Origin: an uncultured Clostridia bacterium | GTDB taxonomy: Bacteria; Bacillota; Clostridia; Christensenellales; DTU072 | Length of the DNA stretch: 64,000 bases | Direction: 5' to 3' | Assembly (NCBI GenBank): GCA_944363505.1 | Contig: CALVUD010000003.1 | Span: 5,783-69,782 of the forward strand | In this document: piece after piece, positions 1-64,000 of the stretch | How positions within the stretch are numbered: position 1 is the stretch's first letter | How the letters are laid out: each line of letters opens with the position of its first letter | The notes under the pieces: generated by a model | Databases searched by the model: none | The model's input: the letters and a program-made list of their open reading frames with translations, nothing else | Told to the model about the DNA's origin: nothing | Made by a program: the position numbers and the translations under genes

Positions 1-79
1 GTTCCCATTCCAACTGTGCGTTTTTATTATAGTTTTCCCTCACGATCTCGACATCAGTATTATTGTCTTTTTTCAGCAT
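1..79 (-). CDS. First 26 codons of a minus-strand ORF that leaves the window (MLKKDNNTDVEIVRENYNKNAQLEWE...); function not assignable
   Basis: Read by eye: ATG is the reverse complement of 77-79 and the frame is open to position 1. It is absent from the ORF track because it is truncated. Confidence 0.3.
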   Translation of the reverse strand, partial: MLKKDNNTDVEIVRENYNKNAQLEWE

Positions 80-98
80 ACACTTTTCTATTATTTTT

Positions 99-644
99 TT
101 AATCGCTATTTTCATTGTTTTGACATTTTAATCTTTCAATCATTTTTTTCAAATTTGCCTTATTCTGTTCATCGGATATCGTGGGATCTTTGGTAAATCG
201 TTCGCAAGGTAGACAATCACAATTCCCGCAATTTCTCTGTCCTTTCTTATTCACGCAACAGTCATACACCATGCATACATCGCCACCCGTATATTGTAGC
301 CAATACACTTTTCCTTTTATTTTGCGACAACCCTCACATGCCTTGGGAAACAGTCCGCATTCAGCGCATACCGCTCCGCAAGGAGAAGGTTCTACAAATT
401 CATCTTTCCAAAGCCACCAAGGGCATTTTGAAAGATCGGGATTTTCTGAATTTACGAAATATTCGACGGCGCGATATAAATACAATTGACACCGATCGAT
501 GAGTTCTCCGCGTAAAGCACACTCCTCTTTATAAAGTTGCTCTGCTGTTTTTCCCTTCAATGATTCTATGGTTCTATATCCCATTTCAATGAGGTCTTTT
601 TCTGTCGTTTTCCCAACGTTAGGTATTTTACGAAGTTCACTCAT
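99..644 (-). CDS. Helix-hairpin-helix (Cdd1-like) N-terminal domain fused to a Cys-rich DUF3795-like domain
   Basis: 181-aa ORF. IPNVGKTTEKDLIEMGY looks like an HhH motif. The C-terminal half has many Cys in CxxC-type spacing (CAECG, CEGC, CGNCDC). Confidence 0.65.
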   Translation of the reverse strand: MSELRKIPNVGKTTEKDLIEMGYRTIESLKGKTAEQLYKEECALRGELIDRCQLYLYRAVEYFVNSENPDLSKCPWWLWKDEFVEPSPCGAVCAECGLFPKACEGCRKIKGKVYWLQYTGGDVCMVYDCCVNKKGQRNCGNCDCLPCERFTKDPTISDEQNKANLKKMIERLKCQNNENSD

Positions 645-656
645 ATTCTTCTCCTA

Positions 657-1085
657 TCAGAACCACTTACTTTTCTCATCTCTGAAAATAGGTTTACTTC
701 CTTCTTGATAAGGATTATAGTTATTGATATTGCAACCATATTCTTTCAGAAAGCAGATTTTACCGTTTTCCCATTTGATCAAAGAAAGTCCGTCAAACTC
801 CTCTTTTCTTCCGTCTTTCATTTCGTTGCAGAAATACCACTCTACAATCGTCTGTTCGTCCTTGTGAAAAAACTGTTTGATCTCCCACGTCTTAACCCTA
901 CCACGTGTATTCCATTCTTCAAACCAATGTCGAATGGCGTTTAATCCAATATATTCAGGTCCCCAACTTTCAACATAAATTGCGTCTCTACAAAATAATT
1001 CTTCTATTCCTTGGCTATTTTGATTTAACCACATTTCGAACCATTTTTGCACCTTTAATTCTTTTTCTTCATTTTTACGAGTCAT
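657..1085 (-). CDS. SnoaL/NTF2-like small protein
   Basis: 142-aa ORF with the size and W/F/E-rich alpha+beta barrel-like pattern (WFEMWL..., VESWGPEY, WEIKQFF) typical of SnoaL-like proteins. Confidence 0.55.
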   Translation of the reverse strand: MTRKNEEKELKVQKWFEMWLNQNSQGIEELFCRDAIYVESWGPEYIGLNAIRHWFEEWNTRGRVKTWEIKQFFHKDEQTIVEWYFCNEMKDGRKEEFDGLSLIKWENGKICFLKEYGCNINNYNPYQEGSKPIFRDEKSKWF

Positions 1086-1146
1086 TTTAAACCTCTTTAT
1101 CAGTCAGTTTATTTTACCATATCTGATAAAAGAAAGCAATGGCACA

Positions 1147-1169
1147 TTTTCTGCATATTTGCGTGTAAT
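1147..1169. repeat. Left copy of a 23-bp direct repeat flanking the IS (TTTTCTGCATATTTGCGTGTAAT)
   Basis: Identical 23-mer at 1147-1169 and 2332-2354, found by eye. Confidence 0.9.
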
Positions 1170-2331
1170 TGTAAGCTTGTCAAACATTTGTTACACTTTG
1201 CTTAGAAAAAAAGGAAGCCAGATATTCGTTAGGCGAAAGCCAATTCAGCGGGCGCATCGGGAAGTTGTTGTACTCGTTCATATATCTCTTTAATTGCTTG
1301 TTGTAGTCCTCCAAACTGTAGAATTTTCTGCCGGCATAGAACCGCTCTCCGTCTTTTCTGTGACTGCGTTCCACCTTGCCGTTGTGTCTCGGCGTATACG
1401 GTCTGATCTGCTTGTGCCGTATTCCCATCTGTCGCAATGCCGTTTGGAATAACGTCGGTTGCAGTTCCTCTCCTTTAGTGTATCTCGAACTGAACGTCTT
1501 GGTAAACTCCTGTCCGTTATCCGTCTGTATGCATTCGATCTTAAATCCGAAATACCGTGCCGCATTCCTTGCGAATATCGATGCGGAATAACTGCTGTTG
1601 TCGCTGAAGCCCTCTAAATACCGCTTCCTGCTGTATTCGTCGATTGCCGTAAATTGGTACAGCCGTGTTCCTTTTCCCATTGCTTGCGTGCATGCTTGCG
1701 GCATATTTCACATCTATTTGTATTCTTTCTCCGGGATATGTCATTTGCGTATACGGTTTCGGTATGTATTTAGGTTTCTTTTTACTCCTTTCGGCAAAAT
1801 ATCCTTCTCTTTGCATTACCCTGTAAAGAGAAGAAAGTGATCGCGCATATCCTCGTCGCTTTAACTTTACCCACAGTACCACGAGACCTTCCGACGGATT
1901 GCGACGCAGGTAATTCCCGATCAGCTTCAGCTCCGTCTCCGTGTGCATATTCGGACGACCGTGCGGTCTGCGCGACTGTTCTTCCAAAGAATGTATACTC
2001 CCGTCGTATCGCCTGCGCCAGAAATAGATCCATTGCCGTGTACGCTTGTAGCGCGTGGCGGCACGGGTAACACCGTGCTTGAAGGAATATTCGATTACCG
2101 CTTGCTTGAATCTGAGATCCTGTGTTATACTTGCCATGGTAAGTTGCGCTCCTTTTGTTTTTTTGCGCAATTAAATAATAAACTAAATCGAGCAAAACTC
2201 ACCACCTTTTTTGCAATTCCGCGCCTCCCCCTAGGGGGAGGTTTTCTGTTTGGTTTTCGGCTACCTTTCCTTTCTCTCCTTCTTGTTCCGGATATGCGAC
2301 TGTGTAACAAATGTATTGTAAACCTACAACG
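1170..2331 (-). mobile_element. Insertion sequence with an rve/DDE transposase (IS481-like, IS3 superfamily)
   Basis: Imperfect terminal inverted repeats: 1171-1196 (...CAAACATTTGTTACAC) against 2302-2330 (GTGTAACAAATGTATTG...). Transposase ORFs lie inside. The GC content is visibly higher than the surrounding island. Confidence 0.75.
1180..2170 (-). pseudogene. DDE/rve transposase split into two frames
   Basis: ORF 1541-2170 (HTH part, ...PGERIQIDVKY) and ORF 1180-1704 (GTRLYQFTAIDEYSR...TDNGQEF...NGKVERSHR) together make one integrase-core transposase. The frames switch near 1703-1708 and there is no slippery heptamer. Confidence 0.75.
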
Positions 2332-2354
2332 TTTTCTGCATATTTGCGTGTAAT
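2332..2354. repeat. Right copy of the 23-bp direct repeat flanking the IS
   Basis: Identical to 1147-1169. Confidence 0.9.
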
Positions 2355-2386
2355 AATCGGATGAAACACTAAATTACACTTGATTT

Positions 2387-4402
2387 CTAAATATTCACCC
2401 GCTCAGCATTCGGAAACTTTTTTAAAAATTTATCTACCTCATCTGATTTTACGACTTTTACACAAATTAACTTTGATATTGCTCTTGAACATGCCACATA
2501 TATGAGTTTCCTCGAATTAATTTCAATCTTGTTTGCTGGATCAATATCAGACAGATACAGCGATGAAAAATCATATTCTTTCCAAAAACATTCATCCATA
2601 ACAACTATAACGTTTTCTATACTGGAACCTTTTGTTTTATGCATAGTAATATATTCTGTTTCTTCATTTAAGTAATTTGAATAATTCAACGCTTCTTCGA
2701 ACTTTAATTCTTTAGAAAACAAGCTTTTTATAAAGCATTCTTCTTTGTATTCAATTTCTAACTCATCAAAAACTTCCTTCGATTCAATCTGCATTTTATC
2801 TTTGATTCTACTGAATGTATTATACCCTGTGCGATATAAATCCCGAAATTTTCTATACTTATCCTCTTGTTCATTGCGTTGGACTCTTGCTTTTTCAGAT
2901 TCAACCTTACTAATAGTGCCATCTGACAATTTTATTAATTTTTTTTCATTTGCCGACAAAATAGCTTCCCACATGGAAATATTTTTATCTGAAACTATTT
3001 TTGTCATTATGTCGTTGATTTCTTTTTTATCTGATAATTTTTTAATAACAAATCCACTAGTTTTAATTGACTTTATAAGAGAATTATAATTTCCCTTCAA
3101 ATAATTATGGCAAATATCGCAAAATTCTAACACTTGAATTGAGGATAAATATTTTTCCATTCTATCACTGACATCATAATATCTATCGCTAAATATCTTA
3201 TATAAATTTAGAAATTCATTCTTTTCCGCAATAGCTTTATTTGTAAGCATTAAAATTTTTGAGGTTACGCAATATTTTTTTGCTTCACAAATTAGTTTAT
3301 CAATTAATATTTGGTAAGTCCTTTTTTCTTCATCAGAACTTCTCCCTGAAGGTTTTTGATCATATACAGCATAGATGCCTTTTACAATTCCGTGACGGGA
3401 TTCTTCACTTTCCTTTTCTCCCTTTTGATTTACTTTTAAGGCAACATTCTGTTCTAATCCGTCTAATCGCAGAGGATTAATAAAATCCACAATTTCATAC
3501 GCACATCGATAATTATCAGGTTTAAAAATCGAAACCAAAGGGGTGCCAATGTAGTCATCCACATTCCCGACACCATCGCTGTAGATTGATTGCATGCTAT
3601 CTCCAAATAAACCTATTGTTAATGCACTATTATTTGCCATTTCTATAAAATCACAAACTATTTCTGCATTTGTGTCTTGATACTCATCTATAAATATATA
3701 ATCATATCTACTTGCTATTATTTTTGACAGTAGCGGATAACATTCAATTAGCTCATGAAAAATTTTCAACAACCCATCGTGTCCAAATGTTAAATCTTTT
3801 AGACTATCAAACTTTGTCTCGTTGTATTTGATTTTCGCGTAACTTTTTGACGCAATTTCTTCATCTATCTTTTTGTTTATCAATGTAACTCCCTTGTTAA
3901 GAACATCATCAAATTCTTTGGGGGTTTTATCATATTCTCTTTTTCCTTTTACCTTTTCTACTGTCTCATGAAATAAACGATAATACATATCGGCATATTT
4001 TTCATATATGCTTTTATATCTATCATATTCCATTCTCTTATAGTCATCATTCGACATATCTTCTGTTCTTGCAACAGAAGTTTTTAAGGGAAGATAAAAC
4101 AATTTTCCTATAACGTTATAAATGTTTTTCTTATAGTCTTTTATCAAACTGCTCAAAAATGAATGAATAGTAGAGACAGGAAAAGCATTACCTGTTCTAC
4201 TTAATATCTCACCAACCGCAACATTCGTATGCGTAATACACATCACTTTAGCTTTAGGATTCGTTCGATTAATGAATAGCAACAAATTTTTGAGCAACTC
4301 TGTTTTACCGCTACCCGCTCCGCCTTGAAGTACAAAACTTTTCTTTTCTTCAATACATTTTTTACATTGATCAATCGGTTCTATTACTTTTTCTGCAGCC
4401 AT
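2387..4402 (-). CDS. gajB: UvrD/PcrA-like SF1 helicase, GajB-like (Gabija)
   Basis: Motifs seen: Walker A GGAGSGKT, motif II FIDEYQDTN, and C-terminal HKTKGSSIENVIVV and YVACSRA. I chose the ATG at 4402 because AGGAGG lies 7 nt upstream. It overlaps the upstream gene by 19 nt. Confidence 0.75.
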   Translation of the reverse strand: MAAEKVIEPIDQCKKCIEEKKSFVLQGGAGSGKTELLKNLLLFINRTNPKAKVMCITHTNVAVGEILSRTGNAFPVSTIHSFLSSLIKDYKKNIYNVIGKLFYLPLKTSVARTEDMSNDDYKRMEYDRYKSIYEKYADMYYRLFHETVEKVKGKREYDKTPKEFDDVLNKGVTLINKKIDEEIASKSYAKIKYNETKFDSLKDLTFGHDGLLKIFHELIECYPLLSKIIASRYDYIFIDEYQDTNAEIVCDFIEMANNSALTIGLFGDSMQSIYSDGVGNVDDYIGTPLVSIFKPDNYRCAYEIVDFINPLRLDGLEQNVALKVNQKGEKESEESRHGIVKGIYAVYDQKPSGRSSDEEKRTYQILIDKLICEAKKYCVTSKILMLTNKAIAEKNEFLNLYKIFSDRYYDVSDRMEKYLSSIQVLEFCDICHNYLKGNYNSLIKSIKTSGFVIKKLSDKKEINDIMTKIVSDKNISMWEAILSANEKKLIKLSDGTISKVESEKARVQRNEQEDKYRKFRDLYRTGYNTFSRIKDKMQIESKEVFDELEIEYKEECFIKSLFSKELKFEEALNYSNYLNEETEYITMHKTKGSSIENVIVVMDECFWKEYDFSSLYLSDIDPANKIEINSRKLIYVACSRAISKLICVKVVKSDEVDKFLKKFPNAERVNI

Positions 4403-6390
4403 GATAGTCCCTCCTTTATATATTTGGGAACTGCCCATTCGACATCATCTTCCGTATATGCAATGTACAGTAATGACGATGCAAAATCCGACTTTTTATC
4501 TATTATTTTTTGAGTTAAATCATATATATCGGTATTTTCATCTAGTTCATCCTCATTTTTTATTCCCAACAAATTTTCCTTCTTGTGTTTTAATTGTGCC
4601 AAATTAACATTGATAAATGCATCTTCGAAACTTCTTGGATAATATCCCTCTTCTTCATATTGATAAAAAACATTTACAAAATCTGATATACTTGTATTTG
4701 CGTGATTTATGATATTATTTATCCATGCTGAACAGACGCTGCAACCGGGATTAAATTGGGGCGCATCATAGTAATACTTAATAGTTTCATTAGATGTAAA
4801 GCAAAGATTGGGATCTGTTACAGCACACGCTGGATAAGTAGTTTTTTTACCATCTTTTCTATACACTGTATCTATATCTGTAATTATCAGTGTCGGTATA
4901 TGAAGAAAATCGATAAAATACCTGAACGCTTTCGCATTGGCTCCTGCTTGAACAACTGTTATATTTTGTGCTGATAGCGGAATATACTGAGATTTATATG
5001 TCTTGTCGTTTTTCTCTTTTTCTTCTTCTTTTTTATTTTCCTCACCATCATATTGTTTGATAAAATAATCTAACAATATTCCTTCTGAGATACCTTCTAT
5101 AAATATCGCTTTATCCGCAAAAAACAATTCTGAAGACCGAACACTTAAATATTGTTTCAAGAAAGAAAACTCTTTTTGTTCGTCTTTATATTTTTTATTT
5201 AATTCCTTATGGAAATTTTTAATTTTGATATTATCGCCATTCTCACTATTCTTTAAAGCCATATATCTGATATTTTCAAAACTATGTTTAGACACCATGT
5301 GCGGAGAATGCGTAGATATTATAGTTTGCAAATTGGGTACGTCATTTAATATTTTCTCAATTTTTCTTGCAAAAATATATTGTATTTGCGGATGAGTATG
5401 TGCTTCCGGCTCCTCTATTAATAATAGTTTTATATCTTTATTGTTATTTTTGAAAGACGCTTTTTTAATTTCTATAGTTAAAAGCAAAAACAAAATATTC
5501 ATATGCCCCAAGCCGTTAAGATGCTCTGGCAAGCGTTTAGCCAGATCTCCATATACAACTTCTGAGGAATCATTGATTATTTCTTTTGCCTTCAAATTAG
5601 AGACAACTTTTAGATCTGTCATATTTAGAAATTCTTTCGCATTTTTAAGAAAATTTGCAAAAAAATCTTGATAACTATTATCCAACTGCCCATCCATGTC
5701 AGATATTAAATTATTGATATTTTCAAACTTGTCAGTAGGATTTTCAACTGTCTTATTGTAATATTCCGTTGTTAGTTTGGACAACACTTTTATCCCGGTT
5801 TTTTCTTCTGAACTTGCAACATTTCTTTTTGCATGAATTATTTCAAAATCAATTAATTTTTCTACATCCTTAAAGTCTTTTTCTATTAACTTATATCTGT
5901 TTTCTGTTTTCAAATCTTCTAAAGAATCAAAAGTAAAAACTCTACATTGTAAATATTGTTTTATATTATTCGCAATAAATTTTTCTTTTAGCATGCTTCC
6001 TCTAAATTTAATTGCATCTAATAATTTATCTTTTTTTATGGAACATTCAAACAATAAATTAATTGTTTTACAATCAGGATCAAGATCAAGTAAAAAGTCA
6101 GATATATTGCATAAATCATCGCTTTCTTTATACTCAATACTCAATATAAGCTGAATAGCCATTTTATTTACATCAGTATTTTCATTAATATCAAAAAGTT
6201 CATTTCTTAAACATATAGAAAAATCATTAAAATCAAAATCTCTTGTTTTTAAAAATTTTTCCAGTACAACCATAAATGATGTTTTTCCGGTATTGTTTCT
6301 ACCTAAAAGCAAACATACTTTTGTATCAAAATCCATTTCTGAATCTTGAAGTATCCTAAAATTTCTCACATTAATCTTTTTAATCTGCAT
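4384..6390 (-). CDS. gajA: OLD-family ATP-dependent endonuclease (ABC-type ATPase + TOPRIM), GajA-like (Gabija)
   Basis: Motifs seen: Walker A GRNNTGKTS, Walker B region LLLIEEPEAHTHPQ, and TOPRIM-like IFIEGISEG and LIITDIDTV. ATG at 6390 is preceded by AGGAGA. The track start at 6408 is a TTG. Confidence 0.75.
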   Translation of the reverse strand: MQIKKINVRNFRILQDSEMDFDTKVCLLLGRNNTGKTSFMVVLEKFLKTRDFDFNDFSICLRNELFDINENTDVNKMAIQLILSIEYKESDDLCNISDFLLDLDPDCKTINLLFECSIKKDKLLDAIKFRGSMLKEKFIANNIKQYLQCRVFTFDSLEDLKTENRYKLIEKDFKDVEKLIDFEIIHAKRNVASSEEKTGIKVLSKLTTEYYNKTVENPTDKFENINNLISDMDGQLDNSYQDFFANFLKNAKEFLNMTDLKVVSNLKAKEIINDSSEVVYGDLAKRLPEHLNGLGHMNILFLLLTIEIKKASFKNNNKDIKLLLIEEPEAHTHPQIQYIFARKIEKILNDVPNLQTIISTHSPHMVSKHSFENIRYMALKNSENGDNIKIKNFHKELNKKYKDEQKEFSFLKQYLSVRSSELFFADKAIFIEGISEGILLDYFIKQYDGEENKKEEEKEKNDKTYKSQYIPLSAQNITVVQAGANAKAFRYFIDFLHIPTLIITDIDTVYRKDGKKTTYPACAVTDPNLCFTSNETIKYYYDAPQFNPGCSVCSAWINNIINHANTSISDFVNVFYQYEEEGYYPRSFEDAFINVNLAQLKHKKENLLGIKNEDELDENTDIYDLTQKIIDKKSDFASSLLYIAYTEDDVEWAVPKYIKEGLSWLQKK

Positions 6391-6695
6391 TTTTTCTCCT
6401 ATTGTCAAACTAAATTATACTTTCATTTAGAAAACAGGTTAGTTTATATTGTAAAATTCTTTTGAATAAATAATATTTAATCCTAATTTTATTACCCCTG
6501 AACTCTAAAAATTATTTTCATTATAGCAAATTTTTTTATGCTTATCAATAATATGTGGTAAATTCACAGTATGTATATATTCCTAACGCACAAGATTAAT
6601 TTGCCAATAACTCACTTATACTTTGTAAAATGATAACAGTGTCAATAAACTATGTCTTCATCCATACCGCATTTATTCGACTTTGTGTAAATACG

Positions 6696-6790
6696 CTCCA
6701 CCAAACCGAGGATAAGGGCGCAGATTGCGCCCTTTTTTCATGTCTCGGACTTCGGTCATTTACGTTTTATAAACTCCCTCGCCTTCACTT
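6696..6790. repeat. Island boundary repeat, copy A (partial and more diverged)
   Basis: Begins CTCCACCAAACCGAG and contains GGGCGC-N5-GCGCCC-T6. It aligns with 12810-~12890 and 19525-~19605 at about 6 substitutions per 60 nt. Confidence 0.8.
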
Positions 6791-6835
6791 TTTCCATTGG
6801 CCGTTGCGGCCGAAATCTTTATCACTTTATAATTT

Positions 6836-7594
6836 TTATAGATCGTCCAATGCATCTTTAGCGTCTTCACACCCATTTTCGGCGGCTAAAGAATACCACT
6901 CGATAGCAGAAGCTATATTTTCATCAACACCCCAGCCAAATCTATAGCAATCTCCTAATCTAAACATGGCATTCGGATTGCCTAATTGGGCAGATCTCAT
7001 CCAATAAATATAAGCTTGTGTAAAGTTTTTTGGCGCACCATTACCAGAGAAATAGCAATCGCCAACTGAACATAAAGCTTGCATGTAATTTTCGCTAGCG
7101 GCTTGCATAAACCATTTAAAAGCAAGCTTTTTATCTTGATTTACGCCAACGCCGATGTTATATCTAATTCCTAGAGACCATTGCGCATCGGCATTTCCCT
7201 GTTCGGCAGACCTCTTAAACCACTTAAAAGCCTCGTTTTGATCTTTTTCTATAAGCTCTCCATTATCATAAACACATGCTAAAATATACTGTGCTTCAAC
7301 GTGGTCGTTGTTTGCCGCAAGTTTTAACCATTTAATCGCTTCTTGTATTTTGGTTTCATCATCTTCATATCAATAATAATTTGTTAACTCCCATTGGGTT
7401 TCGGCATCGCCATTTTCAGCTTTTTGTTTTAATTTTTCAAGCTTTTCTTGCGGCATATTTATTTTATCGTTTTCATAATATTCTTGTTCTGACAATTCTT
7501 CTAGAATTAAATCCACAGGGTAGCCACATTCAACGCAGAATTCTGCTTTATCTGAAATCATTTTGCCACATTCAGGGCACTTAATTAATGCCAT
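6836..7594 (-). pseudogene. Zinc-ribbon + Sel1-repeat protein interrupted by one in-frame TGA
   Basis: ORFs 7370-7594 ([26 protein letters not shown]) and 6836-7108 are in the same frame (759 nt in total). The frame is open between them except for TGA at 7370-7372. Sel1-like repeats run throughout (AxxWxxxAAxxG). Confidence 0.7.
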
Positions 7595-7615
7595 AATTTA
7601 TTCTCCTTATTTAGT

Positions 7616-10600
7616 TTATTTTATCGATATCATGTCGTCTTTTATCTCAACTTCTTTTGATATCAAAGCTAAAGCGGATTCTAGGCGATTATAAATAGCT
7701 TCTCCCATACGGCTAAATCCGAGTTGCTGAACTAATAGCCGAAACAAGCCACTTTTTTCAACTGAAATATTTTGTTTAAGAATTTCTTTCATGCCGAGAG
7801 AGAGTTCTTCAAGTGAAATATACTTTATCTCGCGGACAACAGTAGCGTTCTCATGGGGAATCCGAAGCATAGGAATTTCTTTTTCTTGCGAATACAAAAA
7901 TCCGTTCTTACGAGTAATTTTATAATCACTACAATTCCTCATTATATAATTAAACTCGTCACGCACAACGCTTGTGACTTTTTCTCTTCCGAAAAGAAAT
8001 GCGATTCGCTTCAAAAGCCATTCTTCCGACAGCGGCGATTCGAGTCCGACGATATCACAAATAACGCTTATTTTATTGTAGCTAAATTTTGAAGCAGTCT
8101 TGCGATCGTCAGCCATTACATATTTTGGAAATTCAAAATGCTTCTCTTCGGCTACTTCTTCAAAAGAAACATTCCATGATGGAGCTTCGTCTTTTTCGAG
8201 TTTTATATTTGCATTATTTACAGCTTGTTTCGCCGCTTCTAATAGCCGTTCTTTTTCTACACGTTTGTTTCTAAACCAATCGGTCGACCAAATGCGATAG
8301 AATTTCCAGCCCATCCTTTCCAATACTTCTTGACGAAGCCTATCTCTATCGCGAGCGCTTCTTGAAGAGTGATAGGCTGCGCCGTCACATTCAATGGCAA
8401 GTAAATAGTCGGAAGAGTTGGGGGTTTTTAATGCTAAATCTATCTTAAACGAAGAACAGCCGACCTGTGTATCAACGCTAAATCCATTTTCTCTTAGGAA
8501 TTCACAAACTTCCATCTCAAATTCAGAGTCATATTCTTCAAAAGGATTTACGGAAATGGAACGTTGCAATGCAATCTCACCGTTTTCTGCGTAATCCAAA
8601 TATTCCTTTAGTAATCTTGCCCCTTTAGATTGAGTTCTTGATACATCGATATCCGTATGGTGCATAGAAGAAACGATTTGAATATTAAATTTAGCACGAG
8701 TAACGGCAACATTCAATCTGCGCTCTCCGCCGTCTCGATTTAACGGACCAAAGTTAAGAAGCAACCGACCTTGCGTATCTTTGCCATAAGCAATACTAAA
8801 AATAATGGTATCTCTTTCGTCTCCTTGTACGGTTTCTAAATTTTTAACAAAAAATGGCTCGGCTTTATCCGTTTTGAAGAAAGCTTCTTTGGAAAGATCG
8901 AGTTGCCTGCGTTTCGCTATAAGTTTGTCAATTAAATTTTGTTGCGCAACACTAAAAGCTACAACCCCAAGGCTTCTTTCCGGATATTTTTCTATATTTT
9001 CAAAGACTAAATTGACAATTCTTTCAGCTTCTACGCGATTTGTTTTTGTTGTACGGTCAAAAATACCATCTACATAGAAATAATCAACCCCTATTCCTAC
9101 AAAATCATGTTTAGAGGAAGGGAATGTAACTAAAGTACTATCATAAAAATTCTTATTTGAGAACGATATAAGCGATTCATAACGGCTTCTATAATGCCAT
9201 TTTAAGCGCTTTTGCGGGAAAGCCGTTGTACAAATATCTAATATGGATTCAAAATCGGTAATATCTTCGTCTTCATCATCGTTATCATTCTGAGCGGATG
9301 AACTATTAAAGAAATTGCTTGGCGGCATTTGCTTTGAGTCACCAACAACTATCAGTTGATTGCCTCTGTATATGGCACCAATCGCATCTTGCGGAAAGAT
9401 CTGCGATGCCTCATCAAAAATTACCACATCAAACTTCATATCCGGGCTTAAGAATGTACTGACGCTAAGCGGTGACATTAAGAAACAAGGCTTTAAGGTT
9501 TGCGCGAGGTCTCCGATTTCTTCTAAAAGCAGCCTTATGCCTTTCTGCTTGCGCTTCTTTTCGCCTTCTCTTAACAATATTGCTTTGGCGCTACCTTGTG
9601 CGACCATATCTAAATTCGGTCTTAATGAAGACAGCTTTGCTTTAATCTTTGCTTTGTTTATCTCAAAATTAAGTTCGTCTTTGGTTTTAAAAAGTTTTAC
9701 CGTCTCATCGTGTGGAATTCGAGTCAGCGTCATTAAAATAGGTGATTCATGCAGTATTGCGTCAACCCATTGCATATAAAATGCTTTTTTGTACGCAGAT
9801 AAAAGGCTCTCTGCGTTTATCTTCCGATTAATTGCATAATCTATAAAATCTCTTAGTTCTAATTCGCTAAGTTTATTTAATAATTTGACGAACTCACACC
9901 AATTGTCCAGCTTATCAATGTTATCAATGCATCCTTGGTATTTCCTTGTTAACCAGTCTATGTCAGCATGCCGAACATCATACTTATTTATGTCGTACTT
10001 TGAAAGAACTCGCTTCTCTGATTCTTCGCCTTTGCCGAATGACTTTTCCAAGAAATCGGAAAACATTGCAAAATCCTTTTGTTGCGCAACAAATTCTTGA
10101 TTGCTTAAAGTGGCAAGAACGGCAAAATCGATGTCAGTAGAATGAATTTTATTGAGTGTATCGAGTTGATCAAGCAAAGCTTCAAAATTTGTCAGAATTC
10201 CATTATAAGCGGAGCCTATTTGTCCCTGGATTTTCTCTTCTAAAACAAAGAACTTACAAAGCTTTTGTTGATAATCACATAAAAGTTTCATCATAGAGAC
10301 GGCAACTTTATATTTTACTTTCTTGCCGCTTTTATTACAGAGTTTAAGTTCTTTTGCAATACGCCGATATTCGTTACTAAATAATCTAGCGAGGACACCT
10401 TTAAACTGTTTGGTCAACTTATTATGAAGAGTTTGTCCGCTGATTTTGAAGATATCTTCATCGAACATATCATTAATGATTTTCTTGTTGTTTAATATTT
10501 CTTTTGCCAAAGCTTGCATCGCTTTTAACGTCTTCACCGTGCTCGAGAGAGTGGATGAGTTAAGCAATGCCGGTGTTATATATTCACTTGTTTTTACCAG

Positions 10601-12268
10601 ATTAAAGAAGTCTCTTAACGCATATGCTTGCAGTATATTTTTAGCTGCGATAGAATATTTTTCATTAAGCGTAGCATTTAAATCTTTTATCTCGTTGCAA
10701 AGAATTACTGCGTCTTTTAAATCGAGTTTTAGCTGGGCGGTCGCTTGATATGAAGCATCGAGATCAACATATCCATACCAAACATTTTGATGGTAGTCAT
10801 AACCGACGGAAGGAATATATTCAGTATAACGTGTTAAAGCAATTTCTGCTTTTCTTATATATTCTTCTCCTTTGGTTTTGATTTTGTCGATAACAAATTC
10901 AATGTCGGGCGCTTTTCTGCAAGCGGAAATTTCTTCATAAATTTTATAAAGAGTCTTGTTTATTATTGGGCGAATTTTATGAAGTTCATAAGCGTATTCG
11001 TCAAGCTCTTTTTGCGTGCGAATCTTTTCATCTATTTCTTTTTGAGCGCGATCAGCCAAAGAGCTTTTTTGCGCTTGTAACGTATGGCATAAATCGGCTA
11101 TTACATCTTTTTTATTTGCTTTGTGGCTATGCAGTTCTAGACAAAACTCTTCCAGCCCTGTTTTTTTAATATTCTCATAAACGACGTTAAGCGCAGCTAA
11201 TTTTTCTGAAACAAAAAGAATTCTTTTGCCACATGCAAGACATTCGGCAATAATATTTGTGATTGTTTGGCTTTTGCCTGTTCCGGGCGGGCCTTGCAGT
11301 ACAAAGCTTTTCCCGCTTCGAGCCATTTCTATAGCTTCGGTCTGGCTTGAGTCCGCATCGACAACATTATATAGTTGAATGGGTGTATTATCGGCATTCC
11401 TACTATCTGCACTTTCTCCGATTGCGTAATCTATATTTCTTTCGCCGAGTAAAGAGCGAACGGACGTATTCTTCAATATCTTTGCGGCATTATCTTTCAA
11501 GTCCCTGTGCATATTAAGTTTTGAGAACGAGAAAATGCTGATTTTACATTCCTTCGTAAGCGTCCATTTAAGTTTTGAGATGCATCTTTGAACTTTTTCT
11601 AAATATTCATCAACATCTTCGTCATTATAAGTGGGTAATTCCAAACCATAATCATTTTTCAATTTGAAAGAAAATGTTGGATTAACGATAAAATCGCTAT
11701 CTGTTACTTTTATATAATAAGGGTCAATAGCCGAATCATTTTCTATGGAAATAGGCACAAGTAAAATCGGGGCACGCATTTTATATTGGGAATTTTTATC
11801 TTCAGTCCAATGAATAAAGCCAAACGCCATATACGCAATATTAACGCCGGTTTCTTCAATCGATGTTCTCGCTTTTTTCCCAATGTTGCGTAAAACTTTT
11901 ATCGGATTCACGAAGGAATTATAGATTAAGACCTGACCAACCTTCTTGAGGCGGCTTTCGTACATGTCTATATAATCTTCTTTAGAAATGCGCTTTTCGT
12001 CAGCACCATCTTGTTGCTCACCTTCAGATGTTTTGATATCTTCGATGGCTTCTATTACTTCATCATCTTCTTCATCGTCTAATTTAGGATCATAAACTTC
12101 AAACGTAGCTAAACGTTCTGTTTCGTAAAAAAGAGTTCCAAAATCCGGCGATACTATTTCCACCGTTCTCATTTTTGTGTCCCTAAAGTTTATAAGGTTA
12201 TTCCTTTTCCCTGTGTCAAGCAATAAATCAGCCCATTTATTTAACTTATCAATATCCATAATTCTCAA
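7616..12268 (-). CDS. Giant DUF4011 + Upf1-like SF1 helicase + Vsr/DUF559-like endonuclease + DUF3320-like tail; Hhe-like single-protein defence candidate
   Basis: Motifs seen:
- Walker A GPPGTGKS (11270-11293)
- VIFDEASQI
- VVGDSKQMPP
- TVQGDERDTIIFS
- LNVAVTRAK
- then LAIECDGAAYHSSRSARDRDRLRQEVLERMGW, typical of DUF559/Vsr-fold nucleases. Confidence 0.7.
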   Translation of the reverse strand: MRIMDIDKLNKWADLLLDTGKRNNLINFRDTKMRTVEIVSPDFGTLFYETERLATFEVYDPKLDDEEDDEVIEAIEDIKTSEGEQQDGADEKRISKEDYIDMYESRLKKVGQVLIYNSFVNPIKVLRNIGKKARTSIEETGVNIAYMAFGFIHWTEDKNSQYKMRAPILLVPISIENDSAIDPYYIKVTDSDFIVNPTFSFKLKNDYGLELPTYNDEDVDEYLEKVQRCISKLKWTLTKECKISIFSFSKLNMHRDLKDNAAKILKNTSVRSLLGERNIDYAIGESADSRNADNTPIQLYNVVDADSSQTEAIEMARSGKSFVLQGPPGTGKSQTITNIIAECLACGKRILFVSEKLAALNVVYENIKKTGLEEFCLELHSHKANKKDVIADLCHTLQAQKSSLADRAQKEIDEKIRTQKELDEYAYELHKIRPIINKTLYKIYEEISACRKAPDIEFVIDKIKTKGEEYIRKAEIALTRYTEYIPSVGYDYHQNVWYGYVDLDASYQATAQLKLDLKDAVILCNEIKDLNATLNEKYSIAAKNILQAYALRDFFNLVKTSEYITPALLNSSTLSSTVKTLKAMQALAKEILNNKKIINDMFDEDIFKISGQTLHNKLTKQFKGVLARLFSNEYRRIAKELKLCNKSGKKVKYKVAVSMMKLLCDYQQKLCKFFVLEEKIQGQIGSAYNGILTNFEALLDQLDTLNKIHSTDIDFAVLATLSNQEFVAQQKDFAMFSDFLEKSFGKGEESEKRVLSKYDINKYDVRHADIDWLTRKYQGCIDNIDKLDNWCEFVKLLNKLSELELRDFIDYAINRKINAESLLSAYKKAFYMQWVDAILHESPILMTLTRIPHDETVKLFKTKDELNFEINKAKIKAKLSSLRPNLDMVAQGSAKAILLREGEKKRKQKGIRLLLEEIGDLAQTLKPCFLMSPLSVSTFLSPDMKFDVVIFDEASQIFPQDAIGAIYRGNQLIVVGDSKQMPPSNFFNSSSAQNDNDDEDEDITDFESILDICTTAFPQKRLKWHYRSRYESLISFSNKNFYDSTLVTFPSSKHDFVGIGVDYFYVDGIFDRTTKTNRVEAERIVNLVFENIEKYPERSLGVVAFSVAQQNLIDKLIAKRRQLDLSKEAFFKTDKAEPFFVKNLETVQGDERDTIIFSIAYGKDTQGRLLLNFGPLNRDGGERRLNVAVTRAKFNIQIVSSMHHTDIDVSRTQSKGARLLKEYLDYAENGEIALQRSISVNPFEEYDSEFEMEVCEFLRENGFSVDTQVGCSSFKIDLALKTPNSSDYLLAIECDGAAYHSSRSARDRDRLRQEVLERMGWKFYRIWSTDWFRNKRVEKERLLEAAKQAVNNANIKLEKDEAPSWNVSFEEVAEEKHFEFPKYVMADDRKTASKFSYNKISVICDIVGLESPLSEEWLLKRIAFLFGREKVTSVVRDEFNYIMRNCSDYKITRKNGFLYSQEKEIPMLRIPHENATVVREIKYISLEELSLGMKEILKQNISVEKSGLFRLLVQQLGFSRMGEAIYNRLESALALISKEVEIKDDMISIK

Positions 12269-12353
12269 TCCTTTGTATTGTTCTGCAAACTATTTAAACA
12301 ATTCAGTCGTGTTTACTAAGCTTTTCTCCGTTGTTATTTCTCCGGCATCTCAT

Positions 12354-12572
12354 TTAATTTATAAGCAGCTCTTGTATTTGACAATCTAAAACCTTACATA
12401 TTTTCAGAAGAATATCCATATGGACGATTTCGTTTTTACCTAACTTCGCCATTGTGGTAGTGGTAATGCCCGCAGCCACACGTAAATCTTCTTTGCGAAT
12501 GTATCTATTAATTACAATTTTCCATAGTTTATTGTAATTTAGCGTCATCTCCAACTTTAAGATTAACTCCAA
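12354..12572 (-). CDS. Small XRE/Cro-type HTH regulator
   Basis: Contains LRVAAGITTTTMAKLGKNEIVHMDILLKICKVLDCQIQELL, a classic HTH_XRE pattern. The start is uncertain: TTG at 12572 or ATG at 12548. Confidence 0.65.
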   Translation of the reverse strand: MELILKLEMTLNYNKLWKIVINRYIRKEDLRVAAGITTTTMAKLGKNEIVHMDILLKICKVLDCQIQELLIN

Positions 12573-12809
12573 GTTTATAGCTGACTACATTATAGCATAT
12601 AAAAGATATGTTTCAAGAATTTCTCCATTCATTAGAAAAATTAGTTTTCTTGTATACTTTTACAAACCCATTGACCATTTGTCCATAAAAATGAGGTAAA
12701 TCTTTTTTAAAAAATTTCCAAATAGCAAATTTATTTGCAAAAATAAAAGAGTCCGTGGCAAAATAAAAATGCTTTTCTTCATGATATTATTCGATTTTCT
12801 ATAACAACA

Positions 12810-13004
12810 CTCCACCAAACCGAGAATAAGGGCGCGGATTGCGCCCTTTTTTCATGCCTCCGGCTTCGGTCATTTGCGTTTACCTCTCCTTCGCATTTTA
12901 ATCTCCGCACCCTGCAACCCTTCTGCTCGGGTTGGAGATAGCATTTTTATCCGCTTCCCCCACAAAAACCCCGGATCGAAAATCGGTTCGGGGTTTTCGT
13001 TTTA
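12810..13004. repeat. Island boundary repeat, copy B (full length)
   Basis: Colinear with 19525-19720 over about 195 bp with few substitutions. It starts with the same CTCCACCAAACCGAG and ends in a hairpin plus T-run when read on the minus strand. Confidence 0.9.
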
Positions 13005-13157
13005 TTCGATTATTATAAATTTGATTTGAATAAATGAAGCTAAAGGGCGCGGCTTGCCCCAAAAGTTAAGCAAAGCCCCTTTTCTATTTCAACCACACAC
13101 CACGGTGATAAATTCAAAATAGTATATTTGCACTTTTAATTATTAACAGAAAATTAC

Positions 13158-13186
13158 TTGCTATTGTTCGAGGTTTAGAATATAAT
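13158..13186 (+). promoter_or_regulatory. Sigma-70-type promoter for the R-M operon
   Basis: TTGCTA (13158-13163), a 17-nt spacer, then TATAAT (13181-13186), 42 nt upstream of the ATG at 13228. Confidence 0.55.
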
Positions 13187-13189
13187 TTA

Positions 13190-13205
13190 TATAGTATATA
13201 CTATA
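13190..13205. promoter_or_regulatory. Perfect 16-bp palindrome TATAGTATATACTATA (operator candidate)
   Basis: Self-complementary 16-mer located between the -10 box and the RBS of the HTH-fused methylase gene. Confidence 0.5.
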
Positions 13206-13227
13206 CTATATATCTAACGGAGAGACT

Positions 13228-14295
13228 ATGTTAAGTTATATTTCGGCAAAAGAAGCGGCGGAGAAATGGAATATTTCACAAAGGCGAGTTGCCATACTTT
13301 GTTCAGAGGAACGTATTAAAGGCGCTATGATGGTCGGCAATATGTGGATTATTCCTTCAAACGCTGAAAAGCCTGTGGATAAGCGTACTGTTCGTTATGA
13401 AAAAACTCATAAAGTTGAACTAAAACCTTTTGTAAAGTGGGTTGGCGGAAAAGGTCAGTTGGTTGATGAAATTGAAAAGATGTTTCCTTTCGACGGCGAA
13501 AATGCCTTGACAAAATACGCTGAACCTATGGTCGGCGGCGGTGCATTGTTTTTCAACGTACTTTCGAAATATACTTTCGAAGAACTTTATATTAGCGATA
13601 TTAACTCAGAGTTGATCAACGCTTACACCGCTATCAAGCAAAATGTTGAAGCATTGATTGCGCGGCTTAATGAGATGCAGATGACGTTTTTACCTCTCGA
13701 CGATAACGGCAGAAAATATTACTATTATAATATCCGTGATAAATTCAATTCATTGGAATTGAGCGAACGCTCTTCAATAGAAAAAGCAGCTTATTTCATT
13801 TTTTTGAATAAGACTTGTTTTAACGGATTATATCGCGTTAACCGGAAGGGGCAATTCAATGTTCCCATGGGTTCTTATAAAAATCCTACTATTTGCGATA
13901 AGGAAAATCTCCGCAACATTCATATTGCGCTACAAAACGTTACAATTGTCTGCGGCGACTATACTCTGTCAAAGTCATTCATTGACAATAATACTTTTGT
14001 CTATTTAGATCCGCCTTACCGTCCTATTTCAGAAACTTCAATGTTTACATCATATAATGTCGACGCATTCGACGACAACGAGCAGATACGGCTTGCAAAA
14101 TTTATCGATGAGTTAAACGCGGCAGGAGCGAAAATCGTTTTGAGTAATTCCGATCCGAAAAATATCAATCCGGAAGACAATTTCTTTGATGATTTGTATA
14201 AATCATACAGGATCCACCGAGTTTCGGCAACACGAATGATAAACAGCAATGCGGAAAAACGCGGCAAGATAAACGAATTGTTAATTTGCAATTAA
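13228..14295 (+). CDS. Dam-family N6-adenine DNA methyltransferase (DpnM-like) with an N-terminal HTH domain
   Basis: VKWVGGKGQL and DPPY motifs (MethyltransfD12 type). The first ~50 aa (ISAKEAAEKWNISQRRVAILCSEERIKGA) form an HTH. Confidence 0.8.
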   Translation: MLSYISAKEAAEKWNISQRRVAILCSEERIKGAMMVGNMWIIPSNAEKPVDKRTVRYEKTHKVELKPFVKWVGGKGQLVDEIEKMFPFDGENALTKYAEPMVGGGALFFNVLSKYTFEELYISDINSELINAYTAIKQNVEALIARLNEMQMTFLPLDDNGRKYYYYNIRDKFNSLELSERSSIEKAAYFIFLNKTCFNGLYRVNRKGQFNVPMGSYKNPTICDKENLRNIHIALQNVTIVCGDYTLSKSFIDNNTFVYLDPPYRPISETSMFTSYNVDAFDDNEQIRLAKFIDELNAAGAKIVLSNSDPKNINPEDNFFDDLYKSYRIHRVSATRMINSNAEKRGKINELLICN

Positions 14296-14306
14296 AGAGG
14301 AAACAT

Positions 14307-15146
14307 ATGAATATTCTTGAATTAACCAAAGAAGAAACAAATAAATATATAGACGAACTATACTCGTGCTTTCCAACTGGGCGAGAGTTTGAAATTTTTT
14401 TAAACTCATTTTTAAGTGCTTTAGGCTTTGAAGAAGTAGTTACAACTCAATATGTGAGTGATAAAGGAATTGATTTAACTTGTGTAAAAACAGGCCTTGA
14501 TGTAAACGGAACTGATACTATAAACTATTATGTTCAAGCAAAAAGATATTCTCGCAATAATAAAGTTCAATCTAAAGAGATCAGAGATTTAAAAGGTACC
14601 ACCAAACGGGATAAGAACGGCAAGGTTTTAAACAGTAATTATATAAATGTATTTATCACAACTTCAACATTTACTAATTCTGCTTTAGCAGAAGCGAGCG
14701 ACAATCCCAACATGCCAGTTATCACTATAGATGGTACTCAACTCATTCAATATTGCATTGAAAAAGGCATTGGTTTTAATTATAAACCCATTTTTTCCAA
14801 AACAGATATTATTGCATTGATACAAAGCGCGCCAAACAACGATATTAGTATTGAACCAAATTCATCATACTTGGTCGAAAGAGAAATAACTAAAAATGAT
14901 ATAAGGGCAAGGATTCTGATTATCCCTCAAGTTATAAAAAACGAATTATCAAAAAATGAAGAAAAATTTAATGTTGTTTTTAATGGATTTGAAAAACAGC
15001 TTAATATCGATAAATCCCGGCGATATTTTGGCGGCATAACAGATTTTTATAAAAAATTTGGGTTGCTAACTAATGATGGGATATTTATAAACAAAAAAGC
15101 AAAATGGCGAATAGACGGAAACAAGATTATTGTTGATTTAGTGTAG
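14307..15146 (+). CDS. Mrr-like PD-(D/E)xK restriction endonuclease domain protein with an unassigned C-terminal domain
   Basis: FEIFLNSFLSALGFEEV...DKGIDLTCV...YYVQAKRY matches the Mrr_cat pattern (D...QxK). ATG at 14307 follows AAGAGG. Confidence 0.6.
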   Translation: MNILELTKEETNKYIDELYSCFPTGREFEIFLNSFLSALGFEEVVTTQYVSDKGIDLTCVKTGLDVNGTDTINYYVQAKRYSRNNKVQSKEIRDLKGTTKRDKNGKVLNSNYINVFITTSTFTNSALAEASDNPNMPVITIDGTQLIQYCIEKGIGFNYKPIFSKTDIIALIQSAPNNDISIEPNSSYLVEREITKNDIRARILIIPQVIKNELSKNEEKFNVVFNGFEKQLNIDKSRRYFGGITDFYKKFGLLTNDGIFINKKAKWRIDGNKIIVDLV

Positions 15147-15157
15147 GAGTTAAATAA

Positions 15158-16021
15158 ATGAAAAGAGATTTTAATGAATGGCTTAAAACTTTCAAATCGA
15201 GCATTTGCGATTATGGCTATTATGTCGATTTCGAAAAGGTTTACGGTAATGTAGAAAGCATAAAAGTTGAATTGAATATTCTTAATTCTCTTATAGGCTC
15301 TAAAAATATTGAGGATGATTTTAGAAAGCTAATCCAAGAATACCCGAAAATTTTAAAATGCATTCCTATGTTGCTTGCGGTCAGAGGGCGTGAAATTTAT
15401 GCTATTGACGGAGACGGAGAATACTTATTTAATTTTTACAAGCCAAATTACACTGCAAACGAATACATAATGTTCATGCATAAAACGGGCTTATTTTACT
15501 TAATTTCAAATCATATTATAAATAACCTCGTAGATTATGTAACGGGCGTAGAAGTCGGACTCGATAGTAACGGTCGTAAAAATCGCGGCGGTCATTTAAT
15601 GGAAAACCTTGTAGAGGATTATCTTATAAAAGCCGGATTAGTTAAAGGCGAAACTTATTTTAAGGAAATGAAACTGTCCGCGATCGAAAGAAAATGGAAT
15701 ATCGATTTGTCGGGTATTTCAAATCAAGGCAAAGCAGAAAAGAGATTTGATTTTGTTGTTAAGAAAGGCAAAACAATATATGCAATAGAAACAAATTTTT
15801 ATACGGGTGGAGGCTCAAAACTTAACGAAACCGCGCGCAGTTATAAAACTATCGCTTTAGAAGCAAAAGAAATTGATGGTTTTGCCTTCGTGTGGTTTAC
15901 GGACGGAGCTGACGGTTGGAAGTCTGCTCGCCATAATCTTGAAGAAACGTTTGACGTTTTAGATAATATGTATTGTATTTCCGATATGGAAAACGGTATA
16001 GTAAAGGAACTTTTCAAATAA
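15158..16021 (+). CDS. DpnII/MboI-family type II restriction endonuclease (GATC class)
   Basis: The N-terminus FNEWLKTF...YYVDFEKVYGNVESIKVELNILNSLIGSKNIEDDF closely follows the R.DpnII N-terminal pattern as I remember it. Confidence 0.75.
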   Translation: MKRDFNEWLKTFKSSICDYGYYVDFEKVYGNVESIKVELNILNSLIGSKNIEDDFRKLIQEYPKILKCIPMLLAVRGREIYAIDGDGEYLFNFYKPNYTANEYIMFMHKTGLFYLISNHIINNLVDYVTGVEVGLDSNGRKNRGGHLMENLVEDYLIKAGLVKGETYFKEMKLSAIERKWNIDLSGISNQGKAEKRFDFVVKKGKTIYAIETNFYTGGGSKLNETARSYKTIALEAKEIDGFAFVWFTDGADGWKSARHNLEETFDVLDNMYCISDMENGIVKELFK

Positions 16022-16022
16022 T

Positions 16023-16766
16023 ATGGCAAAGAAAAATATACCGTTACAGCCCGAAAATTTCGAACTCGAAACAAATACCGTTTGGGCGTTCCCCGATCGC
16101 GGTAAATGGGCTACACACGACGCGAAATATCGCGGAAACTGGTCGCCGTATATTCCGAGAAACGTAATTCTGCGTTATTCGAAAGAGAACGACACTGTTT
16201 TGGATCAGTTCGTTGGTGGCGGCACTACCGCGGTTGAGGCAAAATTAACTAATAGGAATTTTATCGGTGTCGATATTAATCCGAACGCACTTGAAATAAC
16301 AAAAAGCAAATTGAATTTCGAGTGTGAATTTAATCCGACGATAAATATTATGCAAGGCGATGCGCGTAATCTTTCGACTATTGCCGATAATTCGATAGAC
16401 CTTATTTGCACGCATCCGCCTTATGCGGATATTATTCATTACAGCGAAAATATTGACGGCGATATGTCACTTATGTCGATGAAAGATTTTTTGTTTGAAA
16501 TCGGCAAAGTCGCGGGCGAATGTTATCGGGTATTGAAGAAAGATAAGTTTTGTGCTATTCTTATGGGAGACACACGGAAAAAAGGTATGGTTCAGCCGCT
16601 TGCTTTTGATACTATGCGTGTCTTTGAGCTCGCCGGTTTCAAAACGAAAGAAATAATAATCAAGGAACAGCACAATTGCAAAGCAACTGGATATTGGAAA
16701 ACAAACAGCATAAAGTTTAATTTCCTTTTGCTCGCCCACGAGTATTTGTTCGTGTTAAAAAAATAA
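16023..16766 (+). CDS. Amino (N6-A/N4-C) DNA methyltransferase with motif order FxGxG before PPY
   Basis: VLDQFVGGGTTAVEA is followed by CTHPPYADII. The gene starts 1 nt after the endonuclease stop. Confidence 0.7.
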   Translation: MAKKNIPLQPENFELETNTVWAFPDRGKWATHDAKYRGNWSPYIPRNVILRYSKENDTVLDQFVGGGTTAVEAKLTNRNFIGVDINPNALEITKSKLNFECEFNPTINIMQGDARNLSTIADNSIDLICTHPPYADIIHYSENIDGDMSLMSMKDFLFEIGKVAGECYRVLKKDKFCAILMGDTRKKGMVQPLAFDTMRVFELAGFKTKEIIIKEQHNCKATGYWKTNSIKFNFLLLAHEYLFVLKK

Positions 16767-16790
16767 CTTGAATTCTAGCCGAGGTAGGAT

Positions 16791-17690
16791 ATGGATGAGT
16801 TTATATATGATGACAATAAAATAAAACTATACAACGAGGATTGTTTAAAAATATTCCCCCTGATAGATAGTGAATCTATTGATTTAATAATAACATCACC
16901 GCCTTATTGCATGGGAAAAGAATATGAGAATACATCTGATGATATAAATTCCTTTCTTTCCCTGAATAAAAAAGTAATTTATGAGGCCCAAAGAGTTTTA
17001 AAAAAAGGGGGGAATCTTTGCTGGCAGATTGGTTTTCATGTAAAAGATTCTGTCATCGTTCCTCTGGATTGCTTAATTTATCAAATTGTTGAAGAAATAA
17101 ATAAAACGCTATCTGATGATTGTAAATTGTACTTGCACAATAGAATAGTATGGTCATTTGGTCATGGATTAAATGCTGAAAAAAGGCTAAGTGGTCGCTA
17201 TGAGACAATTATGTGGTACACAAAAGGTAAAGAGTATTTGTTTAATTTAGATGCTATTAGAGTACCGCAAAAATATCCAGGGAAAAAGTATTCAAAAGGG
17301 AAAAAAGTTGGACAATATAGTGGGAACCCTTTAGGGAAAAACCCATCTGATGTATGGGATATTCCAAATGTAAAAGCTAATCATATAGAGAAAACAGCAC
17401 ATCCGTGTCAATTCCCGATTGCAATTCCGCAAAGATTAATTAAGGCCCTATCTAGACAGGGCGACATAATCATGGATCCTTTTTTAGGAAGTGGAACAAC
17501 AGCCGTTGCGTGTATAATGGAGAAAAGAAATTTCATAGGGTGTGAATTAAAAAAAGATTATATTTCTATCGCAAAGCAACGCATTACAGATGCTATACAA
17601 GGAAAGGTTAAGTGTCGTCCAGATGTACCAGTCATAGAGCCCGACAAAAATCAAAAAGTTGCACAAAAGCCGGAGGAATTCAAATGGTAA
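16791..17690 (+). CDS. Beta-class amino DNA methyltransferase (N6-A or N4-C)
   Basis: ITSPPYCMGKEY lies near the N-terminus and DPFLGSGTTAVAC near the C-terminus. Confidence 0.8.
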   Translation: MDEFIYDDNKIKLYNEDCLKIFPLIDSESIDLIITSPPYCMGKEYENTSDDINSFLSLNKKVIYEAQRVLKKGGNLCWQIGFHVKDSVIVPLDCLIYQIVEEINKTLSDDCKLYLHNRIVWSFGHGLNAEKRLSGRYETIMWYTKGKEYLFNLDAIRVPQKYPGKKYSKGKKVGQYSGNPLGKNPSDVWDIPNVKANHIEKTAHPCQFPIAIPQRLIKALSRQGDIIMDPFLGSGTTAVACIMEKRNFIGCELKKDYISIAKQRITDAIQGKVKCRPDVPVIEPDKNQKVAQKPEEFKW

Positions 17691-19495
17691 AGAAACTAAT
17701 GAAGAATAAAAAAAAGAGATTATCAAAAGAGCAAATCGTTGAGAATAAAAACCGTGCCAGTTTTAAAAAACAAATAAAAGATATTTTTATACTTTCGGGC
17801 TTTAATCCTTTGAATGTTCAAGGTTTTCAGTTTGAACTGGGGAATCGCCCCAATGAACTAGATCACTGCTTTATTTACGAGAACATTATAATAATTTGCG
17901 AAGATACGATTAAGTTTCTGAAGAAAAAAGATTTAGCAGCGACTAACGGAGAATCCTTTAATCGAAATCACAAATTAGAAAAAAATGAATCTGCTCATAT
18001 AATTCTAACCAATAAAGAACGTTTTATTGGTATCTTGAAACAGAAATTTCCTGATGTTGAACAAATAAAAATTTATAATCCAAAGGAGTTCAGGATTTTT
18101 TATTTGTACTTTGAATACGGGAAGCAACATATTAGTTCTGAAGATGAAAATAGGTACAGTTATTTAAAATTTATAGATTATCCGACGCTTAATTACTTGT
18201 CGATTATGTCAAAAAGTTTAAAGGCGTCATTTAAGTATGAGATTTTTAGATTTCTAAATCTTTCCAGAACGGACATCGGAAAACCAGACCCGTTTGGGAA
18301 TAATATTAAGCCGATCATTTCTTCGATTATATATCCAGATTCTGTTACGGGATTTAATAATGGTATCAGGATGGTTTCCTTTATGATGAGACCTTCCGAT
18401 TTGATTGAGAATAGTTTTGTGCTTCGTAAGGATGGATGGGAACAAAATGTTGATTTATATCAAAGATTAATAACCCCCAAAAGGATAAAATCTATTAGAG
18501 ATTTTGTTGTAAATAACAAAACTACTTTTTTGAATAATATTATTGTAACATTACCGCCCAATGTAGAATTTTACAAGAAAGAAAACGGCAAGAGATTGCC
18601 CGTTAATATTGATGACATTACAAATTATAGTAACAATGTTGAGATATGCATTCCTGTAGATTTTAACTCAATGGCTATTATTGATGGTCAACATAGAGTT
18701 TATGCGTATTATCAAGATAACGAGAATAATATTTCGGAACAAGTTATTGCTAAGTTAAGAAATGAGTTAAATTTGCTTGTGACTGGAATTATCTATCCAA
18801 ACAACGATAAATACGATGACCCTTTGGAAAGAAGAAAATTTGAGAGTAATTTATTTGTCTCAATTAATAAAAACGCAAAACCTGTTGATGCTGATACATT
18901 GATTCAAGTGCAAGCAATTATGAATCCCACTTCTGGTGAAGCAATATCAAGAAAAGTTATAGAACGTTTAAATAAGGAAGAACCCTTTACAAATATGTTT
19001 CAGTTATCTAAAGTTGAAACAGCACCAATTAAAATCGCATCAATTATTCAATACGCACTATCGAGTCTATTAGTAGCAAAAAATAACGATAACTCGCTAT
19101 ATCGTTACTGGTTGGTAAAAAACAAGTTGAATGATGATTATGTATTGAGAAGCAGTGAAGACATTAAAGACTATATAAATTATTGCGTAAAATATCTAAA
19201 AGAATACTTTAAAGCGATAAAGAGTAAATTTAACAGTTTCTGGAATAAAGATTCGAAGCTATTAATGGTTATTTCATTGAATGCTTTTATAATTGCATTT
19301 CGAGAGACATTAAAAATGTGTAATGGGCCTCAAAAGTATAATTTTTATTCTAGTGTATTTAAAGATTGGGATTTTAGTTTTGAGAACTCTAAAGATAAAA
19401 ACAAACAATTCCCATATGCAGGTGCGCAGTATAGTAAGTTTGCAAAAAATGAAATAATCCCATTGTTTGTTCGAAATTATAATACGACTAAATAG
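17684..19495 (+). CDS. DGQHR-domain (DndB/DpdB-like, ParB fold) protein with unassigned N- and C-terminal regions
   Basis: IIDGQHRVYAYY is encoded at 18683-18697 and QRLITPKRIKSIRDFV lies upstream of it. ATG at 17684 follows GGAGGA (17672-17677) and overlaps the methylase stop by 7 nt. Confidence 0.7.
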   Translation: MVKKLMKNKKKRLSKEQIVENKNRASFKKQIKDIFILSGFNPLNVQGFQFELGNRPNELDHCFIYENIIIICEDTIKFLKKKDLAATNGESFNRNHKLEKNESAHIILTNKERFIGILKQKFPDVEQIKIYNPKEFRIFYLYFEYGKQHISSEDENRYSYLKFIDYPTLNYLSIMSKSLKASFKYEIFRFLNLSRTDIGKPDPFGNNIKPIISSIIYPDSVTGFNNGIRMVSFMMRPSDLIENSFVLRKDGWEQNVDLYQRLITPKRIKSIRDFVVNNKTTFLNNIIVTLPPNVEFYKKENGKRLPVNIDDITNYSNNVEICIPVDFNSMAIIDGQHRVYAYYQDNENNISEQVIAKLRNELNLLVTGIIYPNNDKYDDPLERRKFESNLFVSINKNAKPVDADTLIQVQAIMNPTSGEAISRKVIERLNKEEPFTNMFQLSKVETAPIKIASIIQYALSSLLVAKNNDNSLYRYWLVKNKLNDDYVLRSSEDIKDYINYCVKYLKEYFKAIKSKFNSFWNKDSKLLMVISLNAFIIAFRETLKMCNGPQKYNFYSSVFKDWDFSFENSKDKNKQFPYAGAQYSKFAKNEIIPLFVRNYNTTK

Positions 19496-19524
19496 TAATT
19501 AAAATTCGTTTTACATTGTCACTT

Positions 19525-19720
19525 CTCCACCAAACCGAGAATACGGGCGCGGATTGCGCCCTTTTTTCATGCCTCCGGCTTCGGTCATTTGCGTTTACCT
19601 CTCCTTCGCATTTTAATCTCCGCACCCTGCAACCCTTCTGCTCGGGTCGGAGATAGCATTTTTATCCGCTACCCCCACAAAAACCCAGGATCGAAAAAAT
19701 CGGTGGGTGTTTTTCTTTTG
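19525..19720. repeat. Island boundary repeat, copy C, directly abutting the backbone
   Basis: See copy B. It ends 2-3 nt before the stop codon (19723-19725) of the GC-rich hydrolase gene. Confidence 0.9.
19545..19567 (+). terminator. Rho-independent terminator-like hairpin after the R-M/DGQHR operon
   Basis: GGGCGC-GGATT-GCGCCC followed by TTTTTT, 50 nt after the stop at 19495. The same hairpin occurs in copies A and B. Confidence 0.55.
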
Positions 19721-19722
19721 TA

Positions 19723-20808
19723 TTATTTAAGTGCTTTTACGTAATTCACGGTTTGGGAGCGTGTAACGGCGGATCGGACAGATCTGTCGCGCTTTTTCTG
19801 AGCGAACATCCAATCGCACCATTTTTCTTTCATGAGAAAACGCGAGGCGAGAAAGTGTCCGTATTTTTCGGTGCGGGTATATCGGAAATCCGCATTAAGT
19901 TCGGTAAGCTTTCGGGCGGCGAGATCGTCGTGCGCTATAGATACTATGCCGTCGTTCGCGGCGTGAGCCATCCATATCGGAACCTCTTTAAAGGGCTCGC
20001 AGTCGCAATTTCCGCTTTCCAAAAATTCAAACGTGGTTCCCATAAGAGGAACGGCACAGGCAAATTTTTCGGGCGCCGAACTAAGCGCGCTCCATACGCA
20101 GCAGCCTCCGAGAGATACGCCAAGAACATATATCCGACTTCGGTCGGCGTGCGTTTCTTCCGCAACGCGGTCAGCAAGTGCGACGACGGAATTTATATAG
20201 CGCGTCATTTCCGTTTTAGTTTCGTCGAAACTCCTGCCTTCGTTTATCGAGCGGTACGGCTGAGGAACGAGGATATTCGCGTTTTTACGAGCGAGGACCG
20301 GGAGAATGAGCGAGGTATCGAACAACGTCTTTATGTTGTCGTTTCCCGTGGCGCCCGCGCTCGGAAAAATTATTGCTAACGGCATATTCGCTTTGCCTGA
20401 CCTATTCAGGCGGTACGGATATGCTGTAAGATTTTCTTTATCGATATACAGACGGGATCCGAACCCGAACAGCTTCGCTCCGTATCCGATACTTTCGGTG
20501 TGTTCGGTCTCGGCTAACTTCCTTTCCCGCCACGCGCATTGTTTGTCGATAGCCGAAGTACGACGGCATTGCGCGCGAAAAAGCGAACGGACCGATCTTT
20601 TTGTTTTCCCTATGATCACCGGCTCGCCTGAAATATTATAGCGGTAGAGCGTTCCGTCGGATGCGATTATGACATTATTTACTAAAGCGTCGTCGCCTTC
20701 GGGCAAAGTTTTTCGGGAAACGAGAGTTAATCTCGTTTTTTCGTCTTTTTTAACGAATTTTTCGTCATCCCGGATACTTTCGTTTGAGGTCAGAACCCTA
20801 TAGAACAT
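19723..20808 (-). CDS. Alpha/beta hydrolase (prolyl oligopeptidase / esterase-like)
   Basis: 361-aa ORF with the nucleophile elbow GVSLGG. Confidence 0.6.
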   Translation of the reverse strand: MFYRVLTSNESIRDDEKFVKKDEKTRLTLVSRKTLPEGDDALVNNVIIASDGTLYRYNISGEPVIIGKTKRSVRSLFRAQCRRTSAIDKQCAWRERKLAETEHTESIGYGAKLFGFGSRLYIDKENLTAYPYRLNRSGKANMPLAIIFPSAGATGNDNIKTLFDTSLILPVLARKNANILVPQPYRSINEGRSFDETKTEMTRYINSVVALADRVAEETHADRSRIYVLGVSLGGCCVWSALSSAPEKFACAVPLMGTTFEFLESGNCDCEPFKEVPIWMAHAANDGIVSIAHDDLAARKLTELNADFRYTRTEKYGHFLASRFLMKEKWCDWMFAQKKRDRSVRSAVTRSQTVNYVKALK

Positions 20809-20863
20809 ATTTCTCCAAAATATAAATTTTATCGTTTTTTTGATTCGGATCGGATTTGAAAAA

Positions 20864-21784
20864 TCAGCCTTCCATGAGGTGGAGGGAACTCAGATACGGG
20901 TCGCGGATCTTCCGGAATACCGATACCGCGTGCGCCTCGAGATAGTCGTCGCGGGCGTCGGAATACCCCTGCCGCACCGCTTCGGCGGCTATTGCGGCGC
21001 AGATCTTTTCTATGCGTTCGACCTTTTCTTCGCCCTGAGGCGCGTTTACGACGTATTCGAAGTCCGCGACCAGTTCCGACAATATCTTTTGCCGCGCCGC
21101 GCCGCGGAACAACCATTTATAGTACGGCGCATGGCTCTTGTTCAGTATGAACACGGTTTCAAGCCCTTTTAACGCGAACTCCGCCGCCGCGAGCGCCGCG
21201 GCGCCAGTGTCGCCCCGTCGGAGCATTCGCGGATAATTGTATTGCCCCGATTGCGCCGCAAGCGCAAGCCGCGAGGCAAGCTTTTTCCTTCTGACGTCCT
21301 CGGGCATGCCGTTTTTCAGCGTTTCCCTGTAAAGATCGAACTCCGCCGAGCCGTTTACGAATATCTCGCCGTTCACCGCCGCCGCAAGCGCGTATTCGGG
21401 TATCCTGAGCCATTCGCCCGAGCTTTCGGGAAGCCTTGTCAGCCCCGTGAACGTTTCGAAAAAATCCCTGACCGTTACGACGCCGCCCCTGCCCGCGGAA
21501 TATAGGCTGTGCGCCGTTCTGCCGAAACCCATAAACTCGCGCGGAAGCGCGTTGTACGCGCGCATAAGTTTGAAACCTATCCTTCGGTCGGCTTCGTCGT
21601 CTATCCACAGATAAAAGCGCGGCTCGAAATCGTGATCGCGCGAAACGTCGTCGTCGAAACCCTCGCATTCGGAGCCGTAGCCTGAAAGCCCCGCGGATAT
21701 GGTGTTACCCTCAGGGTCGAATTTCCGTATCAGTTCCCTGCCGTATTCTTCGAAATACAGTCTGCCGAGTTCGAGTCCTTTCAT
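20864..21784 (-). CDS. DUF4037-like protein
   Basis: I chose the start MKGLELGRLYFEEYG at 21784, which overlaps the upstream stop as ATGA. The longer track ORF has an Arg-rich, implausible N-terminus. Confidence 0.5.
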   Translation of the reverse strand: MKGLELGRLYFEEYGRELIRKFDPEGNTISAGLSGYGSECEGFDDDVSRDHDFEPRFYLWIDDEADRRIGFKLMRAYNALPREFMGFGRTAHSLYSAGRGGVVTVRDFFETFTGLTRLPESSGEWLRIPEYALAAAVNGEIFVNGSAEFDLYRETLKNGMPEDVRRKKLASRLALAAQSGQYNYPRMLRRGDTGAAALAAAEFALKGLETVFILNKSHAPYYKWLFRGAARQKILSELVADFEYVVNAPQGEEKVERIEKICAAIAAEAVRQGYSDARDDYLEAHAVSVFRKIRDPYLSSLHLMEG

Positions 21785-22554
21785 TGTCGTCCTTGTCGTA
21801 CGTTTGCCTTGTCCGAAAGACTGTCGTATATTTTTTTCGCCCTGTCGAAAAGCTCGGTCGCCCTTTTCTCCTCTCCAAAGTATCCGAACGACGGCGCGAG
21901 CTTTTCGAGTACCCATGCGTAATACGCGTTCGGCTCCCTGACCGTGTTCAACAGATAGTACGCTCTGTCGAGATACCTTTTTATTTCGCCGCGGTTGCCG
22001 CGCGCTTCGTCCTCCAGATGCGCGAGGTTTATATAGGTCGTCGCTTCGTCCTCGACCCTGTCCAGCGCGCTCATCAGCCGCGCCGCCTCAAAAAACATAT
22101 CCGCGGCTTTTGCAAATTCGCCCTCCGCCTGATATGCCGTCGCGGCGTTATTGTATAATCCGCCCCATCTGTAGTCGCGCTTCCCAAGCGTCTTTTTATA
22201 CTTTTCCTCGGAGATCCTATAGCACTCTATCGCCGTTTTCGGGTCTCCGAAACGGTTGTATGCGGTACCGATATTCAAATATGACGTTCCGATCTCGGTT
22301 TCGTCGGACACGGCGCCGTTATCCAAAAGCTCTTTTAAAACCGCTATCGTGCGGTAACAACGGGCGCGCTCGTTGTTTTTACGGTAATGACCCACAAGCT
22401 CGTTCAGAAGCGTTACCAGCGAAGCGGTATCGCCGCTTTGCTTTGCAGCCGTAGCCGCGAGTTCCAAAAACTCTGCGCCCTCGGCATAGCGTTTCCGGGC
22501 TATGAAATCGTCGTACTCCTCGAGTACGGAGCGCGCGTCCAGAGATTCGCTCAT
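21781..22554 (-). CDS. Tetratricopeptide-repeat protein
   Basis: TPR-like A/Y/L periodicity. The start MSESLDARS at 22554 overlaps the bcp stop as ATGA. Confidence 0.6.
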   Translation of the reverse strand: MSESLDARSVLEEYDDFIARKRYAEGAEFLELAATAAKQSGDTASLVTLLNELVGHYRKNNERARCYRTIAVLKELLDNGAVSDETEIGTSYLNIGTAYNRFGDPKTAIECYRISEEKYKKTLGKRDYRWGGLYNNAATAYQAEGEFAKAADMFFEAARLMSALDRVEDEATTYINLAHLEDEARGNRGEIKRYLDRAYYLLNTVREPNAYYAWVLEKLAPSFGYFGEEKRATELFDRAKKIYDSLSDKANVRQGRQ

Positions 22555-23009
22555 CGGTTTAACGAACAGGCTATTTCCTCGGCGTGCCCCGCCGCCCGGA
22601 CCGCATAATACGCGCTTTGGATAACGCCGTTCTCGTCGATCAGGAACGTGGTGCGGTTTACCCCGACAACGCTTTTCCCGTACAGCTTTTTTTCTTTCAG
22701 CGCTCCGTATGCGGAAATGACCGATTTGTCCTCGTCGGAAAGCAGAATAAACGGCAGCGAATATTTCTCGGCAAACCTGAAATGCGACGAAACGGAATCC
22801 TTGCTTACGCCGATTATGACGGCGTTTTTGTCGGAAATCTCTTTGAATACGTCCCTGAATCCCTCGGCTTCGGCGGTACACCCCGAAGTATTGTCCTTGG
22901 GATAAAAATACAAGACCACCTTCTTGCCGCGAAACTCCGAAAGAGAGCGCTTGTTGCCGTATTGGTCCGGCAACGAGAAATCGGGCGCGACGTCCCCTGC
23001 TTTTAACAT
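22551..23009 (-). CDS. bcp: Thiol peroxidase / peroxiredoxin Bcp
   Basis: 152 aa; FYPKDNTSGCTAEA contains the peroxidatic Cys motif. Confidence 0.85.
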   Translation of the reverse strand: MLKAGDVAPDFSLPDQYGNKRSLSEFRGKKVVLYFYPKDNTSGCTAEAEGFRDVFKEISDKNAVIIGVSKDSVSSHFRFAEKYSLPFILLSDEDKSVISAYGALKEKKLYGKSVVGVNRTTFLIDENGVIQSAYYAVRAAGHAEEIACSLNR

Positions 23010-23138
23010 GATCGCCTCCGTGAATTTATTCGGAAAATCTTTCCGTGATCCGAAAAAATTATATCACACGCGTCATTCACCGTCAACCCGCTGCTACTTG
23101 CCGTCTTTTCCGTTGAAAAGCCGCCCTCTGGCGTTTGC

Positions 23139-23167
23139 TTGACAACGCTTCCCTGTTATGATACAAT
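23139..23167 (+). promoter_or_regulatory. Promoter of the K+ uptake operon
   Basis: TTGACA (23139-23144), a 17-nt spacer, then TACAAT (23162-23167) preceded by TGA (extended -10). Confidence 0.55.
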
Positions 23168-23209
23168 TTTCAAAGCGGTTCGCTTAAAGCCGCGAAACCC
23201 TAAAAAATT

Positions 23210-24574
23210 ATGAAGCTGAAATCGAAAGCTAAATTGACTGTCTGGCAGTTCCTGGCGCTCGGATACCTCGTCGTTATCGTCGCGGGAAGTCTGCTGCTGA
23301 TGTTGCCTTTCGCCACGCGCGACGGACAATCCACTTCCTATGTTAACGCACTTTTTACCGCCACTTCCGCGACCTGCGTAACCGGGCTGGCTCCTTACGA
23401 CACCAATATCCATTGGACGCTGTTCGGACAGATCGTCATCCTTTTCCTGATCCAGACGGGCGGTCTGGGTTTTATGACCTTCGTGTCGATAGTTTTCAGC
23501 GCGATCGGTCGCAATCTGGGACTCTACGAACGTAAAGCGCTGATGCTCTCCGAGGGCGAACACCGCCTCAGCGGCGTGCGCAGACTCGTCAGGCGGATCG
23601 CCTTGGGCACCACCGTGGTCGAATCCGCGGGAGCGCTTTTGCTGTGTATACGCTTTATCCCCGACTTCGGGGTCGGAAAAGGTATCTACTACTCCGTCTG
23701 GCATTCGATTTCGGCGTTTTGTAATGCCGGCTTCGATCTGATGGGCGGAGTCTTTGCGGACGAACAATTCGTTTCTCTGACCCGCTACGCGACCGACCCG
23801 TTGGTTTCCCTGACGATCGCGTTCCTGATCATCGTCGGCGGTCTGGGCTTTTGCGTTTGGAGCGACATCATCGACGCCAAATGCAACGTCAAAAAATTCC
23901 GCCTCTATACCAAAGTCGTTTTGTTGGTCAACACTTTGTTCCTGGTCGTTTCCACCGTGCTGTTTTTCTTCTTCGAGCGCTCCAACCCCACATACGAAAA
24001 CTTTACTTTGGGCGAAAAATGGCTGGTTTCTTTCTTTAACGCGACAACTCCGAGAACGGCAGGTTTCAATACCGTAGACTTGACTTCGCTCTCCGACAGC
24101 GGATACCTTTTGACGGTGATACTGATGTTCGTCGGCGGAAGCTCCGGCTCTACCGCGGGCGGCATCAAAATAAATACCCTCGCCGTAATCGTAATGGGAA
24201 TGGTCGCCGTGTTCCGCGGGCGCAGAGATATAGATATAGGCAAAAAGCGCATCGACTTTTCTTTGGTTTCGCAAGCGCTTGCCGTCTTCGTTTCATGCCT
24301 GATACTCGTCATCACCGCTACGCTGATAATCTGCGTTATCGAACCGGACGAGATCGCGCCCTTCCGCAGCGTGCTGTTCGAAGTGGTTTCGGCGCTGGGT
24401 ACCGTCGGATTGAGCCTTTCGCTGACGCCCGTGCTTTCAACGGCGTCGAAGTGCATACTGATCCTGCTGATGTACGCGGGAAGGGTCGGAATACTTACGC
24501 TGGCGCTGGCGCTCGGCGAAAGCCGCACCGCGTCGGAAACGAAAAAACCGTTGGATTCCATGCTGATAGGATAA
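23210..24574 (+). CDS. TrkH/KtrB-family K+ uptake membrane subunit
   Basis: 454 aa and polytopic, with repeated pore-loop GxG motifs (TGLAPYD, QTGGLGF, CNAGFDL, RTAGFNT, STAGGIK). Confidence 0.85.
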   Translation: MKLKSKAKLTVWQFLALGYLVVIVAGSLLLMLPFATRDGQSTSYVNALFTATSATCVTGLAPYDTNIHWTLFGQIVILFLIQTGGLGFMTFVSIVFSAIGRNLGLYERKALMLSEGEHRLSGVRRLVRRIALGTTVVESAGALLLCIRFIPDFGVGKGIYYSVWHSISAFCNAGFDLMGGVFADEQFVSLTRYATDPLVSLTIAFLIIVGGLGFCVWSDIIDAKCNVKKFRLYTKVVLLVNTLFLVVSTVLFFFFERSNPTYENFTLGEKWLVSFFNATTPRTAGFNTVDLTSLSDSGYLLTVILMFVGGSSGSTAGGIKINTLAVIVMGMVAVFRGRRDIDIGKKRIDFSLVSQALAVFVSCLILVITATLIICVIEPDEIAPFRSVLFEVVSALGTVGLSLSLTPVLSTASKCILILLMYAGRVGILTLALALGESRTASETKKPLDSMLIG

Positions 24575-24616
24575 TCCGTCGCGGATAAAAGATTAACCGG
24601 CAAAGGAGACAAAAAC

Positions 24617-25273
24617 ATGAAATCTGTTTTGTTGATAGGAATGGGCAAGTTCGGTCAGATACTCGGCGAAAATTTGCTGCGAATGGGCGACGAGGTCATG
24701 ATCGTCGATAAAAACGAACACATAGTCAATATGTTGGCGCCGAAATATACCAACGCCCTGATTGCCAACTGTATGAACGAGGCAAATCTTAGATCCATGG
24801 ATATCCCCTCTTTCGACGTATGCGTGGTCGCCATCGGCGACGATTTTCAGTCTTCGCTCGAGATCACGTCCTTGCTGCGCGAACTCGGAGCAAAATACGT
24901 CGTATCCAAGGCGGCGACCGAAATTCAGCGCAAGTTCCTGCTACGCAACGGCGCGGACGAGGTCATATATCCCGACCGCGACCTTGCCGAAAAACTCGCC
25001 GTGAGAATGAACGCTTCGAAAGTTTTCGATTATATCGAACTCGATTCCGAATATTCGATATTCGAGATCGCCGTTCCGCAGGAATGGTATAACAAAAAGA
25101 TCGTGGACGTCGATCCCCGCAAGCGCTACGACATCAACATTCTGACGATAAAAAAGGATAACGCCATCGTCCCCTCTCCCGCCGCCGATTATACGTTCGA
25201 GGACGGCGACCACATGGTCGTGTTCGGCAATACGGAACGGATCGTAAATTTCACGAACAAAAAGAAAAAGTGA
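24617..25273 (+). CDS. TrkA/KtrA-family K+ uptake regulatory subunit (RCK)
   Basis: 218 aa; Rossmann motif LLIGMGKFGQ followed by a TrkA-C-like half. Confidence 0.85.
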   Translation: MKSVLLIGMGKFGQILGENLLRMGDEVMIVDKNEHIVNMLAPKYTNALIANCMNEANLRSMDIPSFDVCVVAIGDDFQSSLEITSLLRELGAKYVVSKAATEIQRKFLLRNGADEVIYPDRDLAEKLAVRMNASKVFDYIELDSEYSIFEIAVPQEWYNKKIVDVDPRKRYDINILTIKKDNAIVPSPAADYTFEDGDHMVVFGNTERIVNFTNKKKK

Positions 25274-25391
25274 TCGCCTCCCGCGCGTTTTGTTCGGAAG
25301 CATCTCTCCGCATTTTGTCGGTTTGTTTTGCCCATAAAAAATACCGTCGCGAAATATGCGGCGGTATCTGAATAATATTGCCGGATCCAAA

Positions 25392-25685
25392 TCAATTTTC
25401 GCGAACTTTAAATGCGGGCATTTCTTTGCCGCGGAATTCGGCGTCGAGAATACCCAGCTGCATTTTAATTATACGCCGCATTTCGATAGCGGGTGCAAGA
25501 CAGTATTTTTCAAAAAGCTCTCTGTCCGCGTCTGCGGCGCTGTTCCAGTGCGGGAAATACAGCTTGACAAACGCCGTAGCGATACGTTTTACCGCAGCGG
25601 TGTCCCTTGTATCCGAGCCCTCGGGAACACACAATAATTCGTTCACTACGCCGCCTGCGGTCATATCGTTGCGCAATTCGTGCAT
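25392..25685 (-). CDS. 97-codon ORF that continues the FtsK-like gene in another frame (frameshifted tail or overlapping small gene)
   Basis: Protein-like sequence starts at MHELRNDMTAGGVVNELL (ATG 25685) and overlaps the upstream stop (25661-25663) by 25 nt. The longer track ORF's N-terminus is Arg/Gln-rich noise. Confidence 0.45.
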   Translation of the reverse strand: MHELRNDMTAGGVVNELLCVPEGSDTRDTAAVKRIATAFVKLYFPHWNSAADADRELFEKYCLAPAIEMRRIIKMQLGILDAEFRGKEMPAFKVREN

Positions 25686-28600
25686 ACTATGTTGACTGCG
25701 TTGTTGTACCGCGCCGTCTGCATTATGCGCAGGATGTCGTCGTTGCGGACGCCTTTCAGAATGATCTTGTTGGAACATGCCGCCATCTCGCGCTCTATCG
25801 GAGAAACGCTGGACGGCGTATCCACGCTGAATACGATGTGAATACCGGTATCGGCACCTTGCGAGAACACTTCCTTGAACATCGCGGCGAACGTCATCTT
25901 GTCGCCGCTCGAGCCGCCGAGACCCATTGTCAGTCCGCCGAAAAGCGAACTCGGCGCGGGCGCTGTCGCGGGAGCATCGGAAATGTCGTATTGGCGCATA
26001 TTATCCTTTAAAAGATCGATAAACGCCTGTAATTTATGTATAAATACGAATATCGGCGGGTGTTCGTCCTGGATCCGGTCGGAACGCTCGCGTTGAGTAC
26101 GCAGCAGCTTTACGAACAGATTCGCCAGGTCCCTCTTGCTGTTGACTTCGGTACAGTATTTTGTGAAAGCTTCGGGCAAAACATAATAAAGGTCGTTGGG
26201 GTTATCCTTGGAGACTATCTCGCCGTTGACGTAATAAACCGATCCCTTAAATTCGGTCATATCCTTGTTGGTAATGTTTTCCATTATCACGGAAAGCATG
26301 GAGTAACCCATTATATCTCTGATCTCCTCGATGGAAGAACCCGCCATCCAAAGGTTGGATTGCGAACCCCTGAGTCCGATATTTACGCCGAAAGGTTTGC
26401 CCGTGATATAGTTTTGTCCGATCTCGAGAAAATACGTTCCGCTGGACTTTGACTTGAGAGATTTCGCAGAAACGGCCTCCGTGTATTTCGTTTGTCCGAC
26501 ATTGGGTTGGGGTACGTTGTCGTTGCCGACGACGAACAAAGGCTCTCTTTCTTTCCAGCCGTCGGTTACCTCCGCCCATTTTTTGTTTATCGCCTCGACA
26601 AACTTCAGTCGTCTTTGCGAATTCTCGGCATAAGCCACGCGGAATTCCACACAGTCGTCTTTTCCCCTGTTGGACATTTCTTTTATCAACGCCAGACCTT
26701 TTTCGATCTTATTCAAAGAACTGACCCTTTCCGGCTTTATATCGAGATCGGACGCGTCGTCGAGATTGTTCAGTTTCAAACAGATCCTGGTGCCTATCTG
26801 ACCTATGACTTCCCTGATGCCCGCGACCTTCGGCACGTTCTGAGATACCCAAAGGAAACTTATGCCGAACGCTCTGCCTTTCTTGAAAAGCTCGGACATT
26901 ATCTTTATCGCCTCCTGTCCCAGGCTTTCGTTCCGCTCGAACAGTTCCTGGACCTCGTCTATTATGACGAGCAACCTGGGCAGTTTGATCTTTGCTTTTT
27001 CGTTATATCTGATGATATCCTCGGCAAAATTTCTGCGGAAAAGATTTTCGCGTCTGTGCAGCTCTTTCAGGATATTGCTAAGGATAGCCAGTCCGTCGTC
27101 GGGGTCCGAAGTCAATCCCGTCAATTTTATGTGCGGCACCTGCTTTGCAAGCTCGCCGCCGCCTTCGTAAAACTTGAATTCGACGCCGCCTTTAAAGTCG
27201 ACCAAGTATATGTTAAGTTCGTCCGGACTGTATTTGTAACACGCCGAAAGCACTATCGCGTGGAGCAGATTGGATTTACCTGAACCCGTCCCGCCGATCG
27301 CGACCGCGTGTGCGCTGGCGCCGGACGTTGACAATTCGAAACTCAGGAACTCGTTACCGCGCATACCTATCGGCAGAGCGATGGATTCGTCCGCAGGTTT
27401 TATGCCCTTTGCGGACTTTTGCTGTTTGTCGATATACTCCAAGACGCGCGCGAATTGAATATTCTTTTGTTTGACTTTTTCGGAATTGTCCGCAAGTATC
27501 TTCAAGTACGACTCCATTTTCGTTGCGTTTATATTGTCGGCGGTCTTGAAGGTGTTGTCTACGTTCATTTCGGCGACGATCTTGTTTCCCGAGGCGTTGA
27601 ATACTATGCTGTGCCTTTTCGCCACAGCGATAAAGTTGTCGTAGGCTTCTCCTATTCCCCTGCCGACCGAAGCTTTGTTGCTGAATAATACGGTGAATAT
27701 CCCGGCCCTGTTCCCCTGATCCATTATTTTTGCCAAACGGTTGCAGGTGTCGGGATTAAATCCTTTCGGGAAATTGAGTATCGCCATTACCGTTATGCTT
27801 TCGGGGTTCGTTACGGATAGTTCGTTGTACTCGAAAATATTGTTTGCGGCGTTATAACGGATCTTATTGTCATATATGGTGTGCATCGTTTTTTCCATAT
27901 CTTTGACGACGCCGTCCAGATCCCTTTCGTCACGGACGATGCCGCCCCCGACCAGACCGCCGAGATCCTTTAGCTTTGCGTATCTCGAAAAATCGCCCCT
28001 GTCGTCGACGTCGACAAGCAGAAAACTTATTCTTTTTGCCGGGAAACTCATCAAATAAGAAATAAGTATTTCGTGTATAAAATTAAAAATAATGGAGGAG
28101 TATTCGCCGGGTTCGTTGATATTGACTAAAATGTTGCCGCAGTTTTTGAGATCCAGCACCAGCGGGCACGACATCTTGCCGTCCTTGACGAACTCGGAAA
28201 GCACCGGGCTCTTTCCGAAATATTTTTTATGCTCGGGCTTTGTGTCGACGGTAACATCCATATCTCCGAGCGTTATATATTCTTTGAAATCGAAAGAGCC
28301 GTTATCCACGTCGACCGTGCCCTTTTGTCCGGATTCATATATCTGTCGGAAATTGGCTTTGTTGATTATATCGTCCTCTTGCCCGAGGATCTCGCGCTCT
28401 TTGCTTTCGTAATAAGCGTTTAGTCTGCCTTTTTCTTTTTCTATCAACGCCTTGCGACGCTCGTCCACGAATTTGGCGTATTCGGCTTCGCTATAGTATC
28501 TTCTGACCGCATTCTCCATCGAAGACAGTCTTTGGATCAGCCCTAACGCCATGGCGATGGCTTGTTTTGTTTTTTCGTGTTGCGGATAACCGTTCGCGTC

Positions 28601-29134
28601 TTCGGAAATCAGAAGATCGTAATTATAGACCGAAAATTCTTGTTTTTCCCCGACCTCTTCGATGGTGTTCGCACCTCTGCAAAACACTACTGTCTCGGGC
28701 TTTCCTTTGATACCTTCGTCCTTTGTCTTAATTTCCAAAGGAGGGTTATATTCGTCATAGTCGAAATCGTTAAGTTCAGAAACCACTTTGTTCAGCGCTT
28801 CTACACCGTCGATAATGTTCAGTCTGTACCCCTCTATGTCGTCGGAAAGAACTTCTCCGACGTATTTCGGTTTGATCTTTTTGTATTCCTCGTTGCCGAT
28901 TTCGTCGGAGCGTAGCTGAACGATAAGCTTTTCGAGACGGTCTTTTATGTCCGTAACTTCGCTCTTTACGTAACGGTTAAGTTTCGCGCGGTAATCGGCT
29001 TTCAACTTATCCGAAATTTTTTCTGCACCCTTTGTTTTATCGGAAAGGCTCGAATCGACGTTTTTTATGACCGAATCCAGTTTAACGAATTTCTTTTGGC
29101 ACTGATCGATGATGCTAATAACCTTGTTAATCAT
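25661..29134 (-). CDS. Soluble multi-domain FtsK/SpoIIIE-family ATPase (coiled-coil N-terminus, degenerate-active-degenerate P-loop domains)
   Basis: Walker A GGTGSGKS (27275-27295), Walker B LLVIIDEVQE, no hydrophobic TM segments seen. Start MINKVISII at 29134 follows AGGGG. Confidence 0.7.
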   Translation of the reverse strand: MINKVISIIDQCQKKFVKLDSVIKNVDSSLSDKTKGAEKISDKLKADYRAKLNRYVKSEVTDIKDRLEKLIVQLRSDEIGNEEYKKIKPKYVGEVLSDDIEGYRLNIIDGVEALNKVVSELNDFDYDEYNPPLEIKTKDEGIKGKPETVVFCRGANTIEEVGEKQEFSVYNYDLLISEDANGYPQHEKTKQAIAMALGLIQRLSSMENAVRRYYSEAEYAKFVDERRKALIEKEKGRLNAYYESKEREILGQEDDIINKANFRQIYESGQKGTVDVDNGSFDFKEYITLGDMDVTVDTKPEHKKYFGKSPVLSEFVKDGKMSCPLVLDLKNCGNILVNINEPGEYSSIIFNFIHEILISYLMSFPAKRISFLLVDVDDRGDFSRYAKLKDLGGLVGGGIVRDERDLDGVVKDMEKTMHTIYDNKIRYNAANNIFEYNELSVTNPESITVMAILNFPKGFNPDTCNRLAKIMDQGNRAGIFTVLFSNKASVGRGIGEAYDNFIAVAKRHSIVFNASGNKIVAEMNVDNTFKTADNINATKMESYLKILADNSEKVKQKNIQFARVLEYIDKQQKSAKGIKPADESIALPIGMRGNEFLSFELSTSGASAHAVAIGGTGSGKSNLLHAIVLSACYKYSPDELNIYLVDFKGGVEFKFYEGGGELAKQVPHIKLTGLTSDPDDGLAILSNILKELHRRENLFRRNFAEDIIRYNEKAKIKLPRLLVIIDEVQELFERNESLGQEAIKIMSELFKKGRAFGISFLWVSQNVPKVAGIREVIGQIGTRICLKLNNLDDASDLDIKPERVSSLNKIEKGLALIKEMSNRGKDDCVEFRVAYAENSQRRLKFVEAINKKWAEVTDGWKEREPLFVVGNDNVPQPNVGQTKYTEAVSAKSLKSKSSGTYFLEIGQNYITGKPFGVNIGLRGSQSNLWMAGSSIEEIRDIMGYSMLSVIMENITNKDMTEFKGSVYYVNGEIVSKDNPNDLYYVLPEAFTKYCTEVNSKRDLANLFVKLLRTQRERSDRIQDEHPPIFVFIHKLQAFIDLLKDNMRQYDISDAPATAPAPSSLFGGLTMGLGGSSGDKMTFAAMFKEVFSQGADTGIHIVFSVDTPSSVSPIEREMAACSNKIILKGVRNDDILRIMQTARYNNAVNIVCTNCATI

Positions 29135-29358
29135 TTTACCGCCCCTGCTTTTATTCACATATACGGGGCAAAAATCAATCTTCCCCGCAAAAAGTGCGTT
29201 ATAATTATATATTCGCCGTGTCAAACGTTTTTTCTATTCTTTTATATGATTTCTGCTATACGCTTCCCGCAACATTGATATTTTACTTCGGTCCGTGTTA
29301 TGATTTAAAAAACATCCCTTTTCTTTGAGGAGGCATCCGAAGGAGAGTTTTTTATAAT

Positions 29359-29964
29359 ATGAATTCTAACAGTAACAGTAAAGGATTTACCGATACTTCA
29401 AACGCGGAAGATCGTCTGAGGCTGGGTCGGCTGTATCCCGTTTTTTTGAAAGAGTACGACCCGGCGTACGAAAAACTGTTCGCGGAAGAAAAAGCCTTTC
29501 TGGAGGGCGTTTTTGCGCCTCACGTTTTCAGGATCAGCCATATCGGCTCGACCGCCGTGAAAGGACTCGTTTCCAAACCCACCGTGGACATACTCGCGGA
29601 AATTTACGAAAGCTGCGACCTCGCCTGTATAGAAAAGCATTTGCTTTCGCTCGGCTATATCGTCAACCGCCCCGAAAACGATATCGTTATGTTTATAAAA
29701 GGCTACGCCCCCGAAGGCTATTCGGGACAAACGTATCATATCCATGTCCGCCGCCCCGGCGACTGGGGAGAGCCGTATTTCAGAGATTATCTTTCCGAAA
29801 ACCCCGCTGTCGCCGAAGAATACGCTAAACTGAAAAAGGCGCTCGCCGAAAAATACCGCTTCGACCGCGACACGTATACATTGGCCAAAAGCGCGTTCGT
29901 CGAAAAATACACCGCCGAGGCGCGCGAAAAATACGGAGCGTTATATATGGCGCCGTCAGACTGA
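29359..29964 (+). CDS. GrpB-family protein
   Basis: 201 aa; ISHIGSTAV.G...KP.VDIL and HIHV motifs typical of GrpB/UPF0157. Confidence 0.7.
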   Translation: MNSNSNSKGFTDTSNAEDRLRLGRLYPVFLKEYDPAYEKLFAEEKAFLEGVFAPHVFRISHIGSTAVKGLVSKPTVDILAEIYESCDLACIEKHLLSLGYIVNRPENDIVMFIKGYAPEGYSGQTYHIHVRRPGDWGEPYFRDYLSENPAVAEEYAKLKKALAEKYRFDRDTYTLAKSAFVEKYTAEAREKYGALYMAPSD

Positions 29965-30128
29965 TCCCTGCAACGCGCCCCGCACGTTTGGCGCGTTTTT
30001 CTGTTAAAGACCCCTCTCCTTTTCGTTATAATTGCACGTGTAATCGCTTGCGTACCCTCCTCTTTTGTGATATGATACAGTCAAGGGAATTTGGCTTAAT
30101 CCGCTCCCTTTTAATTCAGGAGGTAGTA

Positions 30129-31514
30129 ATGAAAGTTCAGTTTACCGAAACCGTTTTGCGCGATGCCAATCAGTCGTTGATTGCCACCCGTCTGCCTTTC
30201 GAAAAATTCGAAAAGATTCTGCCCGTAATGGATAAGGCGGGCTATTATTCCGTCGAATGCTGGGGCGGAGCCACGTTTGACTCCTGCCTTCGCTTTTTGA
30301 ACGAAGATCCCTGGGAAAGGCTGCATAAGATAAAGGCCGCCATGCCCAACACAAAGCTTCAGATGCTGCTGCGCGGACAGAACCTTCTGGGATACAAGCA
30401 CTATCCCGACGACGTCGTCAGAAAGTTCGTCGAACTGAGCGTCAAAGGCGGCATCGACATCCTGCGTATTTTCGACGCGCTGAACGACCTGAGAAACCTC
30501 GAAGTCGCCGTCGACGAGACCGTCAAGAACGGAGCGCACGCCTCCATCGCGATCTCATATACCACCAGCCCCGTACATACCCTTAAAAAATTCGCCGCCC
30601 TCGCAAAAGACATGCAAAAAATGGGCGCGGGTTCCATCTGCATAAAGGACATGGCGGGCGTAATGAGCCCGAAAGAAGCATACGACCTGGTGGGCGCGAT
30701 AAAGGACGCCGTAAGTCTGCCCGTGGTACTGCACACTCACTGCACGACGGGGCTCGCGTTCATGACCGCCCTGAAAGCCGTCGAGGCGGGCGCGGACGTC
30801 ATCGACACCGCGACCAGCTGTTTCTCGGGAGGCACCTCTCAGCCCGCTACCGAAACGCTGGTATACGCGCTTAAACAGCTCGGTTACGAAGTCGACGTCG
30901 ACGAAAAAGTCATGAACGAGGTCAACTCCTTCTTCAAACCCATCCGCGACGAGTATCTCGCAAGCGGTCTGTTGGATCCCAAGGTCATGGCTACCGACAC
31001 CCAGGCGTTGAACTACAAGATCCCCGGAGGAATGCTGTCGAACCTTATCTCCCAGCTCAAGATGCAAAACGCGATCGGCAGGCTGGAAGAAGTTCTGGTC
31101 GAGACCCCCAGGGTCAGAGAGGACCTCGGTTATCCTCCGCTGGTCACGCCCATGAGCCAGATGGTCGGCGTTCAGGCGGTCAACAACGTGCTCCAGGGCG
31201 AACGTTACAAGATCATCGGAAAGGAAGTCAAGGCGTACTGCCGCGGCGAATACGGCAAAGCTCCCGGTAAAATCAACGAGGAACTGATGAAAAAGGCGCT
31301 GGGCGACGAAAAACCCGTGACCTGCCGTTTCGCGGACACCTTGGAACCCGAGTTCGAAAAGACTAAAGCGGAGCTTAAAGACGTGGCGAGAAGCGACGAG
31401 GACGTCCTTTCCTATATCGCCTTCCCGCAGATCGCCGAAAAATTCTTCGCCGCCAGAAAAGCCGCCGAGGAAAAAGTCGTCAAGTACACTATCGAAAACG
31501 TCGAGGAGGAATAA
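30129..31514 (+). CDS. Oxaloacetate decarboxylase alpha-type carboxyltransferase (5S/PycB-like) lacking a fused biotin domain
   Basis: MKVQFTETVLRDANQSL and HTHCTTGLA motifs. ATG at 30129 follows AGGAGG (30118-30123). Confidence 0.8.
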   Translation: MKVQFTETVLRDANQSLIATRLPFEKFEKILPVMDKAGYYSVECWGGATFDSCLRFLNEDPWERLHKIKAAMPNTKLQMLLRGQNLLGYKHYPDDVVRKFVELSVKGGIDILRIFDALNDLRNLEVAVDETVKNGAHASIAISYTTSPVHTLKKFAALAKDMQKMGAGSICIKDMAGVMSPKEAYDLVGAIKDAVSLPVVLHTHCTTGLAFMTALKAVEAGADVIDTATSCFSGGTSQPATETLVYALKQLGYEVDVDEKVMNEVNSFFKPIRDEYLASGLLDPKVMATDTQALNYKIPGGMLSNLISQLKMQNAIGRLEEVLVETPRVREDLGYPPLVTPMSQMVGVQAVNNVLQGERYKIIGKEVKAYCRGEYGKAPGKINEELMKKALGDEKPVTCRFADTLEPEFEKTKAELKDVARSDEDVLSYIAFPQIAEKFFAARKAAEEKVVKYTIENVEEE

Positions 31515-31517
31515 TAA

Positions 31518-31877
31518 ATGCTTTCCGCTATCGAATCGATTACCGTAGGAGAATCCGCATTGTTGAGCCTTGTTTCGATGGGCACGATAATGGCGGTGCT
31601 TCTTCTGATAATGGGTCTTATCTATCTGATGAGTTTTCTTTACCGCGAATTTACAAAGCGCAAAAAGAGCAAGTCCGCTTCCGAAGCCGTTTCCGAAGCG
31701 CCTTCCGCGCAGGCGGAGCCTGTTGCGCCCGGTTCCTGCGGAGAGCTGAAACTGGTCAAATGCTCCGAGCGCGACGCCGCGATGATAATGGCGATAGTGG
31801 CGGACAACATGCAGGAAGACCTGAACAAACTGCGCTTCAAATCCATAAAGCTGGTTGAGGACAGCGACAACAAATAA
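31518..31877 (+). CDS. OadG-like small membrane subunit of the Na+-pumping decarboxylase
   Basis: 119 aa with a single N-terminal TM helix, positioned between the alpha and biotin-carrier genes. Confidence 0.6.
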   Translation: MLSAIESITVGESALLSLVSMGTIMAVLLLIMGLIYLMSFLYREFTKRKKSKSASEAVSEAPSAQAEPVAPGSCGELKLVKCSERDAAMIMAIVADNMQEDLNKLRFKSIKLVEDSDNK

Positions 31878-31897
31878 TCGAAATAAGGAGTCCCGAA

Positions 31898-32299
31898 ATG
31901 AAATATAAAGTTACCCTTAACGGAAAAACATACGAAGTGGAAGTTGAAAAAGGCGAAGCCGTTCTTTTGAAAGAATACGAGGCGGCGGCACCCGCGGCAC
32001 CCGTAGCCGCACCCGTTGCGACAGCTCCCGCGGCACCCGCGGCACCTGCAGCGGCACCTGCGGCAGCCTCCGTACAACTCGGCGCCGGCACCGCCGTCAA
32101 CGCGCCCCTGCCCGGCACCGTTTTACAGATAAAGGCTTCCGTCGGTCAGGCGGTCAAAGCGGGCGAAACCGTCATGATCATCGAAGCGATGAAAATGGAA
32201 AACGAAATCGTCGCTCCGAGAGACGGCAAAATCACTTCCGTCGTCGTCCAGAAAGGCGCGGCGGTCAACGCGGGCGATCCTTTGTTCACCATAGCGTAA
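31898..32299 (+). CDS. Biotin carboxyl carrier protein
   Basis: An Ala/Pro-rich linker followed by IIEAMKMENEI, the biotinyl-lysine motif. Confidence 0.85.
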   Translation: MKYKVTLNGKTYEVEVEKGEAVLLKEYEAAAPAAPVAAPVATAPAAPAAPAAAPAAASVQLGAGTAVNAPLPGTVLQIKASVGQAVKAGETVMIIEAMKMENEIVAPRDGKITSVVVQKGAAVNAGDPLFTIA

Positions 32300-32316
32300 C
32301 TTTTTAACGAGGTTTT

Positions 32317-33498
32317 ATGGATTTAGGTCAAATTTTTACCGATCTGGTAAACAGTTCGGGATTTGCCGGATTGTTTTCGGGTATGGGATGGCAGAACGCG
32401 GTCATGATCGTGATCGCTTTGTTCCTGCTGTTCTTGGGGATCGTAAAAAAATTCGAACCCCTGCTCCTCGTAGGTATTGCTTTCGGAATGCTACTGACGA
32501 ACCTGCCCGCGGGCGAAGTTTTCCATGCCGAACTGTGGAACGATCCTAACGGCGTAAGTTATGCGACCGTTTTGCAGAAAGGCGGTCTTATCGATATCCT
32601 GTACATAGGCGTCAAAACGGGCGTATACCCCTGTCTGATATTCATAGGCGTGGGCGCGATGACGGATTTCGGACCGATGCTCGCGAATCCGAAGTCGCTT
32701 ATTCTGGGCGCGGCGGCGCAGCTCGGCGTTTTCTGCGCGTTCATCCTTGCGATAGTCTTTAAATTCTCTCCCCAGGAAGCCGCTTCCATCGGCATCATCG
32801 GCGGAGCCGACGGTCCTACCGCGATATGGCTGACCAAGTCGCTCGCCCCGGGACTGCTGGGACCGATAGCGATAGCCGCATATTCGTATATGGCGCTGAT
32901 CCCTTTCATTCAGCCGCCGCTTATGCGACTCATCGTTCCCAAAAAGGAACGCATGATAAAGATGGAGCAGACTCGCGAGGTATCCAAAGCCGAAAAGATC
33001 ATATTCCCGATCATGGTTACCGTTTTCACGGTGCTTATCCTTCCCTCGGTCGCGGGACTTTTAGGCTGTCTGATGTTCGGTAACCTGCTGAAGGAAACGG
33101 GCGTTACCGACCGTCTCTCCGACACCGCGCAAAACGCTCTGATGAACATCGTTACCCTGTTCCTCGGCATCTCCGTTGGCGCTACCGCCATAGGCTCTAC
33201 GTTCCTCGACATAAAGACGATCCTTATCATCCTGCTGGGTCTGTTCGCGTTCGCGTTCTCTACCGTGGGCGGACTGCTGTTCGGCAGACTGCTGTGCCTC
33301 GTTACCCACGGCAAGGTCAACCCCCTTATCGGCGCGGCGGGCGTTTCCGCGGTCCCCATGGCGGCGAGAGTCGCGCACCGCGAAGGTCTGAAAGCCAATC
33401 CCGATTCCTATCTGTTGATGCACGCTATGGGACCGAACGTCGCGGGAGTCATCGGCTCCGCAGTCGCTGCGGGAATACTGATGAGCGTATTCGGTTAA
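32317..33498 (+). CDS. Na+-translocating decarboxylase beta subunit (OadB/GcdB/MmdB family)
   Basis: 393 aa polytopic membrane protein, including IIGGADGPT and AMGPNVAG. Confidence 0.85.
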   Translation: MDLGQIFTDLVNSSGFAGLFSGMGWQNAVMIVIALFLLFLGIVKKFEPLLLVGIAFGMLLTNLPAGEVFHAELWNDPNGVSYATVLQKGGLIDILYIGVKTGVYPCLIFIGVGAMTDFGPMLANPKSLILGAAAQLGVFCAFILAIVFKFSPQEAASIGIIGGADGPTAIWLTKSLAPGLLGPIAIAAYSYMALIPFIQPPLMRLIVPKKERMIKMEQTREVSKAEKIIFPIMVTVFTVLILPSVAGLLGCLMFGNLLKETGVTDRLSDTAQNALMNIVTLFLGISVGATAIGSTFLDIKTILIILLGLFAFAFSTVGGLLFGRLLCLVTHGKVNPLIGAAGVSAVPMAARVAHREGLKANPDSYLLMHAMGPNVAGVIGSAVAAGILMSVFG

Positions 33499-33528
33499 GC
33501 GATACGACTATCGGTCTTTCTCGAATTC

Positions 33529-33558
33529 AAAGCCCGGCTTTTACGCCGGGCTTTTTTC
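33529..33558 (+). terminator. Rho-independent terminator of the decarboxylase operon
   Basis: AGCCCGGC-TTTTAC-GCCGGGCT followed by TTTTTT. Confidence 0.75.
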
Positions 33559-33622
33559 TACCATTTCCCCTTTTTCCGATACTTTGCGGTTCCGATTTCC
33601 GACGCGCCCGCGCAGGCTCCGT

Positions 33623-33650
33623 AAAAAAGCCCGACGAACGTCGGGCTTTA
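33623..33650 (-). terminator. Rho-independent terminator of the 33684-34082 gene
   Basis: Minus strand reads AAAGCCCGAC-GTTC-GTCGGGCTTTTTT. Confidence 0.7.
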
Positions 33651-33683
33651 TGTTTGTCTGCAAATCAAACGGCTTTACCTTGA

Positions 33684-34082
33684 TTAAAAATCGAGTTCCA
33701 CTCTGAAAGAAAGGTTATGCGCTATCGCGCCGCCGAGATCCAACGCGGGTTCGGAGGTAACCTCGGGTCTTTGCTCTTTCTTTTTGCGCCATCCCGCATG
33801 TAAAACGAGGTTGTCGGCGGGCATCTTCGTTATGCACGCGCGTTCGGTGCATGCGGCGTCGTAATACCACCCCATGAAATCGTAATACTGCGAACTGAGC
33901 TGCGGCAAAACGATCTCCGCACCCTTTCTCGCCTTTATCGCAGGGATTTCCGCGGTAAATTTGACCTTTCCCGTTTTAAAAGAAATGCTTCTCTTGCCAA
34001 ACACGTTTATCAGCACCGTTATAATTACGGCAAGCACGACGACGCCCGCGACCGCCGCAACGATTACGATGACGGGATCCAT
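33684..34082 (-). CDS. Small membrane-anchored protein with a Listeria/Bacteroides-type (InlB B-repeat-like) domain
   Basis: N-terminal TM helix, then YDFMGWYYDAACTE...LVLHAGW. Confidence 0.55.
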   Translation of the reverse strand: MDPVIVIVAAVAGVVVLAVIITVLINVFGKRSISFKTGKVKFTAEIPAIKARKGAEIVLPQLSSQYYDFMGWYYDAACTERACITKMPADNLVLHAGWRKKKEQRPEVTSEPALDLGGAIAHNLSFRVELDF

Positions 34083-34095
34083 TTATTTTTCCTCC

Positions 34096-34470
34096 TTATA
34101 CGAAACAGAGAATAACGGCTATGACCGCCAGCGCGAACGGTATCAGAGATAATAAAAATCCCGTCCGTCTCCTGACCTTATAATAGCGTTTGCGCATCAG
34201 ATGCCCCGAAACGTCGGACACCGCCGCGCCGTCCGGCGGTATACGGGTATCGGCAAACGCGCGCTCCAAAGCCGATTTCCTGCCTGGATATGCGTAAATA
34301 TCGAAAAACGGGTATCTTCCGTCCTCGGGAACGGGCGGAACGTAATCGACCGGCATCGATACCGCGTTCACGGCTACGGGCATGCCTTTGACCGATCCGA
34401 AAACGCCCTTTCCGCGTTCCAACAGCCCTACGCGCGACCTTTTTATCGTTAAGTTTGTCTGAGTATTCAT
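34096..34470 (-). CDS. Hypothetical protein with a C-terminal TM anchor
   Basis: 124-aa ORF, 13 nt upstream of the next gene, with a hydrophobic C-terminus LLSLIPFALAVIAVILCFV. Confidence 0.45.
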   Translation of the reverse strand: MNTQTNLTIKRSRVGLLERGKGVFGSVKGMPVAVNAVSMPVDYVPPVPEDGRYPFFDIYAYPGRKSALERAFADTRIPPDGAAVSDVSGHLMRKRYYKVRRRTGFLLSLIPFALAVIAVILCFV

Positions 34471-34591
34471 GTCTCCCTCGCTATATTTAATGATAAATCA
34501 CATCTTTTTTAAAGTCAATACCCGATTTGAAAGCGAAAAGCGCGTTTTTTATCCGTATATGCCGAAGCAAGCGGCAAAACGTGATCGGAAA

Positions 34592-36220
34592 CTATCGGAT
34601 CTTACCCGCTTTTTTCAAAAGCGTATACGCTTTGAAGCCGCCCGAAAGGTTATACGCGTCGAAACCCGCCTGTTTCAAAATCCTGACGCCGAGATACCCC
34701 CTGAGCCCCACCGCGCAGGAAACGATTATCTTCCTGTTTTTCGGGATCTTGTAAAGATTCGACCTGAGTTCGTCCAAAGGCACGTTGACGGAGCCGGGTA
34801 TCCTGCCCGAAGCAAGCTCCGACGGGTTTCTGACGTCAAGTACGAACGCGTCTTCCGTCAGCTCCTCGGGATATACCGTGGGACATAGGCCCGTAAGGAT
34901 GTTCTGCGCGATGAATCCGAGCATGTTCACGGGGCTTTTGGCGGAGTTGAACGGCGGCGCGTAACACAGCTCCAGCTCCGCAAGATCGTTCACCGTGCCG
35001 CCGAATTTCATCACCGCGGAAATGACGTCTATCTGCTTTTCGACGAACTCCTTTCCCGCGCCCTCTGCTCCCAGCACCTTTCCGTCGGGCGCGAACAAAA
35101 GCTTCAGCGCCATCTGCTTTGCTCCCGGATAATACCCCGCGTGAGACATCGGAAACGCATAAGCTTTCAGATACTTTACGCCCGCGGCTTTCAACTGCTT
35201 TTCGTTTTTGCCGACGCATGCCGCGGTCAGCGAAAACGCCTTTACAACAGACGCGCCGAAAACGCGCCTGCCGTTGGAGTCTTTCCCTCCCGCGATGTTG
35301 GTGGCGACGCTTCTCGCCTGTCTGTTCGCGGGTCCCGCAAGCGGCACGAGCGTCTCCGTGCCGTCGGCGCCTATTACCGCCACGGCGTCGCCCGCGGCGT
35401 ACACGTTTTCGTCCGAAGTCAGCATATAGTCGTCGGTCGCTATCCCGCCCGTCGGCGAGATCTTAAGTCCCGCCTTTTCGGCGAGCGCGCTCTCGGGCTT
35501 CACCCCCATAGCGAGCACGACCGCACCGAAACGCGCGCGGGAAGAATCGGTGAATTCCGCTTCGATTCCGTCATCAACGTTTTTGACGCTTTTTATGCCC
35601 ATGCCCGTCAGCACTTTTATACCGTTTGCCTCCAGCTCTTCCTGTACCATTATCGCGATTTCAGGGTCCAGAGGCGGCATTATTTGTTGCCCGAACTCCG
35701 CAAGCGTAACTTTTATTCCGCGCTTTGCAAGGTTTTCGGCGGTCTCCGTTCCGATAAATCCTCCGCCCGCGACCAGCACTTCGGTTACCTCCTTCGACGC
35801 GATATAAGCGTCTATCGAAAGCGTGTCGGTTACGTCTTTCAGAGTGAACACGCCGTCTCCCGAGATTCCGAAGGTGTTGGCTTTCGCGCCGGGCGCCAGC
35901 ACCAGTTTGTCATAACTTTCGGCATATTCTCTGTCCGCGCTCCTTACGCTGATTTTCCGCGCTTTTAAGTCGATTGCCACGACCTCGGAGTTTACGCGGA
36001 CGTCGATATTGAAGCGCTTCTTCAAAAACGCGGGGGTGGCGACGGTAAGGTTTTCCTCCCCTTTTATCTCGCCGCCCAAATAATACGGCAGTCCGCAGTT
36101 CGCGTATGAAACGTGTTTGCCGCGTTCGAAAATGATTATGTCCGCGCTTTCGTCAAGTCTTCTGAGCCTTGTCGCGGCGCCCGCGCCTCCGGCGACTCCT
36201 CCTACAATCAGAACTTTCAT
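34592..36220 (-). CDS. CoA-disulfide reductase / NADH oxidase-type flavoprotein with a C-terminal rhodanese domain
   Basis: GGVAGGAGAA FAD motif, redox Cys in SYANCGLPY, and rhodanese CAVGLRG at the C-terminus. Confidence 0.8.
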   Translation of the reverse strand: MKVLIVGGVAGGAGAATRLRRLDESADIIIFERGKHVSYANCGLPYYLGGEIKGEENLTVATPAFLKKRFNIDVRVNSEVVAIDLKARKISVRSADREYAESYDKLVLAPGAKANTFGISGDGVFTLKDVTDTLSIDAYIASKEVTEVLVAGGGFIGTETAENLAKRGIKVTLAEFGQQIMPPLDPEIAIMVQEELEANGIKVLTGMGIKSVKNVDDGIEAEFTDSSRARFGAVVLAMGVKPESALAEKAGLKISPTGGIATDDYMLTSDENVYAAGDAVAVIGADGTETLVPLAGPANRQARSVATNIAGGKDSNGRRVFGASVVKAFSLTAACVGKNEKQLKAAGVKYLKAYAFPMSHAGYYPGAKQMALKLLFAPDGKVLGAEGAGKEFVEKQIDVISAVMKFGGTVNDLAELELCYAPPFNSAKSPVNMLGFIAQNILTGLCPTVYPEELTEDAFVLDVRNPSELASGRIPGSVNVPLDELRSNLYKIPKNRKIIVSCAVGLRGYLGVRILKQAGFDAYNLSGGFKAYTLLKKAGKIR

Positions 36221-36379
36221 TTCTCACCTCGTTAAATCGGTTTATATTCGGATTATATACCCGTTTTTTCCGCGGGTCAATAGTCCGTCGCCGACGTATG
36301 CCGTTGCGGCAGACGATTTTTATAAGTTAAAGTTGATTTTTCGGCGTTAATAAAGTATAATTATAAAAAAGGAGGACGT

Positions 36380-37651
36380 ATGAAAAATCCCGAAAAAGTA
36401 TTTTCCAGAGCGACAGGCAACGCCGAAAACTACAGGATCCCCTCTCTCGTGGCTACCGCGGACGACACGCTGATCGCGGTCGCGGACGAGAGATTTTTTA
36501 CGGGCGCGGATAACCCTAACCGCATAGACAAGGTGGTCAGAATTTCGACAGACGGCGGCGAGACCTGGTCGGAGCAGGTAACCGCGGTCAAAATGACCGG
36601 CAAGGACAAGCGCCATTCTTCCGCCGCGATAGACCCCGCCACGCTTTACGATCCCGCTACCGACACGGTATTCATGCTGTATTCCATGACCCCCGCGGGT
36701 ATAGGAATACTCAACTGCAAAAAGGGTACCGGATACGCCGACGGCGGCATCGTCGTCAAAAAAGGCGCGAAAAGCTATGTATGGAAGAACGGCGAACTGT
36801 ATTCCGGTTCCGAACCCGTCGGAATAAAAGTGGATAAGGACGGCAATTTCGAGGGCGGCAACGTGCTGACCGGGGAAGGCGGATACATGCTGTACAAGAC
36901 TTCCTATCTGATGCTGACGAAATCGACCGACCACGGCAAGACCTGGTCGGAACCCGTGGCGCTGAACCCCTCCGTCAAGGACGAAGCCTGGCACTTCATA
37001 GGCTCCGGTCCCGCAAACGGGATATGCCTGAAAAACGGAAAATACGCGGGACGTCTGGTATTCCCGATATATTACGGACTCGGCAAACTGCCGATGAAGC
37101 TGACCGCGGCGGTCATCTATTCCGACGACGGCGGCAATACCTGGAAAGCGGGCGCCACTCCCCCGATAAAGGGAAGATACATCGGCAAGAAAAACCCGCT
37201 TATCTTCCCGATGCGCACCTATCTGACCGAGTCGCAGGCGGTAGAACTGGACAACGGCGACCTGCTGCTGTTCATCCGCAACCACCACCCCGTCCGCAGG
37301 ATAATGATCGCGCGTTCGACAGACGGAGGCGAGACCTGGTCGGAACCCGTGTTGAACGACGACCTGCCCCAGTGCGTATGCCAGATCACCGCTTTAAAGG
37401 TCAACTATAACGGAAAGAGCGCCATACTGACGGTCAACGCGGGCGACACTGCAAAACGCAGACTGGGTATCGCACGCCTCAGCGAGGACGAAGGCAAGAC
37501 GTTCAAAAAGAGCCTGGTCATCACCGAGGGCGAATTCGTATATTCCTCGGCGGCTCAGCTTTCGGACGGCTCGGTCGCGCTCCTTTACGAGGACTGCACC
37601 CGGCACACAGACATCAAATTCACGAAGTTTGACCTGGACGAACTGAAATAA
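36380..37651 (+). CDS. GH33 exo-alpha-sialidase with no obvious signal peptide
   Basis: YRIPSL motif plus Asp-boxes STDGGETWS (two copies), STDHGKTWS and SDDGGNTWK. Confidence 0.85.
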   Translation: MKNPEKVFSRATGNAENYRIPSLVATADDTLIAVADERFFTGADNPNRIDKVVRISTDGGETWSEQVTAVKMTGKDKRHSSAAIDPATLYDPATDTVFMLYSMTPAGIGILNCKKGTGYADGGIVVKKGAKSYVWKNGELYSGSEPVGIKVDKDGNFEGGNVLTGEGGYMLYKTSYLMLTKSTDHGKTWSEPVALNPSVKDEAWHFIGSGPANGICLKNGKYAGRLVFPIYYGLGKLPMKLTAAVIYSDDGGNTWKAGATPPIKGRYIGKKNPLIFPMRTYLTESQAVELDNGDLLLFIRNHHPVRRIMIARSTDGGETWSEPVLNDDLPQCVCQITALKVNYNGKSAILTVNAGDTAKRRLGIARLSEDEGKTFKKSLVITEGEFVYSSAAQLSDGSVALLYEDCTRHTDIKFTKFDLDELK

Positions 37652-37673
37652 TTAAATTGCGTTAAAAACGATT

Positions 37674-37707
37674 AAGGCTCCCATTATCACTAGCGGGAGC
37701 CTTTTTT
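37674..37707. terminator. Hairpin terminator between convergent genes
   Basis: AAGGCTCCC-N11-GGGAGCCTT followed by TTTTT. Confidence 0.7.
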
Positions 37708-37723
37708 ATATTTTAATTTCGTT

Positions 37724-39724
37724 TCATGCTTCGCAAACGATAACGTTCACGCTGAAAGGCAATAGCGTATAAGAGTCGCTTGTAACGGCATCCGTTTCGG
37801 GGCGCACCCTTTCGACGGGCTTTCCCGAAAAGGATATCGTGTTTCTGTCCGTCGGTTCAGCCTTCAGGCGATACGCCGTCGCGTTTTTCAAAAGCCCGTC
37901 GGCCTCCATGACTTTTTCTTTGTTCGTCGTGTTGACCGCTTTCAGATACAGGCGTTTTCCGTCCGTGGTCAGCGAGACGTAGACGCCGTCGCCGTCCTCG
38001 AGCGTTACGGGGACGTACTCGTTCCCGACGTTTTCGGAGAAAAGCTTCTGAACGTAATAATTGGCGGTCCTCAGCGTGTACAGGCTGTTGAAATTTATAA
38101 GGTTGTGTTTCCACTGTTCGCCGCCCGTCCTGGAAAACAAAGGCGCGTAACTGGACAGCTTGACGACGTCGGCGTTCCTTTCAAGCCCGGTCATGAATAC
38201 CGCCTCCGCAAGCGCGGAGCGGAATTCGTTTGGCATGACGCGGCGGTTTTCGGGCGTGTTCGCGGCGTATTCCCCGAGGAATATAGGATACCTCGCGCGG
38301 TCGTAGTCGTCGTACAGCGCTTCGTTTTCGATGAGCCAGGCGGGTTTGCGGTAAAAATGGTCGTCGCAGTACACGTTTTCGTAGCGCTTTTCGTCGAACG
38401 GCCGACGCCTTTCTTCGTAAGAGGGATGTTTATAGCAATCGAAGCCTGCGCTCCATACCGCCTTTATATCGGGATATTCCCTGCGGACGGCGGTCAGTAT
38501 GTCAAAAAAGTTTTCGTTATACCTGTCCCCCCAGTTCTCGTTGCCTATGCCGAGGATCTTCAGGTTGAACGGCTCGGGGTGTCCCATGTCCGCCCTGAGT
38601 TTCGCCCATTCGTTTTCGTCGGGATCGCCGTTTGCGAACGCGACCAGATCGATAACGTTTTGTTTTCTCCTTTCGTATTCGGCGTCGCCGGGAGAAACCG
38701 ACTCGGAGCATCTACCCTGACACGCCAGTCCCGCGTTCAGTATCGGCATCGGCTCCGCCCCCAGATCCTCACAAAGCAGAAAGTATTCGTAGAAGCCTAT
38801 TTCGTTCGACTGCATGTAAACGCAGTCGCGTTGGGATTCCCCCCACAGATTGTATTGCGTCTTTCTGTCCTCGAGTCGTCCGACCGTAGCTTTCCAGTCG
38901 TAGGAATTGTTAAGGCAGTTGCCTTCCACCAGACACCCTCCGGGGAAACGGACGAAGCGCGGCTTCAGCTCCTTAAGCGCCTCGATCAGGTCTTTTCTGA
39001 ATCTGCCGTAGCGGTATTTCCCGCTTTCCCTGTTCCAGTACTCGGTCGAACCGAAAAAAAGTTCCGTTATGTTCAGGGTCCCTTTTCCCTTGAAGCGGAT
39101 GACCAAACGCCCTGTTCCCGTTTTTATCGCCTTTACGAAAGCCGTTGTCTTTTCCCAGTCTTTCGAAGCAAAGTTTATTTGGAAAGTCTCCGTCAACGGC
39201 TCTTTGTCGTCGGAGACGACCGCCGCCGTAACGCTTCCGTCAAAGTCGGTGTTTTTTATATACGCGCCGAATTCGTAGCTTTCGTTTTCCTTTACTCCCA
39301 CGGCGCCTCGGGAAGAATTTCTGCGGCGGTAGCGCCCGAAGGTTTCCAAGGAGTCGCCCCCGTTATATCCGAGGTTTTGAAGCGTAAATTCGCCGTCCAC
39401 GCATATTTTTAGGCTGTAGGGGTTATTGCGGCTTAATCCGTTTCCGTTTTCCGCAAAGTATTTGCCCTTCCCCGAAAAGCGCCACGAATGCAGCAGATCG
39501 TATCTTAATATACGGGTCATTTTGCGGCGCAGCGCGTGAAAAATGCGGTAGTAGTAATAATGGACGTCCCTTTTGAAGTCGTAACAGTACGCCGAAAAAT
39601 TCTTGTTGGCTATCTGGTTAAGGTTGACGCCGCCGTCCACGGAAAAGTTTATGTCCTCGAAAAAAATCCCGTACAGTTTGTCGGAAATGCTTTTTTTGTT
39701 GTCAAAGTCGGCTTTTATTTTCAT
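37724..39724 (-). CDS. GH51-type alpha-L-arabinofuranosidase
   Basis: 666 aa; FVRFPGGCLVEG and ILGIGNENWG motifs; adjacent to araA/araD. Confidence 0.75.
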   Translation of the reverse strand: MKIKADFDNKKSISDKLYGIFFEDINFSVDGGVNLNQIANKNFSAYCYDFKRDVHYYYYRIFHALRRKMTRILRYDLLHSWRFSGKGKYFAENGNGLSRNNPYSLKICVDGEFTLQNLGYNGGDSLETFGRYRRRNSSRGAVGVKENESYEFGAYIKNTDFDGSVTAAVVSDDKEPLTETFQINFASKDWEKTTAFVKAIKTGTGRLVIRFKGKGTLNITELFFGSTEYWNRESGKYRYGRFRKDLIEALKELKPRFVRFPGGCLVEGNCLNNSYDWKATVGRLEDRKTQYNLWGESQRDCVYMQSNEIGFYEYFLLCEDLGAEPMPILNAGLACQGRCSESVSPGDAEYERRKQNVIDLVAFANGDPDENEWAKLRADMGHPEPFNLKILGIGNENWGDRYNENFFDILTAVRREYPDIKAVWSAGFDCYKHPSYEERRRPFDEKRYENVYCDDHFYRKPAWLIENEALYDDYDRARYPIFLGEYAANTPENRRVMPNEFRSALAEAVFMTGLERNADVVKLSSYAPLFSRTGGEQWKHNLINFNSLYTLRTANYYVQKLFSENVGNEYVPVTLEDGDGVYVSLTTDGKRLYLKAVNTTNKEKVMEADGLLKNATAYRLKAEPTDRNTISFSGKPVERVRPETDAVTSDSYTLLPFSVNVIVCEA

Positions 39725-39727
39725 AAT

Positions 39728-41119
39728 TTACCCTATATGTTCGAACTGCGCTCCGTTTGCCAGGGCAAACGTTTCTATGTCCTCCGCGTCCAGCGCGGTG
39801 CTGACCACGGTGTGATGCGCTCCGCCGGCGTTCAGCCACGCCCTCACTCCGTCCTTGAAGTTGGGCTTGACTCTCCACATCAGCCTGCCGAGCGGGAGTT
39901 TGGGCATTTTCTCGGGTTGGGAAACGAGTTCTATTTCCGCCGTTATCAGCTTGAATCCGAGACCCGTATCGATTAAGGACGTTGCCGTGGCGGCGCCCTC
40001 GATCCCGTCGAATACCAGTCTCGCGGGCGCTTCCTTTCCGCCTATTCCCAACGGATGTACTTCGATTTTAGGCTTTGTCTTGGCGGCTTGAGGGTCGACC
40101 TCGAGCATATGGGAACCGAGTACCAGTTCTTCTCCCCTTTTAAGATCGTAGGTATAATCCTCCATGAATACCGAAACGCCCTTTCTTTTCTCGCCCATTT
40201 TCTTAAATACGGCGACGAGCGCCGCCGTCTTCCAGTCGCCCTCGGCGCCGAAACCGTATCCGGACGCACTGAGGCGCTGCACCGCAAGCCCCGGAAGCTG
40301 TTTTAAACCGTACAGATCCTGAAAATTGGTGGTAAACGCGCGGTATCCGCCGCGGTTTAAAAACCGCCTTAGCGCTATTTCGTATTTAGCCTGTTCTTTG
40401 ACAGCCTCCGCGTCGGAAGTGTTCAAAAGGTATTTATCGGTATATTCCGTAAACAACGCTTCTTTTTCGGCGTCCGTTACGGCGTTTATTTCTTCTGCGA
40501 GGTCGCCAACCGCGAAATAATCGGTCGTCCAGCCGAATTTTATGTTGGCTTCGACCTTGTCGCCTTCGGTAACCGCCACCTCGCGCATGTTGTCTCCGAA
40601 ACGCGCTATTTTCAACTGTTTCGAAAACGCCTCGGCAACCGTAAAATCAGCCCATTTATTGATTTTCTCCATGACATCCGGCTCTTTATAGTAACCTACA
40701 ACCGTTGTATGGTTTATTCTAAGCCTGTTGAGTATGTATCCGAATTCCCTGTCGCCGTGAGCGGACTGGTTGAGATTCATGAAATCCATGTCTATTTCGG
40801 CATACGGCAGCCTTTCGTTGAACTGCGTATGCAAATGCAGAAGCGGTTTCAACAGTATCTTAAGCGCGTTTATCCACATTTTGGCGGGTGAAAAGGTGTG
40901 GCACCATACCATTACACCCGCAATTTCGTCGTCGTAGTTTATTTCTTTTACGGCGTTCAATGCGTCGTTTTCCGTTTTGACGGTGCCTTTATAAACTATT
41001 TCCACCCTCGGAGCGTTGGCGTCGAGTTCGCCGCATATTATTTCGGAATCTTTCTCTACGGCTTTTAACGTTTCCTCTCCGTAAAGATATTGGCTTCCCG
41101 TCAGAAAAGCTATTTTCAT
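39728..41119 (-). CDS. araA: L-arabinose isomerase
   Basis: N-terminus FLTGSQYLYGEETL and the central region HTFSPAKMW...MNLNQSAHGDREFG. Confidence 0.9.
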   Translation of the reverse strand: MKIAFLTGSQYLYGEETLKAVEKDSEIICGELDANAPRVEIVYKGTVKTENDALNAVKEINYDDEIAGVMVWCHTFSPAKMWINALKILLKPLLHLHTQFNERLPYAEIDMDFMNLNQSAHGDREFGYILNRLRINHTTVVGYYKEPDVMEKINKWADFTVAEAFSKQLKIARFGDNMREVAVTEGDKVEANIKFGWTTDYFAVGDLAEEINAVTDAEKEALFTEYTDKYLLNTSDAEAVKEQAKYEIALRRFLNRGGYRAFTTNFQDLYGLKQLPGLAVQRLSASGYGFGAEGDWKTAALVAVFKKMGEKRKGVSVFMEDYTYDLKRGEELVLGSHMLEVDPQAAKTKPKIEVHPLGIGGKEAPARLVFDGIEGAATATSLIDTGLGFKLITAEIELVSQPEKMPKLPLGRLMWRVKPNFKDGVRAWLNAGGAHHTVVSTALDAEDIETFALANGAQFEHIG

Positions 41120-41123
41120 TAAC

Positions 41124-41831
41124 TTACTTCTCCTTTTTTTGTCCGTAATAGGCGTTTGAACCGTGCTTTCTGAAATAATGCTTGTCCGCGATATGTTTTT
41201 CTATCTCCGGAGAATGTCCGAGTATCTCCCTCGTTATGAACGCGGTTTTGCATACCTCTTCCAGGACCGCCGCGTTCTCGGCGGCCCTTATAGCGTCTTT
41301 TCCCCAGGTAAAAGGAGCATGGCCCTTTAACAAAACCGCGGGAGTGGCTTCGTAATCCCTGTTTTCTTTTTCGAAAGTTTCGGCTATGACCGCGCCGCTC
41401 ATCCGCTCGTAATCTTTTGTATCCTTTTCCGTCAGCGCCTCGGTAACGGGTACCGGTCCGTAAAAATAGTCGGCGTGCGTCGTCCCGGAACATACGACCT
41501 CTCTGCCCGCCTGCGCCCACGCCGTTGCGAAAGTGGAATGAGTATGAACGACCCCTCCTATTTTAGGAAATCTTTTATAAAGCTCCAGATGCGTTTTAAG
41601 GTCGCTGGAAGGTTTCAGTTTGCCTTCCACAGTATTTCCTTCAAGATCGGTTACGACAATGTCTTCAACGCTCATTTCGTCGTAAGAAACACCGCTCGGT
41701 TTTATTGCCACGACGCCTTTTTCGCGGTCTATCTCGCTCGCGTTTCCCCAAGTAAAGATAACCAAACCGTACGATACGAGAGCCTTATTTGCCTTTAATA
41801 CATTTTCTTTTAATTTGTCGAAATTTCCCAT
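41124..41831 (-). CDS. araD: L-ribulose-5-phosphate 4-epimerase
   Basis: WGNASEIDREKGVVAIKPSGV and VHTHSTFATAWAQ motifs. Confidence 0.9.
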   Translation of the reverse strand: MGNFDKLKENVLKANKALVSYGLVIFTWGNASEIDREKGVVAIKPSGVSYDEMSVEDIVVTDLEGNTVEGKLKPSSDLKTHLELYKRFPKIGGVVHTHSTFATAWAQAGREVVCSGTTHADYFYGPVPVTEALTEKDTKDYERMSGAVIAETFEKENRDYEATPAVLLKGHAPFTWGKDAIRAAENAAVLEEVCKTAFITREILGHSPEIEKHIADKHYFRKHGSNAYYGQKKEK

Positions 41832-41832
41832 A

Positions 41833-42639
41833 TCAAAATCCGTGATTGTCGGGGTCGCGATACAGTCTCTTGTTCGTTTCGAGCTTTTTTATCTCCTCTA
41901 CGTCCGATGCCGTCAACGAAAAATCGAATATGTCTATATTTTCTTTTATCCTTTCGGCGTGGGTGGATTTCGGAACTGCCGAAACGTTGTTTTGTATATC
42001 GTATCTCAGGATTATCTGAGCCGCGCTCTTTTGATATTTCAAAGCTATTTTCTTTATCGTTTCGTCATTTAAAGCAGCTCCCCTTGCAAGCGGACTCCAT
42101 GCTTCGCAGACGATACCTTTCTTCCGGCAGTATTCGACCGTTTCCGTATTCTGAAAATACGGGTGTATCTCCAACTGATTCCACTCGGGATAAAACTCGG
42201 CTTCTTTTTCCAATTCTTCGATATGATGTATCTTGAAATTAGACAGACCTATGCCCTTTACCACGCCGTCCTTTTTCATTCTCTCCATACCGCGCCATAC
42301 TTCGTTTTTGTATTCCGTCGGCCAATGTATCAGCAGCATGTCTATATAATCCGTTTTAAGCCTCTCCAAAGAGCCGTAAACGGACTTTCTGACGTCCTCG
42401 GGCGTTTTGACGTCCGTCCACAGTTTCGTCGTTATAAACAGATCCTCGCGCTTTACGCCGCTTTTATTTATTGCGCGCCCTATTCCTTCTTCGTTTGCGT
42501 ACATTACGGCGGTATCTATCCTTTTATACCCCGTTTCCAAAGCCGTTTCTACCGCTTTTTCCACTTCTCCGTTACCTATTTTGTAGGTGCCGAAACCTAT
42601 CATATCCACTTTTTTGCCTTTTAAATCCGCGTATTCCAT
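41833..42639 (-). CDS. Aldo/keto reductase
   Basis: GFGTYKI, IDTAVMYANEE, LFITTKLW and LLIHWP motifs. Confidence 0.85.
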   Translation of the reverse strand: MEYADLKGKKVDMIGFGTYKIGNGEVEKAVETALETGYKRIDTAVMYANEEGIGRAINKSGVKREDLFITTKLWTDVKTPEDVRKSVYGSLERLKTDYIDMLLIHWPTEYKNEVWRGMERMKKDGVVKGIGLSNFKIHHIEELEKEAEFYPEWNQLEIHPYFQNTETVEYCRKKGIVCEAWSPLARGAALNDETIKKIALKYQKSAAQIILRYDIQNNVSAVPKSTHAERIKENIDIFDFSLTASDVEEIKKLETNKRLYRDPDNHGF

Positions 42640-42764
42640 ATCTTTTATTTTAATCTAACGCTATCAAATATGTCAATATCGCTTTTTTTCAAAAACTTAC
42701 TTTTTTCTTCTATTTATTCCGTTTGTTTTTACTTTAAAAAACTCTTCTCAAAACAATGTTGTCA

Positions 42765-42805
42765 TGTTGATATCTTTTCAACGTCGTTTACATTTTTTAT
42801 CAACA
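42765..42805. promoter_or_regulatory. DnaA-box-like pair downstream of dnaA (TGTTGATAT / TTATCAACA) in an AT-rich 330-bp spacer
   Basis: 9-mers at 42765-42773 (reverse orientation) and 42797-42805, each one mismatch from TTATCCACA. Confidence 0.45.
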
Positions 42806-42967
42806 GTAATTATGCTTCATTTTTTGTTTTTTATTTATAAAACAATCGTTTTTATATATGAAAAACAACTTATAAACATATCTCTTTTCCTTATTATTAT
42901 AATTATTCCTTATTTAAAAAAAGAGAAGTAAATAAGCTTACTTCCCTTTTTCGTATCGTTTTAAAGT

Positions 42968-44341
42968 TTAATTCAACATGCTTTTTATGTCTTTTATGGC
43001 GCGTATGGTATCGGGATCGTCTTTTGCCAAAGACGCTATCTTGTCACGAGAATGGATGATCGTCGAATAATCGCGTCCGCCGAACATCTGCCCTATCGTC
43101 ACCAAAGGAAGCGAAAGCATTTCGGTTATGATGTAAATGGCTATCATTCTGGCTTCGGCAATGTCTTTCGTGCGCTTTTTGCTGATGATATCCGACTGAG
43201 ATATATTGAAATAACTGCATGTTGCCTGGATTATGTCCGACGAGTCCACGCCGTGTTTTTTCTGTACCGTGTTTTTAAGAGCTTCCTTTGCCGTGTCTAT
43301 GTCGGGATAAGGCAGACCTTTCAACTTTGCATAGAATATGACCTTTGCAAGACTTCCTTCCAGTTCGCGGATGTTGGAATCTATTCTTTCGGCAAGATAA
43401 TATACGACGTCGTCGTTGACGGCAATCTTTTCAAGAATCATCTTTTTACGGATTATGGCTATCCGCATTTCCAGATTCGGGGCACCGATATCCGCAATTA
43501 AGCCGCCTTCGAATCTGGAGCGCAGACGGTCTTCGAGAGTTGAGATCTCCGACGGAGGTCTGTCCGACGTCAGTACTATCTGTTTTCCGTTCTGATAAAG
43601 GTCGTTGAAAATATGGAAAACAACTTCCTGCAGTCCGGTACGCTTTTGCAAGAACTGTACGTCGTCCAGCATCAGCATGTCCACCGTGCGATACTTTTCT
43701 CGGAATGCATGCAGATTGAAAACTCCCTTTTCGTTGCGGTTATTGGAAATTGCCTCTACATAGTCGTTAGTCAGCTTTTCCGTGGGAGTATAAAGGACTT
43801 TCAGATGAGGCATGTGCTCGTTGACGTAGTTTCCTATTGAATGAAGAAGGTGCGTCTTTCCGAGTCCTACGCCGCCGTATAAAAACAAAGGATTGAACGA
43901 TAGATATGTGTTTTCGGCTACTCCTGGTGATTTTGCTACGGACTGAGCGGCGTGAAAAGCCAGTTTGTTTGATTCACCGACGACAAAGTTATCGAAAGTG
44001 TATCTGGAAATAAACTGGGATTCCTTTTCGTTATAATTGACGGTGTTGTCGGTATATTCTTCGATTTCTTTGTAATAGAAATCCTTTTCTTCGTCCACTA
44101 TAATTCTTACGTCGGTAAAAATGCTGCCTATAGACTCCAGAGCGCTCTGAATGGCGCTTTTGTAAGAACGATTAACGACGTGTTTGTTGTTAACCGAAGG
44201 TGCAAGCAATATCAAAGTATTGTCCTTTACGCAAAGAGGAGTCAAAGAAGCGATCCAAACAGAATAAGATATGGCGTTCACACCCTCTATTCCGACTATT
44301 TTTTGGCAAGCATCCTGCCAGATTCTCTTGATGTCGATCAT
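42968..44341 (-). CDS. dnaA: Chromosomal replication initiator DnaA
   Basis: LFLYGGVGLGKTHLL, LLDDVQFL, SNIRELEG, and the C-terminal DNA-binding region YSTIIHSRDKI. I chose the start MIDIKRIWQ at 44341. Confidence 0.9.
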   Translation of the reverse strand: MIDIKRIWQDACQKIVGIEGVNAISYSVWIASLTPLCVKDNTLILLAPSVNNKHVVNRSYKSAIQSALESIGSIFTDVRIIVDEEKDFYYKEIEEYTDNTVNYNEKESQFISRYTFDNFVVGESNKLAFHAAQSVAKSPGVAENTYLSFNPLFLYGGVGLGKTHLLHSIGNYVNEHMPHLKVLYTPTEKLTNDYVEAISNNRNEKGVFNLHAFREKYRTVDMLMLDDVQFLQKRTGLQEVVFHIFNDLYQNGKQIVLTSDRPPSEISTLEDRLRSRFEGGLIADIGAPNLEMRIAIIRKKMILEKIAVNDDVVYYLAERIDSNIRELEGSLAKVIFYAKLKGLPYPDIDTAKEALKNTVQKKHGVDSSDIIQATCSYFNISQSDIISKKRTKDIAEARMIAIYIITEMLSLPLVTIGQMFGGRDYSTIIHSRDKIASLAKDDPDTIRAIKDIKSMLN

Positions 44342-44733
44342 AAAGCGATTATAACACATACCGAAAAAGTTTTCAACAATAGCTAAATCTAAATAAATAT
44401 ATTTAAAAATAAAGTTATTTAAGCGAAAAGGCAAGCCGAACAAAAGCAGGCGATTTTAAATTCTAAATTCGGTAATGGAATAAGGGTAATATGCCGGCAT
44501 AAAAAAAAGACAGTCATCCGATAATTAGTTGACGAAATTAAAATAAATCGGGAGGCGAAGAATTTTCGGAAAGAAAATCAATTAACTAATATAGAATAAA
44601 CCGAAAATGAATTAAATTAAAAATTAAAAAACATAAAAACAAAACCGTCGGAGGAAATCATTTGAAAAAGGAAATCATATAAAACGCTTTTAAAAGAGAA
44701 TAATATTCTCTTTTAAATGACAAAACAAATCAT

Positions 44734-44777
44734 ATATCAACATTTTAAAGCGTACTTATCAACAATTATATTGATAA
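44734..44777. promoter_or_regulatory. DnaA-box-like cluster upstream of dnaA (putative oriC/dnaA promoter region)
   Basis: ATATCAACA at 44734-44742, TTATCAACA at 44756-44764, and an inverted TTGATAA at 44771-44777, inside a very AT-rich kb. Confidence 0.45.
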
Positions 44778-45213
44778 CTCGCCGTTTAAACGATCCGTTT
44801 AAGTTATCAGAAAGCTAATTAAAAAGTACATATTAAAAAATAATTATAATGCAGAGCATAATTGTACAATATTTATTAGATTAAAAAATGCGTCTTTAGT
44901 CTTTATGATTATCCCATCCCCTCTTTGAAATAAAATACACTCGGCTTAAAAACGTTTATAAAATAATCGGAAAAAATATAGATACATTATTTAGTATAGA
45001 GTTATATTAACTGAATAAATCAACACAATCGTATCGGCAAAATATTATATAATACAAAATCATTTGTTGAGTTAAAATCGAATTAGAAAAAAATAAAATT
45101 GTATATAAATAACAATATATTAAAAAATTAAAGCGGAATAATGATATAATACTCTAAAATATTTAAAAAACGGACCGAAATGACGAACCATTATAGATTT
45201 ATAAACGAACGAT

Positions 45214-45229
45214 TGTTTCACGTTAAACA
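45214..45229. other. parS-like site 1: TGTTTCACGTTAAACA
   Basis: One mismatch to the Firmicutes parS consensus TGTTNCACGTGAAACA. Confidence 0.55.
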
Positions 45230-46246
45230 AAACGTATTATATTCAATATAATCCATATCCCGCTTCCATTAACAGAATATCGTTATATGGCGGATTGCTT
45301 TAACGAAAATCATTCAGTTAATTATGCGGTTTTGAAAATTAAATAAATGAATAAAACTGAAGCGAGGTAGTTTATAATCGTAAAAGTTCAATCAATTTTA
45401 TACAAGAGAGAACGATATTTTATCCGAAAAGTACCGGACTACTAATTTTTAACGAATGTAAGATATTATTTTCATGACTTATATCATTATTTGCATAAAA
45501 CCGTTTTTAGATTTACTTTTTTCTCGGCAATTATAAAATCGAATATAATTCAACTATGAAACAGCTTATCTTTGAGCTTGTTTACTTCTTTTCCGTTAAG
45601 CCGTCAGAATCGAGCAGAAATAGCGTTGCATATACAAAATAAACTTTAAATTGAGGTTTCGATAAATATTTATTTGTGATTTTATTAAAGATTTAAAGGT
45701 ATAATCGGGATCCTTTCTATTGTTTCCGACGACGATCATGCTTCGGTCGGTATATAATTACATTTAATTAATTTATCGTATTTTATAGAATTTCCGAGCA
45801 TGGATTCGATTAATGCTGATTATATGTTGATTGAAGTAATCGTCGACGTTTTGTTTTTGAAATGTTATCCGGTAATTGTTAAACGAGCAGTACAAGAATA
45901 AAATTCAGAATATAAATATCGTTTTATCATGTTTAGCGCCCGAATAAAAATCCAACACCCATTATCTGAGCTTTGTTTTTAAGAAGGCAGACGTCTTTTA
46001 AACGGCAGAAACGCGTATGTTTTTTTCCGAACGCCGAAATATTTTATGCTTCTACCGACTAATTACAGTGGACTTAACGACACAAAGATATTATTTAATA
46101 AAACAAGAAGAACTGTCTTTTACCAAGAGTTGTGTATAACGATAAACCGTATTCATCACATTATATATTTTGCAAGACGAAAAATCAATGGTATAGGCAT
46201 AATAACATAAGAAAATTCCTGCTTTTTAAATCTCGTTTACGCAGAA

Positions 46247-46262
46247 TTGTTTAACGTGGAAC
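46247..46262. other. parS-like site 2: TGTTTAACGTGGAACA
   Basis: One mismatch to the palindromic parS consensus; identical to site 5. Confidence 0.55.
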
Positions 46263-47151
46263 AATCGGCTGTAGCCGTGATACGGAGTCGGATTTTCACA
46301 ATCTAATATAGAAAAACGTAGCGAAGTGTTTCAAAACGCCGCCTTGAATCACGCGCTTATTCGGTTTTATATATCAAGGCGAAATACATAGGAATCACCT
46401 CCACTTTCATATATGTTATATATGTTATACGCCGGTTATTTGATTCCGACGTAAATCTTTTTGAACCAACAACATTTCGGGTACTTTCGTAAAGAGCGAA
46501 GGGGAGCAAATCCGACATGCTCCTCACTTTAACTTTGATAGAACCCAAATTAGGCGTCGATTTTTTCCCGATTGCCGGTCAGCTTTCGTGCGTTTAAAGA
46601 TAAAAAATCGGGGAAAAATTAATATACTTTAAAGTATTGCGTATATTGTACATACGTGGTAAGGCTCCAAACGCTTCTACCGCTCCCCGCATATAAATTA
46701 AGATTGAAATTAATGATCGAAACGTGCTTTCAAACCCTATGGGTGTGCGGTATTTATACGACCGACCGCTGCCCGAGCTTTTAACAAATGCGCATACAAA
46801 ATTAATTGTAAAAACGATTTATATCAGAAGGTCGGGAATATAATATAGTTTTTTGAGAATCCAAGCACGATACACCTGCTTTAAGAATTAAATCGGGTAA
46901 TACGAATAATACCGTATGAGTTACGTTTTACCGCCACCTCGAACCGACGATACACAACCTTATTATTAGGACTTTATAGTCCGAACATAGGAAAGAATGC
47001 CATTGCGAGAATCCATGCATATACGTATTATATCTTTCTGGCTGATTCCGATTTGTTTCGGTCGGGATCGGTTTGCGGCTTGTCCTTCATAAAGTCTTAA
47101 ACCAAAGATAAAAATTCTATCGGCAGAATGTTACGACGCGCAACGGTAAAA

Positions 47152-47167
47152 TGTTTCACGTTGAACA
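47152..47167. other. parS-like site 3: TGTTTCACGTTGAACA
   Basis: One mismatch; identical to site 4 within a shared 20-mer. Confidence 0.55.
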
Positions 47168-47982
47168 ATCGAACTCGGATACGTTGATTTTTTAAATATT
47201 TAATAACATTTTTATTAAAATGAGCCTGATGCAGAGATATAATGCGCCCGCACACACAATGAATCCATACGCGAGTAACGAGCTTTTTATAGCAATATTT
47301 CGGCGTCATACTTAAAGAGGCATCAAAGTTTCCGTATATTATGTCGCGCGGCAAGATACCGGTCAAAGCTGTTTTCACTTTAGAAAGTTTAAATCGGACT
47401 GGTAATAGATAATAGGCCGGGTTGTCCGATGCGAAGATTTAAAAATTGATCGCGCCGTATGTTTGAATGCAATCGACGAGGCAAGGCCGATACTGCGAGC
47501 GGTAATTTGATTTTTTACGGTAGCGATGTTTATGCGCCAATAAATAAAATCGCTACTGCCGAAAGTATACAATTATGTGAACGACGGGACTATCCGAGTA
47601 TTTAATTTAGCTTTGACCCTGAAAAGTTTCTTTTTGTTTTCGCGCAACGGGAAAAGCTTCTCTTGGCGTGGTCCGATTTTGAATAAAGCGATGTCGTTAA
47701 ATATCTTTTCGAAGTCGATAACGGTTTATTCTGAAACGGAACGTTTCTTTATTATGGAGCTGTCGCAAAACAAATTCATGCAGAAATTGCGAGCGTGCAC
47801 GAGCGTCGAACAGCCGTCAGGATTTCGTTTTTAAACAATATTTATCGTTTTGGCTGTAATCATACCATACGGACAAGACAACGGCGAATTTTGAATTGAG
47901 GATCAAATAACGTTATAATCTTAGCGCGAAAAACAGGACATTATCGGCAGAAAGCAAAAGACCAACCGAAACAAAACGGAAA

Positions 47983-47998
47983 TGTTTCACGTTGAACA
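47983..47998. other. parS-like site 4: TGTTTCACGTTGAACA
   Basis: One mismatch; identical to site 3. Confidence 0.55.
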
Positions 47999-48536
47999 AA
48001 TTTGTCCGAGCATACCGCGGTACGCATATTCAGATATTCGGAGAGAAAATAAATTATTTCAAACGCGGCATATGCCGAGCATAAAACAGATCAAAATGCA
48101 TGGAGAAAGCCATATTATTCCGCAGCGTTTTGGCGGCATGCGCCTGAACCGATGCCGTTTAGTTTTTAACATTCCTCCGACAGTGGCACCCCTCCGAGGT
48201 CGCGGCCCGCTTGGTCCGTCAAATCAAGCTTTTGAAGAAGTAAAATATAAAAGCTTTTATACGATGGCGGTATTGCAGAAACGAAAGTTATTCGTATTAC
48301 CAAAATAGTTTCCCGGAAAGAATCCGACACCCGGGAGCATTTCTCGAAAGAGTGCCCCATTATTGTTTGCGTCGAAATAAATAAATCTAAACAGTTAAAG
48401 TTAAAAACGGCAAATCGAAAAAATAATTCGTAGAAAAAAGCGGAGGAAGAAACGCACGAAAGCTCAGGCTGTCATACAGCCGAATTTGACAATAAGCGCA
48501 AGACGTTAAGGCAATATTATCGTAATCATATATGAT

Positions 48537-48552
48537 TGTTTAACGTGGAACA
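48537..48552. other. parS-like site 5: TGTTTAACGTGGAACA
   Basis: One mismatch; identical to site 2. Confidence 0.55.
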
Positions 48553-49154
48553 TCGGCGGCGATTTTCTCAATTTATATTGAAGTATAATCAAAAACATGA
48601 TATTCGGTTTAAATATTACGATTAATGTAGTCTAAGCGATTGTTCCGAACGGAACGAAGATGCTAAATAAATATAGAGAAATAGCGCAACAAGATCGTCA
48701 GACGGGCTATTAATCGGTTTCATACAACAAGCGATCCGGAAGTCGCAGCGGAAAAGCCGAGATAAAAGGCGTTAGAATCGATTCGGCAAATTGACATTGA
48801 CGGAAACGGCAAACTAATATTCAAGTTAAACAATAAACGCAAACAATAAAAGATCGAGTATAGCCAAATATTAATCCTATGCTAATAATACATCGCCCAT
48901 GTAAATATTGAATAAATAAATTCCCATATTTATAATGTTTGACGCAGCGAACGTCGGCGCAGATCAAGCGGACGAGCAGTCAAAGGATAAAGGCAAAGCG
49001 TGCGACCCAAACGCTTAAATCGTAAAAAGCAATGCCGAAACGTCTTTTAAATAATAAAACATAGGTAACGCAAAGTCTTTGCGTAACGCATCGAAAACAG
49101 GGATAAAAAGGTGAAAAACCGCACAATCATCGCGATATAGAGACGCTCCACGAA

Positions 49155-49170
49155 TGTTCCATGTGAAACA
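49155..49170. other. parS-like site 6: TGTTCCATGTGAAACA
   Basis: One mismatch; identical to site 7. Confidence 0.55.
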
Positions 49171-49309
49171 ATGCAATAATTCGCAAATTTTTCAGCTTTC
49201 GATCGGGCGGATCTCCGCGGCGTGAAGTTTTAGTTTTACCCTGAATCTCGATATATTTAATTTATCGAATCCTGAAATAATTAATACGGAGCTGCGCCTC
49301 AAGCGGTAT

Positions 49310-49325
49310 TGTTCCATGTGAAACA
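49310..49325. other. parS-like site 7: TGTTCCATGTGAAACA
   Basis: One mismatch; identical to site 6. Confidence 0.55.
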
Positions 49326-49697
49326 TACGTGTCGGACAAACGCGTTATTCTGTTTGGATATTTATTTTAACTGTATAAAACTACAAAATATACAAACAAA
49401 TGAATAATTATAACTATCGGGCAAATTCGTAAGCTTTATATATTTCATGGATAAGCGCGCGCGATCAGAAGGCTTGTTTTGCGGTGCCGAGCGGGTCTAA
49501 CGGCTTGCAGAACGAGTCGAAATTACGGTTAATGGGCGTTTTTTTATGCTGTTTCACGCGCGCTTCTCCTTGAAAAACCTTAAATGCGATTTTGGTCAGA
49601 AAATTAAGATTTACGCGCGAAAACGCTGATAAAATGATACGTTTTTAAGGCTATTTTATTCCCGAAAAAACTTTTTCCGAAAAATTCGGCGCAAAAA

Positions 49698-49713
49698 TGT
49701 TCCACGGGGAACG
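49698..49713. other. parS-like site 8 (weaker): TGTTCCACGGGGAACG
   Basis: Two mismatches to the consensus. Confidence 0.35.
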
Positions 49714-49986
49714 CGAATTTGCCGTGAATTTCTTTTGTTTTTCCGTTGTCTTTGTGGCGAATTTTACAAATCTTTTAACAGGCTTTATTTTACATCTTTT
49801 TAATATAAATTACAAGTGCTTTTCGGTTTTTCTTTGAGATTTTATTGTATATTGGCTTATACGATGATTGAGGTTAAACTTTTAATGTTTTGACATCGTA
49901 TTCTTTTTTCATTGTATATTCGTTGACAAACTTGTTTGTTTTGGCTAATATATACCTAGGAAAACTAGGTAAAGACTATTCGCCGT

Positions 49987-50406
49987 ATGGACATCAATAC
50001 TTTGGGGCAATTTAAAAAGGGGGCTATGGAACTTATAGTGCTGTGCGTTATCGAAAAGAGCGAGAAGTACGGCTATGAAATAGTTTCTACTCTCAACGAG
50101 TATTCTTCCGTTCTCGGAGATGCCAGGGAGGGGACCGTTTACCCTCTTTTGTACAGGCTGTGCGTCGGCGGGTATATCGCTGTCCGCACGGATTCGAGAC
50201 AGGGACGCGGTAATCCGAAAAAATACTATTCTTTGACCGACAAAGGCAAAGAGGCTCTTGACGAAATGAAGAGATTCTGGTTCGAATTTTCCGATTGCGT
50301 CGATTCAATTTTGTCTTTAAAACGCGAGAGCGTTGTCGTTCAGAGCGAGTCGTTCGATGACGATTTTGTCTCCGTAATAGACGGACGGAAGTCTTTAGAG
50401 GCATAG
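49987..50406 (+). CDS. PadR-family transcriptional regulator
   Basis: ELIVLCVIEKSEKYGYEI...EGTVYPLLYRL...KKYYSLTDKGKEAL. Confidence 0.85.
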   Translation: MDINTLGQFKKGAMELIVLCVIEKSEKYGYEIVSTLNEYSSVLGDAREGTVYPLLYRLCVGGYIAVRTDSRQGRGNPKKYYSLTDKGKEALDEMKRFWFEFSDCVDSILSLKRESVVVQSESFDDDFVSVIDGRKSLEA

Positions 50407-51089
50407 CGGCAAAGGGGGTAATCGTTCGTTTTCGGCAAATATACGACGTTTTATGCCGTTATTTGCGGCGCGGGATAATGCCTGAAGCTGTATTACGGGC
50501 GATAAGGCGCGGGAGGTATATGTCTTTTTCGGCCTCATAAAAGAGCGCTCGGTCGGAAGTATCGTCGGGCGCTTCAGGCGAAAGGAAAAGGGGAACGAAA
50601 AATTGTCTGAAACATACGCGCGGCGAATTAATTTTTACGATAGCGTATATCGGCAGAAACATTCGCTTGCGACGCTTTTTCCGATGATAGATAGTTGCAA
50701 GACCTGTTTCGTGGCGATGGTAGCGGCGATTAAACGCCGCTTTGCGGCGGAATCGGGTATGAGGCGGCAGCCGAAGACGCGACGGTATAAGCGAAAACTT
50801 GCAAACCGAACGGAAAAAAGCTGACTCGATCGGCTTTGACGAAGACGGAAAATTCGGCGCGTAAATATGGGCGGAGGACCGCGTTATACTCCGGTAACGA
50901 CGCGGCGAATGAATCAAAAGGCGTTAAACCCGGAAGCGGTTTTCCGATATGGTCGCGTAAGGCGCTCTCAAACAAGCGAGACCCTGCGATGCCGACGAAA
51001 AGGTTATAGTATCGCACGTTGGGTTTTGGCGTTCAGGCGCGCCGAACGTATGCGAGTACATATATAAATAAAAGAAGAAATCAAGGGAA

Positions 51090-51563
51090 ATGGCAAACGG
51101 AACAAACGGAATATCGAAAAAATACATTAAAAGACTGAAACGTGCGTTGAAAAAGAGGCGCGCTTACGACGTCGGAATCATCCGCGACGTCAATGAGATG
51201 TTCGAAAATACGGCGTCGGAGGGGAAAAGCGCCGAAGAATTGATTTTGCGTCTGGGCTCTCCCGAGGATTTTGCGGCAAAATTCGATCGGACCGAACGCC
51301 CGTATGCGGGTGTCGCCGCATTTACGGTAGCGGCGGTATCGCTGCTCGCGGGAATTATGTTTATCGCAGCGTATGCGGTCGGCAAGCTGCGCGGGGTGCC
51401 CGAGGACGCGATAGGTTACGCCGAGTCTGCGACCGAAATTTTCGTTACGGGGGGCGTCGGAACGGAGGCTTGGCTGATATCGGGTACGGTATTGGTGCTG
51501 ATTTCGCCGATCTTGGCGTGGATCACAAGAAAAATCATCGCGAAAAGGAAGAAAAATGGATAA
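51090..51563 (+). CDS. DUF1700-like PadR-associated membrane protein
   Basis: N-terminal YIKRLKRAL...EELILRLGSPEDFA followed by two TM helices. Confidence 0.55.
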   Translation: MANGTNGISKKYIKRLKRALKKRRAYDVGIIRDVNEMFENTASEGKSAEELILRLGSPEDFAAKFDRTERPYAGVAAFTVAAVSLLAGIMFIAAYAVGKLRGVPEDAIGYAESATEIFVTGGVGTEAWLISGTVLVLISPILAWITRKIIAKRKKNG

Positions 51564-52008
51564 AAAGAAACTTGTTTTATTGGTTGTCGCGTTGAGCGTA
51601 TTGGCGGCGTTGACGGCGTCTTGCGAAACCACGGAGGAGCCGGCAATAGAAGATTACGTCTGGGAGATGGCGGTCGTACTGAAAAACGGCGAAGCGGCGT
51701 ACGTTATCGAAGACGACGCCGAGAGCTATCCCGACGCCGAGACGGCGTCCTGGCTGTTGAGCGCCGAAAACGGCATACTGACGCTGAAAGACTTAAGCCG
51801 CGATCGGGAATTAAAGGGCGGTTATTCGCCGACCTCTGTTTTCGGGAAGAAAGAGAAGATATACAATGTCGATCTGTTTTACGAGGGCGAAGAATTCGCC
51901 TCGGTTTCCCATACCGTGTATGCCGACGGCACCGAGCGCCCCACTTTGATCGTAAGCCTTCCCGGAACGAGCGGATACGCCGCGTATTTTTACCCGCTCA
52001 GCGAGTGA
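51556..52008 (+). CDS. Small lipoprotein
   Basis: Signal peptide with lipobox LTASC; 8-nt overlap with the upstream gene. Confidence 0.6.
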   Translation: MDKKKLVLLVVALSVLAALTASCETTEEPAIEDYVWEMAVVLKNGEAAYVIEDDAESYPDAETASWLLSAENGILTLKDLSRDRELKGGYSPTSVFGKKEKIYNVDLFYEGEEFASVSHTVYADGTERPTLIVSLPGTSGYAAYFYPLSE

Positions 52009-53275
52009 TTTTTTCGGCGGAAATCAGCACCGAACCTATCGGCGGAAGCAGAAAACGCGCGTGGTCTTTCACGCGTTTTTTTGTAAAGACTTCCTGCGCG
52101 CGAACGCAGCCGCAGGGCAGGGAATAAACGACCGGACAAAAACGGTTAAGACTCGGATTAAATGCTGCATAGTATACCTGAGTTTCAGTTTCGGACACCC
52201 ATTCATAGACTTTTCCGTTATAAGGGAGCGGGCGGTTGAATCGTGAACGGAGCAATATATCGGTTAATGCCGGGTGCGTCAAAAGCTCCAGTTCCTTTTT
52301 GGAAAGAGCGCCGAGTTCGGAGCCTATCATCAGCGGCGATTTTGCCATACACCACAGGCTGAGCATATATTTTTTCATGCGCGGAGAAAGGCGCGATTTT
52401 CTGCCGTTCTTAACGTCGGTATACAGTATTCTGCCCAGCGGCAGCATGTCGAGATCGGGATAGCTTCCGCGTCCGAGACAAGGGTTCCATTTTGCGGCGA
52501 GAGCGGTGATTTTTCCGAGGTGTGCCGGCTTGTCCCACAGGTCGTCCATGACACGCCACATGGCGCAGTTTTCGGATATCGATTCGGCTTCGGACAGAGG
52601 CGGTTCGCCCGGGGAAAGAGACAAAACGATTTTTCCGGGCAGCGCGTCCAGTTCTTCTGCCCAACATTTTACTTCGGCTTTGCGGTAGGGGCGCAATGCG
52701 TCGTCGAGTTTTATGAAATCGAGCTGCCATTCCCCGGCAAGCGCGACTACGGAGCGGATATATTCTCTGCCCCCGGGCTTTGTCGGGTCGATCCCGCAAT
52801 TCAGGTTCAGCCAGTCGCAGTCGTTCCCCGAAACTATGTCCGCGTCGGAGACGGAGGCGCCTTTGACCGGCATGCGCTTCACGACGGCTTCGCGCGGCAC
52901 GCCGCACATAAAGTGCAGCCCGAACCGCAGACCTTTGGAATGAACGTAGTCGGCGAGCGGTTTGAAAGAGCCGAAGCAGGAGGGAAATTTTTCCGGCGAC
53001 GGCAAAGGTCTCCCGAAAGCGTCCAGGGTCAGCGATACGTCGGGAGTATCGCCGTTCCAAATCTGATTCGGCGGCGCGATTTTTCCTTTTTCGGGGTAAA
53101 ACCAGCAAAAATCCAATACGCAATATTCGTATCCGTAAGGCTTCAGTCTTTCAGCCATGAAGTCTACGTTGGAAACGAACGTCTTTTCGTCCGCCGACCA
53201 GCCGTAACAGTCGAAAGAATTCCACCCCATAGGCGGGGACGCGGGTTTATAAAGCATAACGCACCTCGGTTTCAT
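51998..53275 (-). CDS. GH27-like (clan GH-D) alpha-galactosidase-type hydrolase
   Basis: PPMGWNSFDCYGW lies near the N-terminus. The start is uncertain: M at 53275 or 53257. Confidence 0.55.
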   Translation of the reverse strand: MKPRCVMLYKPASPPMGWNSFDCYGWSADEKTFVSNVDFMAERLKPYGYEYCVLDFCWFYPEKGKIAPPNQIWNGDTPDVSLTLDAFGRPLPSPEKFPSCFGSFKPLADYVHSKGLRFGLHFMCGVPREAVVKRMPVKGASVSDADIVSGNDCDWLNLNCGIDPTKPGGREYIRSVVALAGEWQLDFIKLDDALRPYRKAEVKCWAEELDALPGKIVLSLSPGEPPLSEAESISENCAMWRVMDDLWDKPAHLGKITALAAKWNPCLGRGSYPDLDMLPLGRILYTDVKNGRKSRLSPRMKKYMLSLWCMAKSPLMIGSELGALSKKELELLTHPALTDILLRSRFNRPLPYNGKVYEWVSETETQVYYAAFNPSLNRFCPVVYSLPCGCVRAQEVFTKKRVKDHARFLLPPIGSVLISAEKITR

Positions 53276-53421
53276 TATATCCCGAAAAACGAAAACAGGC
53301 AAGCCGGTGGATTCGCCGCGCTTGCAATGCCCGAAAAAGAATGGTAATATATAAATCGGGAAAGTTCCGCCGAGGCTTCGCGCACGCGCGCGATACCGAA
53401 ACCCGCAAAAAGGAGAAAGAC

Positions 53422-54267
53422 ATGTTTCTGAAAGCGTTGCACAGGCGAATAAAAACCGAATCGGCAAACGAATTCGGAGTTTCCGTCAAGACGAACGTGC
53501 GATACGGCGACTATGCGGACGCCGTATGCGACGTATACCGCCTGGGCGAAGGGCGGCTGCCCGTGATCGTGCATTTTACCGATTCCCCGGGAAAAAGCGA
53601 CCGCTCCGACTATTCCGCGATGGCTTCCGCGATCGCCGCGAAGAACAAGGTGTTCGTGGTGGCAAAGACGAGCGTGGAAAGCCTTAAGGCGATGACCGAC
53701 TGTTTAAGGCAGATGGAGGAATACCTGAAGCTGTCCGGCGCGGGAGAAAAAATGGACGTGAACACGCTGTTTTTCTCGGGCGACGGCACGGGGGCGTGGT
53801 CGGCGCTGAAAGCCGCGGGCGCGGCGACCAGAGGCGAACCCGGCTTTAGCATAAAGCCGACGGGCGTCATGCTGTTTTCGGGGATACCCGAGCCGATGGA
53901 GTTGGCGCGGCTGGACCTGCGCTCCGCCAAGAACGCGCTCAAATACGGTTTCGGGGTACACGGAAGCGCCGATACGATACCCGAAAGCGCGGTTAAAGAG
54001 ATTTGCCCCGGATTCCCGCCGGTGTTCTTTTTACATTCGGACGCCGACAATCTGTCTTTTTCCCAGACGGCGCAGTTAAGGAGCGCGTTAAAGCGCGCGG
54101 AGGTAAAATATTCGGAATACCGCGCCGCTTACAGGAACGTAAAGCGTGATTTTTATCTGGACGCCGGCTCGAGACCGGAAGCGGATTCCGCGCTGGCCGC
54201 CGCGGCGCGGTTCGCGGATAAATGTTTGAACAACGAATTGAGAATCGACGAATACACCGAGATATGA
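53422..54267 (+). CDS. Alpha/beta-hydrolase-fold protein (HSL/esterase-like layout, catalytic motifs apparently substituted)
   Basis: ATG at 53422 follows AAAGGAGA. The layout parallels HSL-type esterases, but it has HFTD in place of HGGG and GDGTG (53779-53793) in place of GDSAG. Confidence 0.5.
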   Translation: MFLKALHRRIKTESANEFGVSVKTNVRYGDYADAVCDVYRLGEGRLPVIVHFTDSPGKSDRSDYSAMASAIAAKNKVFVVAKTSVESLKAMTDCLRQMEEYLKLSGAGEKMDVNTLFFSGDGTGAWSALKAAGAATRGEPGFSIKPTGVMLFSGIPEPMELARLDLRSAKNALKYGFGVHGSADTIPESAVKEICPGFPPVFFLHSDADNLSFSQTAQLRSALKRAEVKYSEYRAAYRNVKRDFYLDAGSRPEADSALAAAARFADKCLNNELRIDEYTEI

Positions 54268-56396
54268 ACAATAATTTTTTTGAACGCGGCGAGCCTAAAG
54301 CCGACTCCGAGCAAACGCACGCTTTCGAGCACTATCGCATCAGCGTGCTGCAACCCGATCTGATACGCGTCGAAACCTCCGCAAACGGGGCGTATAACGA
54401 TGCGCGCACGCAGGCGGTGCGTAACAGGCTCTTTCCGAAGTGCGAGTATTCGCTGAGTTTCGGGGAAAAGCAGGTCGTCGTTACCACAAAAAAAGCAAAA
54501 TTCTACTTTGACCGCGACAAGGGCAGGGTTACCGAAGTGTATGCGGGCGGCAGGCGGATAATCCTGAAAAAAGAAGGGTGTATGCCCGGAACCGCCAGGA
54601 CGCTGGATTTTACCTTCGGAAACGTCAAACTCGGAAAGAGCGTCGTTTCCCGCCACGGGGCGGCGTCGTTTGAAGACGATACGCTCGTCATGGACGAAAA
54701 CGGCGATTTTAAGGCGCGGGCAAACGGCGGCAGGGACGAATACGTTTTTGCGGCGCCCTCCAGGATCCGCACGCTGGAGCTTTTTTATATGCTGACCGGG
54801 CGGCCGCCGCTGATACCGAGGTACGCCCTCGGCAACTGGTGGTCGAGATTTTATCCTTATTCCGCCGAGGAATACTTAAACCTGGCGGACGGGTTCAAAA
54901 AGGACGACGTGCCTTTCACCGTCGCGGTCGTGGACATGGACTGGCATTGGACGGATCCCGGAAAGCGCTTCGGTTACCGTTCTTTCGGCGGCGCGTACAT
55001 GTTCAAAAAGGGCTGGACGGGTTATACCTGGAACAGCGAACTTTTTCCCGAGCACCGCGCCTTTTTAAGCGAGCTGAAAGCGCGCGGGCTGAGGGTGGGG
55101 CTTAATCTGCACCCCGCGGGAGGCGTCAGAAGTTTCGAGGCGCAGTATCCCGAGATGGCGCGGCGCGCGGGCGTCAAAGACGGCGTGCGCGTAAAGTTCG
55201 ATCCCGTTTCGCAAAAAGCGTGGAAAGACTATTTCGAGGTCCTGATGCACCCTTACGAGCGCGACGGCGTGGATTTTTGGTGGATAGACTGGCAGCAGGG
55301 CAGGCGTTCGCGCATGCCGGGACTGGATCCGCTGTGGGCGCTGAACCATTATCATTTTCTCGATTCTGATCGCGCCGACAGACGCGGAATGATATTGTCG
55401 CGTTTTTCGGGAGCGGGCGCGCACCGTTATCCCGTGGGCTTTTCGGGCGACAGCATAATTTGCTGGAGGTCGTTAAGGTTCCAACCGTATTTTACGGCTT
55501 CGGCGTCGAATATAGGATATAACTACTGGTCGCACGACATCGGCGGACATACTCTCGGAAATCCCGCAGACGACGAGCTTTATCTCAGATGGATACAGTT
55601 CGGGGTTTATTCGCCGATACTGAGGCTTCACAGCTCCGACGCCGTGCGCTCCAAGGAGCCTAAAAACCACCCGTCCGTCGAAAAGGAAGCCGCGGAAGCG
55701 CTCCGCTTCAGAATGAGGCTGATACCGTACGTATACAGTTCCGATTACTTTACCTTCCGCGACGCGGTGCCGCTGATAAGACCGATGTATTACCATAACC
55801 TCGAGGAGGAAGCGTATACCTATAAAAACGAGTATTATTTCGGCACTCAACTGGTCGTGGCGCCGGTGGTAACGAAATGCGACAAACGCACCGGTCTTGC
55901 AAAAACCGAAGTTTGGCTACCCCGGGGAAACTGGATAGATATCCATACCGGCGAAAAACGCAAAGGCGGAAAATTCGTCGCGGAGCGCGGAAAAGCGAGC
56001 GTTCCCGCGTTTTTGAAGGAGGGCGGGATACTGCCGCTTGCCGAAAAAGAGCGTCGCGACGCTCTGAATCCCGTTGAGATTGAACTGCTGTTAAACCCCG
56101 GCAAGGGCAAGTTCACGTTGTTCGAGGACGACGGGATATCCGGAGCTTACGCCGACGGCGCGGGCGCGTTTACCGAATTCAAAACGAGCTGCTCGGACGG
56201 CAGGTTAACGCTGAAAATAACGCAGAGAGGGGAAACGGAACATATTCCCGAGGGCAGACGGTTTGTGCCGCGGGTGCCCGGGGAAAACTGGAGAATAAGC
56301 GCGGTCAAGACGGGAAGAGCGGTCGACGGCGCGGTTTACGCCGACGAAAACGGTATTGCGGAAATAGAGCTGATAAGAGAAGATGCTGCCGAATAG
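54264..56396 (+). CDS. GH31 glycoside hydrolase (alpha-xylosidase / alpha-glucosidase type)
   Basis: DGVDFWWIDWQQG and YWSHDIGGH motifs. The start overlaps the upstream stop as ATGA. Confidence 0.75.
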   Translation: MNNNFFERGEPKADSEQTHAFEHYRISVLQPDLIRVETSANGAYNDARTQAVRNRLFPKCEYSLSFGEKQVVVTTKKAKFYFDRDKGRVTEVYAGGRRIILKKEGCMPGTARTLDFTFGNVKLGKSVVSRHGAASFEDDTLVMDENGDFKARANGGRDEYVFAAPSRIRTLELFYMLTGRPPLIPRYALGNWWSRFYPYSAEEYLNLADGFKKDDVPFTVAVVDMDWHWTDPGKRFGYRSFGGAYMFKKGWTGYTWNSELFPEHRAFLSELKARGLRVGLNLHPAGGVRSFEAQYPEMARRAGVKDGVRVKFDPVSQKAWKDYFEVLMHPYERDGVDFWWIDWQQGRRSRMPGLDPLWALNHYHFLDSDRADRRGMILSRFSGAGAHRYPVGFSGDSIICWRSLRFQPYFTASASNIGYNYWSHDIGGHTLGNPADDELYLRWIQFGVYSPILRLHSSDAVRSKEPKNHPSVEKEAAEALRFRMRLIPYVYSSDYFTFRDAVPLIRPMYYHNLEEEAYTYKNEYYFGTQLVVAPVVTKCDKRTGLAKTEVWLPRGNWIDIHTGEKRKGGKFVAERGKASVPAFLKEGGILPLAEKERRDALNPVEIELLLNPGKGKFTLFEDDGISGAYADGAGAFTEFKTSCSDGRLTLKITQRGETEHIPEGRRFVPRVPGENWRISAVKTGRAVDGAVYADENGIAEIELIREDAAE

Positions 56397-59300
56397 GTTG
56401 TCGCCCGAGCGCATGGGCGGCGCGTTTTTACAATTTAAAAGGGACGTGGCTTCGGGCAAAAAGTGCGTTGTGTTCGGCGCGTCCAGATACGCCCGCAGGC
56501 ACCTGGCGTGGTGCACGGGCGGTTTCGTCATGTATCTTACCGCGGACTCCGTTTCGGCAAGAGAGGTCGCCGACACGCTTTCGGATTATTACGGCGGGAA
56601 AACCGCGTATATTCCCGAAAGACAGGACACGCTGGTAAACGCCAAGATCAACTTTTCGGACAATGCCGCCGAGCGCGCGAAAGCTTTGGCGGAGATACTG
56701 ACCGGCGACGCCGTCGCCGCCGCCGTCGGCGCGGAAGCGTTTCTGGACTGGTATCCGTCGCGGAAGCTGTTCGAGAGCGCGGTCAAGGTCATAAAAACGG
56801 GCGACGAGATCTCTCCCGAGAAACTCGAGGACTTGTTGGTCTCGGGCGGATATACGCGGACGGACGAGGTCGGGAAAGCGGGCGAGTTCTCGAAAAGAGG
56901 CGACGTTTTCGACGTATGGTGTCCGACCACGGAACTTCCCGCGAGGCTGGACTTTTTCGGGGACACCGTCGAAAGCATCCGCCTGTTCGCTCCCGACACG
57001 ATGTTGTCGGTGCGGGAGATCAAAAAACTGACGGTTTCGCCCAAAAGCGATCTTATCCTTTCGCCCGGCGGCGTAAGACGCGTTTCGGAGGCTTTGAAAG
57101 AAGAAAAGCGCCGCGCGTACCGCGAACTCGGGCAGATCATCGAAGAACAGCTCGTCAAACTGGAGTGCGACCCGTCCGATCCCACTCTCGGCTGGTCGAT
57201 ACCCTTTATCGACGAAAAAGACACGCTCGCCGACTATATTCCCGAGGGCGGAACGCTGATAATCGACGATCCGAGGGCGGTTTTCGACAAGATAACATAT
57301 CTTTTGTCCGCGCACTCGAACAGGGTGGGCGCGCTGAAAGAAGCGGGCGCGGTTACATCGGCGCACCGCGACAGCATGGTGTCCAAGGAAATATTTCTGG
57401 AACGCGTCCGCTCCGTAAAAAAACTTGCCGCGTTTCAGACGCTCGCTTCGCTGAACCCGGTATTTTCCCCCGACAGCCTGATCTCAGTAAAAAGCGTGGC
57501 TTTGCCGCAGTACACGTTAAACTTCGAAGCGCTTTATTCCGACGTATGCAACGCTTCGGTCGCGAAGCGGCAGACGATGATTTATGCGGGAGACGACGGC
57601 GCCGCGAAAACGCTCGCCGACTTTTTCCGCGAGCGCGGCTCTGCCGCCAAAATAACCGAGAACGAGGACGACGATTATCCGCTTCTGATAATTCCCCGTC
57701 GGGTCAAACGCGGTTTTTCATATCCGGACGCAAGGATATTGGTCATAGGAACCGACGACGTTCTCAAAAAAAGCGCAGCCGTAAAGCGCGCCGCGTCGGG
57801 CAGAAAGCGTTTCGTAACCCCCGAAAAGGGGGATTACGTCGTCCACGTCCATCACGGTATAGGAGTGTACGACGGCATGCAGACGCTGACGACGTCCTTA
57901 GGCACGCGGGAATACTTCTGCATCCTCTATAAAGGCGGCGACAAGCTGTATCTGCCCACCGACAGGCTTGACGAGGTGGAAAAATATACCGGCGGCGGCA
58001 AGCCCGCGGTGCACAGGCTGGACTCCAGGGATTTCGAGCGCGTGAAAGAACGCGTCAAAGCCTCCGTAAAGGCCATGGCGATAGACCTGAGAACGCTATA
58101 CGAAAAACGTATGAACGCGCGCGGACACGTCTACTCGGCGGATACGGTGTGGCAAAAAGAACTCGAGGACGCTTTCCCGTTCACGCCGACCGACGACCAG
58201 CTGATCGCCGTTTCCGAGATCAAGCGCGACATGGAATCGGGCAAAGTCATGGATCGTCTGCTGGTCGGGGACGTGGGTTTCGGCAAGACCGAGGTCGCGG
58301 TCAGGGCGATCTTCAAAACGATAATAGAAGGCAAACAGGCGGCGGTACTCGCGCCCACGACGATACTTGCCAACCAGCATTTCAACACCATCTCCGAGCG
58401 CTTTAAGCCCTTCGGGATCAAAATAGACATTTTATCGCGTTTAGTATCCCGAAAGGAGCTGAACGAAGCCCTGAAAAGAATAAAATCGGGCGAAACCTCG
58501 GTGGTTGTCGCCACGCACAGACTGCTGGGGAAAGACGTCGTTTTCAACGATCTGGGGTTATTGGTACTCGACGAGGAGCAGCGTTTCGGGGTCGAGCACA
58601 AGGAGAAACTGAAGGCGTTGAAGAACAACGTCAACGTGCTCAGCATGTCCGCGACGCCCATACCGCGCACGCTGCATATGGCGCTCAGCGGCATCCGCGA
58701 CATATCCACTCTCGAAACGCCGCCCGCTGGCAGGCTGCCGGTGGAGACCTACGTCGTCGAGCTTACGGACGCGCTGATAAAAGACGTATGTCTCCGCGAA
58801 ACGGCGCGCGGCGGTCAGGTGTACATTCTGTATAACCGCGTACAGGGCATAGAAAGGTTTTACCGCGAGGTGTGCGACCTGTTGGGCGAAGGTGTGCGCG
58901 TCATCTATGCGCACGGGCAGATGACGCCGCAGGAATTAAACGGCAAGATCCGCGCTTTTTACGACAAGGAAGCCGACGTGCTGATAGCCACCGCGATCAT
59001 AGAAAACGGAATAGACATTCCCGACGCCAATTCGCTTATCGTGGTGGACGCCGACCGTTTCGGGCTGGCGGAACTGTATCAGCTCCGCGGCAGGGTGGGG
59101 CGCAGTCTGAATCTCGCTTATGCGTACTTTACGGTGAGGGAAGGAAAGGTGATGACCGAGAACGCCGAAAAGAGGCTGGAGGCGCTCTCGCAGCTGACGG
59201 AACTCGGCAGCGGTTTCAGGGTAGCCATGCGCGATCTCGAGATCCGCGGCGCCGGCTCGGTGCTCGGCAAAGAACAGCACGGCAACATGGAAAAAGTGGG

Positions 59301-59820
59301 CTACGACATGTACGTCAAGCTGTTAAAGGAGAGCGTCGAGGAGCTGAAGACGGGGAAAAGCGTTTCCGACGGATATTCCGAAGTGGTCATGGAGGTCGAG
59401 GGCGACGCCGAACTCGACCGCGACTATATTTCGGCGCCCGCCGCGAGAGTGGAGTTTTACAAGCGCGCAGCGGCGCTCGAAAGTCCGAAAGAAACCGAGG
59501 ATTTCCTTAATGAGACCGCCGACGTTTACGGCAAGCCGCCCGCTTCGGTGAAACTTCTCGCGGAGATAGGGCTTGCAAAGAATCTTGCGAAAAAGTTAAA
59601 TATTTCAAAAGTGGTGTCGACGGCAAAAGGTTCGGGACTGTGGTTTTCGGACTCGTCCGTTTACAAAGACGAGCGCATATTCGCGGCGCTCGACGCGTTC
59701 AGGAACGACGCGGTATTGTCGCCCAAGGCTCCGCCCGTAATCGTTTTCCGTAACCGCGGCGCGGAAAAGGGCGAACGTTTCGGGAAGATACTCGAATTTC
59801 TGATTAAAGCGGCGCTTTAA
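56383..59820 (+). CDS. mfd: Transcription-repair coupling factor
   Basis: - CarD-like region: GDYVVHVHHGIGVY.
- Helicase motifs: VGDVGFGKTEVA, LVLDEEQRFG, SATPIPRT.
- TRG region: ELYQLRGRVGRS.
The start is uncertain (56383 or 56413). Confidence 0.9.
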   Translation: MLPNRLSPERMGGAFLQFKRDVASGKKCVVFGASRYARRHLAWCTGGFVMYLTADSVSAREVADTLSDYYGGKTAYIPERQDTLVNAKINFSDNAAERAKALAEILTGDAVAAAVGAEAFLDWYPSRKLFESAVKVIKTGDEISPEKLEDLLVSGGYTRTDEVGKAGEFSKRGDVFDVWCPTTELPARLDFFGDTVESIRLFAPDTMLSVREIKKLTVSPKSDLILSPGGVRRVSEALKEEKRRAYRELGQIIEEQLVKLECDPSDPTLGWSIPFIDEKDTLADYIPEGGTLIIDDPRAVFDKITYLLSAHSNRVGALKEAGAVTSAHRDSMVSKEIFLERVRSVKKLAAFQTLASLNPVFSPDSLISVKSVALPQYTLNFEALYSDVCNASVAKRQTMIYAGDDGAAKTLADFFRERGSAAKITENEDDDYPLLIIPRRVKRGFSYPDARILVIGTDDVLKKSAAVKRAASGRKRFVTPEKGDYVVHVHHGIGVYDGMQTLTTSLGTREYFCILYKGGDKLYLPTDRLDEVEKYTGGGKPAVHRLDSRDFERVKERVKASVKAMAIDLRTLYEKRMNARGHVYSADTVWQKELEDAFPFTPTDDQLIAVSEIKRDMESGKVMDRLLVGDVGFGKTEVAVRAIFKTIIEGKQAAVLAPTTILANQHFNTISERFKPFGIKIDILSRLVSRKELNEALKRIKSGETSVVVATHRLLGKDVVFNDLGLLVLDEEQRFGVEHKEKLKALKNNVNVLSMSATPIPRTLHMALSGIRDISTLETPPAGRLPVETYVVELTDALIKDVCLRETARGGQVYILYNRVQGIERFYREVCDLLGEGVRVIYAHGQMTPQELNGKIRAFYDKEADVLIATAIIENGIDIPDANSLIVVDADRFGLAELYQLRGRVGRSLNLAYAYFTVREGKVMTENAEKRLEALSQLTELGSGFRVAMRDLEIRGAGSVLGKEQHGNMEKVGYDMYVKLLKESVEELKTGKSVSDGYSEVVMEVEGDAELDRDYISAPAARVEFYKRAAALESPKETEDFLNETADVYGKPPASVKLLAEIGLAKNLAKKLNISKVVSTAKGSGLWFSDSSVYKDERIFAALDAFRNDAVLSPKAPPVIVFRNRGAEKGERFGKILEFLIKAAL

Positions 59821-59931
59821 CGGCGCGCATAAAAATTTAGCTGTTTTTCCTTGTTTTTTCACACGGACTATTGTATAATGCTATGTACTGTTAAAATTAT
59901 ACCTATCTCTAAAATATAAGGAGTAAGGCTT

Positions 59932-62166
59932 GTGTTAAGGAAAAAGATATTTACCGCTCTGGCAATGGTTATGATCGTGGCGATGCTCGCCGCTTCGGTG
60001 GCGGGATGCACGTTCATCCGCGAAAACGATTATCGCGCAGCCAACCAGGCTTACGCGACCGTCAGCCACAACGGCATCACGCTGACGATCTCGTATAACG
60101 AATTTGTCGATTATTTCAACTCGATGGGCTACTACTACGTCAATTACTACGGCTATTCGGTCGAGGACGCGTTGGATCTGTGCATCAGCAACAAGATCCA
60201 GCAAAAGTATCTGATCACCGAAGCCATGGTATATCTGACCGATCCCAACAAAGTCGGACAAAGCCGCATCGACGCCTTGGTTTCTTCGGGCTCGCTCGTC
60301 CGTCCCGAAAACGTGCTGACGCAGGCGGAGACCCTTGCCGCGATTTACGCCGTCAACGACTCGATGATCACTTCCGCCGAGGAACTTGCCGAGGAGTCCA
60401 AACAGACCGAATATTCCCGCCTGATGAACGCCGTTTCTTCCGAGAACGTGGCGGGAATAGAGCTAAGCGACGAAACGAAAGAATATTTCGAGACCTTCTT
60501 CCATGCGGGAGCGGGCTGCTATGTGGGACAGGAGCTTGACACCGACCGCGTCAAGATCGTCGTGAAATACGACGACGGCAGCGTGTCCGAGCCGTTTATA
60601 GTGCCCACCGCGCAGTACAGCACGGCGTTTACCTCCGAAGCGACCGCCGATTATACCGAAAGGACGGAAGACAAGGAATTCGTGATAACCTATAACGAGA
60701 GTGTAACGGGCGAGAACGGCGAGGCGACGACCGAGGCGCACACTCTGACTTACGACTACACTCTGATCTATCCCAGAGAGACCAAAGCCGAACCCGAAGA
60801 GGAAACCGACTATACGACGGTAACGATAGGCGATTTCGATCCCGTCAGCCGTTATGCGGCGTATTCCGAGATCCCCGACGAGATCAAAAACGCCTGCAAG
60901 AGCATAAATCCCCTCGACAAAATGAGGGAAGCCGAGGAAGCGGGCGACACCTATATGGCGGACGCATGGAGGCGTGTAAGCGAGAATATTAATTCCGCGA
61001 ACAAGACGGTGAGCGATCTGTACAATTCCCAGTACGAGAGCGCCGTTCTGAGCGCGCTTCAGGCGGAGCTTTATAACAGCGCCGACCGCGCGTTCAACGC
61101 CACCGATTCGGCTGTAGCCGCGGAATACAAATACCTCTATTCCACGGCTAAGGATTCCTATACCGGAACCCCCGCCGACGACAAGGAAGCGTTCATCGAC
61201 GCGATAGGCGAGGGCATCGATTCTCTCTATTATTATCCCGTTATCGACGATATAGGCAACTATTATTACGTATATCAGATCCTGTTCTCGTTCACCGACG
61301 AACAGGCGGCGTTCCTCGAGGAACTGGGCGACGACGAAGACGCGATAGCCGAATTCACGGAATTGTTCTTCAAGAGCCTGACGACCGAGGCTTCCAACCC
61401 CGATTATGACCCCGAGACCTACGATCCCGAGGACGCGGACGCCGAAACGCCTTTCGGCGAAGAGGAACTCGTATCCGACGTCATCGCGAGGCTCGAGAGC
61501 GTATTGACCAAGATCTATGCGGGCACGCCTTTGACCGCGGCCGCCGACGGCTACGACTATACCGCCGAACAGCTGGATACTCCCGAGGAAAGGAGCGCCG
61601 CCGCCATCGAGGTGTTCCTGGATTATCTGTACCGCTATAACGACGACCCCGGCATCTTCAACAACGCCTACGGCTATCTGATGACCGCCGATCCCGCCGA
61701 TTCGGGCTGGGTCGACGCGTTCAACGAACTGGGCGACGCCGTGTTCAAGGTGGAAAACGCCGGACTCGGCTCGGGTACGGGACTGGTCGGCAACGCCTTC
61801 GGCGCGGACGGCAAGCTGGCGTGGAGAGCCTCCGATTACGGTATTCATCTGATGATGGTATCCGCGACCCCGTTCAAGGGCGTTACGGGAGAACTTACTC
61901 TGCCCGCAACCGCCGCCGAAATAGTCGCGTACCTCAAGAGCAGGACAAATCCCGACACGGAGGAAAGCATTTACGATACCGTCGTCGAGGGGTTGAGGGA
62001 CGAAAACCGCACCACCGTCTATAACGCTTTCATCGAAAAGGTTCCCACCGATCTGTTCACCAGAAGCAAAAAGAACAAGCTGGAGCTTAACGACGGCGTA
62101 AAAGGCTGGCTGACGATCAACGCAAAGAAAATCAAAAGCGAGATATACGACGTATACCTCGGCTAG
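59932..62166 (+). CDS. Large (744 aa) acidic lipoprotein, possibly a SurA/PrsA-like chaperone relative
   Basis: GTG start after AAGGAG; signal peptide with lipobox VAGC. The function call is weak. Confidence 0.5.
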   Translation: MLRKKIFTALAMVMIVAMLAASVAGCTFIRENDYRAANQAYATVSHNGITLTISYNEFVDYFNSMGYYYVNYYGYSVEDALDLCISNKIQQKYLITEAMVYLTDPNKVGQSRIDALVSSGSLVRPENVLTQAETLAAIYAVNDSMITSAEELAEESKQTEYSRLMNAVSSENVAGIELSDETKEYFETFFHAGAGCYVGQELDTDRVKIVVKYDDGSVSEPFIVPTAQYSTAFTSEATADYTERTEDKEFVITYNESVTGENGEATTEAHTLTYDYTLIYPRETKAEPEEETDYTTVTIGDFDPVSRYAAYSEIPDEIKNACKSINPLDKMREAEEAGDTYMADAWRRVSENINSANKTVSDLYNSQYESAVLSALQAELYNSADRAFNATDSAVAAEYKYLYSTAKDSYTGTPADDKEAFIDAIGEGIDSLYYYPVIDDIGNYYYVYQILFSFTDEQAAFLEELGDDEDAIAEFTELFFKSLTTEASNPDYDPETYDPEDADAETPFGEEELVSDVIARLESVLTKIYAGTPLTAAADGYDYTAEQLDTPEERSAAAIEVFLDYLYRYNDDPGIFNNAYGYLMTADPADSGWVDAFNELGDAVFKVENAGLGSGTGLVGNAFGADGKLAWRASDYGIHLMMVSATPFKGVTGELTLPATAAEIVAYLKSRTNPDTEESIYDTVVEGLRDENRTTVYNAFIEKVPTDLFTRSKKNKLELNDGVKGWLTINAKKIKSEIYDVYLG

Positions 62167-62213
62167 AGATAAAATAAAATTCGATATCAAGAAAAGACAA
62201 GGAGACAACAACA

Positions 62214-62600
62214 ATGAACATCGCTGAATTACAGACGCATCTCGACATCGTAAAATGGCACGAAAGCGAGAATAACGGAATGGATATGTGCAGACACATG
62301 CCCTACTGCGATTATTGCAAAGGCGAAGAGGAATATCCCTGCGCCCTCGCATACGAGAGAATGGAGAAAGCCAACGAGGCCAAGGTGAAAGCCGAAGCCA
62401 AAGCCAAGGCGCCCGCAAAGAAAGCGCCCGCAAAGAAAGCCGCCGCACCCAAGAAAGCCGAAGCTCCCAAAGCCGCGGAAAAAGCCGAAGCTCCCAAAGC
62501 GGAAGTAAAGGCGGAAGCCCCCAAAGCGGAAGCCAAACCCGCCGCGGAAAAAGCCAAAGCGCCCGCGAAGAAAGCGGCTGCCAAGACTGCGAAAAAATAA
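62214..62600 (+). CDS. Small protein with a Cys-rich N-terminal domain and a histone-H1-like Ala/Lys/Pro repeat tail
   Basis: CRHMPYCDYCKGEEEYPC is followed by about 70 aa of AKKA/KAEAPKA repeats. Confidence 0.6.
   Translation: MNIAELQTHLDIVKWHESENNGMDMCRHMPYCDYCKGEEEYPCALAYERMEKANEAKVKAEAKAKAPAKKAPAKKAAAPKKAEAPKAAEKAEAPKAEVKAEAPKAEAKPAAEKAKAPAKKAAAKTAKK
62454..62534 (+). repeat. Three tandem 27-bp repeats encoding KAEAPKAxE units
   Basis: Units at 62454-62480, 62481-62507 and 62508-62534. There is also a 2 x 15-bp repeat, GCGCCCGCAAAGAAA, at 62409-62438. Confidence 0.8.
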
Positions 62601-62614
62601 TCTAACAGACGGAT

Positions 62615-62638
62615 GAAGCCCGTTCGACGGGCTTTTTT
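62615..62638 (+). terminator. Rho-independent terminator
   Basis: GAAGCCCG-TTCGA-CGGGCTT followed by TTTT. Confidence 0.75.
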
Positions 62639-62656
62639 CGTAAAAAAGGAGCTGTC

Positions 62657-63478
62657 GTGCCGGTACGAATCGAGATGTTGCCCGTATATATCGCAATAGG
62701 TATTTCGGCTATACTGGCGGTATCGGCAAGTTTAATGCGGCTTCTTACCGTTCCCGCGGCGATAGCCGCCGCCGTTATGTTGACGGCTGCCGCCGTATTC
62801 TGGGGCTTTACGGGAATGACGCTGTATCTTGCGTTGTTTGCGTTAAGTTCCCTGATAGGCGCCGTCGGCGGGAAAAGAAGAAAGGAACGCGTCATGCGCA
62901 TACACAAGCGCACGGGCGCGCGCAAAGTCGTACAAGTGCTGGCAAACGGATTGCCCGCGCTTGTAATGGCGGCGATATGGTTTTTTACGGGTCTCGTCCC
63001 GTTCAAGGTCGCCGCCGCCGCGTCGCTCGCGGCGGGATTTGCCGATTCCGTGGCGGGGGACGTGGGGGTATTGTCCCGAGGCAAGACGGTGTCCGTGCTG
63101 GGATTCAGACGGGTGGAGCGCGGTATGTCGGGCGGGATAACGCTTGCGGGAAGCATCGCGACGGTGCTGGCTTCGGCTTTAGGCGCGGCGATACCCGCGT
63201 TTTTCGGGGAGTACGGAGCGGCGCTTTTCGGCGTCGGTACGCTCGGCGCGGTCGCGGGATGTACGCTGGATTCCGTGTTGGGCGCTTCCGTTCAGGCGCT
63301 TTACCGTTGCGGCGAATGCGGCAGAGAAACGGAGCGCACGGAGTGCTGCGGCAAGCCTACCGAACTCGTCAGAGGTTTCGGTTTTATGGATAACGACGCG
63401 GTAAACTTTGTAGCTGTGACTTTCGCCGCCGTTATGGGCGGGGCGGTCGCGGCGATGATAATATATATCCGACTTTAA
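62657..63478 (+). CDS. DUF92/TMEM19-like integral membrane protein with a Cys-rich insertion
   Basis: GTG start after AAGGAG; polytopic; GFADSVAGDVG motif; CGECGRETERTECCGKP near the C-terminus. Confidence 0.6.
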   Translation: MPVRIEMLPVYIAIGISAILAVSASLMRLLTVPAAIAAAVMLTAAAVFWGFTGMTLYLALFALSSLIGAVGGKRRKERVMRIHKRTGARKVVQVLANGLPALVMAAIWFFTGLVPFKVAAAASLAAGFADSVAGDVGVLSRGKTVSVLGFRRVERGMSGGITLAGSIATVLASALGAAIPAFFGEYGAALFGVGTLGAVAGCTLDSVLGASVQALYRCGECGRETERTECCGKPTELVRGFGFMDNDAVNFVAVTFAAVMGGAVAAMIIYIRL

Positions 63479-63499
63479 TTTATTATGGAGGGCGGCACT

Positions 63500-64000
63500 A
63501 TGTCGATTTTCGAAGAATGGTTGAGCAAGGTAACCTTCGACGAGCGTGAGGAACTGGAACGGATAAAAGACGATCCCGTTCAGATACGCGAACGCTTCGG
63601 CGGCGAACTCGGCTTCGGCACGGCGGGAATGCGCGGGATAATCAGGCTCGGCACTTTCGGTATGAACGTCTATACCGTCAAACGCGCTACGAAGGGCGTG
63701 GCGGACTACCTCTCGGGGCTTGAAGGCGCAAAGGACAGGGGAGTCGTCATCGCATACGACACCAGACGTTTTTCCAGGGAATTCGCCGCGGCTTCCGCAG
63801 GCATACTCGCCGCAAACGGAATAAAGGTATATCTTTTCGAGGACGTCCGACCCGTACCCGTGTGCTCGTTCGCCGTCAGGCGCCTGAACGCCGAGGCCGG
63901 GATCATGATCACCGCCAGCCACAATCCCAAGGAATACAACGGGTACAAGGTTTACGGACCCGACGGCGCACAGATGTCTCCCGAAGCCACCGCAAAGGTC
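63500..64000 (+). CDS. Phosphoglucomutase/phosphomannomutase-family enzyme, 3'-truncated by the window end
   Basis: Read by eye: ATG at 63500 after GGAGGG; GFGTAGMRG and the active-site sequence ITASHNPKEYNGYKVY. Not in the ORF track because no stop codon lies in the window. Confidence 0.85.
   Translation, partial: MSIFEEWLSKVTFDEREELERIKDDPVQIRERFGGELGFGTAGMRGIIRLGTFGMNVYTVKRATKGVADYLSGLEGAKDRGVVIAYDTRRFSREFAAASAGILAANGIKVYLFEDVRPVPVCSFAVRRLNAEAGIMITASHNPKEYNGYKVYGPDGAQMSPEATAKV

Follow-up and report, generated by a model that had tools for sequence, protein, structure and literature searches.

Integrative elements, along with cis-mobilizable elements (CIMEs), are known to accrete in tandem at the 3' ends of genes, those for tRNAs among them, with ICESt1/ICESt3-CIME in Streptococcus thermophilus and the tRNA-Lys composites of S. 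agalactiae as examples (reviewed in PMC5704250). A second point of comparison is provided by the classical islands at tRNA and tmRNA genes, which have tyrosine integrases. Williams reportedly classified integration sublocations in 2002, the extreme 3' end among them. Defence cassettes have recently been reported in both chromosomal and mobile integrons, and pipolins carry Xer-like recombinases. Pipolins are further presented as tRNA-associated platforms for defence islands (PMC11551731).

Here we describe a defence island in a 64-kb stretch of DNA (the whole stretch analysed, hereafter the window) from an uncultured gut Clostridia lineage, in which three copies of an intergenic unit separate blocks of defence genes. 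As in ICE/CIME accretion, several elements appear head to tail at one att site in the 3' end of a gene, internal att copies are kept, occupancy varies between strains, and some elements retain att sites without integration or transfer genes. Unlike those systems, the block of identity lies almost wholly downstream of the target gene, an unusual arrangement with only 7-8 nt within the tRNA and up to ~195 nt beyond it; no partner element was found whose integrase demonstrably has this specificity; and the cargo, known here from sequence alone, is purely anti-phage defence. The locus shares with classical tRNA islands the insertion at a tRNA 3' end, a short core overlapping the acceptor/CCA end, flanking direct repeats and an island GC content below that of the backbone, but its islets encode no integrase beside the tRNA, and the tRNA body does not adjoin the stack in the available scaffold.

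Likeness to integron arrays lies in the row of compact, recombinase-less defence blocks with hairpin-containing recombination sites between them and a Xer-related tyrosine recombinase nearby; the enzyme, however, is not IntI; a tRNA 3' end with its terminator takes the place of attC; the cassettes have their own promoters; and neither polarity nor spacing with respect to the recombinase is right for an integron. With pipolins, the locus shares integrative elements, direct-repeat flanks and exchangeable defence systems (PMC11551731). It differs from them in having no piPolB among the genes annotated here and in a Xer-like enzyme that is apparently tied to a local inversion switch.

Repeat copies and organisation of the window

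The sequence-only reading had held that three direct copies of a GC-rich segment divide the island, and this is borne out: the 15-mer CTCCACCAAACCGAG has exactly three plus-strand matches in the window, at 6696 (copy A), 12810 (copy B) and 19525 (copy C), against 0.07 expected, and none of 100 shuffles attained three. Colinearity of copies B and C, put at about 195 bp, was confirmed at 93% identity over 194 nt without gaps (12789-12982 against 19504-19697; 94% over 200 nt by BLAST), and the stretch common to copy A is only ~97 nt (6697-6793). The motif GGGCGC-N5-GCGCCC-T6 is indeed present in all three copies, with predicted folds of -13 to -15 kcal/mol and terminator-like scoring at 6714-6734 (A), 12828-12848 (B) and 19545-19561 (C).

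Two further claims need correction. The left start is not perfectly sharp: the 23 nt further left (6673-6695, 12787-12809 and 19502-19524) are weakly conserved; within these arms, ATTCG lies exactly 16 nt ahead of CTCCACCA in all three. The change from CCCC/GGGG to CCCA/TGGG in the terminal hairpin does include one compensatory pair, but the hairpin, strong in copy B (-22.9 kcal/mol, z -4.1), is otherwise largely decayed in copy C (-8.2 kcal/mol, z +0.4). Copy C ends at the stop codon of the first backbone gene, as proposed. The features of the stack are as follows.

1169..2328, minus: IS element with an rve-family transposase, between Gabija and a SnoaL gene (Pfam)
2387..6390, minus: Gabija pair, distal cargo of the leftmost block; GajB 2387-4402, GajA 4384-6390 (Pfam, PADLOC)
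6673..6695, plus: arm A, right end of the leftmost (Gabija) block, TTATTCGACTTTGTGTAAATACG; remains with the Gabija promoter and genes in at least seven downstream contexts
6696..6793, plus: copy A, left end of the Hhe-like islet; core CTCCACCA and truncated unit with the tRNA-Val terminator hairpin only (6714-6734); 89.7% identity to L041 7222-7318
6836..12554, minus: cargo of islet 2, without integrase (Pfam, PADLOC)
6836-7108, minus: Sel1 gene, islet 2 (Pfam)
7370-7594, minus: zinc ribbon gene, islet 2 (Pfam)
7616-12259, minus: PDC-S37/Hhe-like DUF4011-helicase-nuclease, islet 2 (Pfam, PADLOC)
12354-12554, minus: HTH regulator, islet 2 (Pfam)
12787..12809, plus: arm B, right end of islet 2, TTATTCGATTTTCTATAACAACA (copy comparison, junction alignment)
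12810..13004, plus: copy B, left end of the R-M islet; core CTCCACCA and full unit, with the tRNA terminator hairpin (12828-12848) and a hydrolase-type terminator (12965-12997)
13005..13075, plus: decayed partial extra copy with AAGGGCGCGGCTTGCCCC, also in L041; homology ambiguous in AT-rich sequence
13228..19495, plus: cargo of islet 3, without integrase; Dam-like MTase, Mrr-like nuclease, DpnII REase, two N6/N4 MTases, DndB/DpdB-like DGQHR protein (Pfam, PADLOC)
19502..19524, plus: arm C, right end of islet 3, AAATTCGTTTTACATTGTCACTT (copy comparison, junction alignment)
19525..19720, plus: copy C, adjoining the hydrolase stop codon; core CTCCACCA and unit, an attR-like junction with the backbone
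19723..20808, minus: alpha/beta-hydrolase, first backbone gene

The three functional blocks claimed for the island are recovered by PADLOC, which calls GajA/GajB; a PDC-S37/Hhe-like system with the zinc ribbon, Sel1 and HTH genes; and a DpnII-type R-M system with the Mrr-like and DndB/DpdB-like genes. The two islets (6.8-12.6 kb and 13.2-19.5 kb) contain defence genes and an HTH regulator only, with no recombinase domain by Pfam or PADLOC. Strong promoter-like sites, scored by consensus scan only, lie at 6548-6520 (11/12, Gabija), at 12616-12589 on the minus strand (11/12, islet 2) and at 13158-13186 (10/12, islet 3). GC content is 27-38% in the cargo against 49-57% in backbone genes. The IS element is missing at the corresponding point in three other contigs (L003, L005, L012). 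Just right of copy B, a decayed partial copy of the unit was seen at ~13002-13075; the vestigial hairpin noted there, AAGGGCGCGGCTTGCCCC, is present at 13043-13060 and accompanies the R-M block in another contig (L041, ~7461-7480).

Junctions in related contigs

The repeated unit had been taken to be the backbone intergenic region beside the hydrolase gene. Comparative data agree and add the tRNA end, which that reading missed: the unit is the region between tRNA-Val(GAC) and the hydrolase gene, with the terminator of the tRNA first and that of the hydrolase second. Contig L041 has an intact tRNA-Val(GAC) at 7153-7228 (genuine end GTCCACCA) that leads directly into the unit, and an R-M block without the Mrr gene directly adjoins the tRNA; this contig stops inside the block, short of the hydrolase gene. 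Its homology to copy B begins at 7222, inside the final 7 nt of the tRNA, and extends at 97.6% identity through the unit into the Dam/DpnII genes; CTCCACCA matches the tRNA's final 8 nt. The tRNA body is absent from the window, which ARAGORN covered, and was not seen in the adjoining 5.7 kb of leftward scaffold, so the left end of the whole stack is out of view; that of the leftmost block falls off the scaffold.

Contigs that share the backbone hydrolase of the window (89-97% identical as protein) vary at the site: L023, L024 and L026 carry a small islet encoding a 189-aa protein and nothing else, L025 carries another element plus this islet, and the source carries three blocks. Comparison with differently filled relatives, which the sequence-only reading had proposed, thus shows occupancy varying between strains and a junction that is always TCCACCA. 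No truly empty site (tRNA, unit, hydrolase) occurs in any contig examined, and no circular or excised form occurs among the assembled contigs, which break inside the repeats. Logan contigs of one run break within each unit (L002, L018, L042, L044), as expected because the unit is a repeat; L044, corresponding to window 6740-12859, has its ends inside units A and B.

The 7-bp core TCCACCA is invariant across contigs in the alignment of junctions, and what stands on either side of it is not. The tRNA is joined to the unit in L041 and to the 189-aa islet, which is AT-rich and unrelated to the unit, in L023 and likewise L024 and L026; an arm is joined to the unit in L003 and in all three window copies, and to the 189-aa islet in L025, where the arm ends in CTCCACCA. 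That all four pairings exist indicates site-specific exchange at the 7-bp core. The spacing of the ATTCG-N16-CTCCACCA arm is fixed across unrelated elements, including the L025 arm, and what distinguishes L023 from L025 is an insertion at the same base. At least seven unrelated sequences follow the Gabija-side arm in different contexts, all meeting it at a single nucleotide position and all starting with a terminator-like hairpin. Within the window, direct repeats holding the tRNA 3' end (CTCCACCA and downstream sequence at 6696, 12810 and 19525) bound the elements, and arms plus core flank both integrase-less islets.

These junctions establish the identity of the site, its exact breakpoint and its variable occupancy, and they support the earlier suggestion of serial site-specific insertion at one att site, which is the 3' end of tRNA-Val(GAC). 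We consider it likely that the copies are att-type junctions left by tandem accretion of genomic islets there.

Alternative explanations

The unit is non-coding and rich in hairpins, and some contigs carry extended imperfect palindromes at the sites, as might suit a dispersed intergenic repeat (REP-/MITE-like or a common terminator module) lying between islands by chance. Such a repeat is highly improbable, as there are only three copies in the window, all in this island, with no further one in the window's other low-GC region or backbone, and in the fetched loci the unit is confined to island junctions and to sequence downstream of tRNA-Val(GAC). Plasmid, phage and IMG/VR collections gave no match to the unit, and a metagenome scan for the arm returned one genuine island junction and nine chance-like matches, of which three are near-identical copies of one soil sequence and two of another; the genome-wide dispersal named in the sequence-only reading as the contrary case is therefore not seen in the window or in the plasmid, phage and IMG/VR collections. 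More can be said for an account without any site-specific recombinase, in which the ~200-nt unit is a homology anchor for RecA-dependent or homology-facilitated addition, swapping or duplication of blocks between strains. The repeats, at ~195 nt and 93% identity, extend well beyond what a core site needs, and a dedicated integrase is lacking. Homology with relatives breaks off at 19804, within the hydrolase 3' end (whose last 26 codons differ from the relatives' 7-codon tail), as a homologous-recombination endpoint would, and other boundaries of the array are plainly illegitimate or IS-mediated (a GajB remnant in L060, an IS remnant in L008). We nevertheless regard this account as unlikely: the junctions of tRNA to islet in L023 and of arm to islet in L025 share the 7-bp core with no unit and no left flanking homology, and neither the single base at which the Gabija arm meets seven unrelated sequences nor the fixed arm spacing in unrelated elements sits well with it.

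The remaining alternatives concern the enzyme. A leftward extension, suggested earlier as a search for a recombinase and a fourth copy, reveals a Xer-like tyrosine recombinase (292 aa) in the leftmost block, ~4.8 kb left of the window, but no fourth full copy. It could belong to an integron-like platform in which defence cassettes with promoters but no integrases are inserted at one fixed site by a resident Xer-like enzyme, the CTCCACCAAA...TTTGGTGGAG arms around the terminator hairpin being analogous to attC. In all nine source-like contigs long enough to reach its position, the array ends with the recombinase; the cassettes lack integrases, and IntI has its closest relatives among Xer-like recombinases; in addition, the site is an extended imperfect palindrome in L006, L017, L020 and L012, and the junction G|TTTGGT resembles the integron R' box GTTRRRY. 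Against this, the enzyme scores 101 bits for TIGR02249 (integron integrase; cutoff 265), with only its C-terminal 70 residues matching, and its best matches are XerC and XerD, both under their cutoffs. It flanks its own 2.44-kb invertible segment, whose 30-nt inverted repeats are unlike the att junction, and because of this position it is probably the invertase of that segment and probably not the integrase of the stack. In L041, L023 and L024, ~4 kb of genes of backbone composition (DUF386, FolD, phosphoribosyltransferase, alpha/beta hydrolase) separate it from the insertion site. The polarity of the site is toward the recombinase gene and not away from it, other array boundaries lack such a site, the cassettes have their own promoter-like sites by consensus scan rather than dependence on Pc, and the tRNA 3' end with its terminator fully accounts for the CCACCA motif and hairpin. 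A platform of this kind is accordingly quite doubtful, and identity with an integron proper was rejected, there being no IntI-grade integrase, no attC sites with the right polarity, and blocks that are self-promoted. Xer/dif modules (IMEX, pdif), which would have a 28-bp dif-like site of two 11-bp inverted arms and a 6-bp spacer at their boundaries, find no support either: the aligned junctions, inspected by eye only, show no 11-6-11 palindrome around TCCACCA.

Discussion

Tandem accretion at the tRNA-Val(GAC) 3' end would start from an empty site consisting of the tRNA, its terminator hairpin, a ~100-nt spacer, the hydrolase terminator and the convergent hydrolase gene, the unit being the ~200-nt stretch from tRNA end to hydrolase gene. 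An inserted element would have a left end that begins with the tRNA-terminator hairpin and copies all or part of the unit, then self-promoted defence cargo, then a right arm ATTCG-N16-CTCCACCA. Strand exchange would take place within TCCACCA, the last tRNA bases including CCA, and each insertion would consequently add one copy of core plus unit. The stack would then read, from the left, as a large block with resistance-like genes and Gabija ending in arm A; copy A, the integrase-less Hhe-like islet and arm B; copy B, the integrase-less R-M/DGQHR islet and arm C; and copy C with the hydrolase gene.

Both integrase-less islets match the definition of a CIME and would rely on an integrase acting in trans or supplied by a neighbour; they look cis-mobilizable, stacked in tandem beside the larger Gabija block. 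Neither encodes an integrase of matching specificity, and the sole tyrosine recombinase nearby, in the leftmost block, is the Xer-like, inversion-linked one. That a tyrosine integrase was the agent, which one it might be, and the order of events are points that we infer. The long downstream repeat exceeds what a pure core site needs, and accretion therefore requires an extra assumption: the native intergenic region may have been captured into an attP arm, or homologous recombination may have contributed.

A bolder possibility, to which we give little credence, is that Christensenellales-like gut Clostridia harbour a family of self-promoted defence islets without integrases, whose portable attachment module is the tRNA-Val 3' end with its terminator hairpin, and that these islets are shuffled in trans by the resident Xer-like recombinase that also runs the inversion switch. 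If true, cassettes would circulate much as they do in integrons, but on the basis of a tRNA site and an enzyme other than IntI.

Accretion in tandem at a tRNA gene is a well-known, textbook route by which genomic islands grow, and the value of this case is descriptive, not conceptual. It shows how a defence island is assembled in an uncultured gut Clostridia lineage: self-contained anti-phage blocks, here Gabija, Hhe-like and R-M/DGQHR, line up at a single tRNA-Val attachment site and differ between close strains. It also yields a searchable junction signature for finding more islets, ATTCG-N16-CTCCACCA followed by a terminator hairpin, and raises the tractable question of which enzyme moves elements that have no integrase of their own.

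Repeat copies and the identity of the repeated unit

The 15-mer CTCCACCAAACCGAG occurs three times in the whole window, always on the plus strand and with no further match, against an expectation of 0.07 occurrences, so that the three repeat copies proposed by the sequence-only reading are real. Copies B and C are colinear, with 93% identity across 194 nt; copy A has only ~97 nt in common with the others.

Repeat copies and adjoining features (window coordinates)
6696, plus strand: copy A
12810, plus strand: copy B
13005-13075: partial copy, decayed, right after copy B
19525, plus strand: copy C
19723-20808, minus strand: alpha/beta-hydrolase gene, the first backbone gene, at whose stop codon copy C ends, as had been described

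A terminator-like hairpin, GGGCGC-N5-GCGCCC-T6, is present in 3/3 copies. The terminal-hairpin change between copies B and C that had been called compensatory does include one C-G to A-U pair, but overall B has a strong hairpin (-22.9 kcal/mol) and C a decayed one (-8.2 kcal/mol).

In the related contig L041, which shares its Dam methylase with the window, a tRNA-Val(GAC) gene lies intact at 7153-7228. Homology between L041 and copy B begins at L041 7222, within the final 7 nt of this tRNA (TCCACCA), and runs at 97.6% through the entire unit (the ~195-nt segment following the junction) and on into the R-M genes. This starting point indicates, as judged from sequence comparison, that CTCCACCA in the window is the 3′ acceptor strand and CCA of tRNA-Val(GAC), the genuine gene reading GTCCACCA at its end. 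Of the unit's hairpins, the first is the tRNA terminator, and the last has its homologue in the relatives' hydrolase terminator (82% over 55 nt); together they indicate that the unit corresponds to the intergenic region separating tRNA-Val(GAC) from the hydrolase gene, which converges on it. Neither the body of tRNA-Val(GAC) nor the FolD block was found in the window, the left end of the stack lying beyond the scaffold. A minus-strand small ORF of the unit (MTEAGGMKKGRNPRPYSRFGG...) was dismissed as spurious, since its reading frame arises from the terminator hairpin and in L041 would read antisense into the tRNA. Because L034 has a tmRNA gene close to a recombinase homologue, a tmRNA 3′ end had been considered as the site; the exact match to tRNA-Val(GAC) replaced that idea.

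Rfam searches of the window and related loci returned tRNA and tmRNA only, the unit had no match among plasmids and phages, and two pattern scans of IMG/VR gave one chance match and then zero. A metagenome scan for the arm, the AT-rich right end of the element preceding the junction, gave 10 matches, and of these L046 alone looks genuine. The arm resembles the hydrolase-proximal spacer or the tRNA T-loop only weakly or without significance, and this resemblance was not used; more distant hydrolase homologues, having different synteny, were uninformative.

At ~440 nt upstream of the recombinase gene, L041 carries a second tRNA gene, tRNA-Val(CAC). A 59-nt direct repeat (L041 1637-1695 and 1847-1900), made of the last 13 nt of this tRNA and its terminator, encloses a 150-nt GC-rich element, an arrangement that looks like another att scar of similar style; a GC-rich element resembling the enclosed one, with CTGATGAG, adjoins the junction in L017 1-90.

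A fixed junction core with varying occupancy

We aligned L041, the three window copies, L003, L023 and L025 across the junction (alignment A3), throughout which TCCACC(A) is invariant. To the left of this core lies either a true tRNA (L041, L023) or the AT-rich arm (window copies, L003, L025), in which ATTCG stands exactly 16 nt ahead of CTCCACCA; to the right, L041, the window copies and L003 have the unit, and L023 and L025 an unrelated 189-aa islet (27% GC). All four of the four possible left/right pairings were found. On these alignments the junction is a fixed 7-bp core, and the four combinations match the product of reciprocal site-specific exchange. The arm carrying the Gabija promoter joins at least seven unrelated downstream sequences, always at the same base, and each of these sequences starts with a terminator-like hairpin.

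Occupancy beside the tRNA-Val(GAC) or hydrolase gene differs among close relatives.

Occupancy of the site (hydrolase identity to the source; content)
Source: 100%; three blocks
L023, L024: 97%; tRNA, then 189-aa islet only
L026: 89%; tRNA, then 189-aa islet only
L025: 89%; element arm, then the same 189-aa islet
L041: contig ends in the R-M block before the hydrolase; tRNA, then R-M block

Logan contigs of one run end inside each unit, as a repeat would cause. In L003, a ~150-nt repeat in three tandem copies, 85-90% identical, lies at 4965-5420 and is flanked by transketolase genes and, upstream of Gabija, by an A-like unit.

Pure homologous recombination could have built the stack in so far as it accounts for the long repeats, but it leaves the fixed junction unaccounted for and cannot easily give all four combinations, because L025 and L023 share nothing left of the core. 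An integron or attC platform was seriously weighed, since the array is cassette-like, a recombinase lies nearby and some sites are palindromic, and then rejected: the recombinase fails the IntI test (101 bits against the integron integrase profile, cutoff 265), the polarity of the sites is wrong, attC-like repeats are absent between the other genes of the array, and the site motif is already explained by the tRNA. So far as the data reach, a dispersed repeat is ruled out: CTCCACCAAACCGAG is confined to the three copies in the window, the unit has no plasmid or phage match, and the metagenome scan for the arm gave a single genuine-looking match.

The repeat reaches up to ~195 nt downstream of the core, far beyond what a core site needs. 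Either attP arms of the elements would have captured the native intergenic region, much as accretion-mobilization has been reported to involve ‘gene capture’, or homologous recombination may have contributed.

Cargo blocks and the hydrolase boundary

Pfam and PADLOC bear out the functional blocks that had been described from sequence, each of which has a strong predicted promoter-like site of its own.

Blocks of the stack (Pfam, PADLOC)
Left of copy A: Gabija, GajA/GajB
Between copies A and B: PDC-S37/Hhe-like 1547-aa helicase-nuclease with small ZnR, Sel1 and HTH genes
Between copies B and C: DpnII-type R-M with Mrr-like and DndB/DpdB-like genes

GC content rises from ~0.35 to ~0.5 at the hydrolase gene (backbone ~54%). 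The last 26 codons of the source hydrolase are unlike the 7-codon tail of relatives (89-97% protein identity), and nucleotide homology to the relatives' gene ends sharply at 19804, within the gene; copy C therefore may not be pristine backbone.

An IS element with an rve transposase lies at 1169-2328, between GajB and a SnoaL gene, with a 26-nt stretch found on either side. Its insertion point had been taken for a right-hand cassette boundary of the Gabija block (...AAAACGT). In L008 just a 96-nt remnant of this IS is left, adjoining backbone genes, a sign that the array may have been rearranged by way of the IS.

An Xer-like recombinase beside an invertible segment

The window is contained in scaffold_23 (ONAT22-1_SAMEA6814635, ENA, 313.6 kb; window coordinate = record coordinate - 5761); run ERR4096298 seems to contain the same strain. 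The leftward extension proposed by the sequence-only reading does reach a tyrosine recombinase, of 292 aa, ~4.8 kb past the window start. It is Xer-like and scores under the XerC and XerD cutoffs. Homologues of a recombinase of this locus come from MAGs assigned to Candidatus Scatousia, Christensenellaceae and uncultured Clostridia, which places the host in an uncultured Clostridia lineage of the gut. In L041, L023 and L024, ~4 kb of genes of backbone composition, including FolD, separate it from the insertion site.

Immediately upstream of the recombinase gene, a 2.44-kb segment is inverted between L060 (1180-3620) and L063 (224-2666), which are otherwise identical (99.8%). Its ends are ~30-nt inverted repeats (TTACATTAACTAGGAATTATTGGGGG), unlike the att junction, and its equivalent in the source lies just left of the scaffold_23 start, ~5.7 kb left of the window. 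The invertible segment explains why scaffold_23 and many other assemblies end 90-165 nt upstream of the recombinase gene. Inversion sets either a gene for a STALD-domain protein or a pair of 178-aa and 128-aa genes beside the fixed recombinase-proximal region; the segment resembles a phase-variable switch that may control a defence gene. On the simplest reading of this arrangement the recombinase would be a phase-variation invertase; as it abuts the invertible segment in L060 and L063, it is probably neither a core gene nor the island integrase. Beyond the segment, L060 480-800 holds four iteron-like repeats (...CTCACTTATTAGCCACGAGAATGGCAAAAGT...) at ~60 nt spacing. These may form a site for replication or partition, a hint that a larger mobile element includes the leftmost block.

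Other variable or unusual regions

Between trkA and grpB, window ~25400-29100 (L001 1675-5417) is a second variable region: it holds an FtsK/SpoIIIE-like 1157-aa gene and a 90-aa BrxL fragment, and the equivalent region of L023 has Band_7, Snf7-like, AAA and full-length BrxL genes instead. Directly upstream of dnaA (42968-44443, minus strand), ~5.6 kb of low GC (0.35) at 44444-50000 contains no ORF of at least 140 aa (longest ~108 aa) and no DnaA box cluster. Rfam gives nothing at a threshold as loose as E 0.1, and the related contigs L066 and L067 (97.5% identical) have no gene calls in this stretch. The cumulative GC skew minimum falls within it, so it is the origin region, with an unusually long gene-free stretch.

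Probable tandem accretion of defence islets

With a fixed core and varying occupancy, the interpretation originally offered from sequence, serial insertion at one site, is essentially right. No recombinase was found in the two blocks between copies, and these blocks thus fit the description in PMC5704250 of cis-mobilizable elements that persist in tandem accretions. The stack is a new example of a well-known process, the tandem accretion of islands at the 3′ end of a tRNA gene, and the accreted islands here are integrase-less defence islets.

What the first reader, a model, noticed from the sequence alone, without database searches (positions are those of the whole stretch)
16791..19495. Amino-methyltransferase translationally coupled to a large DGQHR (DndB/ParB-fold) protein: candidate non-canonical restriction or modification-sensing module
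**Coupling.** The beta-class methylase (SPPY ... FLGSGTT) stops at 17688-17690. The next ORF starts at ATG 17684, behind GGAGGA (17672-17677). The 7-nt overlap argues for co-translation.

**Product.** The 603-aa protein carries the motif IIDGQHRV (18683-18697) and an upstream QRLITPKRIKSIRDFV element. Both are hallmarks of DndB/DpdB-type ParB-fold proteins. About 190 N-terminal and 200 C-terminal residues match nothing I recognise.

**Context.** In the settings I know, DGQHR proteins travel with phosphorothioation (dndCDE) or 7-deazaguanine (dpd) genes. None is present here. The only partner is a simple amino-methylase, and the pair sits at the end of a defence island next to Gabija-like, Hhe-like and DpnII-like systems.

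**Precedent.** A ParB-fold NTPase/nuclease guarded by a cognate methylase would resemble the DUF262 half of GmrSD turned into a methylation-protected system.
Basis: partly seen in the sequence, partly recalled or inferred. Interest (0 to 1): 0.75.

Follow-up and report, generated by a model that had tools for sequence, protein, structure and literature searches.

The report
Methylase paired with DGQHR nuclease-like protein
A DNA methylase gene overlaps a gene for a large three-domain protein (nuclease-like, ParB-like nucleotide-binding, helical), and the same pair recurs across many bacteria, some archaea and a phage. It is most likely an uncharacterised kind of restriction-modification system.

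Summary
**Observation.** It holds exactly. A 299-aa beta-class amino-methyltransferase (16791-17690) overlaps by 7 nt a 603-aa ORF (17684-19495) carrying QR, DGQHR and FxxxN motifs. The ORF scores 93.6 bits against TIGR03187 (cut-off 58.85).

**Linkage.**
- In 78 of 80 loci fetched through the DGQHR protein, an N6_N4 methylase lies immediately upstream on the same strand.
- Of the other two, one has it adjacent but divergent, and one is cut by a contig end.
- Plasmid and prophage relatives at 25-29% identity keep the pairing.
- Three of three loci fetched through the methylase have the DGQHR gene downstream.
- No third gene is conserved, and there is no dnd or dpd.

**The 603-aa protein.**
- The N-terminal 200 aa fold with high confidence (pLDDT 94.5) into an alpha-beta-beta-beta-alpha-beta core.
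- Invariant residues are D60, E73-x-T75 and H96.
- Weak structural matches are mostly PD-(D/E)xK nucleases. None is significant.
- This domain occurs only in this family.
- No known REase profile matches.

**Verdict.** Most likely this is a two-gene restriction-modification module with a nuclease coupled to a ParB-fold NTPase (confidence 0.55). Helper or regulator roles are not excluded. I rate it a new variant of a known kind, interest 0.6. No cleavage, toxicity or defence has been shown.

The parts
16781..16789 (+). Shine-Dalgarno-like GAGGTAGGA before the methylase start, inside the 24-nt gap after the DpnA-like methylase gene
   Evidence: Read from the sequence. No separate promoter-like site lies in the gap.
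16791..17690 (+). Beta-class (motif IV before motif I) N6/N4 amino-methyltransferase, 299 aa
   Evidence: PF01555 matches at 1.3e-57. PADLOC MTase_II matches at 1.6e-70. The best solved relatives are M.RsrI and M.MboIIA.
16896..16907 (+). Motif IV, S-P-P-Y (aa 36-39, context IITSPPYC)
   Evidence: TSPPYC is conserved across the main group of partner methylases.
17481..17501 (+). Motif I, FLGSGTT (AdoMet binding)
17672..17677 (+). GGAGGA ribosome-binding site for the DGQHR gene, 6 nt before its ATG
17684..19495 (+). 603-aa three-domain DGQHR protein, the candidate restriction subunit. It overlaps the methylase stop by 7 nt.
   Evidence: The AF2 model has pLDDT 88.5 and pTM 0.83. More than 1100 homologues were found.
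17726..18253 (+). N-terminal domain (aa ~15-190) with a PD-(D/E)xK-like alpha-beta-beta-beta-alpha-beta core
   Evidence: AF2 gives pLDDT 94.5. The best Foldseek matches are mostly PD-(D/E)xK nucleases, but all are weak, E >= 0.005. No Pfam family matches. The domain is found only at the N-terminus of this family.
17855..17863 (+). E58-L59-D60. D60 is invariant and sits just before strand 61-65; position 58 is always E or D.
17900..17908 (+). E73-D74-T75 at the end of strand 68-73/74. E73 and T75 are invariant, giving an ExT variant of (D/E)xK.
17969..17983 (+). H96-K-L-E-K100 on the helix after the strands. H96 is invariant and K100 is conserved in at least 90% of sequences.
18356..18883 (+). 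ParB/Srx-fold DGQHR core (aa ~225-400)
   Evidence: TIGR03187 matches aa 232-541. A weak Foldseek match to the ParB-N domain 5k5d was found. PHROG ParB-like matches at E = 0.009.
18461..18466 (+). Invariant Q260-R261, the 'QR' motif of DGQHR domains
   Evidence: The motif definition is from PMC4619093.
18683..18697 (+). Invariant D334-G-Q-H-R338, equivalent to the ParB box II / P-motif and the presumed NTP-phosphate site
   Evidence: The role is inferred from PMC12065111 and bioRxiv 10.1101/2025.10.10.680097.
18854..18868 (+). F391-V-S-I-N395, the 'FxxxN' motif. F391 and N395 are invariant.
18884..19492 (+). C-terminal all-helical domain (aa 401-603), partly covered by the DGQHR model. No HEPN-type Rx4-6H motif is conserved.
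   Evidence: The comparison with DndB-C is from PMC12065111.
19545..19567 (+). Terminator-like hairpin GGGCGCGGATTGCGCCC followed by T6, 50 nt after the stop. It lies inside the flanking repeat.
12789..13025 (+). Left copy of the ~200-240-nt direct repeat that brackets the 6.5-kb cassette (DpnII genes plus this pair)
19504..19740 (+). Right copy of the same repeat, 93% identical to the left copy. Similarity to the closest relative L001 ends at 19517.

Best explanation
The two genes form a self-contained restriction-modification-type module.

**Methylase.** The beta-class amino-methylase marks a specific site on host DNA.

**The 603-aa protein is the restriction subunit.** It has three domains:
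- an N-terminal PD-(D/E)xK-like nuclease domain, with D60, E73-x-T75 and H96/K100;
- a central ParB/Srx-fold DGQHR domain that binds, and probably hydrolyses, an NTP;
- a C-terminal helical DndB-C-like domain.

**Proposed mechanism.** By analogy with GmrSD, BrxU and SspE, the ParB-fold NTPase reads the modification state of DNA and licenses the nuclease. Because a cognate methylase is always present, the target would be DNA lacking that methylation.

**What is shown.** The gene pair, the domains and motifs, the conserved linkage, and the mobility of the pair.

**What is inferred.** Nuclease activity, NTP dependence, protection by methylation, and anti-phage function.
For: **Linkage.**
- In 78 of 80 loci an N6_N4 methylase lies directly upstream on the same strand. 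One further locus has it adjacent but divergent, and one is cut by a contig end.
- Rhizobium and Phyllobacterium plasmid relatives (28-29% identity) and an Akkermansia prophage relative (25%, convergent, next to the integrase) also carry a methylase.
- Three of three methylase-first look-ups find a 574-651-aa DGQHR gene downstream, in unrelated neighbourhoods.
- Only these two gene families are conserved among 797 neighbouring ORFs.
- R and M identities co-vary: Pearson 0.84 in the main group, Mantel p = 0.001.

**Partner switching.** The family pairs with several methylase subtypes, as R-M families do: TSPPYC at ~300 aa, SSPPYFD at ~420 aa, TDPPYN at ~280 aa, and a 477-aa type.

**N-terminal domain.**
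- AF2 gives pLDDT 94.5 and a canonical strand/helix order.
- D60, N67, E73, T75 and H96 are invariant down to 26% identity.
- Nearly all of the top 24 PDB matches are PD-(D/E)xK-fold nucleases or uncharacterised proteins of that fold: XisH, Bax1, Can2, Cdn1, the R2 endonuclease, EndoMS and AF1548.

**ParB-fold domain.** The QR, DGQHR and FxxxN motifs are invariant.

**Precedent.** DUF262 ParB-fold domains act as NTP-dependent sensors that activate fused nucleases (PMC12065111; PMC12707154).

**Setting.** The pair lies in defence islands, plasmids and a prophage.
Against: - No Foldseek match reaches E <= 0.001. TM-scores are 0.3-0.4.
- No sequence profile links the N-domain to any nuclease family.
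- The canonical lysine is replaced by threonine (ExT).
- I could not inspect coordinates, so I could not check whether D60, E73, H96 and K100 cluster in space.
- The nearest named relatives of the central domain are not restriction nucleases. DndB is described as a regulator and DpdB as an ATPase that aids modification.
- Loci with a broken DGQHR gene and an intact methylase (L061 and L072, possibly L051 and L068) fit both an R-M reading and a dispensable helper.
- There are no experimental data.
Confidence: 0.55

Rival explanations
1. The DGQHR protein is a helper or regulator of modification and is not a nuclease. It would be an NTP-dependent partner that loads or targets the methylase on DNA, as DpdB does for DpdA. 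Alternatively it would repress or limit methylation, as DndB does for dnd. The N-domain would be an inactive DNA-binding derivative of the REase fold.
For: - The only named profile matches are DGQHR, DpdB and DndB.
- DpdB is a ParB-like ATPase that drives preQ0 insertion (PMC12839542).
- DndB is reported as an ATP-modulated repressor (PMC10853773; PMC4507180).
- ParB-fold fusions to N6_N4 methylases are common in phages (bioRxiv 10.1101/2025.10.10.680097).
- The ExT variant lacks the catalytic lysine.
- Loci with a broken DGQHR gene keep an intact methylase.
Against: - Scores are far below the DpdB and DndB cut-offs: 45 against 300 bits, and 24.6 against 29.1 bits.
- 300-aa beta-class methylases such as M.RsrI and M.MboIIA act alone (established knowledge; relatives).
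- Invariant acidic and histidine residues sit at the canonical catalytic positions of a fold used for nucleases.
- The family pairs with unrelated methylase subtypes and in all three gene orientations, which fits an R/M relationship better than a dedicated complex.
Confidence: 0.2
2. This is a modification-stimulated, SspE-like or abortive defence. The DGQHR protein would read the methyl mark on host DNA as a licence, or would detect foreign modified DNA. It would then nick DNA or deplete nucleotides. The methylase would be a required activator rather than a protector.
For: - SspE (DUF262-DUF1524) senses host phosphorothioate, and its NTPase controls nicking (PMC12065111; PMC12707154).
- ParB/Srx proteins have been proposed as nucleotide-degrading effectors (PMC10853773).
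Against: - Nothing in the data points to this reading in particular.
- The methylase-first order with an overlapping stop and start, and the decay of the large gene but never of the methylase, follow the classic pattern of protective methylation.
Confidence: 0.12
3. The adjacency is hitch-hiking of two independent genes, an orphan methylase and an unrelated DGQHR protein, on the same mobile DNA with no functional tie.
For: Both genes lie in a low-GC island between direct repeats.
Against: - The pairing holds in at least 85 independent loci across many bacterial phyla, two archaeal MAGs and a phage. Flanks differ, and no other gene is shared.
- The pairing survives methylase subtype replacement.
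Confidence: 0.03

Closest known systems
Type II restriction-modification systems (methylase first, endonuclease overlapping)
   Same: - It is a two-gene module with a solitary beta-class amino-methylase.
- Gene spacing is tight or overlapping, the pair moves horizontally as a unit, and methylase partners are switched.
- The pair occurs in defence islands, on plasmids and in a prophage.
   Different: - The candidate endonuclease matches no catalogued REase profile.
- It is about twice the usual size.
- It carries a ParB/Srx-fold NTP-binding domain that classical Type II enzymes lack, which suggests NTP dependence.
GmrSD / BrxU / SspE (DUF262 ParB-fold NTPase fused to a DUF1524 HNH nuclease; Type IV or PT-sensing)
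   Same: - A ParB-fold domain with QR, DGQ(H/Q)R and FxxxN motifs is followed by a helical domain and fused to a nuclease-type domain.
- The setting is a defence island.
   Different: - There is no DUF262 or DUF1524 match.
- The nuclease-like domain is N-terminal and PD-(D/E)xK-like, not a C-terminal HNH.
- A cognate methylase is always present, which implies attack on unmodified DNA rather than modified DNA.
DndB (dnd phosphorothioation) and DpdB (7-deazaguanine dpd)
   Same: They share DGQHR-domain homology across the ParB-like core and the helical C-domain.
   Different: - Scores fall below both family cut-offs.
- No dndCDE or dpdA is present in the window or in 80 loci.
- This family has an extra 200-aa N-terminal domain that occurs only here.
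- The partner is a methylase.
ParB-fold / N6_N4 methylase fusion proteins of phages and plasmids
   Same: A ParB/Srx-fold domain is associated with a beta-class N6_N4 methylase.
   Different: - Those are single polypeptides with a canonical ParBc domain and no REase-like domain, thought to act in anti-restriction.
- Here the two are separate genes, the domain is of the DGQHR type, and a nuclease-like domain is attached.

Membership tests
DGQHR domain proteins (TIGR03187) | Score above the curated cut-off of the domain model | tested here: met
   The score is 93.6 bits against a cut-off of 58.85, over aa 232-541.
DGQHR domain proteins (TIGR03187) | QR pair, DGQHR pentapeptide and FxxxN motif | tested here: met
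   Q260-R261, D334-R338 and F391/N395 are invariant in 93 close and 19 diverse sequences. The motif list is from PMC4619093.
DndB (PF14072; dnd-associated) | Score above the Pfam gathering threshold | tested here: not met
   The score is 24.6 bits against 29.1.
DndB (PF14072; dnd-associated) | Linkage to dndCDE phosphorothioation genes | tested here: not met
   None is present in the window. No third conserved gene appears in 80 loci.
DpdB (NF041060) | Equivalog score and linkage to dpdA/TGT | tested here: not met
   The score is 45.3 bits against a cut-off of 300. No dpd genes are present.
GmrSD / BrxU / SspE | DUF262 domain plus a DUF1524 HNH nuclease domain | tested here: not met
   Pfam shows neither family at E <= 1.
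GmrSD / BrxU / SspE | NTP-stimulated cleavage of modified DNA | not testable with these tools
   This needs biochemistry.
PD-(D/E)xK nuclease superfamily (N-terminal domain) | Alpha-beta-beta-beta-alpha-beta core with an acidic residue at the start of strand 2 and (D/E)xK on strand 3 | tested here: inconclusive
   The order of secondary-structure elements fits. D60 precedes strand 61-65, and E73-x-T75 ends strand 68-73/74, but T replaces K. I had no coordinates with which to check the geometry.
PD-(D/E)xK nuclease superfamily (N-terminal domain) | Significant sequence or structure match to a member | tested here: inconclusive
   The top matches are mostly PD-(D/E)xK proteins, but E = 0.005-0.3 and TM = 0.3-0.4. 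No Pfam or PDB sequence match was found.
Type II restriction-modification system | Complete DNA amino-methylase with motifs IV and I | tested here: met
Type II restriction-modification system | Conserved, reciprocal linkage of the methylase to the candidate endonuclease gene | tested here: met
Type II restriction-modification system | Site-specific cleavage blocked by the cognate methylation | not testable with these tools
   This needs cloning, a methylome and cleavage assays.
Catalogued REase families (Pfam RE_*, NCBIfam, PADLOC REase models) | Profile match of the 603-aa protein | tested here: not met
   Only DGQHR, DpdB and DndB match. REBASE itself could not be queried.

The most novel reading that the evidence does not exclude
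This would be a new class of restriction enzyme in which a ParB/Srx-fold NTP switch, rather than a helicase or translocase motor, couples recognition of an unmethylated site to cleavage by a divergent REase domain. It might do so by clamping or sliding on DNA, as CTP-bound ParB does. Alternatively, it could work like SspE, with host methylation licensing the nuclease.
Probability: 0.3. Interest if true: 0.8.

Novelty: new variant of a known kind. Interest (0 to 1): 0.6.

Why it matters
**If the large protein is a nuclease gated by a ParB-fold NTPase:**
- It adds a new restriction-subunit architecture to R-M biology.
- It extends the ParB-fold nucleotide switch to self/non-self discrimination by ordinary base methylation.
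- It explains a widespread set of genes labelled only 'DGQHR domain-containing protein'. The set comprises about 336 clusters at 50% identity and more than 1100 at 90%.

**Practical consequences.**
- The PADLOC-DB v2 models tested here do not flag the large protein as a restriction component. Methylases of this family could therefore be scored as orphans.
- The enzyme could have a useful specificity.
- Some of the clearest hosts are gut Bacillota and Mollicutes and oral Campylobacter, where such barriers shape gene flow and phage therapy.

Tried and rejected
- **E. coli genomes.** A megablast of the pair gave no match.
- **PDB by sequence.** The single sequence and the 93-sequence profile found nothing real.
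- **Pfam on the N-terminal domain.** Scanning 205 aa from 36 members gave only noise, such as PH_10.
- **PHROGs.** Only a marginal ParB-like hit appeared.
- **hhalign.** Comparing the N-domain profile with the neighbouring Mrr_cat protein gave probability 0.2%.
- **Foldseek.** No match reached E <= 0.001 with the full-length or N-domain models against PDB, or the N-domain model against BFVD. I use these only as an enrichment of nuclease folds.
- **DpnII dependence.** I rejected the idea that the pair depends on the DpnII genes. Only 2 of 80 loci share them.
- **HEPN.** I found no support for an active HEPN domain in the C-terminus, because no R...H motif is conserved.
- **tRNA, tmRNA or Rfam origin of the flanking repeat.** None was found.
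- **Target-site guess from palindrome avoidance.** GGCC is the most depleted palindrome, but taxonomy confounds the signal and I do not rely on it.
- **Literature.** Seven successful searches found no paper describing a methylase-paired DGQHR system.
Full report
**1. Observation**

- A 299-aa ORF (16791-17690) carries motif IV, IITSPPYC, ahead of motif I, FLGSGTT. This is the beta-class order.
- It matches PF01555 at E = 1.3e-57 and PADLOC Type II methylase models at 1.6e-70.
- Its TAA stop (17688-17690) overlaps the ATG (17684) of a 603-aa ORF. GGAGGA (17672-17677) precedes that ATG.
- Homologues start at the same MVKK, so the ATG is the real start.
- The 603-aa protein reaches 93.6 bits on TIGR03187 (DGQHR; cut-off 58.85) over aa 232-541.
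- It stays far below the DpdB equivalog cut-off (45 against 300 bits) and below the DndB gathering score (24.6 against 29.1 bits).

**2. Setting**

Bases 1 to ~19500 have 28-44% GC (about 30-39% across the pair and its cassette), against ~53% in the rest of the window. This low-GC stretch holds four groups of genes:
- a Gabija-like pair;
- a DUF4011/helicase/MTES_1575 protein;
- a plus-strand run of a Dam-type methylase, an Mrr_cat protein, R.DpnII and a DpnA-like methylase;
- the pair under study.

Only 24 nt separate the DpnA-like gene from the methylase. No distinct promoter-like site lies in that gap, so here the pair is probably co-transcribed from further upstream (inference). The window is an ENA metagenome scaffold. 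The closest relative is a Clostridia MAG, 93.8% identical in nucleotides over 16021-19517.

**3. Conserved linkage**

A scan of one genome per species found 356 relatives, of which 80 loci were fetched. The hosts include:
- Bacillota, Mollicutes, Campylobacter, Bacteroidota and Actinomycetota;
- Nitrospirota, Planctomycetota and Saccharibacteria;
- two archaeal MAGs.

Linkage in those loci and beyond:
- In 78 of 80 loci an N6_N4 methylase lies immediately upstream on the same strand, usually overlapping or within ~20 nt. In L056 it is adjacent but divergent. L076 is cut by the contig end.
- Clustering all 797 neighbouring ORFs gave only two conserved families, the DGQHR protein and the methylase.
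- The DpnII genes accompany the pair in only 2 of 80 loci.
- Relatives at 25-29% identity on Rhizobium and Phyllobacterium plasmids keep the pair.
- In Akkermansia phage Chantilly the pair is convergent and lies beside the integrase.
- Three methylase homologues chosen only by methylase similarity all have a 574-651-aa DGQHR gene downstream, in unrelated neighbourhoods.
- Pairwise identities of the two proteins co-vary: r = 0.84 within the main group, Mantel p = 0.001.

The family pairs with several methylase subtypes: TSPPYC at ~300 aa, SSPPYFD at ~420 aa, TDPPYN at ~280 aa, and a 477-aa type. Another DGQHR family lacks the N-terminal similarity (only aa 233-366 of the query align) and instead sits with a second DGQHR gene, a radical SAM protein and an ATP-binding protein. 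The methylase pairing is therefore specific to this family.

**4. The large protein**

AF2 with 93 homologues gives pLDDT 88.5 and pTM 0.83. It shows three parts.

(a) Residues ~15-190.
- Modelled alone, this part reaches pLDDT 94.5.
- The order of elements is helix 15-37, strands 41-43, 49-51, 56-58, 61-65 and 68-73, helices 76-87 and 96-109, strand 137-143, and so on.
- That is the alpha-beta-beta-beta-alpha-beta order of PD-(D/E)xK nucleases.
- D60, N67, E73, T75 and H96 are invariant down to 26% identity. K100 is conserved in at least 90% of sequences, and position 58 is always E or D.
- D60 sits just before a strand, and E73-x-T75 sits at the end of the next strand. These are the classic positions, with T in place of K.
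- Foldseek gives no match at E <= 0.001.
- Even so, nearly all of the top 24 PDB matches are PD-(D/E)xK-fold nucleases or uncharacterised proteins of that fold (XisH, Bax1, Can2, Cdn1, the R2 endonuclease, EndoMS, VC1899, AF1548). The named BFVD matches are mostly endonucleases or RecB-like exonucleases.
- No Pfam, PDB-sequence or PHROG profile sees this domain.
- A profile of the domain finds only 336 representatives among 1.84 billion proteins. Among the 150 listed, the match is always at the N-terminus, in ~560-620-aa proteins or shorter, probably partial, ones.

(b) Residues ~225-400. This is the ParB/Srx-type DGQHR core, with invariant QR (260-261), DGQHR (334-338) and FxxxN (391-395).

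(c) Residues 401-603. This part is helical and is partly covered by the DGQHR model. It corresponds to the DndB-C/GmrSD-M type of domain described in PMC12065111. No HEPN motif is conserved.

**5. Mechanism**

The most economical reading is a two-gene R-M-type module. The methylase protects, and the large protein restricts. Its ParB-fold NTPase would gate a divergent REase domain, as the DUF262 domain gates the HNH nuclease in GmrSD, BrxU and SspE. The polarity would be reversed, because a cognate methylase is present.

Several patterns fit R-M systems:
- the methylase-first order;
- the free change of gene orientation;
- the switching of methylase subtype;
- carriage by plasmids and a prophage;
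- at least two loci (L061, nonsense; L072, frameshift) where the large gene is broken while the methylase is intact.

No locus with a broken methylase gene was noticed where the contig allows a judgement, though methylase integrity was not tested directly. That asymmetry also fits a dispensable helper.

Nuclease activity, NTP dependence and protection by methylation are inferences. The main rival is a DpdB- or DndB-like helper or regulator of methylation. I give 0.55 to the R-M reading, 0.2 to the helper or regulator reading, 0.12 to a modification-stimulated or abortive variant, and 0.03 to hitch-hiking.

The methylated base is undetermined. SPPY is typical of N4-cytosine enzymes (established knowledge), but the best solved relatives are N6-adenine enzymes.

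**6. Comparison and novelty**

- The protein is a member of the DGQHR domain family. It is not DndB or DpdB, and it is not a DUF262/DUF1524 enzyme.
- Comparative-genomics papers have noted in general terms that ParB-like COG1479/DGQHR domains are fused to various nucleases and linked to R-M loci (PMC3632139).
- One epidemiology paper lists a DGQHR protein and a 'DpnIIA' methylase together among clade-specific genes without comment (PMC9248903).
- I found no description of this methylase-paired family in seven successful full-text searches. These turned up a 2025 review of restriction-modification, which does not mention it.
- PADLOC-DB v2 has no model for it.
- REBASE could not be queried, so prior cataloguing there is not excluded.

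I rate it a new variant of a known kind, with interest 0.6.

**7. Target-site lead (weak)**

- GGCC is the most depleted palindrome in the flanks of main-group loci, with O/E 0.56. It is the most depleted 4-mer palindrome in 20 of 58 loci. In loci with other methylase types O/E is 0.85.
- In the host part of this window GGCC occurs 17 times against 171 expected.
- Taxonomy and other GGCC systems confound this signal, so it is only a hypothesis for the methylome experiment.

Noticed in passing
window 6673-6767, 12789-13025, 19504-19740: Three copies of one repeat (95 to ~240 nt, 77-93% identical) separate the defence modules: Gabija | Hhe-like | DpnII plus this pair | host. Each copy contains the hairpin GGGCGC(G/A)GATTGCGCCC followed by T6. 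This looks like cassette accretion at a repeated site. No tRNA, tmRNA or Rfam family explains it.
   Followed up: partly
window 14286-15146: An Mrr_cat restriction-endonuclease-fold gene sits between the Dam-type methylase and R.DpnII inside the DpnII operon. The related loci L001 and L006 lack it.
   Followed up: partly
L001 2717-7812: The closest relative keeps the Dam-type and DpnA-like methylases plus the M/DGQHR pair but has no R.DpnII gene. About 550 nt lie in its place, which suggests loss of that endonuclease with both GATC-type methylases retained.
   Followed up: no
window 44443-49987: A 5.5-kb AT-rich stretch (GC 0.28-0.40) holds only three ORFs of at least 70 aa. The near-palindrome AAATGTTTCACGTTGAACAA occurs four times, 0.8-1.0 kb apart. 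There is no Rfam hit and no tandem array.
   Followed up: partly
window 19700-44400 and 50400-64000: Host DNA is strongly depleted in GGCC (17 observed, 171 expected) and CCGG (102 observed, 265 expected). GATC is not depleted, despite the resident DpnII system.
   Followed up: partly
L083 3869-5695 (Phyllobacterium zundukense plasmid NZ_CP017943.1): PLSDB's RGI track labels the DGQHR gene as the MFS efflux pump lmrP. This is almost certainly a false resistance-gene call.
   Followed up: no
L095 4278-9411 (Agrobacterium sp. S7/73 plasmid): A different DGQHR family occurs as two tandem DGQHR genes followed by a radical SAM protein and an ATP-binding protein, next to a PIN-like protein. This may be another uncharacterised DGQHR-based system.
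   Followed up: no
window 25392-29224 (minus strand): A 90-aa BrxL_ATPase-like fragment lies directly downstream of a ~1157-aa FtsK/SpoIIIE gene, overlapping its stop, in host-GC DNA (gene calls of L084).
   Followed up: no

What the first reader, a model, noticed from the sequence alone, without database searches (positions are those of the whole stretch)
44444..49986. A 5.5-kb ORF-free stretch upstream of dnaA carries an array of eight parS-like 16-mers
**No coding signal.** Between the dnaA start (44341) and padR (49987) the six-frame track shows only a few 60-108-aa ORFs with non-protein-like sequence. Only the first ~0.8 kb is extreme AT. The rest has mixed composition, so it is not simply an AT-rich spacer.

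**parS-like sites.** There are eight 16-mers within 1-2 mismatches of the Firmicutes parS consensus TGTTNCACGTGAAACA. They start at 45214, 46247, 47152, 47983, 48537, 49155, 49310 and 49698. A half-site lies at 49550-49558, and a related palindrome (TGTTCCGAACGGAACG) at 48641-48656.

**Why it is unusual.** Chromosomal parS sites are normally scattered inside genes around the origin, classically within parB/spo0J. A dense array in a multi-kb gene desert beside dnaA looks like a dedicated centromere or ParB-loading platform, or it hides large non-coding RNAs. No parA or parB lies in the window.
Basis: partly seen in the sequence, partly recalled or inferred. Interest (0 to 1): 0.7.

Follow-up and report, generated by a model that had tools for sequence, protein, structure and literature searches.

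The report
Gene-free parS centromere array beside oriC
A 5.5-kb stretch with no genes next to dnaA holds the origin's DnaA-box module and eight ParB-type centromere sites set in freely drifting spacer DNA; relatives in the same group of gut Clostridia share this layout, which is an unusual gene-free version of a known kind of bacterial centromere.

Summary
The palindromic parS consensus finds exactly eight sites in the 64-kb window, all inside 45214-49713, against 0.14 expected. One coordinate is off by one (46248, not 46247), and the eighth site is weak.

The gap is not an assembly artefact: ten independent conspecific assemblies carry the same 5.62-5.65 kb between padR and dnaA. It has no coding signal:
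- ORF lengths match shuffled sequence.
- No stop-codon reassignment opens longer frames.
- There are no Pfam, Rfam, plasmid or phage hits.
- Polymorphisms show no codon-position bias.

Its base composition sits at mutational equilibrium, so it is old non-coding DNA rather than recent pseudogenes.

Relatives (Candidatus Stercoripulliclostridium and Christensenella-like MAGs) have dnaA-dnaN, then an inverted repeat with three DnaA boxes, then 4-9 parS sites in a 1.5-5.7 kb non-coding gap, then an M20 peptidase gene. The window keeps this module, rearranged so that it abuts the dnaA start. Between species only the parS 16-mers and the DnaA-box module remain alignable. Within the species the parS sites are about threefold less polymorphic than the spacer (P=0.007).

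Best reading: an oriC-adjacent ParB-loading centromere. ParB binding is untested, and no parB gene lies in the window. It is a new variant of a known kind.

The parts
42640..42967 (.). Spacer downstream of dnaA with degenerate DnaA boxes (for example TTATCAACA at 42797). It is homologous to the relatives' dnaA-dnaN spacer, which carries three boxes.
   Evidence: alignment A3
42968..44341 (-). dnaA (457 aa from the ATG at 44341)
   Evidence: Pfam Bac_DnaA 5e-61 and Bac_DnaA_C. The identical protein is found in 75 blocks of public assemblies.
44348..44376 (-). Predicted dnaA promoter: TTGAAA, 17 nt, TG-extended TATAAT. The -10 element ends 6 nt before the ATG, which implies a leaderless mRNA.
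   Evidence: The same layout is seen in 16 relatives.
44342..45200 (.). Extremely AT-rich dnaA-proximal segment (GC 0.14-0.32 per 100 nt), a candidate unwinding region of oriC
   Evidence: (GC profile)
44688..44717 (.). Conserved inverted repeat AAAAGAGAAT-loop-ATTCTCTTTT. In relatives it lies just downstream of dnaN, at the start of the parS gap.
   Evidence: (I24). Within the species the loop is polymorphic and the arms are conserved.
44733..44780 (.). Remnant of the clade's DnaA-box triplet: ATATCAACA at 44733, TTATCAACA at 44756, and TTATCAATA on the opposite strand at 44769
   Evidence: alignment A2: T97 T98 T100 C101 A103 C104 A105 are invariant across 10 genomes
45214..45229 (.). parS-like site 1, TGTTTCACGTTAAACA (1 mismatch)
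   Evidence: Invariant in 11 conspecific sequences.
46248..46263 (.). parS-like site 2, TGTTTAACGTGGAACA (1 mismatch)
   Evidence: Invariant in 11 conspecific sequences.
47152..47167 (.). parS-like site 3, TGTTTCACGTTGAACA (1 mismatch)
   Evidence: Invariant in 11 conspecific sequences.
47983..47998 (.). parS-like site 4, TGTTTCACGTTGAACA (1 mismatch). It varies in some strains.
   Evidence: Three segregating positions.
48537..48552 (.). parS-like site 5, TGTTTAACGTGGAACA (1 mismatch)
   Evidence: One segregating position.
49155..49170 (.). parS-like site 6, TGTTCCATGTGAAACA (1 mismatch)
   Evidence: Invariant in 11 conspecific sequences.
49310..49325 (.). parS-like site 7, TGTTCCATGTGAAACA (1 mismatch)
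   Evidence: Invariant in 11 conspecific sequences.
49698..49713 (.). Weak parS-like site 8, TGTTCCACGGGGAACG (2 mismatches to the palindromic consensus, 3 to the asymmetric one). It is also a weak terminator-like hairpin on the minus strand.
   Evidence: Invariant within the species.
45230..49986 (.). Non-coding spacer DNA between and beyond the sites. Its sequence evolves neutrally, its composition is at equilibrium, and its length is stable within the species.

Best explanation
The 5.5-kb gap is the organism's origin-centromere module.

**Origin end.** The dnaA-proximal 0.8 kb is the AT-rich part of oriC. It carries a conserved inverted repeat and a degenerate DnaA-box cluster, and a second box cluster lies just downstream of dnaA.

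**Centromere.** The remaining 4.7 kb is a chromosomal centromere of seven good and one weak Firmicutes-type parS sites, spaced 155-1034 bp apart.

**Proposed mechanism (inferred from established ParB biology, not shown here):**
1. ParB dimers load at each parS, close as CTP-dependent clamps, and slide about 1-2 kb to either side.
2. The overlapping zones merge into one continuous ParB domain of about 5 kb right next to the origin.
3. That domain is the handle for ParA-driven origin segregation and/or the loading site for SMC condensin.

**Spacer.** The DNA between sites is free to drift in sequence. It has sat at the species' mutational GC equilibrium for a long time. Because nothing is transcribed across it, the sliding clamps meet no RNA polymerase and no gene is silenced by ParB.

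**Shown here:** the sites, their statistical excess, the absence of coding, conservation of the sites but not the spacer, synteny with the DnaA-box module, and reduced polymorphism at the sites.

**Inferred:** ParB binding, clamp spreading, and any advantage of being gene-free.
For: 1. Eight sites against 0.14 expected, all inside the gap. The parS half-site is the top enriched 8-mer.
2. The same module recurs in relatives. Eight relatives (L004, L008, L010, L015, L018, L021, L024, L025) show the order dnaA, dnaN, gap, M20 peptidase. All but L021 carry 4-9 parS sites in a 1.5-5.7 kb ORF-free, low-GC gap, and the seven whose gaps were examined (all but L021) carry the inverted repeat with three DnaA boxes at the start of that gap. 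L001 and L002, the closest relatives, share the window's layout.
3. Across the window plus 80 loci, 152 of 170 parS-like sites lie in the 15% of sequence not covered by an ORF of 120 codons or more.
4. The sites are islands of conservation. Between L004 and L008 (genes about 79% identical), the main things that still align in the gap are the parS 16-mers and the repeat/DnaA-box module; the few other short matches (55 and 71 nt) sit beside parS sites at the M20 end. Between the window and L001/L002 (genes 72-82% identical) the gap is unalignable, yet each keeps 4-8 sites.
5. Within the species, 4 of 112 parS positions segregate against 10.5% for the whole gap (binomial P=0.007). Gap diversity (pi 0.026) is in the range of four-fold-site diversity of the neighbouring genes (0.006-0.053).
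6. More distant relatives that demonstrably encode ParA and ParB have the same kind of non-coding array a few kb away. In L073 a 2.6-kb gap with 5 sites lies 1.8 kb from rsmG-parA-parB.
7. The origin context fits. The cumulative GC-skew minimum falls at 43-45 kb, genes diverge from the gap, and DnaA-box clusters sit on both sides of dnaA.
Against: - No parB, parA or smc gene could be examined for this genome, and none lies in the window or in loci L001-L029.
- Every site in the window, L001 and L002 carries a mismatch, whereas L004 and L008 have mostly perfect sites. Affinity could therefore be reduced.
- One site (47983) is disrupted in some strains.
- The DnaA boxes near dnaA are degenerate: one 1-mismatch box in 859 bp.
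- Nothing tests whether being gene-free matters. The spacer behaves as neutral DNA, which is equally expected if it is tolerated junk.
- The population test rests on 11 sequences and 112 positions.
Confidence: 0.72

Rival explanations
1. The parS sites are functional, but the gene-free spacer has no role. It is tolerated junk, or a graveyard of genes that were silenced by ParB spreading, decayed long ago, and have not yet been deleted.
For: - The spacer evolves at about the neutral rate: pi 0.026 against a four-fold-site diversity of 0.006-0.053.
- It is unalignable between species.
- Its composition is at equilibrium.
- Gap length varies 1.5-5.7 kb among relatives with no obvious rule.
Against: - Non-coding gaps of 1.5-5.7 kb persist at the same syntenic place across relatives whose DnaA is only about 51% identical. 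Bacterial genomes normally delete useless DNA, and the rest of this window is densely coding.
- Within the species the length is stable, 5618-5645 bp in 11 assemblies.
- No protein remnant is detectable.
Confidence: 0.3
2. The stretch encodes one or more long non-coding RNAs or unannotated small proteins, and the 16-mers are incidental or regulatory.
For: - Many promoter-like hexamer pairs: 31 found against 24 +/- 4 expected.
- Gene callers sporadically call ORFs of 33-108 aa.
Against: - No Rfam family reaches its threshold in the window, and only two chance-level hits (E 0.14 and 0.42) appear in the gap. No tRNA or tmRNA is found.
- Terminator-like sites are at the chance level.
- No sequence is conserved between species outside the parS sites and DnaA boxes.
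- The small ORFs gain stops or frameshifts in other strains and show no codon-position bias in polymorphism: 9/15/14, 9/9/7, 14/10/12.
- The 108-aa ORF has no confident homologue outside the species: four hits at 90-97% identity and variable length, plus one weak partial hit (66% identity over 38% of the query, E 3e-6).
Confidence: 0.05
3. The sites are relics or are bound by something other than the chromosomal ParB. For example, the lineage may have lost ParB and the sites are decaying, or a ParB paralogue or Noc-like protein or a replication regulator uses them, or they are the partition site of an integrated plasmid or prophage.
For: - No site in the window, L001 or L002 is perfect.
- No parAB lies nearby in the closest relatives.
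- dnaA has been separated from dnaN in this sub-lineage, so the region has been rearranged.
Against: - Neutral decay fast enough to make the spacer unalignable would have erased 16-mers, yet 4-8 persist in each of the window, L001 and L002.
- The sites are less polymorphic than the spacer.
- The variant positions (6 and 8 of the half-site) do not move towards the Noc site ATTTCCCGGGAAAT (own knowledge; PMC7383237 concerns that specificity switch).
- The gap has no similarity to plasmids or phages.
- The module is syntenic with the DnaA-box cluster across the clade.
Confidence: 0.1
4. The gap is an assembly artefact or a recently pseudogenised gene set.
For: - It is unusually long for bacterial non-coding DNA.
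- The L001 and L002 contigs end inside their gaps.
Against: - Ten independent assemblies from different samples give the same 5.62-5.65 kb gap at 97-98% identity.
- Rare variants are balanced, GC to AT 208 against AT to GC 182. The implied equilibrium GC is 0.32 against an actual 0.35, so the region is not relaxing from a coding GC of about 0.5.
- There are no protein-level remnants.
Confidence: 0.02

Closest known systems
Caulobacter crescentus origin-proximal parS cluster (ParB occupies about 10 kb; the five strongest sites lie within 5 kb; PMC5815017)
   Same: Several chromosomal parS sites are packed into about 5 kb near the origin. They are spaced so that ParB spreading zones of about 2 kb overlap into one domain.
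   Different: In Caulobacter the sites lie inside essential or high-fitness-cost genes next to parAB. Here the whole 4.7 kb is gene-free, lies directly against the DnaA-box module, and no parAB is nearby.
Corynebacterium glutamicum parS cluster (ten sites in 35 kb, nine intergenic, ChIP-confirmed; PMC7083940)
   Same: The sites are multiple, mostly intergenic, origin-proximal parS of the Bacillus-type 16-mer. Sites with three or more mismatches are not bound, which bears on site 8 here.
   Different: The C. glutamicum sites are spread over 35 kb, interleaved with genes, and lie 73 kb from oriC. Here 7-8 sites share one uninterrupted non-coding stretch within 0.5-5 kb of the DnaA boxes.
Bacillus subtilis Spo0J/parS system (ten sites, eight in the origin-proximal 20% of the chromosome; own knowledge, Breier and Grossman 2007 as cited in PMC5815017)
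   Same: The consensus is the same, TGTTNCACGTGAAACA. Sites with one mismatch are functional in B. subtilis. ParB there recruits SMC and regulates DnaA through Soj.
   Different: The B. subtilis sites are dispersed over hundreds of kb and mostly lie in coding sequence. There is no dedicated non-coding platform.
Plasmid centromere repeat arrays (for example F sopC and P1 parS; own knowledge)
   Same: They are non-coding arrays of repeated ParB-binding sites that act as a dedicated centromere.
   Different: Plasmid arrays are short (under about 0.5 kb), tandem and regular. Here the sites are separated by 0.15-1 kb of unrelated, drifting sequence on a chromosome.
Bipartite Firmicutes oriC (DnaA-box clusters flanking dnaA, as in B. 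subtilis incAB/incC; own knowledge; bipartite origins are discussed in PMC3479198)
   Same: There are two DnaA-box clusters separated by one gene, with AT-rich DNA next to one of them.
   Different: In this clade's common layout the clusters flank dnaN, not dnaA. The window's lineage has rearranged so that they flank dnaA again, and the boxes are mostly the TTATCAACA variant.

Membership tests
Chromosomal ParABS centromere (parS cluster) | 16-bp palindromic sites matching TGTTNCACGTGAAACA with at most 1-2 mismatches | tested here: met
   Seven sites have 1 mismatch and one has 2-3.
Chromosomal ParABS centromere (parS cluster) | Sites far in excess of chance and concentrated near the replication origin | tested here: met
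   Eight sites against 0.14 expected, and none in the other 58 kb. The sites are next to dnaA, at the GC-skew minimum, and beside the DnaA-box module. Genome-wide density could not be tested because only 64 kb is available.
Chromosomal ParABS centromere (parS cluster) | Sites conserved by selection in related genomes | tested here: met
   Arrays occur in the syntenic gap of the seven relatives listed in the report (all those with the dnaA-dnaN-gap-M20 order except L021) and in L001 and L002. The 16-mers are islands in unalignable DNA. They are less polymorphic than the spacer (P=0.007).
Chromosomal ParABS centromere (parS cluster) | A cognate ParB (ParB_N plus HTH_ParB) encoded in the same genome | not testable with these tools
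   There is no ParB motif in the window or in L001-L029. Only more distant relatives show parA-parB beside dnaA. The rest of this genome is not available.
Chromosomal ParABS centromere (parS cluster) | ParB binds and spreads from the sites in vivo or in vitro | not testable with these tools
   This needs ChIP-seq or biochemistry.
Bacterial oriC | Cluster of DnaA boxes (TTATCCACA-like) next to AT-rich DNA, adjacent to dnaA/dnaN | tested here: inconclusive
   Relatives have a clear triplet of boxes with 0-1 mismatches downstream of dnaN and three more in the dnaA-dnaN spacer. The window keeps the homologous positions, but two of the three boxes have 2 mismatches. Boxes are not enriched over chance in the window as a whole. 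The adjacent 0.8 kb has GC 0.14-0.32.
Bacterial oriC | GC-skew switch and divergence of gene orientation | tested here: met
   The cumulative skew minimum falls at about 43-45 kb. The genes nearest the gap on its left are all on the minus strand and those on its right are mostly on the plus strand.
Non-coding RNA locus | Match to a known RNA family, or conserved sequence or structure between species | tested here: not met
   There are no Rfam hits at gathering scores and only chance-level hits at E up to 1. Nothing outside parS and the DnaA boxes is conserved between species.
Pseudogene cluster / decayed mobile element | Residual protein or nucleotide similarity to genes, plasmids or phages; composition still relaxing towards equilibrium | tested here: not met
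   No Pfam hits. tblastn against 4416 ORFs of relatives gives only chance hits. No plasmid or phage matches. The GC to AT and AT to GC spectrum is balanced.

The most novel reading that the evidence does not exclude
In this group of Clostridia the gene-free spacer is itself selected, for length and transcriptional silence rather than for sequence. On this reading the locus is a bacterial 'regional centromere': a sequence-neutral platform of about 2-6 kb, punctuated by parS loading sites and fused to oriC. It would exist so that ParB-CTP clamps can build an uninterrupted domain, and possibly couple origin firing to segregation. Expansion of the platform from about 1.5 kb to about 5.5 kb in the higher-GC Stercoripulliclostridium lineage would then reflect a change in ParB sliding range or SMC loading needs.
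Probability: 0.25. Interest if true: 0.75.

Novelty: new variant of a known kind. Interest (0 to 1): 0.5.

Why it matters
- **Natural test of clamp models.** Current models say ParB clamps slide from parS and are hindered by transcription and roadblocks. A centromere that has kept several kb free of genes over long evolutionary time, while only its 16-bp loading sites are conserved, is a natural experiment on that idea. It is also a bacterial parallel to sequence-neutral regional centromeres.
- **Origin annotation.** The result corrects origin annotation for a large, uncultured group of gut Clostridia. Their DnaA-box clusters flank dnaN rather than lying upstream of dnaA, and the parS array is a reliable marker of the origin region.
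- **Practical use.** Long AT-rich non-coding stretches of this kind break metagenome assemblies (the L001 and L002 contigs end inside them) and can be mistaken for foreign DNA.

Tried and rejected
- **Alternative genetic codes.** Recoding TGA, TAG or TAA does not produce gene-like ORFs.
- **Pfam on the eight longest frames of the gap at E up to 1.** No hits.
- **tblastn of 145 gap peptides against 80 related loci, and of 4416 ORFs from the loci and window against the gap.** Only the nucleotide-level match to the L001 contig end and chance-level hits appeared.
- **blastn of the gap against plasmid and phage collections.** No match.
- **Rfam at gathering and permissive thresholds, ARAGORN, and Tandem Repeats Finder.** Nothing meaningful.
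- **Protein database search with the 108-aa ORF.** It returned four hits at 90-97% identity with variable length and one weak partial hit. The ORFs break in other strains.
- **Canonical DnaA-box enrichment in the window.** Not significant: 21 matches against 11 +/- 4 expected, and only 2 in the gap. The origin call therefore rests on homology to the relatives' box cluster.
- **The 162-nt block at 49551-49712.** It is 97.5% identical to the end of contig L001 and looked like an ultra-conserved element. It carries 15 segregating sites within the species, so it is more likely a chimeric contig end.
- **k-mer enrichment for a second motif.** Only parS half-sites stand out.
- **The Livny et al. 2007 survey (PMC2168934).** The library does not hold it.
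- **ParB in this genome.** No available tool reaches beyond the window for this organism.

Full report
**1. The observation**

The region between dnaA (42968-44341, minus strand; Pfam Bac_DnaA 5e-61) and padR (49987-50406, plus strand) has no ORF longer than 108 aa.
- The longest stop-to-stop frame is 127 codons, against 98 +/- 17 in shuffled copies of the gap.
- Treating TGA, TAG or TAA as sense codons does not reveal hidden genes.
- GC is 0.28-0.40 in the gap against 0.50-0.58 in the flanking genes.

The palindromic parS consensus TGTTNCACGTGNAACA at up to 2 mismatches matches exactly eight times in the whole 64-kb window, against 0.14 expected and a shuffle maximum of 1. All eight lie between 45214 and 49713.
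- The asymmetric consensus finds seven sites, against 0.06 expected.
- Seven sites carry exactly one mismatch. The eighth (49698) has 2-3 and doubles as a weak hairpin.
- The 'related palindrome' at 48641 is five mismatches away and is not a parS site.
- The parS half-site is the most over-represented 8-mer in the gap, and no second motif emerges.

**2. Artefact or decayed genes?**

The gap is not an assembly artefact. A look-up of the exact DnaA protein returned ten independently assembled contigs of the same species from different samples.
- All show padR, then 5618-5645 bp, then dnaA, at 97-98% identity to the window.
- Gene callers place nothing consistent in the gap.

No evidence points to decayed genes.
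- The frames have no Pfam match even at E up to 1.
- They have no protein-level similarity to any ORF of 80 related loci.
- The gap has no nucleotide similarity to plasmids or phages.
- The 108-aa ORF has four database hits at 90-97% identity with variable length (81-132 aa) and one weak partial hit, so no confident homologue outside the species.
- In the population alignment all five small ORFs examined show no codon-position bias in their polymorphisms, and all but the 63-aa one gain or lose a stop codon or are frameshifted in at least one other strain.
- Rare variants are balanced: 208 GC to AT against 182 AT to GC. The implied equilibrium GC is 0.32 and the actual GC is 0.35. The neighbouring genes, at GC 0.44-0.52, show a GC to AT excess.

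The gap is therefore old non-coding DNA at compositional equilibrium, not recently inactivated genes.

No RNA family, tRNA or meaningful tandem repeat is present.

**3. Organism and relatives**

DnaA-based retrieval shows that the closest genomes are uncultured Clostridia MAGs and Candidatus Stercoripulliclostridium. NCBI files that genus under Eubacteriales incertae sedis. Beyond them come Christensenella-like MAGs.

A common layout emerges in eight relatives (L004, L008, L010, L015, L018, L021, L024, L025), whose DnaA identity to the window goes down to 51%. In order it is:
1. An oxidoreductase gene, on the opposite strand.
2. dnaA, then dnaN.
3. Sometimes a Y-family polymerase gene.
4. An inverted repeat (AAAAGAGAAT-loop-ATTCTCTTTT) followed by three DnaA boxes at fixed spacing.
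5. An ORF-free, low-GC gap of 1.5-5.7 kb carrying 4-9 parS sites.
6. An M20 peptidase gene on the opposite strand, then radC.

L021 shows this gene order but only two weak parS-like sites and no gap of 1 kb or more at that position; its repeat and boxes were not checked.

Three more boxes sit in the dnaA-dnaN spacer and none lie upstream of dnaA. In this clade the box clusters therefore flank dnaN.

**4. The window's version of the module**

The window, L001 and L002 (94% DnaA identity) have lost the dnaA-dnaN linkage but keep the module.
- The inverted repeat is at 44688-44717.
- The homologous box positions are at 44733-44780, now degenerate (ATATCAACA, TTATCAACA, TTATCAATA).
- They lie between the dnaA start and the first parS site.
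- The spacer downstream of dnaA (42640-42967) is homologous to the dnaA-dnaN spacer and also has degenerate boxes.

The simplest history is an inversion of dnaA-dnaN next to the module, followed by separation of dnaN. This is inference.

Cumulative GC skew reaches its minimum at 43-45 kb, and genes point away from the gap on both sides.

**5. Are the sites selected?**

*Between species.* L004 and L008 have genes about 79% identical. The main alignable pieces of their 4.5-5.7 kb gaps are the repeat/DnaA-box module and the parS 16-mers themselves, plus a few short matches beside parS sites at the M20 end. The window's gap is unalignable with those of L001 and L002, although the flanking genes are 72-82% identical and each gap keeps 4-8 sites.

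*Across the whole sample.* Across the window and 80 loci, 152 of 170 parS-like sites lie in the 15% of sequence not covered by long ORFs, and most non-coding runs of 1 kb or more carry sites.

*Within the species.* 10.5% of gap positions segregate among 11 sequences, but only 4 of the 112 positions in the seven good sites do (P=0.007). Five sites are invariant.

Gap diversity (pi 0.026) lies within the range of four-fold-site diversity of the neighbouring genes (0.006-0.053). The spacer is therefore close to neutral while the sites are constrained. One site (47983) is damaged in some strains, which fits redundancy among the sites.

**6. Is ParB the reader of the sites?**

This could not be tested for this genome. 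No ParB or ParA motif occurs in the window or in the loci of the closest relatives.

More distant members of the same sample do encode ParA and ParB beside dnaA. They carry the same kind of non-coding array a few kb away. In L073 a 2.6-kb gap with five sites lies 1.8 kb from rsmG, parA and parB (Pfam ParB_N, HTH_ParB, ParB_C).

The motif is the standard Firmicutes parS. One-mismatch sites are bound in B. subtilis (own knowledge), whereas sites with three or more mismatches were not bound in C. glutamicum (PMC7083940). The recurrent C-to-A variant at half-site position 6 (TGTTTAAC or TGTTCAAC) appears independently in the window, L002 and L018, which suggests it is tolerated.

**7. Mechanism proposed**

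ParB loads at each site, closes as a CTP clamp and slides. Individual sites give spreading of about 2 kb in Caulobacter (PMC5815017). With sites 0.15-1.0 kb apart, the zones would merge into one domain of about 5-6 kb right beside the origin. That domain would serve ParA-driven segregation and/or SMC loading.

The lack of genes would mean no collisions with RNA polymerase and no silencing of useful genes. This last step is speculative. The data fit equally well if the spacer is merely tolerated.

**8. Comparison with what is known**

Tight origin-proximal parS clusters are established:
- Caulobacter has its five strongest sites within 5 kb, but inside important genes (PMC5815017).
- C. glutamicum has ten sites in 35 kb, nine intergenic, but interleaved with genes and 73 kb from oriC (PMC7083940).
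- P. aeruginosa has four sites near oriC (PMC4368675).

Plasmid centromeres are non-coding arrays, but they are short and tandem.

What differs here is a single uninterrupted multi-kb gene-free stretch, directly joined to the DnaA-box module and conserved as an architecture across a clade while its sequence drifts. Full-text searches found no description of this for Christensenellales-like bacteria. I file it as a new variant of a known kind.

**9. Verdict**

Three points qualify it:
- The gap also contains the oriC DnaA-box module.
- The non-coding-RNA alternative has no support.
- ParB binding remains to be shown.

Interest is moderate (0.5). It would rise if the gene-free platform proves to be selected for its length or its silence.

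Noticed in passing
window 1-19500: A low-GC (0.28-0.39) defence island sits in a genome of about 0.5-0.58 GC. It holds Gabija (GajB 2387-4438 and GajA 4384-6408, PADLOC E 1e-233 and 9e-186), a 1550-aa PDC-S37-type helicase-nuclease (7616-12268), a DpnII-type restriction-modification cluster with three methyltransferases and an Mrr-like nuclease (13228-17690), and a DpdB/DndB-like protein (17612-19495).
   Followed up: partly
window 44341-44376 (minus strand); upstream of dnaA in L001-L025: In the window and in all 16 relatives checked, a TG-extended -10 (TGnTATAAT, or TATACT in three) ends 6-9 nt before the dnaA ATG. A -35-like hexamer lies upstream and there is no Shine-Dalgarno sequence. This predicts a leaderless dnaA mRNA conserved across the clade.
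   Followed up: partly
L004, L008, L010, L015, L018, L024, L025 (dnaA-dnaN spacer and just downstream of dnaN): The DnaA-box clusters of these relatives flank dnaN: three boxes in the dnaA-dnaN spacer and a fixed triplet after dnaN. None lie upstream of dnaA, which is an unusual origin layout for Firmicutes.
   Followed up: partly
window 42968-44341 in 11 conspecific contigs: dnaA has a four-fold-site diversity of 0.11, which is 2- to 20-fold higher than in the neighbouring genes (0.006-0.053), although all 11 copies encode the identical protein. This may reflect old alleles or recombination at the origin.
   Followed up: no
L001:1-162 and window 49551-49712: The end of contig L001 is 97.5% identical to the window although genes of the two genomes are only about 80% identical. 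The block is polymorphic within the species (15 segregating sites), so this is probably a chimeric contig end or a recent transfer rather than an ultra-conserved element.
   Followed up: yes
L004:16328-16354 and L008:17299-17330: A perfect DnaA box lies 2-7 nt from a perfect parS site at the M20-proximal end of the gap, and the pairing is conserved between the two genomes. This hints at a second DnaA-box group on the far side of the array.
   Followed up: no
window 25661-29224 (minus strand): A 1187-aa protein with an FtsK/SpoIIIE-type ATPase domain also shows weak PADLOC similarity to SspH, mad8 and HerA. Its function is unclear.
   Followed up: no
L003 and L005: These relatives (DnaA 82-83% identical) have neither dnaN nor any parS-like site within the sequence held around dnaA: 10 kb on each side in L003, and 2.9 kb upstream plus 10 kb downstream in L005. 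The origin region has therefore been rearranged repeatedly in this genus.
   Followed up: no
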